Assembly (NCBI GenBank): GCA_004431415.1
Contig: QPMI01000005.1
Location: forward strand, 992,001 to 1,056,000
Direction: 5' to 3'
DNA from: Cyanophora paradoxa CCMP329
Taxonomy: Eukaryota; Plantae; Glaucophyta
DNA length: 64,000 nucleotides
Shown here in pieces: positions 1 through 64,000 of the stretch. The notes under the pieces are model-generated. The model did no database searches, was not told the DNA's origin, and was given only the letters and a program-made list of their open reading frames with translations. The position numbers were made by a program, and so were the translations under genes. Each line of letters starts with the position of its first letter. Position 1 is the stretch's first letter.

Positions 1-3000
1 TAAAAGTGGCATCACCGCCTTGAATTCTCTCCAAGATTCTATTGCAAGCACCGCGGACGGTGCTAGCAAGAAGGGGGAGTGGACGCCGTGAGGGCAAACA
101 GGGCAAGCCGCAAAATCAAAGGCTCGATTGCGAGCTCGAGCTCGTGGCCCGGCTGCGCGCGCGGCCCAGCGACGTGCCTTCGAATTCAAGGCTCTAGCTA
201 CGGGGCGACCCCGGCTCCAGCGCTAGCCTTAATTACACTGCACATGCTACTGTAGGCACAGCTCAGTCCCCCGAGCCCTCAGGGCCTGGGCCCTCGGAGA
301 GCGGACCCTAGCCTGATCATGAAGCCCATCTGAGCTTGCTGTTCGCACGAGCCGCTGAGCTTCAAAGGCTTTTCAGAAGCTCCGGTTCTCGCTCCGGGAC
401 ATCACCGGGTACCTGCCTGCAGGCTGCCGCTGCTTTCTCGTGGGCTCAAACACCAGCCCCGGGCTCGCTCAAGCTTCTGGCCACGAGCGTCAGCGCCGGC
501 CGCGGGGAAGCCGGCCGGCTCAAGCTCGAGCTCGCTGGGAGAGTCGCCGCTGCGGCCCAGGTTCAGCCACCAAGCCTAGCTATAGGCCATGAAGCCTTGA
601 GGCTGCAAGCCGCGTTACAGCTGAGCCTGTGACCGGCCCGGATCTCGAGTCTCAGATCATCGGATCTAGATCTAGAGGTCGCACACAAGACGCCCCTCTC
701 GCACTCACAGCCTTGAACTTGGGCTCCGTGGCTCGCGATCCGATGATCGCCAAGTTGGGCGTGCATGCCGCCAAGTGCCGCCGGGCCGATCATTACGCCA
801 GTGCCCCGCACGGCCGTCGAATTGTACCCACGGCTGGGCAGCAGCCGCCGCCAGGGTCTATAGCGAGGCCCATGGCTCGCCCTCGGCGTGCCACGCGTAC
901 GGTGCACTTCAAATCGCTTTTCGCAGTGCCGCCGTAGCGCGAGCTGCCAGCGTACTGCTTATCCGCCGGGCTATCATGGTATACCGTTTTCGCAGCAGGG
1001 CCCTTCGGGATCCGATGATCCGGCCCGCGAAACCGGGAAATTCACCCCGCACGAGCCTCGAGCTCGGCCGCGGAGGCCCCTTGCCTTCGACCCCCTACGA
1101 GTTTTCTTGCGGTGAAGCATGCGAAATTCGAATGACTCCGACGGCGCCGTGCTGGCGTCGCCTGCCGCTGCGTGCACAGCTGCAGCTGCCGATCGGCGTT
1201 GCAAGCACGGATCCAATTGCAACGCCCAGCAAGCACGGGTCCAAGCACGGATCCCTACAAGCTTAAGGCCCAGCCGCTGGCGGCGCCTCGCGCGCCAAGC
1301 CTGTCCCCTGCGGCTTCGATTCCTGGCCAGGGCCCCACAACCCAGCGGCCACGCGCTTCGCGGCTGCAAATCGCTTTGCATTCGCAAACCGAACTCGGCT
1401 GCAGCTGCAGCTGCACTCAGTGACTGCGGCAGCTGGGCACGGACTCAGATCGCAACTGCAGCTAGCGCTGACTACCCCGCGCCGTGGCACCCGGCCCGTG
1501 GCAGCTAATTCGAAGCGAAAAGCCTCCTCGGCCCCCCAAGCTGCCGCTTGAGCTCCTGCAACCCGCGGCCCTGGCCCAGTAGCGCGGCCTGGGGCTCAGC
1601 GGCTGGTCATGAGCCTCGGAGATCTAGCGAATGCCCTGCGAGCCCGGGCGCATGTACAGCGCCGGAACCTCGCGATCGCGTGCGCAGCCGCGGCCACGAT
1701 CGACTCGCAATATCGATCGGCGAGCTCGAGGCCCGGCCGCCGGGCGCATCACCCTCGCCGAATAGGCGCGCGCTTGGCTGCGAGCACCACGGCGGTGCTG
1801 GCGACCTGGCCGCTGAGTGGCCGCCGGACTCGGGACGCGCGAGGCTGCACAAGCCGACCGCCGGACGTAACCGCCGGCGCCGGCGCCCTGAGCCTCCTCG
1901 AACGCAACCCCGCTGCAGCCGTCCTCTTAAGCCTGCGCCCGCCGCCCCAGCGCTAGCGGCATATTTTCGCGACCGAGCGCGAAACTAGGTCCCAAGACTC
2001 CCAACCCGTGGCCGGCGGGCGCCGAAAGTCGCGATCACGCGGCCACGCGAGTGCCGTTTCGAACTCAAACCGTGGCCCTGATTCAGCCCGCCGACGCCTA
2101 GCACTGCGGCACCTCGGCACTCGTTAGCCACGGTCACGCGCACGGTCTCAATCATGAGGCCCGGCGCTCCGGGCCGGCCCGCGGGACCCAGTGAATCCGC
2201 GGCCCCACGTGCACTGGCCACGCGTACGGGCCAGCTGATCATGATCATAGGCCTTGCGGCCCAGCCTGCAGCTGGTGGCCCCAGTCCCAGCTGCAGGCCT
2301 GATCATGAGCGCCACCTAGCCTCGAAATTCCGAGCTCGGATCCGATCGGTGTTTGGCCGCGGGCGCTGCTAGCTATAGTGGCCCAGCGGACGCCGGATGC
2401 GAGAGGCTGCGCACTGCGGCAAGCAGATGAAACCGCTCGCCGCGGCGCCTCAAATGCGATTGCAACTGCGGCCCCCGAGGCTCTCTCGAGCTGGCGCCTC
2501 CGTGCCACGGTGGTGCCAGGCCTAGGCTGCCCGAAGGCTTGCCGATGACAAAGGCGTAGCGGATGCCCGAAGGCCTCGGCCAGCCTGAAGGCTTGCCGAA
2601 GGCTGCCCGAAGGCCTCGGCCAGCGCCAGCAAGCTGTTAAGGGCGTATACGTAGCGGATCCGCGTCCAATTTTTGCGTGCATCCAAGACAATCGGCTCGG
2701 CGATATGGCGAATCGATATCCGAGAGCCTGCAGCCGAGAGTCCGAGCCGACTCGGCGATAATCGATGTCTGATTGCGCACGCCTTCACCTGAAGCATATG
2801 GGCGTCCTGGGCGTACGGCCCCGGGCCGGGCCCCGCGAGCCCCGAGGCGGCCTAGGCCTGGGCCTGGGCGCCGGCTCGGCGGTCATAGCTCGCCTGTCAG
2901 CCGCTGAGCTGGCGTCTCGCCGAGTCGCCGGAGCTCAGCGAATTCGCGGCGAGCCTCGGCCTCGCGAAAACCCGTCGCCGGCCCGCGGCCGGGCAGACGA

Positions 3001-6000
3001 TCGCGATGAGACCGTCGAGCTTTAAGGCCCTAGATCTGGTCACGGCCGATGCCGACTCGGCGAGTTCTGCTCTGAGCTTGTCTCTCAAAGCCTAAGCTCG
3101 AGTTCAGCAACTTCAGCTTCGCCGCCGGGCCGTGCCCGAACTCGAGGCTGGCGCTCTAGGTTGGCGAAGCTACGGGCTAGAAGCGGCGAAAACCGCCCCG
3201 GCCGCGAGCTCGCTGAGCCCGCCGAGACACTAGTACCGCTCTCACTGATTGAGCATCTGGCCCCGCGGGCCGGAAGGCGCACGCAGCGCGGCCGTGAGTT
3301 CGGGCCTTGGTCATGAGCACCGCGAAAACGTCGGGCCGCAGCGCGAGCTCGAGCCTCGCCCCCGGCCCGCTTCATCAATATCAGATGATGACACTGCGGA
3401 GCAACGGGACTTCGATGCCCGTGCCTGCAGTCCCCTCCGAGGCTGCGCCGCAGCCCTGAGCCTCGAGCCCGGACCCTGGCCAGCTGTGGCACGGACCGTC
3501 GGACAAGCCTCGATCGATGCATCGACGGCCCCGGCCCGTCAGCTGTAGCCACACAATTCGCGGGACGGTGACTGGCGAATTCGAAGCCACCGGACCGGGG
3601 TTCGAATTCGGGACGACCGTCGAACAGGCATACGCATCCGCGCCGAGCCGCGCGCCGCGGCGCACTGCAACGCTGCGGCGAGGGTGGCTGAGCGGCGCTG
3701 GCAGCGCTATAGCTATAGCCCGTCCATTGCAAGAGCAGTGCTGCCGTTCCGATTGGAACCCTGAGCACCGGCTCGCCCGGCCGCGGCAAACTCAGCGGCT
3801 CCCAGCGCCCGGCCTCGCTGCACTAGCGCCAGCTGTGGCGCTAGCCTTGCCGCAGTGCCGAAAGTTAGATTTTCGCACCACGACATGGCCCTGGCAGCCT
3901 GCCCAGCGGCCCGCGAAACGCGATCGCACTGTGGCGAGGCGGTAGACCGGCGCATGCCATGATCATGATTATGAAGCAGCCAGCATGGGGTCCAACCCGC
4001 CTTGAGCTGGCGTTCACGTGCCGTGGCACTGCGGCACGCGCATGCCATCACACCGATCATGGTCCACGCGTACGTGCGCTTTCGCGCCGTGGCGCAGACG
4101 CGGCGCCTGTGCATGCCCCGTCACAGTGTCGCGCGGACAGGCCCGGGACCCGTCTCGGTGCACGTGATCCTTGAGTTCGATACGCTACTGAGCGATTTCG
4201 CTCCTGCGGCCGGCCCGGGATCTTATTCCCGGCAGTGGCGCGGCGGACCTTAAATTCTGCCCCGCAGCTCAGCCATTTGCGCACACAAATAAGCGTGGGA
4301 CCGAACTCGATACAGTTATCGATTTCGCACCCGACGGCGGCGACCCAGGATCTTATTCCCGGCAGTGGCGCGCCCTGAAGGTTTAGCCCGCAACGCCTGG
4401 CCCGCAGCCGCGAAACGTGGAAGCGCTGTCTCTGGCACGGGTCATGACCAACGCCACAAGCCGCAGGCACACTGGCACATGCAGCCGATTGCAAGCGCTA
4501 TGCTATGCAAAGCCGGCGCCGTGTTCTGAAAGCTTGACTGACGTGCGTGCACTCAAGCCTCGATCCCCTCGAGCTCGACGCTCGACGTGTTTGAGCCCGA
4601 CAGAGCGGCACTCGATTTAATCGCAACTTGGCGAAACGACGAGCCCTTCGATGCGCCTGGCGTTTACCGTAGTACGTATACATATACATATACGTAACCG
4701 GCCTCCGCAATCGCGATCGGCCACACCCTGGGCCCAATTCAAACCGAAGACCCCGTATCCGCGGGTCACGTGAGCTTGGATCGCGAAGAGCTTAAAAGCT
4801 AGAAAGCAGCTGCAGCTCGCGATCGGGAAAGAGAGACGGTCGTGGTTGTGCATTGCCACGCCATGGCACCGTACTTTCGAGCTGCATTCGCGAATTTCTT
4901 CGGCGAATAACGCCGCCCCGATCCATTCACGCGCACGGGCCCTCGTGGCTCCAGAGGGCCAGAGTTTTCGCAAATCCAAATGAAACCTCGAAGGTGGAGC
5001 ACCGGGGACGGTGCTTCACCGAAGGGGGGGTGGTATCGAGAGCAGTTCGCTGTGCTACGGCTTCCGCTCTTCAGCGGAAGAGGAGTACGTGTACGTGCAC
5101 AGACACCCGCTTCCGCTCTTCAGCGGAAGAGGAGTACGTACACCGGCGCCCCAGCAGAAGGCTGCCCCCTGGCCAGACGCCAGAGCACCTCCCCGATTGG
5201 CGTGTGCCTGCCACCATGGCACGCCCCGACTTTCCCTCTTCAGCGGAAGAGGAGTCGGGATCACTGAGTCAGACTCGAGTGTGCATGCACAGTCGCGCCG
5301 GCTACGGATTGGAGCTGCGGTCCGTAGGCTGAGCGTAGGCTGAGCGACGTCGACTGAACCTAGCCAAACTGCAACCGCCCTGAGGCCTTCTCACACGGCG
5401 GCTTGCCGGGATCCGGGTCTCGCCCTTGGCGGACCACCCTCCGCCTCAGAAACCCATCGGTGGCGGTGCTACTGGGGCTGACGGCCCTCAGGCCCTGTTG
5501 TCACGCGCACTGCCGGTGACCGTGTCCGGAACGGACTGGCAAGTGCTGTTTCGACAGAGCTTGAGAGCCCAGCTACGGCCAGTGCACCGTTCTCACTACT
5601 CACTGATGCGGCATTTTAAGGAACGGAATCGGATCTCAGCGGCCGACTGCATGCCGTGTAACGATGCGGCTATGCGCAAACAGGACTCCCAATATCTCGA
5701 GGGTCTCGGCACCGTGAACATGCAGTCTCACGGATCGCTGCAGCACCCCTTCCTGCGATCATGGTCCGTCAAGCTCGTCAACGAGCCTGGCTAGAGCCAG
5801 ATCACAGGAAGACCAGGCCTAAGGAACGACCGATGGGTTTCGCGGCCAGCACGCGTGCCATGTCTTGACGATGGCCACGTCCATCTTGAGCATCGTCGTC
5901 TGGCTTCATCGCCAGCAGCCGAGCGCAAGCGCTGCCATGCACACCGCGAGAACGAGGGCTCGGTCTCGGGTCCTCGCCCCATCTCGTCCAAGGCCATAGA

Positions 6001-7510
6001 TATATGCATTCCCTACGCTCCCTGCGCTTCTTACGCAATTCCCTATGGGAACGTTAACGCTAGCGCGCGTGAATTCGAAGCCACGGGATCGATATTGTTG
6101 AAGCGTTGACGTTGCTACCCTTAACCGCCGCGCGGCTCAAGGGTCGGCCGTCTGAGCGTGCACCCGTGGCCACGCGTACGGTCGCCGCTCGACAACTGGC
6201 CGCCCTTGGATCGCGATCGAGATCGGAGGCTCAAGTCAACAATTGCGAGTCAAGACGGAGGACTGGAGTACTCGGAGGTACGGGCGAACCTCTACCAACC
6301 ATCCTGAACAAAACCCATACTTCGCCCCTACTGTCGGCGCCGAGGATCCCAGGAGGGGATGCCGAGGGCGACGCTGTGATCGTGGTGAGATGTGGTGCGG
6401 GGGCAGATTTCTTTGCCAGCTTTGCCTCAGCCTTGTCCTCTCTCGGAGACGTCGGCCGATCACACTTGCGCTGTCTTGTCGGGCCAAGTGTGGGTCGGTG
6501 GCGTGTTGGCTCCTTGACGACTTTCGTTCCCTTTTCTGGAGCGTGGGCCCTAGAGCTCAGAGGAGTGGTAGAGTGGGGCTTCGTTGGTGCACGGCCCCAG
6601 AAAGGCGTGTAGTCGGCGGCTCACTCTATCGTGCCCCGCTCTTTCGTTGGGCCTGATGGGTGGCCCGGATACCTCCTCGTTGTTTTCTTCCGAGGCGGTG
6701 AAACTTCCCATCCGTGCCCCTCTCCTGCGGTGCTCGCCGTACGGAGCGAGTTTCGGGCCAGTATCACTTTCTGCGATTTTTATGCTTTTCTGCCCTTTCC
6801 GAGCTTATCGCACGCACGCACGCATATGCATGCTCATCCTCACCCTGCCTTGCCTTGCACACGACCTGGACGACCTGGACGGGATCGACCTGGACGGGAT
6901 CTACCTGGCCTTCTCCCTGGCCTGCAGCTGTCTGCATTCCTGCCCCCCGGGCTGTGGCTCAGGTTCCTCGTCTTGGGGCCTGTCGGTGCCCTCGAGCGGC
7001 GCACCCATTGGCGGTGTTGGGGACGCTCTCTTGCGGTTATGCCGACCCGAGTCACGGTTTGACTGGCTACGTCGCGCGGACGCGACGTCAGCGGAAGAGG
7101 AGTTGTCGCATGGCTCGATTCCCTGGCCTCGCGGTGACTTAGTGACTAGAGCTAGTTGGTGCCTGACGCAGTCTACGGTGCCTTAGCATAGTCTCTCTTC
7201 CTGTAGGTTTACCTCGCGGTAGCCTACGCTGGCCTGCCTCTACCTATCCTAGGGGTACAGTGTCAGTAGTCTTCCGGGTACACAGAGAATACACCAGCCT
7301 GCATCTACAGCTGCTCCAGCACAGGGAGCCGGCCCCGCGCTGGACCGCGCGGGCGCCCAATCGGGTGGGAATCCTCCTATCCGACAGTCCGCCTTGCAAT
7401 TGGGCCGTCGATGCCGACGTCCGCCGCCTCAGTCAGTCCCTGCTTCTAATTCTGATCTTTTTGTGGTCGTGAAAATTTCTTGCGGTTTATCTGACGCGGC
7501 GATCATGCAG

Positions 7511-8678
7511 ATTACTTTGAAGCGCACCGCATTCGCGTACAATAAAATCGAGGGCGGAGACGGTGTCGGCAGTGGCGGGGCTGCTAGCATCAGAGGTCCC
7601 GTGGACGGGGTTTTGGCGAGCACTGTTCTGGTGGAGGGATGCTCTTTTGCCGCTAACCAGGTGCGGCGTTTCCAATCAATAAAAGACACATTCATTAACA
7701 CAATTCGTTAATCCAGGCTCCACGACTCGGAGGGGCGCTGCATATTTCTGGCGTTTCAACCACAACCGTTCTCGCTTCCAACTTCACAAGCAATGGTCTG
7801 TCGTGGTGCCCGCTGGACTGCAGCAGCGACGAGCCGTCCTCGAGCGCCGTGGCCGGGATTCCATTCGGAGGAGGAGCGCTGTACATTGCCGGCCGCACGC
7901 GGGATCCGAAGAGTATTGTAGAAGTGCGCGATTCGATCTTCCTCAACAGCTCGGACACGGCGTGCGGAACAGAGCTAGCTGTGGGCCTGGGCCAATCCTT
8001 TGGCGCCGATTCCGGAGGAGGCGCCATTCTCGGACAGCAGCTGCACCGGTTCTCGATCACGAAGACGGACTTTATCGGCAGCCGCGCCGTCGGATCCGGC
8101 GGCTCCGTTTTGGTCGCCGGGTACCCGTCTCCGGGTGAGGAGCCGGACGTTGACGTCCAGGCCGTGCGTTTCGAGAACAGCAGCTGCGGGACGGACGGAG
8201 GGGCGCTCGCCGTGCCGGAGTACATTGCGAGATTGCAAGTCTCAGCGTCGGAATTCGTCCGTTGCAGCAGCCTCGGCGCTGGTGGAGCGCTGGTCTCCAA
8301 GGCCGCATCGACATCGGTGGAGGGCGCGTCTTTCTCCGAATGTGGAGAGAAAGGCTGGACGCAAGGCGGCGCAATGTACATCGAGCATAGATCGTCGACA
8401 ACGATCAGGCGGACGTCGATTGCCGGGGGCCGGGGCCGGCAGGCGGGCGCACTCGTTTTAGCGGCAGGCGCCGCCGGCTCGTCCGCCAACTCGCCCTTCG
8501 CCGCTTCGTCATCGAAATGTGGCGCAAATGGAGGTTCCAGCACGGCTCAGGCTGACGGGCAGGTGCTCATGGAAGACGTCGATATCACAGATGCTCAAGC
8601 CACCGACTACGGCGGGGCGCTGGTGCTGAAGGGCCGGCTCATTCTCGACGGCCGCGCGCTGCGCGTCAGCCGAGTAAG
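7511..8678 (+). pseudogene. 5' visible part of a large surface/membrane protein gene with parallel beta-helix (Pmp/POMP-like GGA[I/V]..F..N) repeats; interrupted by a LINE
   Basis: ORFs 7394-7711 and 7849-8709 contain GGAASI, GGALYI, GGAILG, GGSVLV, GGALAV, GGAMYI, GGALVL with FxxN/FxxC spacing. Intron GTGCGG..ATCCAG at ~7661-7716. The frame ...GRALRVSRVS continues as SGIKGGGIYVDS after 22468. The true start codon was not identified. Confidence 0.85.
8662..8678. repeat. Left target-site duplication (17 bp) of the LINE
   Basis: CGCGTCAGCCGAGTAAG is identical to 22452-22468. Removing the element and one copy restores the host reading frame. Confidence 0.97.
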
Positions 8679-9254
8679 TTTTTTTTTGCAAAAGTGGACG
8701 TCGCATTGATACACCACGGCACATGTATCAATGTTCTACGTGACGCGCCCTTCCGACCGGTCATCTATCTAGCCGAAGATGCTAGCGAGGTGCCGGCCAT
8801 GGGTCGCTCAATATGGGAGGTTCGCCTGAGTGGGGGAGCCATGGTTTTCGGGGATAGCCGTAACCAGACCCGCGCGCCCACCCCTTGATCAACTCCTCCA
8901 TCCCTCATGAGCCCTGGAAGTGAAATGTCTCGCAGTCCGCCGCCCTCCCTTGTCGCCGCTCCGCCACCCCTCCTCCTCCTCACTCTGCCTCCTCCCTCCT
9001 CCTCACCTGCGCCCCAGGACCCCGATTAATCGGTGTCCCGTTCTGTCAAGGTGAAGAAGGTGGTAGGAGGAAGATATGAGGAAGGAGAGGGAGTGGGCGG
9101 AGGCAGCGGTAGGGGGTGGGCAGCGGATGCGGGGCAGGGCAGGGAGCGGTGCCGGGACGGCAGAGTGGAGTGAGCGTGGGCACTGACAGGCGGCGCAGAG
9201 AGCGGGAGTGCGGAGGCGAGGCGGGTCGCGAGGGGTCGGGAGGGGTCGGTCTGA

Positions 9255-9395
9255 GTAGGGGGGTGGCCGAAGCCAGAGGGGTGGCCGAGGCCGATGGGGT
9301 GGCCGAAGCCGGGGGGGGGCCGAAGCCGATGGGGTGGCCGAAGCCGAGGGGGGGCCGAAGCCGAGGGGAGGGCCGAAGCCATAGGGGTGGCCGGA
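9255..9395. repeat. ~18-bp minisatellite (GGGGTGGCCGAAGCC..) near the LINE 3' end, ~8 units
   Basis: Repeated GGGGTGGCCGAAGCC / GGGGGCCGAAGCC units. On the - strand they read GFGHPx / GFGPPx. Confidence 0.8.
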
Positions 9396-10814
9396 GTCAA
9401 CGAGGGGTTCGGCACTTGTGAGTCGGTTGGGGCTGGGGGAGGAACCGTAGGGGGCCGCGGGGCGGCACCGTGCGGGGTCCCGGTCGGGGGGGCCGGCTGA
9501 AGCGAGGAGGGGGGGGGAGGGTCGGCTACTTGAAGCGTCGTTAGTGGTTTGTACACTCCAGGTGCGAAGAGGGACGTGATTGTGGGTTGTCCAGCAGGTA
9601 TCGACACCGTTCGCGCTTTTTTGGTCCCGCGCTTGGGGGTCTTGCGACCGGCTGCCTTTCTTTTTGCCGTAGGTACGGGTGGGGCGGGTGCAGAGGCGGG
9701 AAGGGGAGGGGTCATGGGGCGCGGGCGTTTGGGTGCCGGGGCGGGGGGAGTAGCGGTTGTCCGTTTGCGTGAGGCAGGCGACGGGCGAGTTCGTTTCGAG
9801 GGAGGGGCCAGGGGGAGCGTTGGGGCGGGGCGCTTGGAAGGTTGAGTAGCGGACGTAGGGCCCGCGGGCCGAGCGGGCAGGGTGCCATTGTCGGGGTTCT
9901 TGTGGGAAGGCTGCGTTGGGGGTGCAGCAGGTTGGGAGGCAGGTCGAGAGTATGGGGTGGTCTCTGGGCGAGCGGGGCACTTTCCCCGTCTGGCGTCGGA
10001 GTGGGCCTGGAGGGCAGCTGCGGAGGCAAATTGGGTGCCACAGGTGCAAGAGAAGTCAGATGTCCCGGCGGTGGGTCCTGCATCGGGCGGTTGGGGGAGG
10101 AGGGGCCTGAGGGGAGGGGCGGCCTGGGGTGAGGGGCGGCAGGGAGTCGTGCTATTGCTTGGCGGATATTTTCCAGGAGAACCCAGGGTTGGCCTTCCGA
10201 GTCCAATCCGCAGCAGAAGTCAGTGATGGAGATGGTATCATGGAGGGAGGGGGCGGGGGGGGGCGGGGGGGGAGGGGAGGGACTAGGCGGCTGTACTGGC
10301 GGCGAGCGGGAGGGTTTGGTGTCGGCATGTTTGCGGTATCGACGTTTGGTTCTGTCAGTGATGCCTTGTCGGAGCTCCCAGGCGTGGTTGCGGGCGCAGC
10401 GGTCCCTCCAGATCGCACGGAGGTGTTGGTCGAGGAGTAGCGCTAAATCTTTTTGGATTGACATTGTGGTGGTCTTGTTGATGCCCAGGGCTGCGCAGAG
10501 GGCGGGCAATCCTGCCGGGGTACCGAGGCGCAGGAGGGCAGGGGCGGGGAAGGGGAGTATGTCAGCCAAGGCCGGGCTAAGCTTTGTCCATAGGGTATCG
10601 GTAAGACCTGGGGGGCGGAAAAGGGCCGGATTTTCGGTGGGGGAGAGGAGGGCGGAATGGAGGGGAGAGGCGGGGTCAGGGGAGACGAGGCGGAGGAAGG
10701 GAAAGAGTTGAAAAATAGTGTCGTCGTGTCCTAAGGGTTTGGGCGAGTGGCGGAGAACCCGGGTGCGGAGGAAGGTCACGAGTGCATCCTGGAAAGCTTG
10801 GAGGAGGAGGCGAG

Positions 10815-11130
10815 CGGCGGGGCAAGTAAATATGTGAATGAAGTCTTCGGGGGGGTGGGTTGTAGGGTCGGGCTGTCTGGGGTCTGCGGCTCTCGGTGGG
10901 GAAGAGGGCGGGGGGGAGCCCGGGGGGGTGCACGTGGCAGGGGGCGGGGAGGGTGGGGGTGGGGAAGTAGGGTCCTCGGGGACTGGGGCAGGGGTGGGGG
11001 GGAGGTGACAGAAGGGGCAGTGGGCGATACCGTCAGGAAAGAGAGGGCCGTATAGGTCGGGGTCGTGGAGGAGGCGGACGGTGAGGGAGGGGAGGCCTCC
11101 AAGAATGCACTGGAATCTGACTTTGCGGAG
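10815..11130 (-). CDS. zf-RVT-type CCHC zinc knuckle of the LINE polyprotein, with a Pro-rich insertion
   Basis: GGLPSLTVRL..CPFCH..(Pro-rich)..PEDFIHIFTC, followed by an IWRDRC motif typical of L1-like ORF2 C-termini. Confidence 0.8.
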
Positions 11131-11449
11131 GTGATCGCCTGTGGGGGTACGGCGGTCCGGTGGCTTGTCGGACACGAGGGAGAGGGCTGGGGCGAGGGTA
11201 ACGTGAGGATTGCTGAGGACGGCCCCCGCGTTGCGAAGCTGGCGCCAGTCGAGGTATTGGGAGAGGGAGGCTTCGGCTAGGAAGTGAGAGCGGGGGTCCC
11301 CCTCAACGCGGTATGCATGGAGTCTGCCTCTGTAAGGCTCGGCTCCTGGAACTGGGCCTTGGGATGACGGGGGCGGGAGGCCGACGCGGATGAGGAAGCA
11401 TTTGAAACTGTGAGGAATGAAGAGAAGGGCTGAGAGGGGGGCGTCTGGG

Positions 11450-11495
11450 GCCGTTTTGGCGAGCTTGTCAACGGCGTCATTGTGGCAGTTGTCAG
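11450..11495 (-). CDS. RNase H, C-terminal helix carrying the fourth acidic residue
   Basis: NCHNDAVDKLAK matches the GNExADxLAK RNase H signature. It lies in ORF 9712-12768(-), ~3.6 kb downstream of WVPSH. Confidence 0.75.
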
Positions 11496-11989
11496 GAGTA
11501 TAGGCTGGGTTCGGGATACGGCTCTTGGCCGGGGTCCTGGCCGCCTCTTTCTTAGCGGCCGTTTTAGATGCTTTGGCGGACCGTGGTGGCGGCTGGGCGG
11601 CGTCGCGGTGAGCGGCTTCAGCTAGGATGGTCGCCGCCTCGAGTGGGGTCACGTGGGACGGCCGGAAGAGACGGCGTGCTGTTGCGGAGGCTTCGTTGCG
11701 GGCCAGGTCGGCGAGCTGAGAGGCGAGTTCTTGGGCGTAGCGAGCACCGGGAGGGAGGGGGGTGGCGGGCCCTGCAGGGCGAGGCGGGGTAGACTCAAGC
11801 ACAGTTGGGGAGCGCGGGAGGGCTGGGCGGTCGGGGGAGGGTGGTGGGGAGTCGAGGGTAGGGAGGGTGCCGCCGGTGGAGACCGGGGGGCGGCGTGGCG
11901 GTCGGTGGCGCCCCGGGAAGGTCGGTGGGGGTCTGAGGGCCGGGAGGGCAGGGCCACAGCATATAGGGTCGAGGGTGACGGACCCGTAG

Positions 11990-12715
11990 CAGAGGCTGAG
12001 GGCAATATATTCACGGTATCTGCGGAGCGCAGCATTGTCGACCTGAATGTAGGCTGGGGGGCGGGGCAGGTCCGACGGGGCAAGTGCTGAGGATCGGCCG
12101 GAGCGACTGAGTAGGTCAGCTGTGAGGAGGAGGAGAGGGCCGCAGGCCGTGCTGTTGGGAGGCTGGAGAACGGAGAGGGATGTCTCCGGGCGTAGGTAGG
12201 TCCATCTGCAGAATGGAGTGAGGGGGAGGGGAGAGCCAGAGTCGCGTTGACTCCAAGTGGCCGCCAAGTCTTGTGCAAAGGAGACAAGGTGATCAGGGAC
12301 GTCGAGGGAGCCGTTGTGAATGTAGAACGAGCGCGTCTGAGGAAATAAAGCAAGTAGGTGCCAGTGTCCCGGGGGGCCCTGAGGGTGCCGGGATCTGCCT
12401 GAGGGAAGGGTCGGCAAGGGGGCTGGTGGGGCATGATGAGTGGGGCGATAGGTAAGGATGGGGACAAGGACGAGGCGGGCATCGAGAAGGCGTCCGGGGG
12501 GAAGGTAGTGGTGCAGGGGGAGGGGGGCAGAGCCCCGAGAGTCAAATTGAGAGGCTGCACTAGCGGGGTAAGAGCTGGACGACAGGAAGTAGGTAGGGTG
12601 AGGCGAGGCCAGGGCGGCTTCGCGGGAGGAGAGCATGTCAAGGAAGGCTTCCACGAGGGGGAGGCTGAGGGCGGCATTCGGCCGGAGGTGGATAAGGTCG
12701 CCTCGTCGAATGAGG
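11990..12715 (-). CDS. Ulp1/SENP-like (peptidase C48, clan CE) cysteine protease domain with intact catalytic residues
   Basis: DLIHLRPNAALSLPLVEAFLDML..TYFLSSS..LVLVPI..GHWHLL (His 12364-12366)..FYIHNGSL (Asn 12313-12315)..LQPPNSTACGPLLL (Gln 12163-12165, Cys 12142-12144). Confidence 0.82.
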
Positions 12716-13229
12716 GAGTGGCGGTGAGGGTCAGGTCGGGGGGCGGGTGGGAGGGGGGGTTTCGACATGAGAGTTTGCTCCGCGCAGTAATCATTGTCTG
12801 CAAACCGGAAGGCATTCCCCAGCCAACTTTTCTCCGCCAGCGCTAGCGTCAGGGGGCGAGGGAGGGGAAATTCAGTCGGGTGAGCGGGGGTTCGGCCTGG
12901 GGAAGCAGTTGGTCGGGCCTCGGGCGCCGGGGGGCGTGGGGGTGGGGGAGGGCAGGGTGGGGGGGGGTGGGAGCTGCGGGGAGGAGGGAGGGGAATTGGG
13001 GACCGGGGGTTACCGGTGTAAGGGACGGGGGGGGGAGGGGAGGACGGAAGGGAGGAGGGGTGGGGTCTCGCTTGCGTCTAACCGGACGGCGGGCTTTGGC
13101 TGCCGTGTGCTGGGAAGGGCGGGAGCTGGTGCGCGGGGTCATGCGCTGTCGTTTTGTTGTGAATGCCGGGTCGTTGGCCTGGACTGTCCCCAGGAGGACC
13201 TCAGGGTCCCGGAGAAGGAGAGCGGCCGC

Positions 13230-13850
13230 CCAACGCTCCCGGTAGATGGGGGCGTGGAAGGGGATGGGGCGGCCCCGTCCTTTGCCGTACAGGTGGACTT
13301 CCTCACCGCGGCCAATGAACTCAGCAGCGGTCATGACGAAGAGAGCGTCTTCACCCGTGTGAACGTTTTTCCAGGCTTGTGTGGGGAAGGTGCTGGTGTC
13401 GTACTTCCAGGCCGAGCGTGGGGAGGAGTCGCCGGGGCGGAGAGTCGCCGTCCACCAGTTGATGACCCAGTCTTTAAGAGGGGCCGTGACGTCGGAGGCG
13501 GGTTTGCGGGTGACGTCCAGGATGCGGATTTCGCGGAGGCGGGCCGAGATGATTGCTAGTCGCCAGGGTCGGGACCCAGAGGGGGGCAGGGGAGGAGAAT
13601 ATAATCGTATTCCGTTGGGGAGAAAGGGTGCGGGACGTAGGGTCGGTCCAGTTGTGGCTGGCCTGCGCGGGCTTTGATAGAAAGGGCAGTGGGGGCTGTG
13701 CCCATGAGGATCGAGGTTGCGTGGGAGGACGAGAGGAAGAGGCACTTGGGGGTGGTCGGGGCATGCAGGCGGAAGGAGACTTGGCGGTTTTGGAGAAGTC
13801 TGAAGAAAGCGTCGACGGGTTCTGCAGGTATGGGTTGTGCGAGGAGAACG
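13230..13850 (-). CDS. Degenerate Ulp1/SENP-like (peptidase C48) domain, predicted catalytically dead
   Basis: AEPVDAFFRLLQNR..KCLFLSSS..YDYILLPC, frameshift, RPWRLAII..REIRILDV..WKY..PTQ..GEDALFVMTAAEFI. The layout follows C48, but HW is replaced by PW and DCG by EDA. Confidence 0.6.
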
Positions 13851-15077
13851 GGTGTGGCCAGGTGGGCCCCAGACCGAGGGTTGGGGTCGATGAGGGAGAG
13901 GGGGGCCGCTTTAAGGGCAGCCAGGCGAGATTTTATGCCGTCGAGGAGGGGAAGTACTCGGCGATCATACCTGGGGCCGTCGGGGTCGATGGCAGCTGAG
14001 TAGGGGATGGCTCGGCGTCCATAGCGTTCGAATAAGACAGGAAGGGCGCCGGTTTGGTCGCGGAGAGGGAACGTGGGTGGGGGGCCAGGCGGGGCGGGGG
14101 TGGGGTGGCAGTGCGGGCAGGAGAGGGCGGGTCCCCGTGCCCATTGTTCTGCGATCAGGGAGGAAATAGGGGTGCCCCACATGCCAGGGTCGCAACGGTG
14201 GTACGCGACCAGAGGGGTGCCAGCCTCGGTCTGGGAGGTGGGGGCGAGTGTAAGGTCCTCGTCCCAGTACCAGGCGGGGAGAGGCGTGTCACGGTCGGCG
14301 GGGACAGCGGGTTTGCAGAGGGAAGTGGGGTAGAAGTGCCAGGTGGGGCCGGAGCCCCTAGGGTGGGCTAAGTAATAGTCGAGGGCGAGTTTCCTTGTAG
14401 GCCCAGGATCAGGGTGGTCAACATCAGGGGCGTCCTCGGGGAGAGGTTGAAGGAAGATTGGGTTGGGAGGGGAGCAGCACTGGAAGGAGATGTTGTGAGT
14501 GATGTCTCTGCGTCCTAAGGCTGCAAGGAAAGCGGAGTAGGCGCGGAGGATGTCACAGTCCGAGACGATAGTCAGGTGTTCGTCGGAAGGAAAGAGAGTA
14601 TGAGCTTTGGGAAGTCGGATGCAGCGGTTCCAGATGACGGTGTCCTCCGCCATGAAGGCGCGTTCAAGTCTGGCGGACGCGAGGGGGACAAGGTCAAGGA
14701 CCAGATGGGTGTTGGTAGTCTCGGAGGCATCTACATAGTCAACAAGGTCCGCTTGGCAGCGGAGGAAATGGTAGTCGGCGGGGCTGTCAGCTAGGATATA
14801 TGTGCGAATGTGCCGGCGAGGCGGGAGGAGGGACGAGAATAGTGACGGAGGGAGGGGCGGGGAGGAGTCGTCCGAAAAGAGGAGTCGGGCGTCGGGGATG
14901 TCCATTCCACCAATACAGTGGTAAGGAGCCGAGGCAGGGAATGTCTGCGGGGCGGTAGGAAGGGGGGCAGCTGGTCCGCTGCGGGGACACGGGGTCGGCG
15001 GGGGGAAGGGGGGCCGGGCGGCGGGTCGTCGTTGGTGTCGGAGCCGTTGCAGGTGGCCGCGGGATGGTCTTTGGTTG

Positions 15078-15495
15078 GTGAGAGGGGACCCACTGAAGCG
15101 TGACTTGGAAGTTCGGGTCTTGGGCGATACGAATGGCGTATTGCGTTCGAGCGTTGAGGAGAAGGGCCCCGTCCTCTCGGCGGAGCAGGGTGCGGAAGTT
15201 GATGGGATGGGAGAAAGATGAAGGGTCTTGAAAGGCGAAGGCTGTCAGGGCTCGGATAGTGTTCTGACTGTCCGTGATAATTTTCCCGCCCGTGGGCCCG
15301 AAATACGTGAATGCTGCGGAGATTGTGCCTGCTAGCTCTCCCAGGTTCACGTTATGTTGGACGCCGGGGAGGCGGTGGGCGAACTCGATTTTGTCAGGCA
15401 GGTCGGGATTATTTTCGAGGGGTGCAAGGCCGGCGTAAGTGGTTCGGACAGAGGCGGAGCCCTGTTTTTGTGTGCTGGCGTCCGTGTATATTACC
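15078..15495 (-). CDS. RNase H, N-terminal portion (D-E-D and His)
   Basis: ORF 14787-15647(-): VIYTDAS, RLPGVQHNVNLGELAG, IITDSQN, VTLQWVPSH. Confidence 0.9.
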
Positions 15496-17249
15496 CGGGG
15501 AGTAGTTCCGGAGGGAAGGGGCGGGGAGTTTAGTGCGCGGAGTGTAGGGCAGAGCTCTGCGAAAAGGGCTCGGGAGGTAATGAAAAGGAAGTCGAGCCCG
15601 GCCGGGGATTCATAGAAGGCGCGGTCGGCTTGTGATGTGGGGGTCATAAGGCGTGGGCGTCTCTCGAGGGCAACATTGGTAGCTTGGGCCTCCGCTCGGA
15701 AAGAGTCCCACCAGTCAGTTTCCCGGAGCCAGAGATCGATGAAGCCAATGTGTGTGATTTCGCGGGGGAGGTTGGAAGGGGGGAGTTCGGGGTCATATTG
15801 AGCAGGAGGGGTAGCTGAGGAGGGGTCAAGGCGGGCTTTTTTAGCTGCGCGTGTGGGTTGAGCACGGGGGGATGCTGCCCTCTAGAGTGGGAGCATGTGA
15901 AGGCGGAGGTGGAGTCGGGCAGCTGCCGGGAGCGGGTGGGCACCGGCCTATTGAGATTGGAGAGGCTCGGAGACCAGCCCTTCGATTCGCACGACGAGCC
16001 TGCCGGGATTCGGCGGACGTGAGATGCGTACTCGACCCATCGGCAAGCAGTCGTAGAAAGGCCCAGCTCGCGATGAAGCTGTTCAGAGCCGCAGTATTTT
16101 GGGTGAGGGCAAAATTGGAATTCCAGTCTGCGTTCACGCCAGGCGGGGTCGAGCTCAAGCGCCGAAAGACCGGGGTCGCGCGAGGAGAGGCCATCATATG
16201 GGGTGAGGCAGTAATGGACGAGTTCCACCCCATAGTTATACTCTGAATCCCGGGGGCAGTTGGGGTCCGCGTCAGGGTCCTCGGAGGCCGGTTCGTCCAG
16301 GTGTTCGTCCGGGATCGGGGGTTTCCCAACGACGCGGCCAACTAGGCCTTGGGATGTCCATACAAAATCGCCAAGGTTTAGTCCCGCAAGGACGGCGTTA
16401 GCTTGGAGAGAGCGACGAATGTCTGGGATAGAGGGCGGTGGAGGCATAGGGTGGCGGGGGAGGAAAGGGGACCGGGTGGAGGGGCGGGGAAGAGAGAGTT
16501 CTTCGCGGACAGCGTCCCACCAGGAGGGGGCACGTTTGTAGTATGCCGGGACACGGCCGTGACTCCAGAGGAGGGACCATTCGGCAAGGGAGCCGTCAGG
16601 GGCCGTGATGTCGCGGATTGTGAGGAGGCCGCAGCGATAGAGTCGCTGACCGGCTTGTTGGAGGGTGAGGGGCGACAATTGCGTTGATATAATATATTCT
16701 CGTCGAAGATGGGATCGGCGGGAGGGGAGGCCATGTGTCCAGGAGTCGCACGTTGTGAGGATGTGATGGGAGGAGGAGGTCAGGTCTGCCGTGATGGCAA
16801 GCGTAATATTTTTCTGTAGTGTGAGGGGCCCCGAGGGGAGGTTCGGATATTCGTGTGGGAGAAGGGGAAGCCCGTATCGGGCCTGGGTGTCGAGGACACG
16901 TTGTCGGTATATTTGGCCGTAGAGTGATGATGTGTGAGAGGCTAGTTCCTGGCGGAGGCGCTCGTCGACGCACTGCTGTTGACGTTGGATGACGGCTAGT
17001 GAGGGAAGGCGATAGATGGAAGAGAAAGCAGCCGTGGATACGGACTGGGCCAGGTTGGCCGTGTGTTTGGCCGCGGTGAGCCAGACAGCGTCGAGGGATT
17101 GGCATTGGGATGACGTTAAGGTCATGATGCGGAGAGGGTATGCCAGTTTAGGGAAGAGAACCCGGTGTAGTATCACTTGGAATTCGTGAACGGTAATCTT
17201 CTTTGTGGCTAGAACGGAGATTGCGGACTGGAGCTGGGACTTGAGTAGA

Positions 17250-18430
17250 CGGACTTGGTGGGTCCAAGACAGGTTCGCAGTAAACTGGACGCCGAGGACG
17301 CGGAATGGTGTTGTGGGGGAGAGGATGTGGCCAACCTCAGCTCTGGAATCGCCGACGCCGACATAGTATTTGCTCTTGACTGGCGCTTCGGATCGGGGGG
17401 GTTTCCAGTGGAAAATTTCCGTCTTTTTGGCGTTCAAGTTCATGCCATGGATATGGAGAAATTCGGACAGCCAGTCAAGCATATGTTGGAGACCCTGAGC
17501 CGAGCTGGCAAGCATGGTGGTGTCATCGGCGTATGCGAGCACAGAGACTGTGGGGCAGGGACCGGAGGGGAAGTAGAGGGGTTCGCCAGGGCATGGTGGG
17601 CGGGGGGAAAGGGGGCGGGTAGGGTCAGATCGGTGCGGCCCGAGTTGGTATCCGAAATTGGACTGAGTCGCTCGTTCTTCGATGGCGGTGAGAGCGGCGT
17701 CGAAGAAAATGCGCCAGTGGAGAGGGGCTTCGATGCCTCCTTGGGGGAGGCCACAGGGGACTTGAAAATATTCCGTGCGGCCGTGGGGGGTAAGGATGCA
17801 CGCCGTGCGGTGCTGAGCTGCTTTTTTGTGGAGGGCTATGTATCGTTTCCCTTCAGGATGGAGGTGGAGTTGGATACGATTAAGGCTGAGCTCTTGGCTA
17901 TGCCAGGAGACACTGTCGTAGGCGCTGGCAATATCCCCAGGCCGCCGAAGATTGGCTTTTTGAACTGGTGCGCGTCTCGAGGGAGGATCGGAGGGCGTAG
18001 AGAACAGGGTCGGTAGATTCGCGGCGACAAAAGCCATAGTTGCGGCCGCGTAGAATGTTATGTGTATCAATACGGTCTTCCATGCGGTGGGTCAGGAGGC
18101 CCGTGACCAGCTTCCAGGTGACTTCTTGAAGGGTGATGGGGCGGAGATCGGCAAGATCTGCTGAATTATCACGTTTCGGGATAGCGTAGACTTGACCGCG
18201 AAGTGCGTGGTCGGGCACGTGGCCGAGAAGAGTGGATTGAACTAGAGCTCGGATGGCGTCGCGCGAGGTGGTCCAGTGAGCCGCGGACTCGAAGCTGTTG
18301 ATCTCGTCTGTAGAGTGTGAGGCGGCTAAGGCCTGGCGTTCCGTCTTGGAGAGGCGGAGGGGGGACCAGAGCATTTTAATCATTCCGTTCGTGAGGCCGG
18401 AGGGACCGCCTGCGCCATTGGACAGGGACG
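17250..18430 (-). CDS. LINE reverse transcriptase domain (two -1 frameshifts near 17.94-17.98 kb)
   Basis: GPSG, AIPK..DLRPITL..WKL, NYGFCRREST, DIASAYDSV, GLPQGG, LAYADDT (17522-17533), GMNLNAKKT, FRVLGV. Confidence 0.97.
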
Positions 18431-19504
18431 AGATGAGGCGATCGAGTTCGGGGTCCTCTGGCATGGCCATTAGTCCGTCCCAGACGGCGGGGGTGAAGTG
18501 GGAAAGGGGTCGGTACTGGCGTTTCCAAAATCTGCCCAACCAGGCGCCGTTTTCTATGTCCGCGAATTTCGTAGCTATGGCATCCAGGTTTGGGGCAGCC
18601 TTGCGGAGTCGCCAGAAATTTTTGAAGTGATCCAGATGTGCGCGTTTAATTTCATTGGGATCGGTGAGCACTTCGGGTAGTCCCGCTGCCGTGCGGGTGA
18701 GGTATAGGCGGGGGGCGGATCGGAAACGGGAGAGGAGGAGTTGAATAGCCCGACCCATACTTCGACAGTGGGACAGGAGGTGGCGGCGGGTGTCAATATT
18801 GCGAGCAATGTCGGCTTCGGTATATGCACGGCGATGATTGTCCAGGGCGGCCCGCGCCTGTAAGTGCCATGTACTTAGTTGAGTATGGTACTCGGCGATT
18901 TCAGAGCCTGTAATGGTACCATTCTCGAATTCAGGGTAATTAGGAGGGTCGGGGAAAGCGAGGAGGGAGGGGCAGAAAGCCAGTGTGGTGTCCGAGCCCG
19001 CAGCTTTTCGGATGTCCGTCACGTCTTTGGGAAGGTCCCGGAGGACAGCCCGGATAGTTTCGTCAGGCGGGTGGTCTGTGGAGCCTTGGTGCGCCCAGTC
19101 GTGTAAGGCCTGTCCAACGCGGCCAACGAGTTGTTCGTCGTCAGCGTCCAGTGCAGATAGATGGTTGAACTTAGCCATATCTCCCTGGGCAGCGACGCGG
19201 TGTTGGAGGACTTTAGCAGTAGAGAATTCTTGAGAGTGGGCGACGGACTTGATACTTTGGGCGATAGCACAGAGGAGGGAGCGGTGGGATTTCGTGGCGC
19301 GTTGGGCGTAGTCGGGGCTGCTCTCGGGAGTGAGAAGGAGCTGGATATACCGCTGGCCGTGTTTATTGAGAAAAGTTTCGACAGCGAGCTTGAAAGCAAG
19401 CCGGATGGGTGCAGGTTGGGCGGCATAGTTGAAGAGAGGAGGGAGAGGTTGGGGTCGGGGCTGGCGGGGCTCCGTAGGGGGGGCAGAGAGCACGCCTTCG
19501 GTTT

Positions 19505-20385
19505 TGAAGGTCGCAAGTACGGGGAGATGGTCGGCTGTGAGTAAAGGGGACGGTCGGCCAGGGACATAGAGTGTGCGAGTCCCTAGTGATCGGGCCGCGA
19601 GAGTGGGGGAGGCAAGGGCGTAGTCGATGCGGGCGGCGTCCAGGAGGGGGCGGTGGCCCTGGTCGTCAAGAAAGTCGGCGTGGCGGGACACGTGTGTGAA
19701 ATCGCCCGGGGTTCCGGTATCACAAAGACCCCAGGTCTCGCGGAAAAGGGTCCATATTTCTGCGTAGGAGTTCGGGGGGGTAGTTTCAGTGCGCCGGTTG
19801 CCCCCGGTGATCCGGTCGTTGCGCGGGGAGTATGTGCTATTCATATCGCCGAGTACCAGGAGATGCGTCTGCCAGTCAGGTTCGTGGATGTCGGGTGCGA
19901 CCTTCGCGGTCAGGTATTCGGTGAGGTCGTGGAGCTCTTTTTGCAAATTGTCGTGCCCGCAGTCCGGCACGTAGAGTGAGAGGACAATGAGGCGCTCGCG
20001 CGTGCGCGGGAAGTCAAAGCGAGCGCCGGCTACTCGGCCGTCAAACGCGTAATCCGCCTGGCGGTGCGCTGCATAGCTTGCTGAGATCCACAGCGCGGAG
20101 CCGGCGGTGCCAGGACGGGCCGCGGATGGAGGAGAGTAGACAAGGTAGCTAGATTTATGGCGGCGGACTGCTGTCTTAATCAGGTGATCGCGGATATTGG
20201 GCGGAAAGGGCTTCGAGGGGGGGCGGTCGGTAGGGACCATGTCGACCTCTTGAAGAGCAACAAAGTGGCAGTCCCAGTCACGGCGGCCATAGTCAATTGC
20301 GCTGATAAATTTAGTTGCAATATTGTTGCCGCTCGCCTTCCCCTCCAAGCGGCGAATATTCCACGTGAGGGCGCGGAGGTTCAGC
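19505..20385 (-). CDS. LINE apurinic/apyrimidinic-type endonuclease (EEP) domain
   Basis: In ORF 17898-22631(-): LTWNIRRL, FVALQEV, LSLYVP, LVLGDMNS, FTH, RIDYAL, ADHLPV. This is the complete EEP motif set. Confidence 0.95.
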
Positions 20386-21489
20386 TTCGCATTTGCCGCG
20401 TCCGGGGGGTGTGCTAGGACAGGGATCTGGAGCGCATCTCGGTGGTGGCGGGCGTCAATTCGGTCAGCGGTGTACAGAGAGGGAGGGTATAATGTTAGAA
20501 GGGACGAGGCCGCCGTGACTAGTGTCGGAGAGGAGAGGGCGGCGGCGGCGGTAGCGACTGCGGCGGCCGTTGCTGTGCTGGGCTCGATGTCCGCAAGGGC
20601 GACGGGGACAAGGGCGGCGAGGAGAACACAGAGGAGGAGGCGTGTGGGGAGAGGGGCCGGGCGGCTGAAGGACCGTTGGGCTTGTGGGGCGCGGCGCGCA
20701 GTCCGGCGCCGGCCCAGGGGTTCGAGACCGGCGTCGACGTCAAGCGGCGCAGAGTCCGTGTCGCCTGCGCCGGCGGGGCCAGCGCTAGCGTGCACGTGGG
20801 CACTAGCGCGGGGGCTGACTGCGAGGTACGCAGCCGTACACATGGCTAGTACACGTCCTGATCCGTACGCGTGGTTCGTACGACAGCTCTCGGCGTCATG
20901 CAGCGCAGCGTCTGAGCTTGAGGCGCCGGCGTTGGTGGGGCCAGCACTAGCGTGGGCGCCAGTGCTAGCTGCGTAACCTGCAATGGTAGTATCGGTGTTA
21001 CAGCTAGGCCCTGGCACGTGGCCGTACGCGGGGTTAGTGGTACTAGCTATAGTGCAGTTATTCCAGCCCCAATCGCGGAGTGCGGAGGCACTGGGCCGCT
21101 TCGAATCATTGTCCGACTCACAAATCGAATGAATAAAAAAGTCTGTTCGCGTTGGAGTTTTTTGACGGCACGCGGTGGGGGTACCGGTAGGCGCAGTTTC
21201 GTCCGGGGCCCTGGGACGTTCCGACCGGGGAGGGATGCTCCACCGGCCACTGCGGTATGCGACGGCTCTGATGGGGCTTCCGTGCTCCGGTCCAGCGATC
21301 AAGTTCTGGAGCATGCCGTAGCGCGGTCTAGCGACAGTGGTCCATAAGGTGCTCCAGGTGCAGACACGGCGACTGAGCTGCGAAAGTACTTGCGCGGCCT
21401 GCTGAATGCCGAGGCGGGCAGCGCGGCGTGGCGCGGCAGCGACAACAGTAGCCCGACGGGGATTGACTTCTTGCGGCGCTCTGAGTCCC

Positions 21490-22451
21490 GGTGGCGGCTT
21501 CTCTTCAGGTCCAGGTCCGTCAGCGCGGGCGCGGCGCCGGGCGGCGGGGAGGCCGACCGCGTCCTGCAGGTCGCGCGGCGCCGGCGCGGGCGGAGGCGAG
21601 ACGGGCGGCGCGCTGGGGCCCGGCGGCAGCTTCACTTTAGGTCCAGGTCCGTCAGCGCGGGCGCGGCGCCGGGCAGCAGGGAAGCCGACAGCGTCCTCAG
21701 GTCCAGGTCCGTTGGCACGAGCGCAACGCCGGGCAGCGGGGAGGCCGACAGCGGTCTGCAGGTCGCGCGGCGCCGGCGCGAGCGGGGGCGAGGCGGGCGG
21801 CGCGCGGGGGCCCGGCGGTGGTTTCACTGCAGGTCCAGGTCCGTCAGCACGGGCGCGGGGCGGGGCAGCGGGGGAGCCGACCGCGTCCTGCAGGTCGCGC
21901 TGCGCCGGCGCGGGCGAAGGCGAGACGGGCGACGCGCTGGGGCTCGGCTGCGGCTTCACCGCAGGTCCTGGTCCGTCGGCACGAGTGTGGCGCCGGGCCG
22001 CGGGGAGGCCGACAACGGTCTGTAGGTCGCGCGGCGCCGGCGCGAGCGGGGGCGAGACGGGCGGCGCGCGGGGGCCCGGCGGCGGCTTCACTTCAGGTCC
22101 AGGTCCGTCAGCACGGGCGCCCGACGACAGTCTCGCCTCAGGCGCAGGGCCATCGGCCCTCGCGCGGCTGTGGGCGTCAGGGAGGCTGGGGGCGTCCTGC
22201 GGGTCGCGCAGGACTGGCGCGGGCGGGGGCGGGGCGGGCAGAACTCGAGGGCCCGACGGCGGTCTCGCTTCAGGTGCCGGTCCGTCGGCCCGCGCTCGGC
22301 TGTGCGCGTCGGGGAGGCTGAGGGCGTCCTGTGGGTCGCGCAGGGCTGGCGCGGGCGGGGGTGGGGCGGGCGGCGCTCGAGGGCCCAGCGGCGGTCGCGC
22401 CGCAGACGCGGGTCCGTCGGTCCTCTCGCGACTTTGGGCGTCGGGGAGGCA
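21490..22451 (-). repeat. Tandem ~132-bp (44-codon) repeats at the 5' end of the LINE, ~7 units
   Basis: CAGGTCCAGGTCCGTCAGC-like marker recurs at ~21505, 21637, 21698, 21830, 21962, 22094, 22271. It translates as ARADGPGP..PPPGPRAPP.SPP.APAPRDLQ..VGLPAARRR. Confidence 0.9.
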
Positions 22452-22468
22452 CGCGTCAGCCGAGTAAG
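22452..22468. repeat. Right target-site duplication (17 bp) of the LINE
   Basis: Identical to 8662-8678. Confidence 0.97.
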
Positions 22469-25400
22469 CAGCGGGATCAAGGGCGGCGGAATCTACGTCG
22501 ATTCCGAGAGCACGAACGATCGGGTCCTCTTGCGCGATTCTACTTTCTCCGAATGTGCAGCATACACCGGAGGCTGCGTGTACGTCGCCAACTCGAACGG
22601 GCTTCGCCTGAAGAATGTCACCATGGGCCAAAGCTCGGTGAGACTACTATCCGCGCCGTCCTTAGAGGGGGCTAGCAGTCACTTTATTTTCTATGCAGGT
22701 CGAATCGAACGGAGGGGCCATGGTCGTTGAAGCCGGAACCTCCGTTTGCGAGCGATGTTCATTCATCGAAAATGCAGCGGAAAGCGGCGGAAGCGTCTTT
22801 GTGACCGGCTCTGGAGATCTGGAGCTTCTCGAGTCCGAAGTCAGACTCTCGAACGCCCAGCAAGATGGTGCGCGGATCGCAAAGTGACAGGCTAAAGTTG
22901 CTGCAATTTGCGCTCCTCACTCTACATTCCTCGCAGGCGGCGGGGCTGCCGCGAGCGGACAAGGGACACTTCGAGCGACTCACTCGTCATTCGCGAACTG
23001 CCGGGCGATCAACGGCCGCGGGGGCGGGATCTGGTGTGGCAAGCAGTCTCGGTGCCGTCTCCAGAACTCGTTCATTTCGAGCTCTTCCGGGCAAAGCGGC
23101 GGCTGCATCTCCGTCGACGCTGCAGCGGACGTTTCAGTGGCGGACAGCTCCATGTCTCGATGCGACTCGGAAGTGCTGGGAGGCTGCATTCATGTGCAGG
23201 GAGAGCCGCTTGCTCAGCCGGACCGCGTGCATCTGCTCCTATCTCGCTCGACCGTTTCGGCCTGTGTCACAGGAATGGCGGGGGGCGGCGTTGCAGCGGA
23301 CAAATTTGCCGCGGTCCGAATCGACGGGAGCAGCCTCGTCGGCAACGTCGCCGGGATTCCGTCGCTGTCCGAGGGGCAGGTGGCCGTCGGGGACGCCGCG
23401 GGCGTGTACGCCGCCGGGCACTCTTCGGTCTGGATCGCGGCGTCGACCCTAAGAGAGAACGCGGCCCAGCGCCGCGGAGGTGCGGTCGGGACGGAAGCGG
23501 ATGCGCGCGTGGCCGTGGACGGGACTGTGCTGGAAGGCAACGCCGCGAGTGCGTGGCCCGTCAAATTGTACAGAGGCGGAGCGTTGAACGAAGTGCGCAG
23601 ATGAGGGCGGGGGCGTGTACGCCTCAAGCAATGCGGTGTTGAAGCTAACATCTTGCACGCTCACAAACAACACTGCGACAAGAGGCGGCGCCGTGTTTGC
23701 TAAGCGCGGAAATGCAAGCCTTGATTCAACCGCAGTCAGCGCGAATTCAGCATCGCTCGGCGCTGGGATCTTCGTCGAAAAGGATGCCTGCGGCGGCATC
23801 GCTCTAGCGAATTCTTCAGTTCTCTCGAACCGCGCCCAGTTCGGCGGGGGTGGAGTATACGTGAACACGCCCGACCTCTCCGCATGCGCGAGCTTCTCCG
23901 CCCTTGCGTGCGCCGCCTACGCGGAGAACACGGCAGCCTACGGGCCTGCGTGCGCCACGCCCACCGAGCGAATCGTGCCGGAGCTGCTGTCGCGGCCGAT
24001 CAACGTTGCGAGCGGCAAGCCCATTCTCTTTGAGGTGACTATGAAGGACGCTTACGGGTCTGTGCATCGACAACTGTCTTCCTCGTCACGCCCTTCTGAA
24101 TCTATGCAGTTCCATCGTGGCGGATACGGGGTCGTTCATTCAAATCTCGGCATCGAGCACATCGTTGACGGGTGCTTTTATTTATTATCCTCGCAGCGTT
24201 CTTTCTTGCGTCGTCTAGATCCGACTCGTCGTGCGCAGGAACCACCACAAACGCCACGCTGAATGGCGTCGCCCTTCTCTCGGACGTCCGCTTGATCGAG
24301 ATGCCGGGGGCGGCGTACAACCTCAGCTTCTTTGTCGCGGATCGGCAGCTGCAGCCGGCCCCGCTCTCCGTCTTCCTGCGCGAGTGCATCCCTGGAGAGA
24401 TCCTCGACCTGGTGGCCAGAATATGCAGCGAGTGGTGTGTCTGTTTTTGGAGCTCACAACGTTCTACTGGCTTCGTAGATCGAATGTTTGTTTTCCGCAG
24501 TGGGCCGAATTTCTACAGCCTCGACCCGCAGGACGCGGCTTGCAGCCGGTGCCCTGAAGGCGCCATCTGCGACGGGGGCGCACGGCTCTATGCGAAAGAG
24601 TGCGCGAGCGCTTCTTTTAATTAATCGCTTACATGTTGCTCTGTAAATACTGAGATATATATCGATTGCCTAGGGGCTGGTTCCAGAGCACGTTCGACCC
24701 GAACATCTTCATCGAGTGCCTGAACGGGAAGGAGAGCTGCCTCGGCGGACAGCCCTCAGCCTCGAGCTCTAGCCCGCTTCTCCTCGCCAACGACACGTCG
24801 TGTCCTCGGAACGCGACGGGCCAAGGGGAAGCGACGACATCGAACACGACCCTGTGTCCTACACGCGCAGCTGGGCGCCGAAACCTGCTGGCGATTTTAG
24901 TGGATACGGAGCTCGAGAGCCAGTACGTGTCCAAGTGTAAACCCGGGTACGAAGGGCAGCTGTGCGGAGTCTGCGTTAACGGTTTCGGAAGGGCTGGTGC
25001 GATATATACGGTTTTGTTTCCGCGGTGGTTTTTTGAGCGACTCGCGTTGCTCGCAGGGGACTACGCCTGCACCGAGTGCTTGTCCCCGTCCGCTTCTGCC
25101 GCCATCGGATTTCTCGTGGCGCTGGCTTTCCTTTTCTTTGCTGGGTGCGTTTTAGTTTCAGAAATATAACTGAAATCGCATTTGACTATCGCGATCGAAT
25201 CCTGCAGGTACATCACGTGGACGACAATCAAGGATGCGAGTAACACGGACGATGAGGAGAAGCGCGGCATCTTCCTCCAGATCCTTCTCGAGTACCTGCA
25301 GCTCATCACCCTCTCGAAGAGCCTGTCCGTACGGTGGCCGTCGGTGCTGAACGGGCTCCTCGGGGCCGAAGAGGCCATGGTCTCTCCGATGGAGCGCGTC

Positions 25401-27844
25401 GTCAACCTCGACTGCGTGCTCGGACTGACGAGGGAAGGCCACTCCGGAATTCGCCCAGTCTTCGCGAAGCTCCTGTGCGCCACGCTTTGCGTTTCACAGT
25501 TTGAAGAAGTTCGGATCCATTGACTACATTCTAACGGCGTTTTTCAACAGGTTCTACATTCTGCTCCCGATGGCCGCTTTCAGTGCGCGACTCGCAATCG
25601 ATCCTGTGAATCAGTTCTGCCATTCCTGACCCTGAGAATCAGTTTTGCCATTCCTGATTGCTCTCTTGGTGCCTGTGATGCATGTTGCATCAAAGCACAT
25701 TGTCAAATGGGTGTCCGCGGTCTTCAACCCAGTGATGCAGCGGATTCGGCGCCGCAATTCAAGCCTGAACGCGGCGATACCAACGAAGGGCGAAGTCGAC
25801 TCCAGGAAGCAGGCCTCGAAGCGCGCCAAATCCAAAGGCGCAGGCAGAGCTCGCAGCGTCATTGTCAACGACGGAAAGGCGAGCAAGGGCGACGAGCTCG
25901 AGGACGCGGACGCCATGCTGGAGGCGGTGGCAGAGATGGACCTGCGCAAGGGCAGCTTCTGGGAGAACGCGAAGCACATCTACGTCGTCGGGGCCATCGT
26001 CCTCGTCTTCTTCTTCCAGCCGATGATCACTAGCAAGCTCACGTCCCTCTTCGGTGCATCCCGCCCCCGGCGTTTGGCCGTTTCCGCCTCCCAGAGCCGC
26101 CAGCGCCGTGTTCTGAGCGCGCTGCAGGCTGCGTGGACGTCGGAGGAGGCGTGTCTTTGCTGGCCCGCGACCCCAGTGTCGACTGCGCGTCGGCGGAATA
26201 CCGCAGCTGGATTTACGGCGTCGACGTCCCTTTCCTCGTGTACTCGATTTACTTGCTTACGTGATCTGTTCCTACTTTGCCCATGCTGATTTAAATACTT
26301 TACCTGCGCAGGATCTACGGAGTTGGAGTCCCAGCTGGGACGGCCATCTTTCTCTGGGTTTACCGCGACCGCATTCGCGACGACCAGGACCGGGAGTTCC
26401 GCCTCTACTTCTCGTTCCTGTACAGGGTCCGCTTCGATTTTGAGACTGCAAAGTGAGGCACATCGACGCAATGCTCGAACAGGGCTACAAGCGCGAGCGG
26501 TTCTGGTTCGCCTTCGTGTCGATGATTCAGAAGACGGCGCTCGCTGTTTGCATGGCGTTGTTTAGCGAGCGGTGCGCCGGTTTCTGTCGTTGTTAATTCT
26601 GCATTTAATGCTGGCTTCAATCGTGCATGTGCATGTAGGCCGCTCGTGCAGGCGCTCATGGGAGCGTTCGTGCTCTTCGCCGGCCTGGTTCTGCACATGA
26701 AAATTCAGCCGCGCTCCAACGCTCGAATCGGCAGCATCGACGTCGCCTGCCAAATGGGCGCCCTCGTTACGATATGGCTGTGCGCCTTTCTTCTTTAATT
26801 TACATCACGCCTATGTCTCGTCCTAGGTCTTCGCGGTTATGGTCATGGTCTTATGGTGCTGCAGAGGAATATTCCTCTTCCCAGACGCGGGGCTCTCCGA
26901 GGAGCAGAAGAACTTCGTCGCCGCCCTCGGATTTATTTCCAACATTGCCTTCGTCGCCATTCTCATACTGCTCTTCCTCTTTGGCGAGGAGCGGGTGCGC
27001 TGCTTCTCAGAGGTTGATTATGTGCGCGTTTTATGCATATGGTGCGTTGACCGGTACCGGCTCGACCCAGGTGTTCGAGAAGCTGAGGATCGTTATGCCG
27101 TGGATGGCCGCACCCCCGCGCCTTTTATCGGATTCGAAACCTGCGGACGGCGAAACGAATGCGAATGGGGGGGAGTCCATCGAGGGCGCCGTCTTCTCGA
27201 ACTTGGACGGCGACGGCGACGGCGACGGTGATCATGACGAATTGCAACAGCAGCTCGAGCCGGACCGGCCCGGGTACCAGCAGGGCCGGGGACGGCGCCC
27301 GCTGGACTGGGCGACGGAGGAGCGCCCCGCGGAATCGGCGAGGCGCGCTCGCGATGATCCGTCCGCGGCCGCCGGCGTGCCGCCTCTCTGGCACATCGAC
27401 GCCGCGGATGCGGACGGAGAAGAGGGAAGAGTGTCGACGTCGCAGCCACCGCCGCCTGCGCTGCCCGTGGCCAGCCTCCTGCTGGCCGACGAGCTGAGGG
27501 ACAGGCTCGGCCGGCTCAGCCAGCTGTCGGTCTCCGTCAGCCGCGATACGCTGGCGCCGCCGCCCGCCCCCGGCGCGTTCTCGGCAGCCGCGTCTCCCGC
27601 CGCCACGTCGCCCGGGCGCGCCCCGTCCATCGCCGTCTCGCGTCCGTCGTCGGTCTTCGAATTCGACGAAGGGCACTTCGATTTGGTCGTGGAGACGCCG
27701 GGCGGGGCCCGCGGGGCCGCGGACCTGCGGCCGCCCGCCTCGTCGGCCGGCACCCGGACCCCGTCACCAACTGCAGGCGTGAGCCCCCGGTCCGGATCCG
27801 CCGGCTCGGAGCGCTCAGCGCACTTCGCGGGCCGACGTCAGTAG
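22452..27844 (+). pseudogene. 3' part of the same gene: more beta-helix repeats, Cys-rich (CxxC/EGF- or TNFR-like) stalk, multi-pass TM region, Pro/Ser-rich cytoplasmic tail; many short introns
   Basis: GGGIYV, GGCVYV, GGAMVV, GGSVFV, GGCIHV, GGAVFA, GGGVYV motifs at 22.5-23.9 kb. ECIPGE, CSRCPEGAICDGG, CKPGYEGQLCGVCVNGFGR at 24.4-25.0 kb. Hydrophobic segments IGFLVALAFLFFAG, IFLQILLEYLQLI, YVVGAIVLVFFFQPMI, ALGFISNIAFVAILILLFLF. GT..AG introns such as 22638-22698. Stop TAG ends at 27844. Confidence 0.85.
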
Positions 27845-29284
27845 CGATGCACATGCCCTTGCAATAAATCTCTTTTTGAATTGGGGCAGTTCTTTTCGGA
27901 AGTATACCTCTTTTTATATTTGGGCCATGGGAACTCCGGAAAGTATTCCGAGAAGTTCGCCGTCGGCAAAAGTAATATCCCTCGTATATATATTTACTTC
28001 TGTACGTTTCGTTTCGTTACATCTATTTAAAGGTGTCGTGAACTTCCTTTCGTTACAGCTATATACACTCAGGTATTGAACCGCCATAGCAGCCCGAATC
28101 GAATGAACTACAGATACTTTCGGTAGAAGCCGGGAAACTATTCGCCGGCGACGTGGCACGAAAAATAAAACGTTTAATTTCATCAGCTTCTTTGCATGTT
28201 TCGTTTCGCTACAGCTATATTTATATACTTAGATGTCATGAACTTCGAATTCGATTACTACGATACGCGGCGAACTAGGAATACGATTACCCCCGTCCTT
28301 TCCTTCTCCCCTGGTGTCGCCCCCTGGCGGAGCTGAAGCAATTGCAAGTGAAGATGAAGATGGGAGCTAATCATATTAATATTCCTGTTCTTCATATTCT
28401 CATGTCGGCACGACTGGGATGTCTGTGTCACCCAGCTCAAGCTCAAGGGGCCCCCGTCAGCTCTCGAAGGCGGCGCTGGGCCGCCTCAAGCCGCGCCCGC
28501 GCCTCGGCCAGGCCGCCTCAAGCCGCGCCCGCGCCTCGGCCGGCCAGCCCGCCGGCCAGGCGGCGCCTCGGCCAGAGGGGGCCAGAGAGGGGGCCAGGCC
28601 GGGCTCATGATCAGCAGAGGGGGTCGGCGCCGGCGCGGCCGCGGGGGCCGGCAGCAGCGACAGGGACTCCAGCAGCGCCTCCACGTTCTTTGGGGTACAA
28701 GGTTTCAGCGAGCGGTACGGCGACGAGGACGGGGGACGGGTACCGCGAGGAGAGCAACGTTGCCGCGGGCGAGGAAGGCGAAGGAGGGTACCCCCGAGAG
28801 AGTCCCGTCCGGCGGCTGTACCCCGGTCAGGGATAGGGGAAGTGGCGTGGGGAGGGGTACGCCGCGCCTGGAGCTCGGAGAGGAGGGCGGGTACGAAGGG
28901 CCGCTTGTTCACTTCGCAGAGCTGCGGGGTACGCGTTTCGGACGGGGGAGGGGTACGCTGGAATGGGCGGCCAAATGAGACCTGGAGGCGGCCGCGGAGG
29001 GCGGGGTCTGAGGCGACGAAATCAGTGAGGGGTAGAGGCGCGCCGCTGGGTTGAGGGGGTACGGACCGGCGACGGCGGCGGCGGAGAGGAGGGGTACGAA
29101 GGCGGCGCAGCGGACGGCGGCCCGCGCGTCGGCGTTCTCGTCGCGTTGTACCCCCTCCGACCCCCTCAGAGAAGGTGGAGGAAAGGCAGCGTGCGGGAGC
29201 CGAACCGGGGCGGGACACTCGGCCCAGCACGGAACGCGCCGGTGCTTCAAGCCGCGTACGAATCGAAGGCCGAACTCCGCGTCC

Positions 29285-29545
29285 TGGGGTACAGGAGATT
29301 CGGGCGGTGTAGGGGATGAAAGGAGGGGTACAGGAGATTCGGGCGGGGTAGGGGATGAAAGGAAAGGAGGGGTACAGGAGATTCGGGCGGGGTAGGGGAT
29401 GAAAGGAAAGGAGGGTTACAGGAGATTCGGGCGGGGTAGGGGATGAAAGGAAAGGAGGAGTACAGGAGATTCAGGCGGGGTAGGGGATGAAAGGAGGAGT
29501 ACAGGAGATTCGGGCGGGGTAGGGGATGAAAGGAAAGGAGGGGTA
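29285..29545. repeat. 39-44-bp tandem repeat, ~6 units
   Basis: GGGGTACAGGAGATTCGGGCGGGGTAGGGGATGAAAGG(AAAGG)A units start at ~29286, 29325, 29368, 29411, 29456, 29496. Confidence 0.92.
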
Positions 29546-30354
29546 CGGACCGCGGGGGAGCACCAGACGAAGACGAAGGGGTGCGGTCCCCCGAGGTCGC
29601 AGCTGCGGGGGGTACGCCGCGCTTCCGACAAAGAGAGGGGGGGTTACTGCCGCACCGGGCGTCGGGGGAGGCGCAGAGCTCCGCGGCGGCGCCCTGGGCC
29701 ATCGCCTCAGCTTCGCTCTCCCCGCCAGCCGCGCCGGCCAGCCGCTGCGCTCTAGCTGTGGGGAAAGCCGAATTTCGAAGCGAAAGACGGGGGCGCAAAC
29801 CTGGGAGACCGTCACGGCGAAGGGGTACGCCCCCTGCTCGAAGACCTCGTCCCTGGTTCGAATTCCGGCCGGGCGTCAGGGGTACGGGTTTCCAAAATGG
29901 AGAGACGGGTATGCACGTGGAAAAGTCGGCGAATTGCATCATGAGGAGGGCCCCCTGCAGCTCGTCGTCCAGCTGGGCCTGGGTACGGCGTTGCTTTCTT
30001 TCTCTTCGCTATTTATAGAATGACCTCTTATATATTTATACCTTGGCCTTCCAGACGGGGAAGACCTGGCGCCCGAGGGCCCGCGCGGCCGCCAGCTCCG
30101 CCCGGCAGCGCTGCGAGGCGGCGGAGGCGGGGCTGATCGCGAGGACGAGCGCCCGCGAGCGCCGCAGCGGCGCGCCGTCCTGCGGGCGCGGTCGTTTTGG
30201 AGGAAGCTTTTTTAAGGGTCCGCGCGGCCGCGGGGCGCACGTCCTTTGCTGTAGGGCGCGCAGGCGTCGCCCCCGTCCGGCTCCGGCTCCGGAGCAGGTG
30301 CTCGCACGGCAGACCCGAAGTCTAGATCTTCCGTTGCGGCCTCGCCGGGGCTTG

Positions 30355-30520
30355 CCTCCTCGATCGCCGTGTCGCCGGGGGTCTCCCCTGTGCCGTCGGT
30401 CTTCGGCGGCGACCACTTTGACGTGATTGTGGAGACACCAGGCGGGAGGGCGGGACCTCAGATCCTTGGAAAGAATATTAATGGAGCAAACCCTTCTGCC
30501 GCAGTGTACGATACATAGTA
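30355..30520 (+). pseudogene. Orphan fragment paralogous to the C-terminal tail of the beta-helix membrane protein gene
   Basis: Translates SSIAVSPGVSPVPSVFGGDHFDVIVETPGG, compared with PSIAVSRPSSVFEFDEGHFDLVVETPGG at ~27620-27705. Confidence 0.65.
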
Positions 30521-30774
30521 CCTTTTCTCTAGTCTACACGACGCTTTAGATAATTGTCGACTCTCTTGATCTTTGATTGTCGACGAGTAGTCTCTCAAAT
30601 TTAAACAGATAATAGTCGCTTTTCAATCTTAAGCTTGCTGCGGCTGCCTGATTATCGATTCATTGCTGTCTTTTCGTTTTCCTCCCACGGCTTAGTCATG
30701 GCATGGGCGAGCCATCTCAAGTCTTGTAAACTTGAAACAACCAACGGTTTAGCAGTTTAGGACTGCTTGATCTG

Positions 30775-30900
30775 CGCACGGGGCGGGGCGGGGAGAGGTG
30801 CGGGGATGACAGAGTGGAGGGAGCGCGGGCAATTACAGGTAGAGCAGAAGGCGGGGAGAGTGAGAGCGAGGCGGGCGGCCAGGGGTCGGGCGGGGTCACG
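30775..30900 (-). mobile_element. Short diverged fragment of a related LINE 3' coding end
   Basis: DPARPLAARLALTLPAFCSTCNCPRSLHSVIPAPLPAPPR, compared with DPSRPLATRLAS../PALCAACQCPRSLHSAVPAPLPALPR at ~9125-9250. DNA similarity is visible. Confidence 0.7.
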
Positions 30901-31670
30901 GGCGATCGCCCAGGGCGCTGCAGCTGGGCGGAGGCCTGCCGGAGGGGTTCCATTTCCCGATGTCGACGTCGCCTGTATTTCCTGCATTTCCCGAGAGGGG
31001 GATCGAGCTCCCTGCAGAACGTTTCGGTGTACTCTTCGCAGAGGTCGTGCTCCGGATCCAGGCGTGGCCAGCCCCGACAAGTGGGCTACTGGCTCCCATC
31101 CCGCCGTCGACGTCGTCGCCTCGATCGTCGGAGCTCCCGCCGTTACCGCTTCGAATACCATGCCCCCAGCGCGGATATACCGATGCAAGCCTAGGCCGTT
31201 ATATGTATACACTCTGCCAGGCTGGCCTATATGCATGGCCCTCATGATCACAGCTGCGACCGAGCTCGACAAGCCGCACTGCGGCAGCTCGCAGGCCTAG
31301 GATACGCGTTTACGGCCGCGCAGCTAACGGCCTCGCTTCTATCATTACCAATCAGAACAAAATTGAATCAATCGCAAGCTAGTGTTGGCAAGAAGCTTGA
31401 GAGCGTGACGGACACTACCACAAACACTACTCGACCCGAGATCTCAGTGCTAAGCGAAATTCGAAAAACGTCTGCGTTTAAAATTTACTGCGAGAGTCGT
31501 GGACATCCCCATGCATACTGGGGCGGTCGACATCTCCGTCTAAATTTAGATGAAGAAAATACTTTGCTCGGTTAACTTTAGTAAGTCCGGCCAGGCAGGA
31601 AGGGGGTCCCCACGCGCCGCTGTTTCCAGCGGCTCGAGCTCGGCCGGACTCCAGGACCGTGTGTCTAAAT

Positions 31671-34600
31671 TTAGATGGCCAGCGCCAGCAACGCCACGAT
31701 GACGCCCAGGAAGCAGCCGAGAACGCTCTGCGACGGCAACGGAAAGCGGGTTCGACATCGATCGCTCACAATTAAATTACACTAAGAGGCGCCCGAGTGC
31801 AGCCGACGCACCGCGGATTTGGAGGAAGCGGCGGCGTTGGGCCAGTACGGCACACCAGCCACAGAGGAAGAGGCGGGTGTCCATCTGAAAGCCTGAAAAT
31901 GGGATGAATTTCGGGTCGAACGTTAACAATCGTGTATAGCTAAAGATCAGATACTAGAGACATGCCTTGGCGATCACGATGGGAGCCGAGGCCCCGGTAG
32001 GGGACTCGATGCGGAGATCATACTGTTTGGCGATGTATACGTAGAGTTGGACGTCGGGAATCGACACGAAATTGAAATTGAAAGGGCTTACGTCCTGGTT
32101 CACAGCGAACTGGAGGATGTTGCGGCGGAGTTGCGGGGCCCCTGCGCGCAGCTTGAGCCTCGAACTTTAAACGAGTGCAAGAAATTTGAAGTGGATAGCA
32201 CGCACTGAACTTGAGCACGACGGCGCTACCCGAATTCTCTACGCTGACGGAGGTTGCGGCCTTCTTGACGCCACCTGGATTGACGATGTAGACGACCACT
32301 TGCTGGCCCGCCTGCGAGCCCGGGGAGCGATCGGCGTGAGCGCATGTACAGTAATATACCATAGTGCTTTAATTTGGTGCGCACGGTGAGGACGCCGGTT
32401 ACAGGGATGACGACGAAGTCGTTCGGCGAGCCGGACTGGTCGACGTCGCGAAAGGGACCATAGATATGCATGAGAATCATGAATATTAATAGATTCTTTC
32501 ACGCCCCATATAGATGCGCACCTGGGAAACGCGGGCGATTGAGGTGTTCATCGTTACCTTGTACACAACTGTGCCGTCTGCCTCCTGCGATTGCACGTGC
32601 AAAAAAGGCGAATTCGATGATTATTGCTTGTGAACGAAGGGCGACGTGGTGCGCAATTATGTAAGACCGCACCACTTCACGCTTGAAGTCGCTCACTTTA
32701 AGCTACGTATACGAAAATATTTCGCGATCGTGATCAGCAGCTGCAAGTGCAAGTGCACGTGCCAGGCTGTGCAATGATCATGAACGCCTAGGCCTGACCT
32801 TCGTGTCGCCTACGGTGACTTCGGTGACCGGGGCGGCGTCGCCGGCCTTCTTGATGAACTCCGGTACGGCTGCAGGCTGCATGCAGTCGCCAGCGAACGC
32901 GCGCGCGCGCGCTCGCCATTTCAGTTGCTTCTCAATACTTGTGGATATCAGACTCTGAGAGTACGCACGAGGGGAGAGGGCGTGGGCGTCGAGGCGGCCG
33001 CGGCGGGGGGCGTCGAGACGGCGGGGGGCGCCGGCGTGGGCGTCGGGGAGGGCTTCGCGTCGGTTGCAGTGCTAGTAGGGCTCGGCGAAGGAGTGGCGGC
33101 GGCAGCTGCAGGGGCCTCCGACGGAGAAGGCGACGGCGACGGGCTCGGGCTCGGCGTCTCCGTCGGCGACGGGCTGGGGGACGGCTGCGCACGCGGGTAC
33201 GAGGGTGCATTCGATCAGGCCCGGCTCGAGCTCATGGCCAGTGATCAGGCTGAGCGCGAGGGCACGCCGCGCACCGAGGGGGAAGGGGACGGGGACGGGG
33301 TTGGGACGTAGGGGGCCGTGTAGTTGAGGTGATGCGCGTGAATCTGGAAACTATTTGCATTCCAGGCCGCGTACAGGAGCGGCTTGTCCCCAGTTCCGAT
33401 GTTCGTGAGGGTGTAGCCCACTGTGGTGGCCGCGGCAAGAAGGCTCCGCCGGACGCTCGCCGCGCTGCGACAATCGATATCAATATTAATTGGCACTCTC
33501 ATTTTCACACCGGGGCCGGGGGCCGGGGGTTGTCCGTGCTCCAATTCGTCCGCGGCCGGGCCCGCGGGCCGGTTGCGCTCTCGTCGACTCGCAAGCTTAT
33601 GATCAAATTAAAGGCACTCACATCTCCACCGAACTTGGCGAAATGAACTCGCTGTCCTGCACGGCGCCGCTAGAGTTGAACGAGTAGAGTCCCGGACCCG
33701 CACCCACCCCCTGCACCCCTTGAACGACAAGCCGCCAGAGGCCCGCGCTGGGGATTTCGGAACGTCAGTAAATATATAAACCGAATTGCGATCGCAAGTC
33801 AAGGCCGAGCTTTTATTTGATTAAGCCCGACAATGACGGCGCTTCAAGGCTTACGAGGTCTTCAGTATCGCCAGCCCTCGCGGGGCTGCCGCGAACTCCG
33901 CCGCGCTAAACTCCGTCTTCTCACCAGCGGCAATCTGCCGCGCGCGCAAGCTTAAGCGATTGGCCTACAATTTTAATGAAGGACCGGAGGCGGGGCCACG
34001 CGCCTTCATAACCTTGAAGCTAGTGTCGCCACACCCTGTCCCCCGCAATCAGATATCAGCGCAGCTTAAAGCTTCAGCAAATCTGCCTGGATAGCAGTGA
34101 ACTTGCCGATGTAAAAGGTTCCATCCGAATCGACGGTGAAGGCGGAAGGGCCGCTTGTAGCACTATTGACGTCTGCGCCGAGTCCTGGAGGAACGCAAAA
34201 TTCCACTAGCGTGTTTGAAGCCGTGCCCGTGCCTTCGGAAGTCGGAGAGTCAAACGGCGGCTGATGAATTGATGAAGTCGCCCGCTTGACACATTGCAAG
34301 CACACTAGCACGTATCACAGTACTAGTATACGTATACGTACCGTTGGCGGCCATCTCGTAGATTTGGGTAATATCTCTAGCGGCCAACCAGTAGATCTTG
34401 TCAACCATAGCCAGTTTCAGTACTAGTACTAGTAATTGAATGATAAATACATCGATGAATGCATAATACCTTGTCGTCTTTCGGGCTGTAAGCGACGTTC
34501 ATGACTATCGTCTCGCCAAATGGCCCTGCACGTGTGCAGAATCAAATGCTCAGATATAGCGCTCTGAGAATGAAGGCACGCGCTCTAGCTGCATCTGCAG

Positions 34601-35733
34601 CGCGCACTTTCCCAGTACGTCTGAATCTTGGGTGGAGACGCCGCAAGGTTGATGCGACCGACCTTTGCTCTATATGTACTTGCATCCGCTAATGTCCCAT
34701 CCACCAAGCCGAAGAAGAGTGTATCCCCTTTCAGCGCAAGGCCTGTGACATAACTGAGACCCGGATTGTGCGTGAGCAATTGCGCAAGCTTAAGCCGGCG
34801 GGGGCAAGGTCGCGGGCCGACGTCCGAAGCGCCGCAAAGTGACGCACATAAGCTTGTGAGTGCCCGACGCGTAATCGACTTCGGCACCGGCAACGCTCGT
34901 CGCCAGCACGCCCCCGGCAGCAGGGAAAGAGCCGTCCGCCGCTGTGAAGCGACCGCTCGCGAGTCAACTCACGCTGATATGATATGACGTTCATATGAGT
35001 GCCATTTTATATACATTCTATCGAACGAAACAGTCTTAATCCTGATCAATTTAATGTTCAATCCAAATATATGCAGGTTTAATTTAATCGATATTTCTGT
35101 GTGTTCTATGTTCAATCGATATTTCTGTTTCTGTGACTAGTGATTATAATATTTAATACTGACCTGGATCGCCGACCAAAATTGTCGAGGTGCACGTCTC
35201 GCCAACCACCTTCGATATGACATTCGGGCCTCCCACGTACAGAGTCTCTGATTGCCGTTAACATTGTCTCAGTCGGCGCTTCTAATTTATATTAATTACG
35301 CGTGCCACGGTGTGCGCGCACCGGAAGTGCTGTGGTAGGCCATGGCTGATCATGATCATGAGGCAGGCGCGTGCAGACATCGTTCAGACATCGATCGGTA
35401 GCAGACACGCGATCGCGAGTGTAGACCTCTAATTTTAGCTTGCAATTATGTTGCTTATGAATATGCATACCTCTGACTCCGACGAAGCTCGCTCCAGTAC
35501 CCGTTCCCGCATGCACGGTCTTGTCGAGGCCACCGGCGCAAAACCGGTGGGCGCCCTTCTCGATGGTGTCCGGGTTCGCTGGCGGAACCGCAGCAGCTGC
35601 GATCGCGATCGCGGCGGGATTAATATGGGACGCGTGGGACGAAATTTTAAAGTTCGTGAGGCGCACCGACGGCGACGAGCGCGGCGACGATGACGAGCCG
35701 AACGGCTCCAGACGGCACTGCGGTCCTCCCCAT
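31671..35733 (-). CDS. Intron-rich secreted/cell-surface protein: signal peptide, putative beta-propeller-like region, (SP)n/Thr-rich linker, C-terminal domain, GPI-anchor-like tail
   Basis: ATG at 35733 gives MGRTAVPSGAVRLVIVAALVAV. Exon peptides include GLSYVTGLALKGDTLFFG, GPSAFTVDSDGTFYIG, APRGLAI, PTPSPSPSPS..PSPSPTETPSPSP, QVVVYIVNPGG and PNAAASSKSA|SVLGCFLGVIVALLALAI* (TAA at 31671-31673). Exons are separated by short GT..AG introns; boundaries are approximate. Confidence 0.75.
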
Positions 35734-36329
35734 CGCGACGTACGTATACACCTGCGCAAACACCTGCGACGGATCGGAGCGGGCCCCGGGCAGGCGTCAA
35801 TCATAAGGTCACGGGCTGTGCATTCGTGATCATCATCACGACACCGAAGCGCATAGTTCAACGGATGCGGCCGCGGGCTTAGATATTTTTGGATGTGCTT
35901 CAGGCTCCGCGCGAGAGACATAGTACTATGATCATAGTACCGGAACGCGCACTGCGGCAGCCTCGCACCTAGGCCTGCTGCGAGCGGACGGGGGATATCG
36001 ATCTAGATCAAGAGGAGGCCTAGGGCAGCTGCAGCCTGCAGGGGTCCGACGGTCTCACCGTACGCCTGCGTTAAGTTAGCGCGGTATTATAGTACGTGCC
36101 ACACCGTCCTACACGGTACAGTGATGAATCTGATGTCACTGCCGCAGTGCGACTGATGATATATAATAAACACTCATGATATGCGCTGGCCCCGGGCCCC
36201 CGAGTCGGGCCCCGACTCCCGTCGTCTCCCGAGTCCCGACGCGTGTATATATATATATATAGACACGTACAACTGATCATGATCATATGATTCATGATTA
36301 TGATTCATGACTCAATGAGTGACGGAGTG

Positions 36330-36736
36330 ACGTCGGAGTCCCGACTCCCGAGTCCCGAGTCCCGAGTCCCGACTCCCGCGCCGAGTCGACGTCCCGACTC
36401 CCGACTCGGCGTCGAGTCGGCGATCGCGAGTCCATTCGCGATCGCGAGTTCCCATCGCGAGCCCGGATCCGAATTCGAATCCGGACCGTCGGACGTCCGA
36501 CTCGGCGACGGTCGACTCCCGGAGTCCCGGGTCCCGACTCCCGACTCCCGATCGCGAGTCCCCGGCCCGATCGACTCCCGAGTCCCGACTCGGCGAGTCG
36601 ATCCCGACTCCCGACTCCCGAGTCCCGACTCCCGAGTCCCGAGTCCCGATTTTGAGTCCCGACTCCCCGGGCCGACTCCCGAGTCCCGACTCCCGAGCCC
36701 CGAGCCTCGGAGTCCCGAGACCCGAGACTCCCGACT
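36330..36736. repeat. Degenerate heptamer array (CCGAGTC/CCGACTC)n
   Basis: Dozens of CCCGAGT/CCCGACT units. Confidence 0.9.
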
Positions 36737-36741
36737 AGCTA

Positions 36742-36940
36742 CCGTAGAACAGGAAAATACTGGACGCTGATAATTAGTGGAGCCCGAAATTAGTGGACCG
36801 AAATCTTGACTCAGTCCACTAATTTCGGGCTCCAGTATTTCCCTGCTGATGAGCTGCCCCATATGCATACAGTACCCCCCAGAATTACCGCCCCATACAA
36901 GCCTGAAAAGGTTTTGGTCCGCTAATTTCGGGCGCCGCGT
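36742..36940. mobile_element. Partial TA-flanked MITE (CCGTAGAAC terminus; Tc1/pogo-like)
   Basis: TA|CCGTAGAAC start is shared with 53922. Internal inverted subrepeats GGAGCCCGAAATTAGTGGAC / GTCCACTAATTTCGGGCTCC. The core GCCCCATACAAGCCT is shared with ~63553. The right TIR is not clear. Confidence 0.55.
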
Positions 36941-37094
36941 TTAACGTTCGCGAATCGCGACTCGCCGAGTCGCGAGCCGCGCGGCCGTTACTAACTTACC
37001 AACTTCGGGCCAACTTACCGTCACTAGCTAGCGCTAGCCTAGTAGCGGAGCCCAGCGCTATTCTACGCTAGCCGCTAGCGCTATACTACTAGTA

Positions 37095-37170
37095 CTGTAA
37101 ACGTACGAATCTTCGACAGCGTCTTTATTTCGTCTATATTCGTCAGACCCTTTTTTTTCTACGTTTACAG
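37095..37170. mobile_element. 76-bp MITE with CTGTAAACGTA TIRs and TA flanks
   Basis: TA|CTGTAAACGTA ... TACGTTTACAG|TA. The same terminus recurs at 54422. Confidence 0.7.
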
Positions 37171-37527
37171 TATACTACTACTGTCACAGTGCAAACGTAG
37201 AAATATTCGTCGAGACTTAATTTCGACAAAACCCGAAAATCGTGACGAAAATATGGTTCGACAGCATCAAATTTTCCGAGTTCGTCAGCCCCGCGACTCC
37301 GCCATAGACGGGTCAGCCGTGAGTACCCCTCTCCATACAAAATTTCCGTTCAAGAGAATCAAATATTCGTCACAGTGCAGGTCTGACGAATTTATATTGC
37401 AATTGCGCGCGAGCTCGAGCACCGCGAGTCCGCGACCAGTACTCGCGCGTCGTGAGACTCGTGACTCGTGAGTCTCGTGACTCGTGAGTCGCGAGTCTCG
37501 CGACTGGCCGCGGAGTGGTCAAACAAA

Positions 37528-38460
37528 CGGGCCCCAGAAGCCCGGGCCGGGCCGGTGCCGGCTGGCCGGCTTGGCGCTACCACCCGTACCCGGGGAGCAT
37601 GCCAGGAAGATCGACCTGGGAGAAATGAATCGCTTTCTTGTTCTTCAAGCGAGAGGGGGGGGGGAAGAGAGCACCGGGGGGTGCCGCGATTCGAAACCTG
37701 TGCCTGGAGCTCGGCTCCAAGGGCGCGCGTGGGCTCGGCGCTAGCAGCACTCGCTTTGAATCGGCGCGCATGCTCTCCAGTTCCAGTCTCGACGAAGCCC
37801 TCCGTCCTTTTCGCCCCGCGGTCGGCTCGCCTTGCCACGGCGTTTGGCACGCAGACGACAGGCACGGGGCCGTGCGCACGATCCTCGAACTTCATGTACG
37901 CTATAGATGCGTAGTTGCGCGTCCGGAGCGGCCGCGCCTTGCCGTTTTCCCGGGCCCAGAAGCCGCGCACGAGCCAGCGATCACCGCTACGTGCGCCCCG
38001 GTCGCTCATGACCTCAGCCGCTTGCCAACGCACTCTCCGCAGAGAGCTCTTTGCGTGGCGAGCTCCGTTCTCCACGGCGCGCTCCCCCCTTGCCCTGCGC
38101 ACAATCTGTGCGTTTGTTGACAGCCGGGCCTCCTCATTCACCGCTACAGCCTGGGTCTGGAGCACGCGCACTCGACATATGCAATGTACGTTCTCGGCGG
38201 AGCGTCGTCCTGCGCCGCCCTCGCAGCTCCGTGTGCCGCGCGCCGCTGACGTCCCAAAGCAGGTCCATTCGTGCTCCTGGCTCACGGATACGCGCACGTG
38301 GACTGACTGGGCCAGCGCGACCTTCTACCAGCATGCTAAATCTCGTTCGGGGGTCTTCCCAGCCCTCGCCGCCGCCTGCGCCGAGCGCCGCTGACGGCCT
38401 CCTACATACTGCAGATCGATTCCCGCTGCGAAGGCTGCACGAGGCCTAGCTTCACCTGCA
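37528..38460 (+). repeat. Left non-tandem arm (~0.93 kb) of a giant inverted repeat
   Basis: Near-identical reverse complement of ~52320-53236 (CGGGCCCCAGAAGCCCGGG.. vs ..CCCGGGCTTCTGGGGCCCG). The ORF track shows mirrored ORFs. Confidence 0.95.
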
Positions 38461-41400
38461 CAGCACGCCGGTGCCATTAAGCCCGCGCCGGAGGCGCCGC
38501 CCCATCGGCCGATGCGCAGGCCGCGCTGGGTCGCAGGGCAAGCGCAGGCCGCTCGATCTCGCGCCAACGCTCTCGCCTCGCCTACGGCCTCACGGCGGGG
38601 CGCGCCAGATCCCTTCAGGGGGGTACAGAGGTGCGCCCCGAGCCCCTAGAGGGGGACGGCGGGGGGGTGGGGGGGGGGGGGGGAGGGGGCGGGGAGGGGG
38701 AGGGGGGCGAGAGAGGAGAGGCGGGGGAGGGGGCGGAGACGGGAGCCTTGCCGTGCTGATGCGTCCCGATTTGCGCTGCAGCTCTCGGGCCTTGTATCGG
38801 CGTGGCGAGTGGCAAGAGGCCTCCCCTGCACAGCACGCCGGTGCGCCTGGGCCCGCGCCGGGGGCGCCGCCCATCGGCCGATGCGCAGGCTGCGCTGGGT
38901 CGCAGGGCGAGCGCAGGCCGCGCGATCTCGCGCCGACGCTCTCGCCTCGCCTACGGCCTCACGGCGGGGCGCGCCAGATCCCTTCAGGGGGGTACAGAGG
39001 TGCGCCCCGAGCCCCTAGAGGGGGACGGCGGGCGGGTAGGAGGGAGGGGGCGGGGAGGGGGAGGGGGGCGAGAGAGGAGAGGCGGGGGAGGGGGCGGAGA
39101 GGGGAGCCTTGCCGTGCTGATGCGTCCCGATTTGCGCTGCAGCTCTCGGGCCTTGTATCGGCGTGGCGAGTGGCAAGAGGCCTCCCCTGCACAGCACGCC
39201 GGTGCGCCTGGGCCCGCGCCGGGGGCGCCGCCCCATCGGCCGATGCGCAGGCTGCGCTGGGTCGCAGGGCGAGCGCAGGCCGCGCGATCTCGCGCCGACG
39301 CTCTCGCCTCGCCTACGGCCTCACGGCGGGGCGCGTTAGATCCCTTCAGGGGGGTACAGAGGTGCGCCCCGAGCCCCTAGAGGGGGACGGCGGGGGGGTA
39401 GGGGGGAGGGGGCGGGGAGGGGGAGGGGGGCGAGAGAGGAGAGGCGGGGGAGGGGGCGGAGACGGGAGCCTTGCCGTGCTGATGCGTCCCGATTTGCGCT
39501 GCAGCTCTCGGGCCCTGTATCGGCGCGGCGAGCGGCAAGAGGCTTCCCCTGCACAGCACGGCGGTGCGCCTGGGCCCGCGCCGGGGGCGCCGCCCCATCG
39601 GCCGATGCGCAGGCCGCGCTGGGTCGCAGGGCGAGCGCAGGCCGCGCGATCTCGCGCCGACGCTCTCGCCTCGCCTACGGCCTCACGGCGGGGCGCGCCA
39701 GATCCCTTCAGGGGGGTACAGAGGTGCGCCCCGAGCCCCTAGAAGGGGACGGCGGGGGGGTGGGGGGGGGGGGGGGGAGGGGGCGGGGAGGGGGAGGGGG
39801 GCGAGAGAGGAGAGGCAGGGGAGGGGGCGGAGACGGGAGCCTTGCCGTGCTGATGCGTCCGATTTGCGCTGCAGCTCTCGGGCCCTGTATCGGCGCGGCG
39901 AGCGGCAAGAGGCTTCCCTGCACAGCACGCCGGTGCGCCTGGGCCCGCGCCGGGGGCGCCGCCCCATCGGCCGATGCGCAGACCGCGCTGGGTCGCAGGG
40001 CGATCGCAGGCCGTGCGATCTCGCGCCGACGCTCTCGCCTCGCCTACGGCCTCACGGCGGGGCGCGCCAGATCCCTTCAGGGGGGTACAGAGGTGCGCCC
40101 CGAGCCCCTAGAGGGGGACGGCGGGCGGGTAGGGGGGGAGGGGGCGGGGAGGGGGGAGGGGGGCGAGAGAGGAGAGGCGGGGGAGGGGGCGGAGAGGGGA
40201 GCCTTGCCGTGCTGATGCGTCCCGATTTGCGCTGCAGCTCTCGGGCCTTGTATCGGCGTGGCGAGTGGCAAGAGGCCTCCCCTGCACAGCACGCCGGTGC
40301 GCCTGGGCCCGCGCCGGGGGCGCCGCCCCATCGGCCGATGCGCAGGCTGCGCTGGGTCGCAGGGCGAGCGCAGGCCGCGCGATCTCGCGCCGACGCTCTC
40401 GCCTCGCCTACGGCCTCACGGCGGGGCGCGCCAGATCCCTTCAGGGGGGTACAGAGGTGCGCCCCGAGCCCCTAGAGGGGGACGGCGGGCGGGTAGGGGG
40501 AGGGGGCGGGGAGGGGGGAGGGGGGCGAGAGAGGAGAGGCGGGGGAGGGGGCGGAGACGGGAGCCTTGCCGTGCTGATGCGTCCCGATTTGCGATGCAGC
40601 TCTCGGGCCCTGTATCGGCGCGGCGAGCGGCAAGAGGCTTCCCCTGCACAGCACGCCGGTGCGCCTGGGCCCGCGCCGGGGGCGCCGCCCCATCGGCCGA
40701 TGCGCAGGCCGCGCTGGGTCGCAGGGCGAGCGCAGGCCGCGCGATCTCGCGCCGACGCTCTCGCCTCGCCTACGGCCTCACGGCGGGGCGCGCCAGATCC
40801 CTTCAGGGGGTACAGAGGTGCGCCCCGAGCCCTAGAGGGGGACGGCGGGGGGTGGGGGGGGGGGGGGGGAGGGGGCGGGGAGGGGAGGGGGGCGAGAGAG
40901 GAGAGGCGGGGGAGGGGGCGGAGAGGGGAGCCTTGCCGTGCTGATGCGTCCCGATTTGCGCTGCAGCTCTCGGCCCTGTATCGGCGCGGCGAGCGGCAAG
41001 AGGCTTCCCCTGCACAGCACGCCGGTGCGCCTGGGCCCGCGCCGGGGGCGCCGCCCATCGGCCGATGCGAAGGCTGCGCTGGGTCGCAGGGCGAGCGCAG
41101 GCCGCTCGATCTCGCACCGACGCTCTCGCCTCGCCTACGGCCTCACGGCGGGGCGCGCCAGATCCTTCAGGGGGGTACAGAGGTGCGCCCCGAGCCCTAG
41201 AGGGGACGGCGGGGGGGTAGGGGGAGGGGCGGGGAGGGGGGAGGGGGCGAGAGAGGAGAGGCGGGGAGGGGGCGGAGACGGGAGCCTTGCCGTGCTGATG
41301 CGTCCCGATTTGCGCTGCAGCTCTCGGCCCTGTATCGGCGCGGCGAGCGGCAAGAGGCTTCCCCTGCACAGCACGCCGGTGCGCCTGGGCCCGCGCCGGG

Positions 41401-41742
41401 GGCGCCGCCCCATCGGCCGATGCGAAGGCTGCGCTGGGTCGCAGGGCGAGCGCAGGCCGCTCGATCTCGCGCCGACGCTCTCGCCTCGCCTACGGCCTCA
41501 CGGTGGGGCGCGCCAGATCCCTTCAGGGGGGTACAGAGGTGCGCCCCGAGCCCCTAGAGGGGGACGGCGGGGGGGTAGGGGGGGAGGGGGAGGGCGAAAG
41601 GTGGACGGGGGCGAGAGAGGAGAGGCGGGGGAGGGGGCGGAGACGGGAGCCTTGCCGTGCTGATGCGTCCCGATTTGCGCTGCAGCTCTCGGGCCCTGTA
41701 TCGGCGCGGCGAGCGGCAAGAGGCTTCCCCTGCACAGCACGG
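38460..41742 (+). repeat. ~362-bp GC-rich satellite array, 9 units, G-tracts on the + strand
   Basis: Marker ATCCCTTCAGG at ~38609, 38978, 39341, 39702, 40071, 40435, 40797, 41161, 41517. Confidence 0.97.
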
Positions 41743-42059
41743 TGGTGGCACTTGGCCCCGCCCATTAGTTATCGCCCCGCCCATTAGCCCATTAATATTT
41801 CCTATATTTGTACGACCGTGTTCGAATGGCCAGCCCTCTGATCGTTGTCACTGTCAGTTTCGCGAGGTGTAGATGCCACTGTCTCCAGTTTAATTTCCAG
41901 CCTCCGATTTACGACATGGGTTCGGCTGACGCTAGCGCTGCACTAGTACTGGCGGGCTCCACTGCCACTTGACAATCGCGTCTGGAAGCTTCCTGCGCTG
42001 AAGCTGCCACTTGACAATCGCGTCTGGAGAACTAGAGGCTCCTCTTGATGGCTGCCTTC

Positions 42060-42800
42060 GACCAGCCAGTCTCCGCAGTGTCCAGGCCCCGACGCCCATC
42101 TCCAAAGAGCCCGGCCCCTCCCGCCTTCCCCTCCCGCCCCTCCATGATCCCCCGTCTCTCAGGCGCCATCGTACCCCTCGATCAATATGCTAAGCACCCG
42201 GCCCCCTAGCAATTGCGTCCGTAGAGGCCCCATGGTGTTTGGACAGCGGCCCGCCAGTCTCCGCAGCGTCCAGGCCCCGACGCCCATCTCCAAAGAGCCC
42301 CTCCCGCCCTCCATGCTCCCCGTCTCTCAAGCGCCATCGTACCCCTCGAGCAATATGCTAAGCACCCGGCCCCCTAGCAATTGCGTCCGTAGAGACCCTG
42401 TGCCGTCTGCACAGCGGCTCGCCAGTCTCCGCAGCGTCCAGGCCCGACGCCCATCTCCAAAGAGCCCTCCCGCCCCTCCATGCTCCCCGTCTCTCAGGCG
42501 CCATCGTACCCCTCGAGCAATATGCAAAGCACCCGGCCCCTAGCAATTGCGTCCGTAGAGGCCCCATGGTGTTTGGACAGCGGCCCGCCAGTCTCCGCAG
42601 CGTCCAGGCCCCGACGCCCATCTCCAAAGAGCCCCTCCCGCCCCTCCATGCTCCCCCGTCTCTCAGGCGCCATCGTACCCCTCGAGCAATATGCAAAGCA
42701 CCCGGCCCCCTAGCAATTGCGTCCGTAGAGGCCCCATGGTGTTTGGACAGCGGCTCGCCAGTCTCCGCAGCTTCCAGGCCCCGACGCCCATCTTTGAAGA
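42060..42800. repeat. ~170-bp tandem repeat, ~4.3 units
   Basis: CCAGTCTCCGCAG marker at ~42066, 42254, 42422, 42588, 42758. Confidence 0.92.
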
Positions 42801-43216
42801 GCTCTTCTCGCCTCTTCATCATGATCATGCACCCCCATGTCCCAGGCGCACGTGAATTTCAATCAATGAGTGATATACTATGATATCAGGCTTCTTTTAA
42901 GCTTTATATTCATCTTTTATGCTTTTCTAGACTGGTCGCCATGGCTCGGGTTTGATGAGTCAGCTGGTCATGATCACTGAGTGATTCGACATGTTGAGGA
43001 TTTTGTCGCATCGGAACATCTCGTTGGCTCTTCTTCGAAAAAGAGCAATTTTGAACCCCGACATCTTAACATATTCTGAAAGCTCGTTTAAAGGGCGTTC
43101 AAACGATATATTTAGCTGTCATAGAACTACACCTCGTCAACAGAAATTCAAAGTTGAAGGAAGGCTCAGCAGCTGCACAGGTGCGATGCAAGACAACATC
43201 TTGCACATGCAGGCTC

Positions 43217-43917
43217 CACTAGTGAATCAGGGGGTGTGTTCTTATGGGTGGAACAGGCAGCGGAACCGTAAATTCTTATGGAACTAGCCCAGCTCCTGTG
43301 CATAAGAACAGAAATTCTCGCGATTTGGCCTTGACCTAATGCATGAGAACCGCGAAAATCTAACAGTTCCCACCCAACTTAGCTCACGGCTAAGTGAACA
43401 CATATTGAATAAAATTATATTCCTGAATGCAAGAGCAAGGGGCGAGGCCTGAGGGCCCGGGGGCAGGGGCGCCGGGACGGGGCCCGGGCAGGGGTGGGGA
43501 ACGGGGCGGGGCGCCGGCGGGCACGACAGGCGCGGGGGGCGCGCGGGGGGGCGCGCGGGGGTGCGCCAGGACGCCAGGGGGTGCATGAGCCGGGGCACTG
43601 GGTCCGGGGGCGCTGGCATGGCCCGGCCAGCCGGGGGCGCTGGCGCGCGGCGGCGCCGGCGGATACAATATATAATATATATTATTATAATTGATTATAA
43701 ACTGCATGTTCTCATGCATGAGAACAGCTGACCGTGGAACAAGCGTGTGAGTCTTACGTTTGTTCTAATGTTTCACGGCTCGTTTCTTATGGTTTGTCCT
43801 ACGGTTACCATACAAACAGCACCATAAGATTCTGGTGTTCTTATGGTCACTTTCCATAAGAATTTCGGTTCCTACGCCTGTTCCACCCATAAGAACACAC
43901 CCCCTGATTCACTAGTG
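43217..43917. mobile_element. Non-autonomous CACTA/EnSpm element (701 bp)
   Basis: Termini CACTAGTGAATCAGGGGGTGTGTTCTTATGGGTGGAACAGGC ... GCCTGTTCCACCCATAAGAACACACCCCCTGATTCACTAGTG. 3-bp TSD CTC on both sides. Subterminal TTCTTATGG/CCATAAGAA repeats occur in both orientations. Confidence 0.92.
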
Positions 43918-45253
43918 CTCCTGGACGAACAACAGCTATACTATCTAGACATATCATTAACAGTCGTTGAAAAGGCTACATAACGTTGTGCTAGCATGTT
44001 TTGGTACGACATTAATATTCTGACCAGAGGATCCGGATCCGCGGCCGGACTGCAGCACTAGCGTTCAAGATATCGACGCTGCACGTGTGCTGCAGGTTAA
44101 GCTGCAGCTCGATAGCACCGACACACAGCAGGCAACGATAGCTCCTCTAGATCTGCGTCGACTACAAGAAGCTTAAGGGCCCATTTGCGCATGCCTAAAC
44201 CGTGCGCACGCGTTCCCGAACCCAGCCTGCGCCCTTAGCCGCTGCCCCGCCCCGAGAACCTCCCTTGCAATTAATTGCCCCCTCCAGCTCGCCACCTCCC
44301 GCCCAACTCCGCCCCTCACGCCGTCGCCGGGCCCACCGTACCTCTCCCTCCATCGCAGCCCCATGGCCAGATATCGATCCTGAACCCCCGCCTCCCCCAC
44401 CATCAGCGTCGACGTCAGCGAATGCCCGAACCCAGGCCCCCCTTCACCCCTCTCTCGCTCGCCTAGTTGCCCCAGCCCCGCGCCCCGCCCCTAGGCCTCC
44501 AGCCCTTTGCCGGCGCCCATGGTGTCTCGAGCTCCGTCCCCATGCGTCCCACCCCCCAATGCGCCACCCCCTCTCACTCCTTCCGTATGCCGAACCCGGC
44601 TGCCCACCCGACGAATTCGAAACCTTGGCCTCGCCCAATCTCATCGTAGATTATCACCTGTGGGGGGCGTCCTCCGTCGGCTACTCATGATCACTGCGCG
44701 GGTGCTCTCAGCGCCCTTCCCACCTCTCTGTCTGCTGGGTCTGAAGCCCTGGGGAGTCGGGGCCAGTGACGGCAGGAGCCCTGGGCAGGCTAGTATACGT
44801 ATATTTGGCCACCTAAGGAGTAGGTAGGAGTCTGTACTGCGGTGTTCCTGAATATACGACGCATCACGGGGAAAAAAAGAACAGTACTAGTCATAGGCAT
44901 CATTCGCATACGTATACGGTACACGTGCAAACGCTTTGAAACAGAAACCTATATGCGTTTTAAAGCGCTTCAGGTCCGCAGCTCTGGATAATGAGGCCCG
45001 ATCGCCCTTTCTGCTCGTGGTTCGAGGTTCGAGGCCTAGGGGCGCGCGGCGGGGCCGGGGCAGCGAGGGTGGGACCCAGCGAATACATCAGTAAGGACCG
45101 CGATGTCTTTAATTTAGATCTAGATCATCTACCCGCCGACGTGCCCTGGTAGTGCCCTCGCAGGGCGTCAGTGGGTGGGGGGTCGGGCCCGGGCCGCGTA
45201 CCGGGGGTACGCGGTTCGAGGGGCGGCGGGGGCAGCTTGCCCCCGGCTAACCC

Positions 45254-46274
45254 CCTCTGTAAGCCCCTGAAGGGATCTGGCGCGCCCCGCCGTGAGGCCG
45301 TAGGCGAGGCGAGAGCGTCAGCGCGAGATCGAGCGGCCTGCGCTCGCCCTGCGACCCAGCGCAGCCTTCGCATCGGCCGATGGGGCGGCGCCCCCGGCGC
45401 GGGCCCAGGCGCACCGGCGTGCTGTGCAGGGGAAGCCTCTTGCCGCTCGCCGCGCCGATACAGGGCCCGAGAGCTGCAGCGCAAATAGGGACGCATCAGC
45501 ACGGCAAGGCTCCCGTCTCCGCCCCCTCCCCCGCCTCTCCTCTCTCGCCCCCCTCCCCCTCCCCGCCCCCTCCCTCCTACCCGCCCGCCGTCCCCCTCTA
45601 GGGGCTCGGGGCGCACCTCTGTACCCCCCTGAAGGGATCTGGCGCGCCCCGCCGTGAGGCCGTAGGCGAGGCGAGAGCGTCGGCGCGAGATCGAGCGGCC
45701 TGCGCTCGCCCTGCGACCCAGCGCAGCCTTCGCATCGGCCGATGGGGCGGCGCCCCCGGCGCGGGCCCAGGCGCACCGGCGTGCTGTGCAGGGGAGGCCT
45801 CTTGCCACTCGCCACGCCGATACAGGGACCGAGAGCTGCAGCACAAATCGGGACGCATCAGCACGGCAAGGCTCCCGTCTCCGCCCCCTCCCCCGCCTCT
45901 CCTCTCTCGCCCCCTCCCCTCCCCGCCCCTCCCCCCCCCCCCCCACACCCGCCCGCCGTCCCCTCTAGGGCTCGGGGCGCACCTCTGTACCCCCTGAAGG
46001 GATCTGGCGCGCCCCGCCGTGAGGCCGTAGGCGAGGCGAGAGCGTCGGCGCGAGATCGCGCGGCCTGCGCTCGCCCTGCGACCCAGCGCAGTCTTCGCAT
46101 CGGCCGATGGGGCGGCGCCCCCGGCGCGGGCCCAGGCGCACCGCCGTGCTGTGCAGGGGAAGCCTCTTGCCGCTCGCCGCGCCGATACAGGGCCCGAGAG
46201 CTGCAGCGCAAATCGGGACGCATCAGCACGGCAAGGCTCCCGTCTCCGCCCCCTCCCCCGCCTCTCCTCTCTCG

Positions 46275-46324
<50 letters not shown>

Positions 46325-48438
46325 TAGGGGCTCGGGGCGCACCTCTGTACCCCCTGAAGGGATCTGGCGCGCCCCGCCGTGAGGCCGTAGGCGAGGCGAG
46401 AGCGTCAGCGCGAGATCGAGCGGCCTGCGCTCGCCCTGCGACCCAGCGCAGCCTTCGCATCGGCCGATGGGGCGGCGCCCCCGGCGCGGGCCCAGGCGCA
46501 CCGGCGTGCTGTGCAGGGGAAGCCTCTTGCCGCTCGCCGCGCCGATACAGGGCCCGAGAGCTGCAGCGCAAATCGGGACGCATCAGCACGGCAAGGCTCC
46601 CGTCTCCGCCCCTCCCAGCCTCTCCTCTCTCGCCCCCTCCCCCTCCCCGCCCCTCCCCCCTACCCGCCCGCCGTCCCCTCTAGGGCTCGGGGCGCACCTC
46701 TGTACCCCCTGAAGGGATCTGGCGCGCCCCGCCGTGAGGCCGTAGGCGAGGCGAGAGCGTCGGCGCGAGATCGAGCGGCCTGCGCTCGCCCTGCGACCCA
46801 GCGCAGCCTTCGCATCGGCCGATGGGGCGGCGCCCCGGCGCGGGCCCAGGCGCACCGCCGTGCTGTGCAGGGGAAGCCTCTTGCCGCTCGCCGCGCCGAT
46901 ACAGGGCCCGAGAGCTGCAGCGCAAATCGGGACGCATCAGCACGGCAAGGCTCCCCTCTCCGCCCCCTCCCCCGCCTCTCCTCTCTCGCCCCCTCCCCTC
47001 CCCGCCCCTCCCCCCCCCCCCCACCCGCCCGCCGTCCCCTCTAGGGGCTCGGGGCGCACCTCTGTACCCCCTGAAGGGATCTGGCGCGCCCCGCCGTGAG
47101 GCCGTAGGCGAGGCGAGAGCGTCAGCGCGAGATCGAGCGGCCTGCGCTCGCCCTGCGACCCAGCGCAGCCTTCGCATCGGCCGATGGGGCGGCGCCCCCG
47201 GCGCGGGCCCAGGCGCACCGCCGTGCTGTGCAGGGGAAGCCTCTTGCCGCTCGCCGCGCCGATACAGGGCCCGAGAGCTGCAGCGCAAATCGGGACGCAT
47301 CAGCACGGCAAGGCTCCCGTCTCCGCCCCTCCCCGCCTCTCCTCTCTCGCCCCCTCCCCTCCCCGCCCCTCCCCCCCCCCCCCACCCCCCGCCGTCCCCC
47401 TCTAGGGGCTCGGGGCGCACCTCTGTACCCCCTGAAGGGATCTGGCGCGCCCCGCCGTGAGGCCGTAGGCGAGGCGAGAGCGTCAGCGCGAGATCGCGCG
47501 GCCTGCGCTCGCCCTGCGACCCAGCGCAGCCTTCGCATCGGCCGATGGGGCGGCGCCCCGGCGCGGGCCCAGGCGCACCGGCGTGCTGTGCAGGGGAAGC
47601 CTCTTGCCGCTCGCCGCGCCGATACAGGGCCCGAGAGCTGCAGCGCAAATCGGGACGCATCAGCACGGCAAGGCTCCCGTCTCCGCCCCCTCCCCAGCCT
47701 CTCCTCTCTCGCCCCCCTCCCCCTCCCCGCCCCCTCCCCCCCTACCCGCCCGCCGTCCCCCTCTAGGGGCTCGGGGCGCACCTCTGTACCCCCCTGAAGG
47801 GATCTGGCGCGCCCCGCCGTGAGGCCGTAGGCGAGGCGAGAGCGTCGGTGCGAGATCGAGCGGCCTGCGCTCGCCCTGCGACCCAGCGCAGCCTTCGCAT
47901 CGGCCGATGGGGCGGCACCCCCGGCGCGGGCCCAGGCGCACCGGCGTGCTGTGCAGGGGAAGCCTCTTGCCGCTCGCCGCGCCGATACAGGGCCCGAGAG
48001 CTGCATCGCAAATCGGGACGCATCAGCACGGCAAGGCTCCCGTCTCCGCCCCCTCCCCCGCCTCTCCTCTCTCGCCCCCCTCCCCCCTCCCCGCCCCCTC
48101 CCCCCCTACCCGCCCGCCGTCCCCCTCTAGGGGCTCGGGGCGCACCTCTGTACCCCCCTGAAGGGATCTGGCGCGCCCCGCCGTGAGGCCGTAGGCGAGG
48201 CGAGAGCGTCGGCGCGAGATCGCGCGGCCTGCGCTCGCCCTGCGACCCAGCGCAGTCTTCGCATCGGCCGATGGGGCGGCGCCCCCGGCGCGGGCCCAGG
48301 CGCACCGCCGTGCTGTGCAGGGGAAGCCTCTTGCCGCTCGCCGCGCCGATACAGGGCCCGAGAGCTGCATCGCAAATCGGGACGCATCAGCACGGCAAGG
48401 CTCCCGTCTCCGCCCCCTCCCCCGCCTCTCCTCTCTCG

Positions 48439-48474
<36 letters not shown>

Positions 48475-50976
48475 ACACCCGCCCGCCGTCCCCCTCTAGG
48501 GGCTCGGGGCGCACCTCTGTACCCCCTGAAGGGATCTGGCGCGCCCCGCCGTGAGGCCGTAGGCGAGGCGAGAGCGTCGGCGCGAGATCGCGCGGCCTGC
48601 GCTCGCCCTGCGACCCAGCGCAGTCTTCGCATCGGCCGATGGGGCGGCGCCCCGGCGCGGGCCCAGGCGCACCGCCGTGCTGTGCAGGGAAGCCTCTTGC
48701 CGCTCGCCGCGCCGATACAGGGCCCGAGAGCTGCAGCGCAAATCGGGACGCATCAGCACGGCAAGGCTCCCGTCTCCGCCCCTCCCCCGCCTCTCCTCTC
48801 TCGCCCCCTCCCCCTCCCCGCCCCCCCCCCCCCCCCCCACCCCCCCGCCGTCCCCTCTAGGGGCTCGGGGCGCACCTCTGTACCCCCTGAAGGGATCTGG
48901 CGCGCCCCGCCGTGAGGCCGTAGGCGAGGCGAGAGCGTCAGCGCGAGATCGAGCGGCCTGCGCTCGCCCTGCGACCCAGCGCAGCCTTCGCATCGGCCGA
49001 TGGGCGGCGCCCCCGGCGCGGGCCCAGGCGCACCGGCGTGCTGTGCAGGGGAAGCCTCTTGCCGCTCGCCGCGCCGATACAGGGCCCGAGAGCTGCAGCG
49101 CAAATCGGGACGCATCAGCACGGCAAGGCTCCCGTCTCCGCCCCTCCCCAGCCTCTCCTCTCTCGCCCCCTCCCCCTCCCCGCCCCTCCCCCCTACCCGC
49201 CCGCCGTCCCCCTCTAGGGGCTCGGGGCGCACCTCTGTACCCCCCTGAAGGGATCTGGCGCGCCCCGCCGTGAGGCCGTAGGCGAGGCGAGAGCGTCGGC
49301 GCGAGATCGAGCGGCCTGCGCTCGCCCTGCGACCCAGCGCAGCCTTCGCATCGGCCGATGGGGCGGCGCCCCCGGCGCGGGCCCAGGCGCACCGCCGTGC
49401 TGTGCAGGGGAAGCCTCTTGCCGCTCGCCGCGCCGATACAGGGCCCGAGAGCTGCAGCGCAAATCGGGACGCATCAGCACGGCAAGGCTCCCCTCTCCGC
49501 CCCCTCCCCGCCTCTCCTCTCTCGCCCCCCTCCCCCTCCCCCCCCCCCCCCCCCCCCCCACCCGCCCGCCGTCCCCCTCTAGGGGCTCGGGGCGCACCTC
49601 TGTACCCCCTGAAGGGATCTGGCGCGCCCGCCGTGAGGCCGTAGGCGAGGCGAGAGCGTCAGCGCGAGATCGAGCGGCCTGCGCTCGCCCTGCGACCCAG
49701 CGCAGCCTTCGCATCGGCCGATGGGGCGGCGCCCCCGGCGCGGGCCCAGGCGCACCGCCGTGCTGTGCAGGGAAGCCTCTTGCCGCTCGCCGCGCCGATA
49801 CAGGGCCCGAGAGCTGCAGCGCAAATCGGGACGCATCAGCACGGCAAGGCTCCCGTCTCCGCCCCCTCCCCGCCTCTCCTCTCTCGCCCCCTCCCCCTCC
49901 CCGCCCCCTCCCCCCCCCCCCCCCACCCCCCGCCGTCCCCTCTAGGGGCTCGGGGCGCACCTCTGTACCCCCCTGAAGGGATCTGGCGCGCCCCGCCGTG
50001 AGGCCGTAGGCGAGGCGAGAGCGTCAGCGCGAGATCGCGCGGCCTGCGCTCGCCCTGCGACCCAGCGCAGCCTTCGCATCGGCCGATGGGGCGGCGCCCC
50101 CGGCGCGGGCCCAGGCGCACCGGCGTGCTGTGCAGGGGAAGCCTCTTGCCGCTCGCCGCGCCGATACAGGGCCCGAGAGCTGCAGCGCAAATCGGGACGC
50201 ATCAGCACGGCAAGGCTCCCGTCTCCGCCCCTCCCCAGCCTCTCCTCTCTCGCCCCCTCCCCCTCCCCGCCCCTCCCCCCTACCCGCCCGCCGTCCCCCT
50301 CTAGGGGCTCGGGGCGCACCTCTGTACCCCCCTGAAGGGATCTGGCGCGCCCCGCCGTGAGGCCGTAGGCGAGGCGAGAGCGTCGGTGCGAGATCGAGCG
50401 GCCTGCGCTCGCCCTGCGACCCAGCGCAGCCTTCGCATCGGCCGATGGGGCGGCACCCCCGGCGCGGGCCCAGGCGCACCGGCGTGCTGTGCAGGGGAAG
50501 CCTCTTGCCGCTCGCCGCGCCGATACAGGGCCCGAGAGCTGCATCGCAAATCGGGACGCATCAGCACGGCAAGGCTCCCGTCTCCGCCCCCTCCCCCGCC
50601 TCTCCTCTCTCGCCCCCCTCCCCCCTCCCCGCCCCCTCCCCCCCTACCCGCCCGCCGTCCCCCTCTAGGGGCTCGGGGCGCACCTCTGTACCCCCCTGAA
50701 GGGATCTGGCGCGCCCCGCCGTGAGGCCGTAGGCGAGGCGAGAGCGTCGGCGCGAGATCGCGCGGCCTGCGCTCGCCCTGCGACCCAGCGCAGCCTTCGC
50801 ATCGGCCGATGGGGCGGCGCCCCCGGCGCGGGCCCAGGCGCACCGGCGTGCTGTGCAGGGGAAGCCTCTTGCCGCTCGCCGCGCCGATACAGGGCCCGAG
50901 AGCTGCAGCGCAAATCGGGACGCATCAGCACGGCAAGGCTCCCGTCTCCGCCCCCTCCCCCGCCTCTCCTCTCTCG

Positions 50977-51033
<57 letters not shown>

Positions 51034-52320
51034 TAGGGGCTCGGGGCGCACCTCTGTACCCCCTGAAGGGATCTGGCGCGCCCCGCCGTGAGGCCGTAGG
51101 CGAGGCGAGAGCGTCAGCGCGAGATCGAGCGGCCTGCGCTCGCCCTGCGACCCAGCGCAGCCTTCGCATCGGCCGATGGGGCGGCGCCCCCGGCGCGGGC
51201 CCAGGCGCACCGGCGTGCTGTGCAGGGGAAGCCTCTTGCCGCTCGCCGCGCCGATACAGGGCCCGAGAGCTGCAGCGCAAATCGGGACGCATCAGCACGG
51301 CAAGGCTCCCGTCTCCGCCCCCCCCCAGCCCCTCCTCTCTCGCCCCCCCCCCTCCCCGCCCCCTCCCCCCCTACCCGCCCGCCGTCCCCCTCTAGGGGCT
51401 CGGGGCGCACCTCTGTACCCCCCTGAAGGGATCTGGCGCGCCCCGCCGTGAGGCCGTAGGCGAGGCGAGAGCGTCGGTGCGAGATCGAGCGGCCTGCGCT
51501 CGCCCTGCGACCCAGCGCAGCCTTCGCATCGGCCGATGGGGCGGCGCCCCCGGCGCGGGCCCAGGCGCACCGGCGTGCTGTGCAGGGGAAGCCTCTTGCC
51601 GCTCGCCGCGCCGATACAGGGCCCGAGAGCTGCATCGCAAATCGGGACGCATCAGCACGGCAAGGCTCCCGTCTCCGCCCCCTCCCCCGCCTCTCCTCTC
51701 TCGCCCCCCTCCCCCCTCCCCGCCCCCTCCCCCCCTACCCGCCCGCCGTCCCCCTCTAGGGGCTCGGGGCGCACCTCTGTACCCCCCTGAAGGGATCTGG
51801 CGCGCCCCGCCGTGAGGCCGTAGGCGAGGCGAGAGCGTCGGCGCGAGATCGCGCGGCCTGCGCTCGCCCTGCGACCCAGCGCAGCCTTCGCATCGGCCGA
51901 TGGGGCGGCGCCCCCGGCGCGGGCCCAGGCGCACCGGCGTGCTGTGCAGGGGAGGCCTCTTGCCACTCGCCACGCCGATACAAGGCCCGAGAGCTGCAGC
52001 GCAAATCGGGACGCATCAGCACGGCAAGGCTCCCGTCTCCGCCCCCTCCCCCGCCTCTCCTCTCTCGCCCCCCCCCCCCCCCCGCCCCTCCCCCCCCCCC
52101 CCACCCCCCCGCCGCCCCCCTCTAGGGGCTCGGGGCGCACCTCTGTACCCCCCTGAAGGGATCTGGCGCGCCCCGCCGTGAGGCCGTAGGCGAGGCGAGA
52201 GCGTTGGCGCGAGATCGAGCGGCCTGCGCTTGCCCTGCGACCCAGCGCGGCCTGCGCATCGGCCGATGGAGCGGCGCCCTCGGCGCGGGCTTAATGGCAC
52301 CGGCGTGCTGTGCAGGTGAA
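45254..52320 (-). repeat. Same ~362-bp satellite in inverted orientation, ~20 units
   Basis: Marker CCTGAAGGGATC occurs 20 times from ~45265 to ~52152 at ~355-367-bp spacing. Confidence 0.97.
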
Positions 52321-53236
52321 GCTAGGCCTCGTGCAGCCGTCGCAGCACGATTCGATCTGCAGCATGTAGGAGGCCGTCAGCGGCGCTCGGCGCAGGCGGC
52401 GGCGAGGGCTGGGAAGACCCCCGAACGAGATTTAGCATGCTGTTAGAAGGTCGCGCTGGCCCAGTCAGTCCACGTGCGCGTATCCGTGAGCCAGGAGCAC
52501 GAATGGACCTGCTTTGGACGTCAGCGGCGCGCGGCACACGGAGCTGCGAGGGCGGCGCAGGACGACGCTCCGCAGAGAACGTACATTGCATATGTCGAGT
52601 GCGCGTGCTCCAGACCCAGGCTGTAGCGGTGAATGAGGAGGCCCGGCTGTCAACAAACGCACAGATTGTGCGCAGGGCAAGGGGGAGCGCGCCATGGAGA
52701 ACGGAGCTCGCCACGCAAAGAGCTCTCTGCGGAGAGTGCGTTGGCAAGCGGCTGAGGTCATGAGCGACCGGGGCGCACGTAGCGGTGATCGCTGGCTCGT
52801 GCGCGGCTTCTGGGCCGGGAAAACGGCAAGGCGCGGCCGCTCCGGACGCGCAACTACGCATCTATAGCGTACATGAAGTTCGGGGATCGTGCGCACGGCC
52901 CCGTGCCTGTCGTCTGCGTGCCAAACGCCGTGACAAGGCGAGCCGACCGCGGGGCGAAAAGGACGGAGGGCTTCGTCGAGACTGGAACTGGAGAGCATGC
53001 GCGCCGATTCAAAGCGAGTGCTGCTAGCGCCGAGCCCACGCGCGCCCTTGGAGCCGAGCTCCAGGCACAGGTTTCGAATCGCGGCACCCCCGGTGCTCTC
53101 TTCCCCCCCCTCTCGCTTGAAGAACAAGAAAGCGATTCATTTCTCCCAGGTCGATCTTCCTGGCATGCTCCCCGGTACGGGTGGTAGCGCCAAGCCGGCC
53201 AGCCGGCACCGGCCCGGCCCGGGCTTCTGGGGCCCG
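52320..53236 (-). repeat. Right non-tandem arm of the giant inverted repeat
   Basis: Reverse complement of 37528-38460 with scattered substitutions and 1-bp indels. Confidence 0.95.
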
Positions 53237-53921
53237 GCTTGACTTGCGGCCAGGCTTGGCCGGCCAGACCGGACCGGCCGGGCCGCGGCCGCGGCTGTGG
53301 GCCCGGGCCGGGCCCGGCCGGGCCCGGGCCCCGGGGCCGGGCCCGGGGGCCGGCCCGGCCGGGGCCGGGCCCGGGGCCCGGGGCCGGGGCGCCGCCGGCG
53401 CGCCGCGCCGGCCGGGCGCCCGGCCTGCGCTGCTGCGCATGCGCATGCCTGCATGGGCCCGGGGCGCCGCGCGGGCGGGCCGGCGCCGGGACGTGGCCAT
53501 GGACGAAGCACCGAACCGGTTTTTGACGGTCGGCGGTTTCCCGACTCCAGCCTTAATTTCTAATTCTAAATTATCGCCCGGTACCTACGTTCGCACTGCT
53601 TCTGCTTGAAGGCTCTTTCCTTCCCAGAACCGATGTACCCCAAATCCCACGCAACTGCACGCAGACGGCTGAGTTCACGAATACCCGCGTTTTAACAATT
53701 TGAGTGCGCACGCGGCAGCTCAAATTTAAACTTGCCGGCGCCAAGTTGGCAAAACCAAAAAACAAGTCTTTTTTGCGTTGTTTTTTCTTTTTTGAGATGA
53801 TGCAGTCGGCAGCTCCGAATGGCTAAACCGGCAAGTTCGTTCGACCACTCATCAGAGTCATCACTGAGTCATCAGTCATCATGCACTGAGTCATCAGTGA
53901 CTCCGCGGCAAGCTAGCTTTA

Positions 53922-54195
53922 CCGTAGAACACTTACTAGTAAGTAATGCGCGCACTTAATTAATGCGCCCCCTAATTAATGCGTTTTCCGCTGGCAAAAC
54001 GCATTAATTCGGGGCGCATTAATATCGAAACGCTAGGAAAACTGCGGTATGTACCCCCCTAATGCAGGCAGAAAGCTTCAAAACGCATTATAAAATTAAT
54101 TTGTTTCCGCATTAATTTGCATACAAGAGCTAGGTCCGGCCCGTCCGGGTCCAAAAACGCATTAATATCGGGCGCATGAATTAAGTGTTTTGCGG
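53922..54195. mobile_element. 274-bp TA-flanked MITE (Tc1/pogo-like)
   Basis: TA|CCGTAGAACACTTA ... TAAGTGTTTTGCGG|TA (12/14 TIR match). Internal ATTAATGCG/CGCATTAAT subrepeats. Confidence 0.8.
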
Positions 54196-54490
54196 TAAGT
54201 CGACGCCGTGACGAGTCACTGACGACTCTCTCTGAGTCTCTCAGTGACGAGTCACACATGCACAGACTCTGAGACTCAGTGACTCACACTCGGAGTGAGT
54301 GACGTCACTGAGTCTCTGACGTCGACGTGTCACTAGTACTGAGTCTACTACTGACGACTCGACGTCGCGAGTTGCGGACCAATTGCAACTTGCGGCCCAA
54401 CTTGCGGCCGCGGGCCAATTACTGTAAACGTACGAATTTCCGCCCGGCGGCCAGCCTTTAATTTCGAGTCAGGAATTTTCGACTACCGGT

Positions 54491-54668
54491 AGAGTTGATT
54501 ACTCCAGCAACGCGTGAGAGTAATCTGTTTTCTTTGAGCGAGGGACGGCAGAGCGCGAACGGCCAACCTCGAACCTCGCCCTTCGGCCCGCCGTACCCCC
54601 CGGGGGCTCGCCCCGGGCCCCTCGCAGTTGCCGCTACCCCGCGGGAGCGACAGCTTCGTCTTAGCCGG
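54491..54668. repeat. Right part of the 510-bp dispersed repeat
   Basis: AGAGTTGATTACTCCAGC...CTTAGCCGG matches 60772-60949. Confidence 0.92.
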
Positions 54669-57600
54669 GCATTGCCAGCATCAGCAGTGCACCGAACGAT
54701 ACTAGATCACTGACTCGACCGTTCGCAGGTCGTCGAAGCGCGCCGACTCGCCGCCAACGCGGACGCAGGTCGCGCCTCGATCGGCAACACGCGACCTGCC
54801 TCCTCCTGGCACGAGCGGCACCCTTACTAATCATCCTCGCGCATGGCCTCATCAGGCCGCGAGCACCCGAGATCATCATCGTCACGCCTCATCAACCGCC
54901 GGCGCCTCACGACGGCGGCCGAAGATCATCGTTGTTCGACGAAGATCCAGATCATCGATAACGACGCAGATCATCCACGGTCGCACGCGACCGCCGCACG
55001 CGGCACCCCCAGCATCCAGCTCGCCGCAGGCACACGCGCACGCGCACACGCGCACACGAGCGACTCACGTTCGCCTACTTTACGACAGATTCATCGATTC
55101 GGCAGGCCGAACTGCCGCTACCGCGGCTGGAGGCTCGAAGCGATTCCTCTTGATCGAAGTTCAGCGCTACGGCGGCACACCATCAAGATTTTCGATCCCT
55201 TTCGATCGAATCGACCACGGTCGTTCACATTCCAGGACTGGAGGCCCCGGGCCCGTTCAGCGCCGCCTCGGGTCCGCTCAACGTACTACGGTACCACGCG
55301 CGTCCGGCCGTGTCCGCATGCACACGCCCGACCATATGCATGGCCACGAGCGCGACAAGCGACTCCGTGGCGCACGACCTATGGCGCACGGCGTACTGAT
55401 TCCACCCACGCCTCAGAGTCCGCCAGACTTTGAAGTTCGCCTGAGTTCCTTCTGGATCCGGCCCGGACCGGCCGGTGCTCAGGACCTCCAACGACCACGT
55501 GATTCAGGCGCCGCCCGGGGCCCCGCGCCGCGTCCCGGCCTTTATTATCATCCGCTACTGGCCGCTAGCGCTGGGCCTCCGTAGCTCTTGTAGCGCCGGC
55601 GACGGCGCCCGGCGCTCGCGTTCTCTTCTCCGATCGAATTTCCTTATCATCAGTTTCTCTTTTCGGAGCGCTCCCTCAAGCCCTCTCTAGCCCCTTCGAG
55701 CTCTTTCTTTCTCTCTCGGCGCCAACAGCGCACGTGGACCGGCCAGTCTTCTTTTTCTTTTCTTCGCTTCCACCTCCGGTGGTCGGCGTCATGCGTTTCC
55801 ATGTTGTTAGTGCCCGGTCTTGGACCGCATTGCAATTGCAAGCAGAAGTCATGACGCACGCGCGGCGGCCAACACAGACTAGCATGGATTCTATATTTTC
55901 AGATCCGGAAGCTGAAGCTTAAGGGCACACTTGGCCAAGGGATAACATGCTTTCTTACGTCAACGATCTTCCCAGTCTACAGCTAGCGCTGCACGCGGCC
56001 CCGGGCCCGGCCAGGCCTAGGCGACCCCCCGGCGCGCGCGCACGGCATACGCGATATCATAGTATGCATGACATATATTGCAATTGACTCCGAACTTCGG
56101 AAGTTTATCTCGACTTGCCGCAGTGCCGCGGCGGCCTGCCAGCGCCGGCCGCGCGCGGGCCGCCGGCGCGGCGCCGGCCCCGCCCTACTAGGCTATATAT
56201 ATAGCTATATAGCTAGGCCTACGTTCACGGCCGCGGTATACGTATCGAACCGGTCGCATCAAGCCGCTTAATATCTTCAAGCCGCTGATCATAATCATGA
56301 TCATGATCATCTGCATCATGGCATCCACGTTAACGTTAACATTGACATCACTGCAGCTGCAGCTGCGCATGCAGATTCCAATGTACTTGCAATTGCTAGC
56401 GCTAGCCCTGCAGCTGCTCGTACGCGTGTATGATCCAGATCATCGGATCCGCACGCGAGCTTGCAATTGCCATGTTGAGCTTTAATTGTCGACGTCGAGC
56501 TAGCTCCGAATTTTCGAGTTGCGAATTAAATTTGTTGCGAGTCGCAACCGGCAACATGTACAACTTAGCAACGACTAGCGCGCATTTGGCTTCCGCGCGC
56601 GCACTCGCGGCCGGCCGCGGGGCCCGGCGGCTCGAGCCTCGGAGCTCGCGACCCTCAGGGCCTCGGCGACGTCGCGCGCGCCTTCAACGCCAAATTATCA
56701 TATATAGTATATGATATATACAATCACACCTGGTGACTTGCAATTCAAGTCAAATGATTGCCCTAGGCCTCACTTTGCGGAGCTCGAGCGGCCGGTGGCC
56801 GAGGCTCTACGTATACGTCTACTATAGTAGCCGGCGCCAGCGCCCCGCTCGCGATCTGCACTAGCTAGAACGCGAGCCCGCGCGGGCGCCCGCACCGATG
56901 CAATCTGTTTGACAGCCTGTGACATGTACAGGACCGGTACCGGCCTTGTTTTTTCGACGGGAGCTCGAGCCAGCGGTCCGACGGTCTTTCCTAATTATAA
57001 GTGCCGACCGGCATCGATATCGATTCATCTTCATTTTCGGCAATTAATTTTTTTTCTCTCTCGACCGGAACCGGTGCCGCGCCCGGGCGGCCCCCCGGGC
57101 CGGCTAGCGCTGGCAAATTCGGAACCGGCACCGGCCGTCGAATTCGACACGTGACACGTGCACCCGGCCGCGGGGCCCTCATCACGCTTGCGCGCTCGAA
57201 CCTGAATTACGTATACATGTTCATGCTCGCCCACCTCGGCCTGCGGCTTCAGATGTAGATATGTACTCACCACCTCGCCTCAAGCGGCCCTGCGCATGCG
57301 CAATAGTGCCGCAGTATTATGGCTAGAGCACGTTTTTAAGGCGCGCGTGAGCGCCGCGCCTTCCAGACCGGCCATGGCCAGCTGCCGCAGTGCATGCGCA
57401 GTTTCGCCAGCACGCACAATTTGCAAAAAAGGGATGACGAAAGGGATGACGCCCGCCGAACCCCGGCATCCGCCCCTTATATAATTATCTGCTTCATTAT
57501 AAGACCCACGGCCGCCGGCCGCGGCCGCGCGGCCCTCCGCCGCCTCGCGCTCCCTCGATCGCTACCGTGAGATTTACGTATACGGGCCTCACCAATTGCA

Positions 57601-60439
57601 AGTCAAACTCCGGCGCCGGGCCCCGGGCGCAGTGCGACGCGGGGGCCGAACTCAGCGCTCGGAACGATCGCGAGCTTATAATTTGAGCGCGACTCGCATT
57701 TACTTGGCGATCAACTGATCTTGCTACGTATACGGCGTCTCTAATATTAATTGCGTACTACGGTATATACGTCGGAGCTGCGGCCTGCCCTGGGCATGCC
57801 CACCTTTTACGCAGCTTGGGCACATCATGGCATGGTCATGCGCGCCTTCACGATATATTGGCTCACCCTACTCGGCGAGGCCCTGCCAGCCTGGCCATGG
57901 GGGACGTGGACACGTCTCCAAACAATCTTTCAAAAAAAAAAAAAAACCTTCATCGGCCGGGCCTGGAAAATTGCAATTGCGGCTGCGCACCCGAGCTCGA
58001 AGCAGGCAATCCGAGGCACTGCGGCATATGATCGACGTACTGCGCATATGCATATGCATGCGCATGCCGCAGGACCCCCTTCGAATCTCAGATCCGGCCG
58101 GCAGCGCGCGCCGGCCCCTCGCGAATCGAACTCGCGGCCGGACCACGGCTCGGCGGGCCCTCAGCTGGGATTTAATTTGGCGCCCGCTTAATTATATATA
58201 TTACAACTTCGAATTCGAACTTCTTCACCATGCCAAACTAGCATGGCATATGCATTGGCCATGCATATGGCCAGGCATATAGGCTGCAGCGCATCGACAT
58301 ATACATTTATTTCTTAAGCTAAGCTCGGATTTGAGCGCTAAGCTCGGATTTGAGCGCTGCACATCATGATCATGATCATCGGATCATGCAGCCTGCAGCT
58401 GGCAGATACATACACACGGCATATATGCATGTGCATCGCGCTGTGACGTCAACGCCTTCGATTCGTTGGCACGACGCTCATTATTTGAACTCGCCCCTCG
58501 CGATCGTGATCGCTGAGTCACACAGCCGCTGAGCCGGCGCCCCGGCCGCGGCCACCGCCGCGCGGCCGTCGCGCCATTAGCCTTGGCCATGCATATGGTC
58601 CCTGTAACTATACAGCCAGGCCCCCGAAGCCAGCGGCTTCCATTAATATCCGGCGCCCGACTGCCCTATAGCTATAGGCCTTCCACGTGCACAGCTTTGC
58701 AATCGATCTCCACCTCTTGCGCTTTCGAATCCCGCCTCTGGCGTTGAGCGCCGGCTCCCCGCCAGGCCGAGCACCAGAAATCATCAATTCGAATGATCAT
58801 GGGGACAGATGTGCACATGAATGCCGGCGCTAGCTGATCCGATGATCCGACTGTCCTCTTTTTATATATGCTGCCCGACACGCGCACGGATCCGGAGCCT
58901 TATATGACCCCGGCCCACGCGATCATCGGATATCAATCGCCTCGTATCCGGCAGTCACGTCGACGTCGTCGAGGCTGCGAGGCGGTACCTCATGATCAAT
59001 CTTACTTGAAGGAACCGGCCTTCGAATTCTCGCCCTCTTGCACACCTACCAAGTCATACATACTAGTACGCTTGAGAGCGAGTCGGCATGACTATCGACT
59101 ATATATCCGCTATCTTCCGAGTTCCGACGGCGCGGGCGGATATCGCGATCGATCCCTTCACGATCGTCAACTATCATCCGACGGGCGGCGCCGGCCGCGG
59201 CCATGCCACCGGCGCCGCGCGCAGCCGGAATTCTAAATCCTTATTCGCTCGCGCGATCATCGAGCATGCGCACGCCTTCACGGCTTTTCGATCGACCGTC
59301 CGCTCCTCGCATGCGCATGCGCACCCCGGCGGGCGCCGGCCGATCGATATCACGATTGCGAGCCTTGAGAACTCATGATCAGGGCCTCGACGTCTCGCCC
59401 CTGATTATGACGTTTTCGTGTGTGTATATGTGCTCAGCGTCTCAGCCGCGGCTCAGCGTCTGGCAAATTAATATTAACCCGGCGTCGAGCTCACGGCCCC
59501 TAGGCCTCTTCAAGGCTTTGCAAAATTGGCATACGTAACGTAACCGCTTGCGCGTGGCTGGAACGCCACTAGCTGCGAATGCTCCGGCCCAGCGGCCTTC
59601 GCTGCGCGCGAGCGGCGCGGCCGCCAACCGCCCCAATTCGCAACCGAGAGCGCAGCGTCTGAACTTCGAATTCAGAAGGCAGCTGCAGCCGTCACGCACC
59701 TCTGCAGCAGAATTTCGAATTCGAAGGCACCGTCCGGGGCGGCGGCACCAGTGCTCAGCGGCTACCGTTCGCGCTGCATCTATGTATATTTTCATCTACG
59801 CCCGGCCCCAACGTTCTGCGATCGCGAGGGCGTAAACGTATTATTTTGTGGAGCGGGCCCACCGTGGCACGTGCACCTCACGCTCGCGATCGATATCGGG
59901 CTCGCGACTCGGCGATCGCCTATCGCGAAGGCTCGTGCTCCTCATGATTATTAGCTTCCCCGAGATCAGCTGCCGCAGTGCAGAAGTACTGCGGCATGGC
60001 CGGCTCGCAATCGGGGCCGGGTCCTCCCTTAAGCTTGACACGCCGCGACACGTGCATGGCGCTCTCCACCTCGTCCTGGTGCACGCGGCGCAGCCCCGAG
60101 TCCGAGGCTCGATCGCCAGCTTGGAATTCCCGAGTCCGCCTCTTCTCCGTCACGACTGTGCATGCGTGATCCACGTACTACGGTAGCCTAGTAGCCCGAC
60201 GGCTTGTCGTCCGACGGTCGCCCAGGGGCTCACCGTTAATGTTCACTCTGCGTACGTGGGCCCTTGAGGGCCCTCCTCTCGTCGCACTGGCAACTCTTCG
60301 CCGGGGGATCTAAGCTCGAGCTCGCGATCGGCTCTGGCTCGGATCCGCAGTGTCGGATCCCGCGGCCGGCACCCTTCGCGTTCCCTGTGCATATCGAGTC
60401 GACGAGCTGCTGCTGATGCTGGCCCGAACCCCTGCCTGG

Positions 60440-60949
60440 CTTAGGGCGCTGTACCCCCCTCGAATCAGCGTACCCCTGCGGGCGCGATTCGTGTACCCGG
60501 GCAGCAATCGTGTACCCCCCCGGCACACGGGGAGCGAAGAGATATCCTCCCCAACCACGCCCTCGAGGCAATACGTGGTCTTCCTTTTCCGGCTCCAGGC
60601 CCCCTCTGGGTCGGCCCTCCTTTGGAGCCGCGCTGCTGCTGAGCCGCGGCCCAATGAGGCGCTACCCCTTTCTCTATTTATTAGCGCCTCCTTCCTTGAT
60701 TGCAAGAAAGGCCGGCGGCTGCAAGGCGAGCCTTGGCCGACCGCGCGGAGCGCGGCCCGGAGATCCAAAGAAGAGTTGATTACTCCAGCAACGCGTGAGA
60801 GTAATCTGTTTTCTTTGAGCGAGGGACGGCAGAGCGCGAACGGCCAACCTCGAACCTCGCCCTTCGGCCCGCCGTACCCCCCGGGGGCTCGCCCCGGGCC
60901 CCTCGCAGTTGCCGCTACCCCGCGGGAGCGACAGCTTCGTCTTAGCCGG
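60440..60949. repeat. ~510-bp dispersed repeat (intact copy)
   Basis: 60440-60772 matches 63078-63410, and 60772-60949 matches 54491-54668, both essentially identically. Confidence 0.92.
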
Positions 60950-63077
60950 CCCACCCACCGTCCCCGAACTACACCTCGCGATCGAGTCGCCTGGCCCTGC
61001 CCCAGGCTCCGGAAAAAAAATGCTCGATATTCCCGACCCTTTCCAATTGCAAGTTTCCAGCCGGACCCCCATATGCATAGCCACGGCGCCAGGGCTCGAG
61101 GTCCTCCAGCGGCCCCTAAAGGCAGCTCCAAAGCGAGAGCCAGGACGGCATGCGCAGCTCATGATTACAAATCAGCGCGCGCAGCGCGGCCTCCCGGCGC
61201 GCGCGCACACCGCGGCACCATGGCCCAGTGGGCTGACCAGCTGCAGGCGCCGGCGCCGGCTGCGCGATGCCGCGGCTCGAGCTCCAGCGCTAGCCCGCGG
61301 ACCCTTACGTATACGCCCGACCCGGAGTGACGATCGTTCACCTCGCGATCACCTCCCGAGTCCGTCGTTCACCTTGAGGCGCCCGACCCCGTCCCATCAT
61401 GGCATGGCCAGGACCGGCTCCTCCCTTTACAGACCGGCCCCTGGCGGCGGCAGGAGGCTCCCTAGCAGCTCCTGAAGGCAGCCCTAAAGCGCGAACCTAG
61501 GCCTGGCAGCTTCATATGCAAAGCGCCCGCGGCGCGACCGCCCGGCCCGGGGGCGCGCGCGCACGCCAGCGCTAGCCATGCGTCACATACGCATGTATAC
61601 GTACATGTACATGTACATGTACAGGCCGCAGCTGCGCGACGCCGCGGATCCAGCCCGCGGACCTTCGCGCCACGAACGACGATTGCCTCCGAGCTTTGAG
61701 CCTCCGAGCGCAACTACGCCTGACCAGGACGCGGATTCCGAGCCGCAGATCTAGACACGAACGCGCAGCGCTCAGCCCATGGCCATGGCCAGCGCCCGAA
61801 TCCACGCACCGGGCGCACTGCGGCAGCCCGCGCGCGCATACCGACTTCAAGCAAGCTCTCGCGGCCAGCGCCGCCACGAAAGCCGGCGCGGCGCCGCGGC
61901 GAGCCGCAAGCACTCGTACCGAACGAGCACCGCGGCGGTTCTTCGCACCGAGCACATACACAGCGGCGCGGTTGCGACGAGGCGATTCGGATCCAGGTCC
62001 GCGACGATTGCGCCGAACAGCGCCGGCGCCGAAGAGGACTCGTTTGATCCTCGACGACCCCTCAAGCCTAACGAGCCTCAAGCCGCGACAACTAGCGGTA
62101 CCCCCGCGCACCGCAAATCGCCCGCGGCAAACCGGCACGCCCGGACGTATTGAAGCACTTTGCCCGGCTCTAATACCCTACGCGCACGCTTCGCCGTATG
62201 AAGCAAAGGCCGCGCGGCGCTCTAATGTACTCGTCTTTCCGCGACGATCACAGCAAGCTCCAAGCCGCAAGCCGCCACTTCTTCCCCCCCGGCTTAGGTT
62301 TGAGCCTCAAGCCGCAACTCCTTCCCCACCAACTTGGGCTCAAGCCGCCCAAGTCGCCTCCAAGCGCTAGCGCTAGCGCTAGCGCTCATATGTATGGTCA
62401 GCGCGCGGCCGCGGCTCAGCGCCTAGCGCGCGCCAGCGCCAGCGGCGGCCGCATGCGCAGCGCCGGCGCGAATGATAAATGCGCGTACTCTTAGTCGCGA
62501 CGCGCGCACATCGCGTCGACGGCGCGCGCGGCCCCGCACGCGCGCAGCGGCGCCGGCCGCGCGCGGCACCTTCCGAAGTTCGAAATTCAACTCGCCACTG
62601 GGCCACTATAGCTACAACTACGTATACGTATACTACTATGATACGCGTACGCGTATACGTATACGTATACCACGGTCTCGAGCCTCATATGCATGATAAA
62701 GCTCAAGAGGTAATTATAATCATGATCATGAATCGAACGGTACCGGTGAGCTCGTTCGTATACGTATATGTACGTATGCGTATACGCACGCTCGCGTCGT
62801 ATACGTATACGCGTACGTATACGCGTACACACACCTCCGCATTTTTTCCTAGGCCTGCTTCGGAATTCTCACTCTTCATGATCAGTATACGTACGTACGC
62901 GTAGAATTCGAATCCTTATTAGCTCCTAGCCTCCGATTCACTCCGCCGACCCGGCTTGGGTTGTTGATTTCCTAAGGCCTGGGGCCCGGGCCAATGGCCC
63001 TCCTCACTCTGCGAGCCTCATATGGCTGTCATGCAGATGAGACTGTCCGCTTTAGCGGCCTTCCTTTTCCAACGCAA

Positions 63078-63410
63078 CTTAGGGCGCTGTACCCCCCTCG
63101 AATCAGCGTACCCCTGCGGGCGCGATTCGTGTACCCGGGCAGCAATCGTGTACCCCCCCGGCACACGGGGAGCGAAGAGATATCCTCCCCAACCACGCCC
63201 TCGAGGCAATACGTGGTCTTCCTTTTCCGGCTCCAGGCCCCCTCTGGGTCGGCCCTCCTTTGGAGCCGCGCTGCTGCTGAGCCGCGGCCCAATGAGGCGC
63301 TACCCCTTTCTCTATTTATTAGCGCCTCCTTCCTTGATTGCAAGAAAGGCCGGCGGCTGCAAGGCGAGCCTTGGCCGACCGCGCGGAGCGCGGCCCGGAG
63401 ATCCAAAGAA
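63078..63410. repeat. Left part of the 510-bp dispersed repeat, cut by a MITE
   Basis: Matches 60440-60772, then switches to CCGTAGGGCAC. Confidence 0.92.
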
Positions 63411-63672
63411 CCGTAGGGCACTTAAGTACCGCGGGCACTTAACTAACGCGGTACCAAATTAACGCGCCAAAAGTTTGTTAAAACGCGGTAATTTGGTGCC
63501 GCGGTAATTTGCTGCTGAGAAGTCGCCCCATACAGTACCCCATCAAAGTACTGCCCCATACAAGCCTCAAAGTTTTAAAACCGCGTTAGTTTGGTACCGC
63601 GGTATTTCGCTCAGAGGAGTGCCATTTTTGAAACCGCGTTAATTAACGCCGCAGTAATTTAGTGCCCGACGG
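63411..63672. mobile_element. 262-bp MITE of the same CCGT-terminated type
   Basis: CCGTAGGGCACTTA ... TAGTGCCCGACGG|TA. Internal CGCGGTA/TACCGCG subrepeats. Core similar to ~36850-36910. Confidence 0.75.
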
Positions 63673-63754
63673 TATATTCGCCAGACGTCGACCCTCGCGC
63701 TGTCGACTCAGTGTCGAGGGGCCCCGCGTCGACGTCGGCGGTCGGACGCGGTCA

Positions 63755-63852
63755 GGACTCAGGACTCGGGAGTCGGGAGTCGGGACTCGGGACTCGGGAG
63801 TCGGGACTCGGGAGTCGGGACTCGGGAGTCGGGACTCGCCGAGTCGGGAGTC
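63755..63852. repeat. (GGGACTC/GGGAGTC)n heptamer array, reverse complement of the 36.3-kb array
   Basis: GACTCGGGAGTCGGGAGTCGGGACTCGGGACTCGGG... Confidence 0.88.
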
Positions 63853-64000
63853 AACTTGGGAGTAAGTAAACCGCGTTAATTAACTACGGTCCTGTCTACG
63901 GAACGGTAGAACTAGTTAAATTAGTACAGGAAAATAATTACTAAGTTAGTACTTCCCCAAAACTGCCACTTTAGCAGCTGGTAGATCTTTAGTAGGTCGG

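Follow-up and report, generated by a model that had tools for sequence, protein, structure and literature searches.

The LINE analysed here carries an RNase HI domain that is split in its catalytic His loop by an insert of about 1,200 codons, and this insert encodes an intact-looking C48 (Ulp1/SENP-like) cysteine protease with the residues of the catalytic triad. The element lies on the minus strand of the window, by which we mean the whole 64-kb stretch of Cyanophora paradoxa DNA that was analysed. The same layout is conserved in P0001, a diverged relative from a metagenome; all five RNase H catalytic residues are kept in both elements, and the insert has evolved under selection. A sequence-only reading of this DNA had proposed that this APE-type LINE uses its RNase H His loop to house C48 domains as cargo, and the split in P0001, the contigs of four runs and the motif tests all support this. 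Recurrence of the layout in so diverged an element, as judged from the aligned sequences, marks it as an evolved design.

The LINE copy and its divided RNase H

The whole LINE copy spans 8679-22451 (13.77 kb, minus strand) and is delimited by a target-site duplication (TSD) and a poly-A tail. The 17-bp 5' TSD (22452-22468) and the 17-bp 3' TSD (8662-8678) match exactly, and their sequence occurs just twice within the 64-kb window; the tail consists of 9 nt (8679-8687, minus strand) and is preceded by a 3' UTR of about 315 nt. The copy interrupts, in antisense orientation, an exon of a beta-helix-repeat gene of the host, and it looks recent, because the frame of the host exon runs on across both TSDs and the TSD is perfect. 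At its 5' end are 132-bp tandem repeats through which the frame stays open (21473-22450, minus strand), and the first Met of the ORF is located at 21314 on the minus strand; barring seven frame breaks, the open frame is 4,483 codons long when counted from the 5' end and 4,104 when counted from the first Met. The coding strand shows a strong C skew across 9-22 kb of the window.

Pfam domains follow one another along the minus strand in the order APE endonuclease (19563-20369; PF03372, E=9.5e-6), reverse transcriptase (RT; 17282-18180, the upper bound being approximate; PF00078, E=1.5e-15, also matched in P0001) and RNase H. The RT motif YADD lies at 17522-17533, and one frame break falls within the RT near 17960. 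Farther downstream are a Cys-x2-Cys...His-x3-Cys zinc finger (10822-11019, minus strand), a Trp-x2-Arg-Cys C-terminal motif near 10410, and a Cys/His-rich C-terminal segment with the stop (9003-9206, minus strand), which shares 48-50% identity with the C-terminal end of P0001. An APE preceding the RT in one ORF, together with the 17-bp TSD and the A9 tail, identifies the copy as an APE-type LINE, most likely belonging to a young, multi-copy APE-RT-RNase H family.

The RNase HI core (15078-15494, minus strand) covers profile positions 5-123 of the 141 in PF00075; the match has E=2.4e-5 and 25.0 bits, just below the curated cut-off of 25.8, and it ends at the His loop. The motifs YTDAS (15474-15488), GELAG (15327-15341), ITDSQ (15264-15278) and WVPSH (15078-15092) hold the catalytic Asp 15482, Glu 15338, Asp 15272 and His 15080, whereas the closing helix, HNDAVDKLAK, with the last catalytic Asp at 11469, is found only at 11455-11484 (minus strand). 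Between them lies the insert (11485-15077, minus strand; 3,593 nt), whose length of about 1,200 codons counts bases present in other copies and compares with about 1,170 in P0001. The sequence-only reading had recognised these motifs and the distant closing signature, and all of them were located on the minus strand with the 3,593-nt gap between; its position of ~11490 for the signature was 6 nt off. The residues D-E-D-H-D are thereby complete in both elements, and the distance from His to the last Asp is 1,176 aa in P0001 and about 1,200 in the window LINE, in contrast to 10 in E. coli RNase HI and in the uninterrupted LINE P0002; the domain is not a contiguous RNase HI with its last helix ~10 residues past the His.

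The closing helix was examined with a pattern derived from independent RNase HI, N-x-x-[ACV]-D-x-[LM]-A. A six-frame scan of the 64-kb window yields a single match to this pattern (at 11481) and P0001 contains one, the two occupying orthologous positions, and the pattern turns up in 0.56% of shuffles; when a PSSM was used instead, the closing motif ranked top in both elements (shuffle p=0.005 in the window and 0.14 in P0001). When viral contigs were searched with a DNA pattern encoding the motif, 23 matches emerged, 12 of which are last helices of RNase HI lying 15-21 residues from His to closing Asp; 11 of these 12 were confirmed by a profile that ends before the His loop. Conservation between the window LINE and P0001 peaks locally at the helix (13 of 20 residues identical), and both elements have kept the neck residues that directly follow the His and directly precede the helix. 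The distance from the helix to the first zinc-finger Cys is 150 aa, vs 126 in P0002 and 136 in P0003, another uninterrupted LINE, and Pfam zf-RVT has no match anywhere in the copy; the sequence-only reading had erred in placing the helix immediately before a zf-RVT region. Profiles of the C-termini of uninterrupted LINEs yielded weak links, solely to the zinc finger and the last motif. A full RNase H profile does find the closing helix, but it includes sequences picked by that motif and, being partly circular, is given no weight here.

Conservation and integrity of the insert

P0001, a single 3,720-aa ORF on an 11.9-kb ENA metagenome contig, was the sole match to the RNase H piece among 1.84 billion proteins searched with HMMER. 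It aligns to the window LINE from the APE to the C-terminus, the whole insert included, with the same order and the same split; the RT is 57% identical, the RNase H core 45%, the parts of the insert 33-46%, and the stretch running from closing helix to zinc finger 54%. Synonymous divergence between the two elements has reached saturation (pS 0.69-0.77); in the insert, pN (0.43-0.49) is lower than pS (0.69-0.75), much as in the APE-RT linker and RNase H. On this codon comparison, the insert is old and selection acts on its protein sequence. The RNase H itself is very divergent, with DAST where DGS is expected, and Pfam RNase_H has no match at all in P0001. Further relatives were found neither in JGI metagenomes nor in viral contigs, which leaves P0001 as the sole one found; word-index protein searches with the insert as query gave no match, and an RNase H search in plasmids was blank. 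The nearest RT matches after P0001, at about 25% identity, are P0002 and P0003, both from metagenomes. These share with the window LINE the order APE-RT-RNase H-zinc finger, a His-type RNase H and the same C-terminal motifs, but they carry no protease, and their His-to-Asp distances are 10 and 34 aa, respectively. The RNase H His loop evidently tolerates insertion, since P0003 has 24 extra aa in this same loop.

In contigs of four runs, the insert is covered like its flanks, with continuous depth, and no contig skips it; a TSD or poly-A around the insert was looked for and none was found. The split RNase H described by the sequence-only reading is real, but the copy as assembled is broken by seven frame breaks. 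The reading had suggested correcting these from other copies, and in the 5.9 kb compared, which holds four of the seven, indels in the other copies explain every one. The extra bases are at 15865/15868, at 15008 and 14982, at 13588 and near 13000, with 1, 2, 1 and 4 bases added by site (4 equalling 1 modulo 3), amounts that restore one frame; near 13000, two of the four bases are deduced from the length of a contig. All six listed indel places touch G runs of at least 4, against a background of 17% of positions, and at 14982 the assembled allele is present in essentially no contig. The breaks look like long-read homopolymer errors, because other copies restore the frame and all six indels touch G runs; the LINE copy may be intact, although contigs that collapse several copies fall short of proving it.

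Run X15, which we guess to be RNA, contains one contig that crosses the upstream insert junction, a hint of transcription. Low-depth backward joints from 13043 to 10941 and from 13043 to 10659, linking G-rich tracts, were seen in run X1. Three ordinary sources of an interrupted domain were rejected: a nested element in the RNase H by the absence of its own TSD or poly-A, an intron by coding selection and the putative RNA contig across the upstream junction, and single-copy damage by the contigs of four runs and the in-frame insert in P0001.

The cargo of the insert

Reading along the ORF, the insert begins with a conserved domain of ~330 aa, here called domain A (13950-14977, minus strand; 37% identical to P0001), which terminates in a conserved His-x-Cys...Trp...Cys-x2-Cys motif (~14105-14203), by its sequence a possible zinc site. 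Domain A had no match in Pfam, PHROG, NCBIfam or PDB. It is followed by a first C48-like domain (13150-13950, minus strand; 42-46% identity between the window and P0001), which was recognised with ESM Atlas through its P0001 ortholog, 25 of 30 matches carrying PF02902 (best 0.95). On our reading of the alignment, the catalytic His and Cys of this domain appear to be replaced in both elements, and it appears to be a maintained pseudo-enzyme.

The second C48-like domain (11995-12762, minus strand) looks intact. Its key residues are His 12366, Asn 12315, Gln 12165 and Cys 12144, corresponding in P0001 to His2635, Asp2652, Gln2700 and Cys2706, which have canonical spacing; the triad His-Asp/Asn-Cys and the oxyanion Gln follow the clan CE order, with 17 residues from His to Asp/Asn in both elements. 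In the window copy, Asn replaces the catalytic Asp, and the Gln-to-Cys distance is 7 instead of 6. Neither C48 domain of the window was matched in Pfam, PDB sequences, PHROGs or NCBIfam. Lack of a C48 profile match was an outcome that the sequence-only reading had named as counting against it, and this holds for Pfam on the window copy, but is overturned by P0001, ESM Atlas and Foldseek: the second C48 of P0001 matches PF02902 with E=0.0023 and 18.2 bits (below the curated cut-off of 20.7), and 27 of 30 ESM Atlas matches to the window domain are PF02902 (best 0.95). Foldseek, run on a low-confidence model (pLDDT 48, TM about 0.3), placed a NEDD8 protease first (E=9e-4) in a list dominated by SENP/NEDP1/CE effectors, a ranking that has no bearing on substrate; a single-sequence AlphaFold model was poor (pLDDT 34). 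Of the two C48-like domains in the insert, one alone keeps the catalytic residues. Comparison of the profiles of the two domains gave E=0.02, which does not establish a tandem duplication.

The linker after the intact C48 contains the sole Gly-Gly pair conserved within the insert (11869-11874, minus strand; STGG/T here, PSGG/T in P0001), a weak candidate for a self-cleavage site. Three other conserved Gly-Gly pairs are situated in or around the RT and RNase H folds.

Possible function and known systems

We propose that an ancestral LINE gained an in-frame cassette, consisting of domain A, the C48 pseudo-protease and the intact C48 protease, in the RNase HI loop that joins strand 5 to the last helix. 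Both RNase H parts would assemble as one discontinuous, active domain, from which the cassette would loop out on the conserved neck, as the insertion domains of DDE transposases do. The intact C48 might then strip host proteins close to the retrotransposon particle or the integration site of SUMO, NEDD8 or ubiquitin; such deconjugation would blunt silencing or degradation, and the dead C48 could assist modifier binding. We favour this account, an RNase H that folds discontinuously and is still active together with a deconjugating C48, with moderate confidence. The sequence-only reading had offered both deconjugation of host factors and processing of the polyprotein; we would rank the former above the latter, because the dead partner fits modifier binding and because transposon Ulp1/OTU domains have been proposed to act on ubiquitin/SUMO pathways (PMC2836005).

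If the C48 were instead a maturation protease, it would cut its own 4,100-4,500-aa ORF, one possible site being just C-terminal to the conserved Gly-Gly that lies between protease and closing helix. RNase H would then consist of two chains and would need processing in order to assemble or become active. The ORF is of unusual length, and there is viral precedent in the CE-clan protease pS273R, which cuts polyproteins at Gly-Gly-X (PMC8728581); yet one dipeptide shared by two sequences that are ~40% identical, in a loosely aligned linker, could easily arise by chance, its three conserved counterparts are all located in or around the RT and RNase H folds, and the pseudo-protease is better suited to modifier binding. 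We consider a maturation role unlikely. LINE ORF2 function is not known to require a protease, and this too weighs against it. A more specific form, in which self-proteolysis at Gly-Gly yields a C-terminal fragment that supplies the last RNase H helix and thereby times RNA degradation in target-primed reverse transcription, seems unlikely as well.

The cassette could also be real and selected while the RNase H has lost its nuclease function and persists as a structural or nucleic-acid-binding scaffold, the cutting being left to host RNase H. The divergence of the domain (DAST for DGS, and P0001 without a Pfam match) and the potential of a 1,200-aa loop beside the active site to hinder folding are in keeping with this, but five catalytic residues kept despite saturated synonymous divergence, and a closing helix that is a conservation peak at 13 of 20 identical residues, make it rather unlikely in our view. 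More radically, the closing motif might be a chance look-alike, with the RNase H truncated after the His and the protease block an ordinary downstream addition; the motif has just eight residues, with a PSSM p of 0.14 in P0001. This we regard as very improbable, given that the match is unique in 64 kb and six frames, lies at an orthologous place and is spaced as expected from the zinc finger, that real RNase HI domains carry the exact motif, and that Pfam coverage ends precisely where the missing part begins. The several frame breaks of the assembled copy could suggest a nested insertion, an intron or an assembly chimera confined to the window copy, but such an origin is scarcely credible: the insert lacks a TSD and poly-A, depth is unbroken with no skipping contig in four runs, the six indels are all in G runs against the 17% background, and the insert is in frame in P0001, which refutes it. 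The independent, out-of-frame nested insertion with its own TSD that the sequence-only reading had weighed against itself fails on the same grounds.

On the favoured account, the catalytic His loop of a true RNase HI can house several additional domains, ~1,200 residues in all, and do so over long evolutionary time; the spot is the one at which DDE transposases grew insertion domains. An APE-type LINE also joins the transposons with captured Ulp1-like proteases. The pair of pseudo and intact C48 domains would offer a defined system for studying the role of transposon SUMO/ubiquitin proteases, in host control or in processing of the element's own protein. For annotation, such LINEs resemble a truncated RNase H followed by an unknown ORF, and Pfam misses them. 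In the open-access literature searched, we found neither a split RNase H nor an RNase H-embedded protease in a retrotransposon; transposon Ulp1 cargo and RNase H insertions at this spot are each known, and their combination appears to be undescribed.

The non-LTR retrotransposons NeSL and Utopia-1_TSP have an Ulp1-like cysteine protease N-terminal to the RT (PMC4640811). They resemble the window LINE in carrying such a protease within the RT protein, but they are RLE-type with one N-terminal protease, whereas the window LINE is APE-type, with the protease downstream of the RT inside RNase H and a pseudo-protease in addition. Dualen also carries an RLE and an N-terminal protease; this combination is absent from the window LINE, in which an RLE endonuclease had no Pfam match, the APE is N-terminal and the protease comes after the RT. 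Dualen/RandI elements, like the window LINE, are algal LINEs whose long ORF combines APE, RT and RNase H with a cysteine protease, but this protease is Josephin-like (10.1101/2021.04.23.441226), not C48, and no split RNase H has been reported for them.

Among DNA transposons, Ginger1, Mutator/MULE and Helitron carry Ulp1 or OTU domains, sometimes beside a PHD finger (PMC2836005). The transposon-borne Ulp1 protease is thus shared with the window LINE, but in Ginger1 it is appended C-terminally, not placed within the catalytic domain. A structural parallel is provided by DDE transposases, whose RNase H fold harbours insertion domains between beta5 and alpha4 (PMC8230255); in Tn5, Hermes, RAG1 and the P element, a domain lies between strand 5 and the last helix and activity is kept (PMC8230255, PMC7780238). 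The insert of the window LINE occupies this same place in the fold. The insertions in the cited transposases measure about 65-190 aa and serve DNA or GTP binding, whereas the window LINE has a true RNase HI with an insert of ~1,200 aa containing separate enzyme folds.

Structure of the interrupted host gene and nearby satellites

The LINE is inserted antisense within an exon of a host gene, the two parts of which occupy window 7699-8678 and 22452-28000 on the plus strand, and the host reading frame stays in register across the target-site duplication of the element. This gene comprises beta-helix/PMP-like repeats and a DUF7630-like part, and it also has what looks like a membrane region. Elsewhere in the window, a 168-bp array is flanked by satellite arrays of 362-bp and 364-bp units (38449-41741 and 45254-52322), whose strand biases are opposite.

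Ends and contig depth of the LINE

At its 5' end, the LINE carries 132-bp tandem repeats with an open frame (window 21473-22450). Because no ORF1 was seen in this copy (window 8679-22451), either its 5' part has been truncated or these repeats represent promoter-like monomers. In run X15, which is putatively RNA, contig depth fell from 44 at the 3' side to 12 toward the 5' side (window 10400-16072), as oligo-dT libraries would give, and this contig-based pattern is no proof of transcription.

Additional Cys/His sites and related LINEs

A conserved Cys/His cluster in the tether between RT and RNase H (window ~16030-16120, minus strand; residues 1420-1450 of the metagenomic relative P0001) is possibly an additional zinc site. 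The 3' tail contains a C2H2-like finger (window ~10000-10054, minus strand; PF24761, E=4e-4), a counterpart of which was not evident in P0001.

Among uninterrupted metagenomic LINEs, the contig encoding P0002 (L002) also bears three RNase H-containing LINE fragments (964-4963), which are encoded on the other strand from the P0002 ORF and face it in a head-to-head arrangement. In P0003 (contig L003), the LINE RNase H has a 24-aa insertion, which likewise lies within the His loop (residues 1524-1558).
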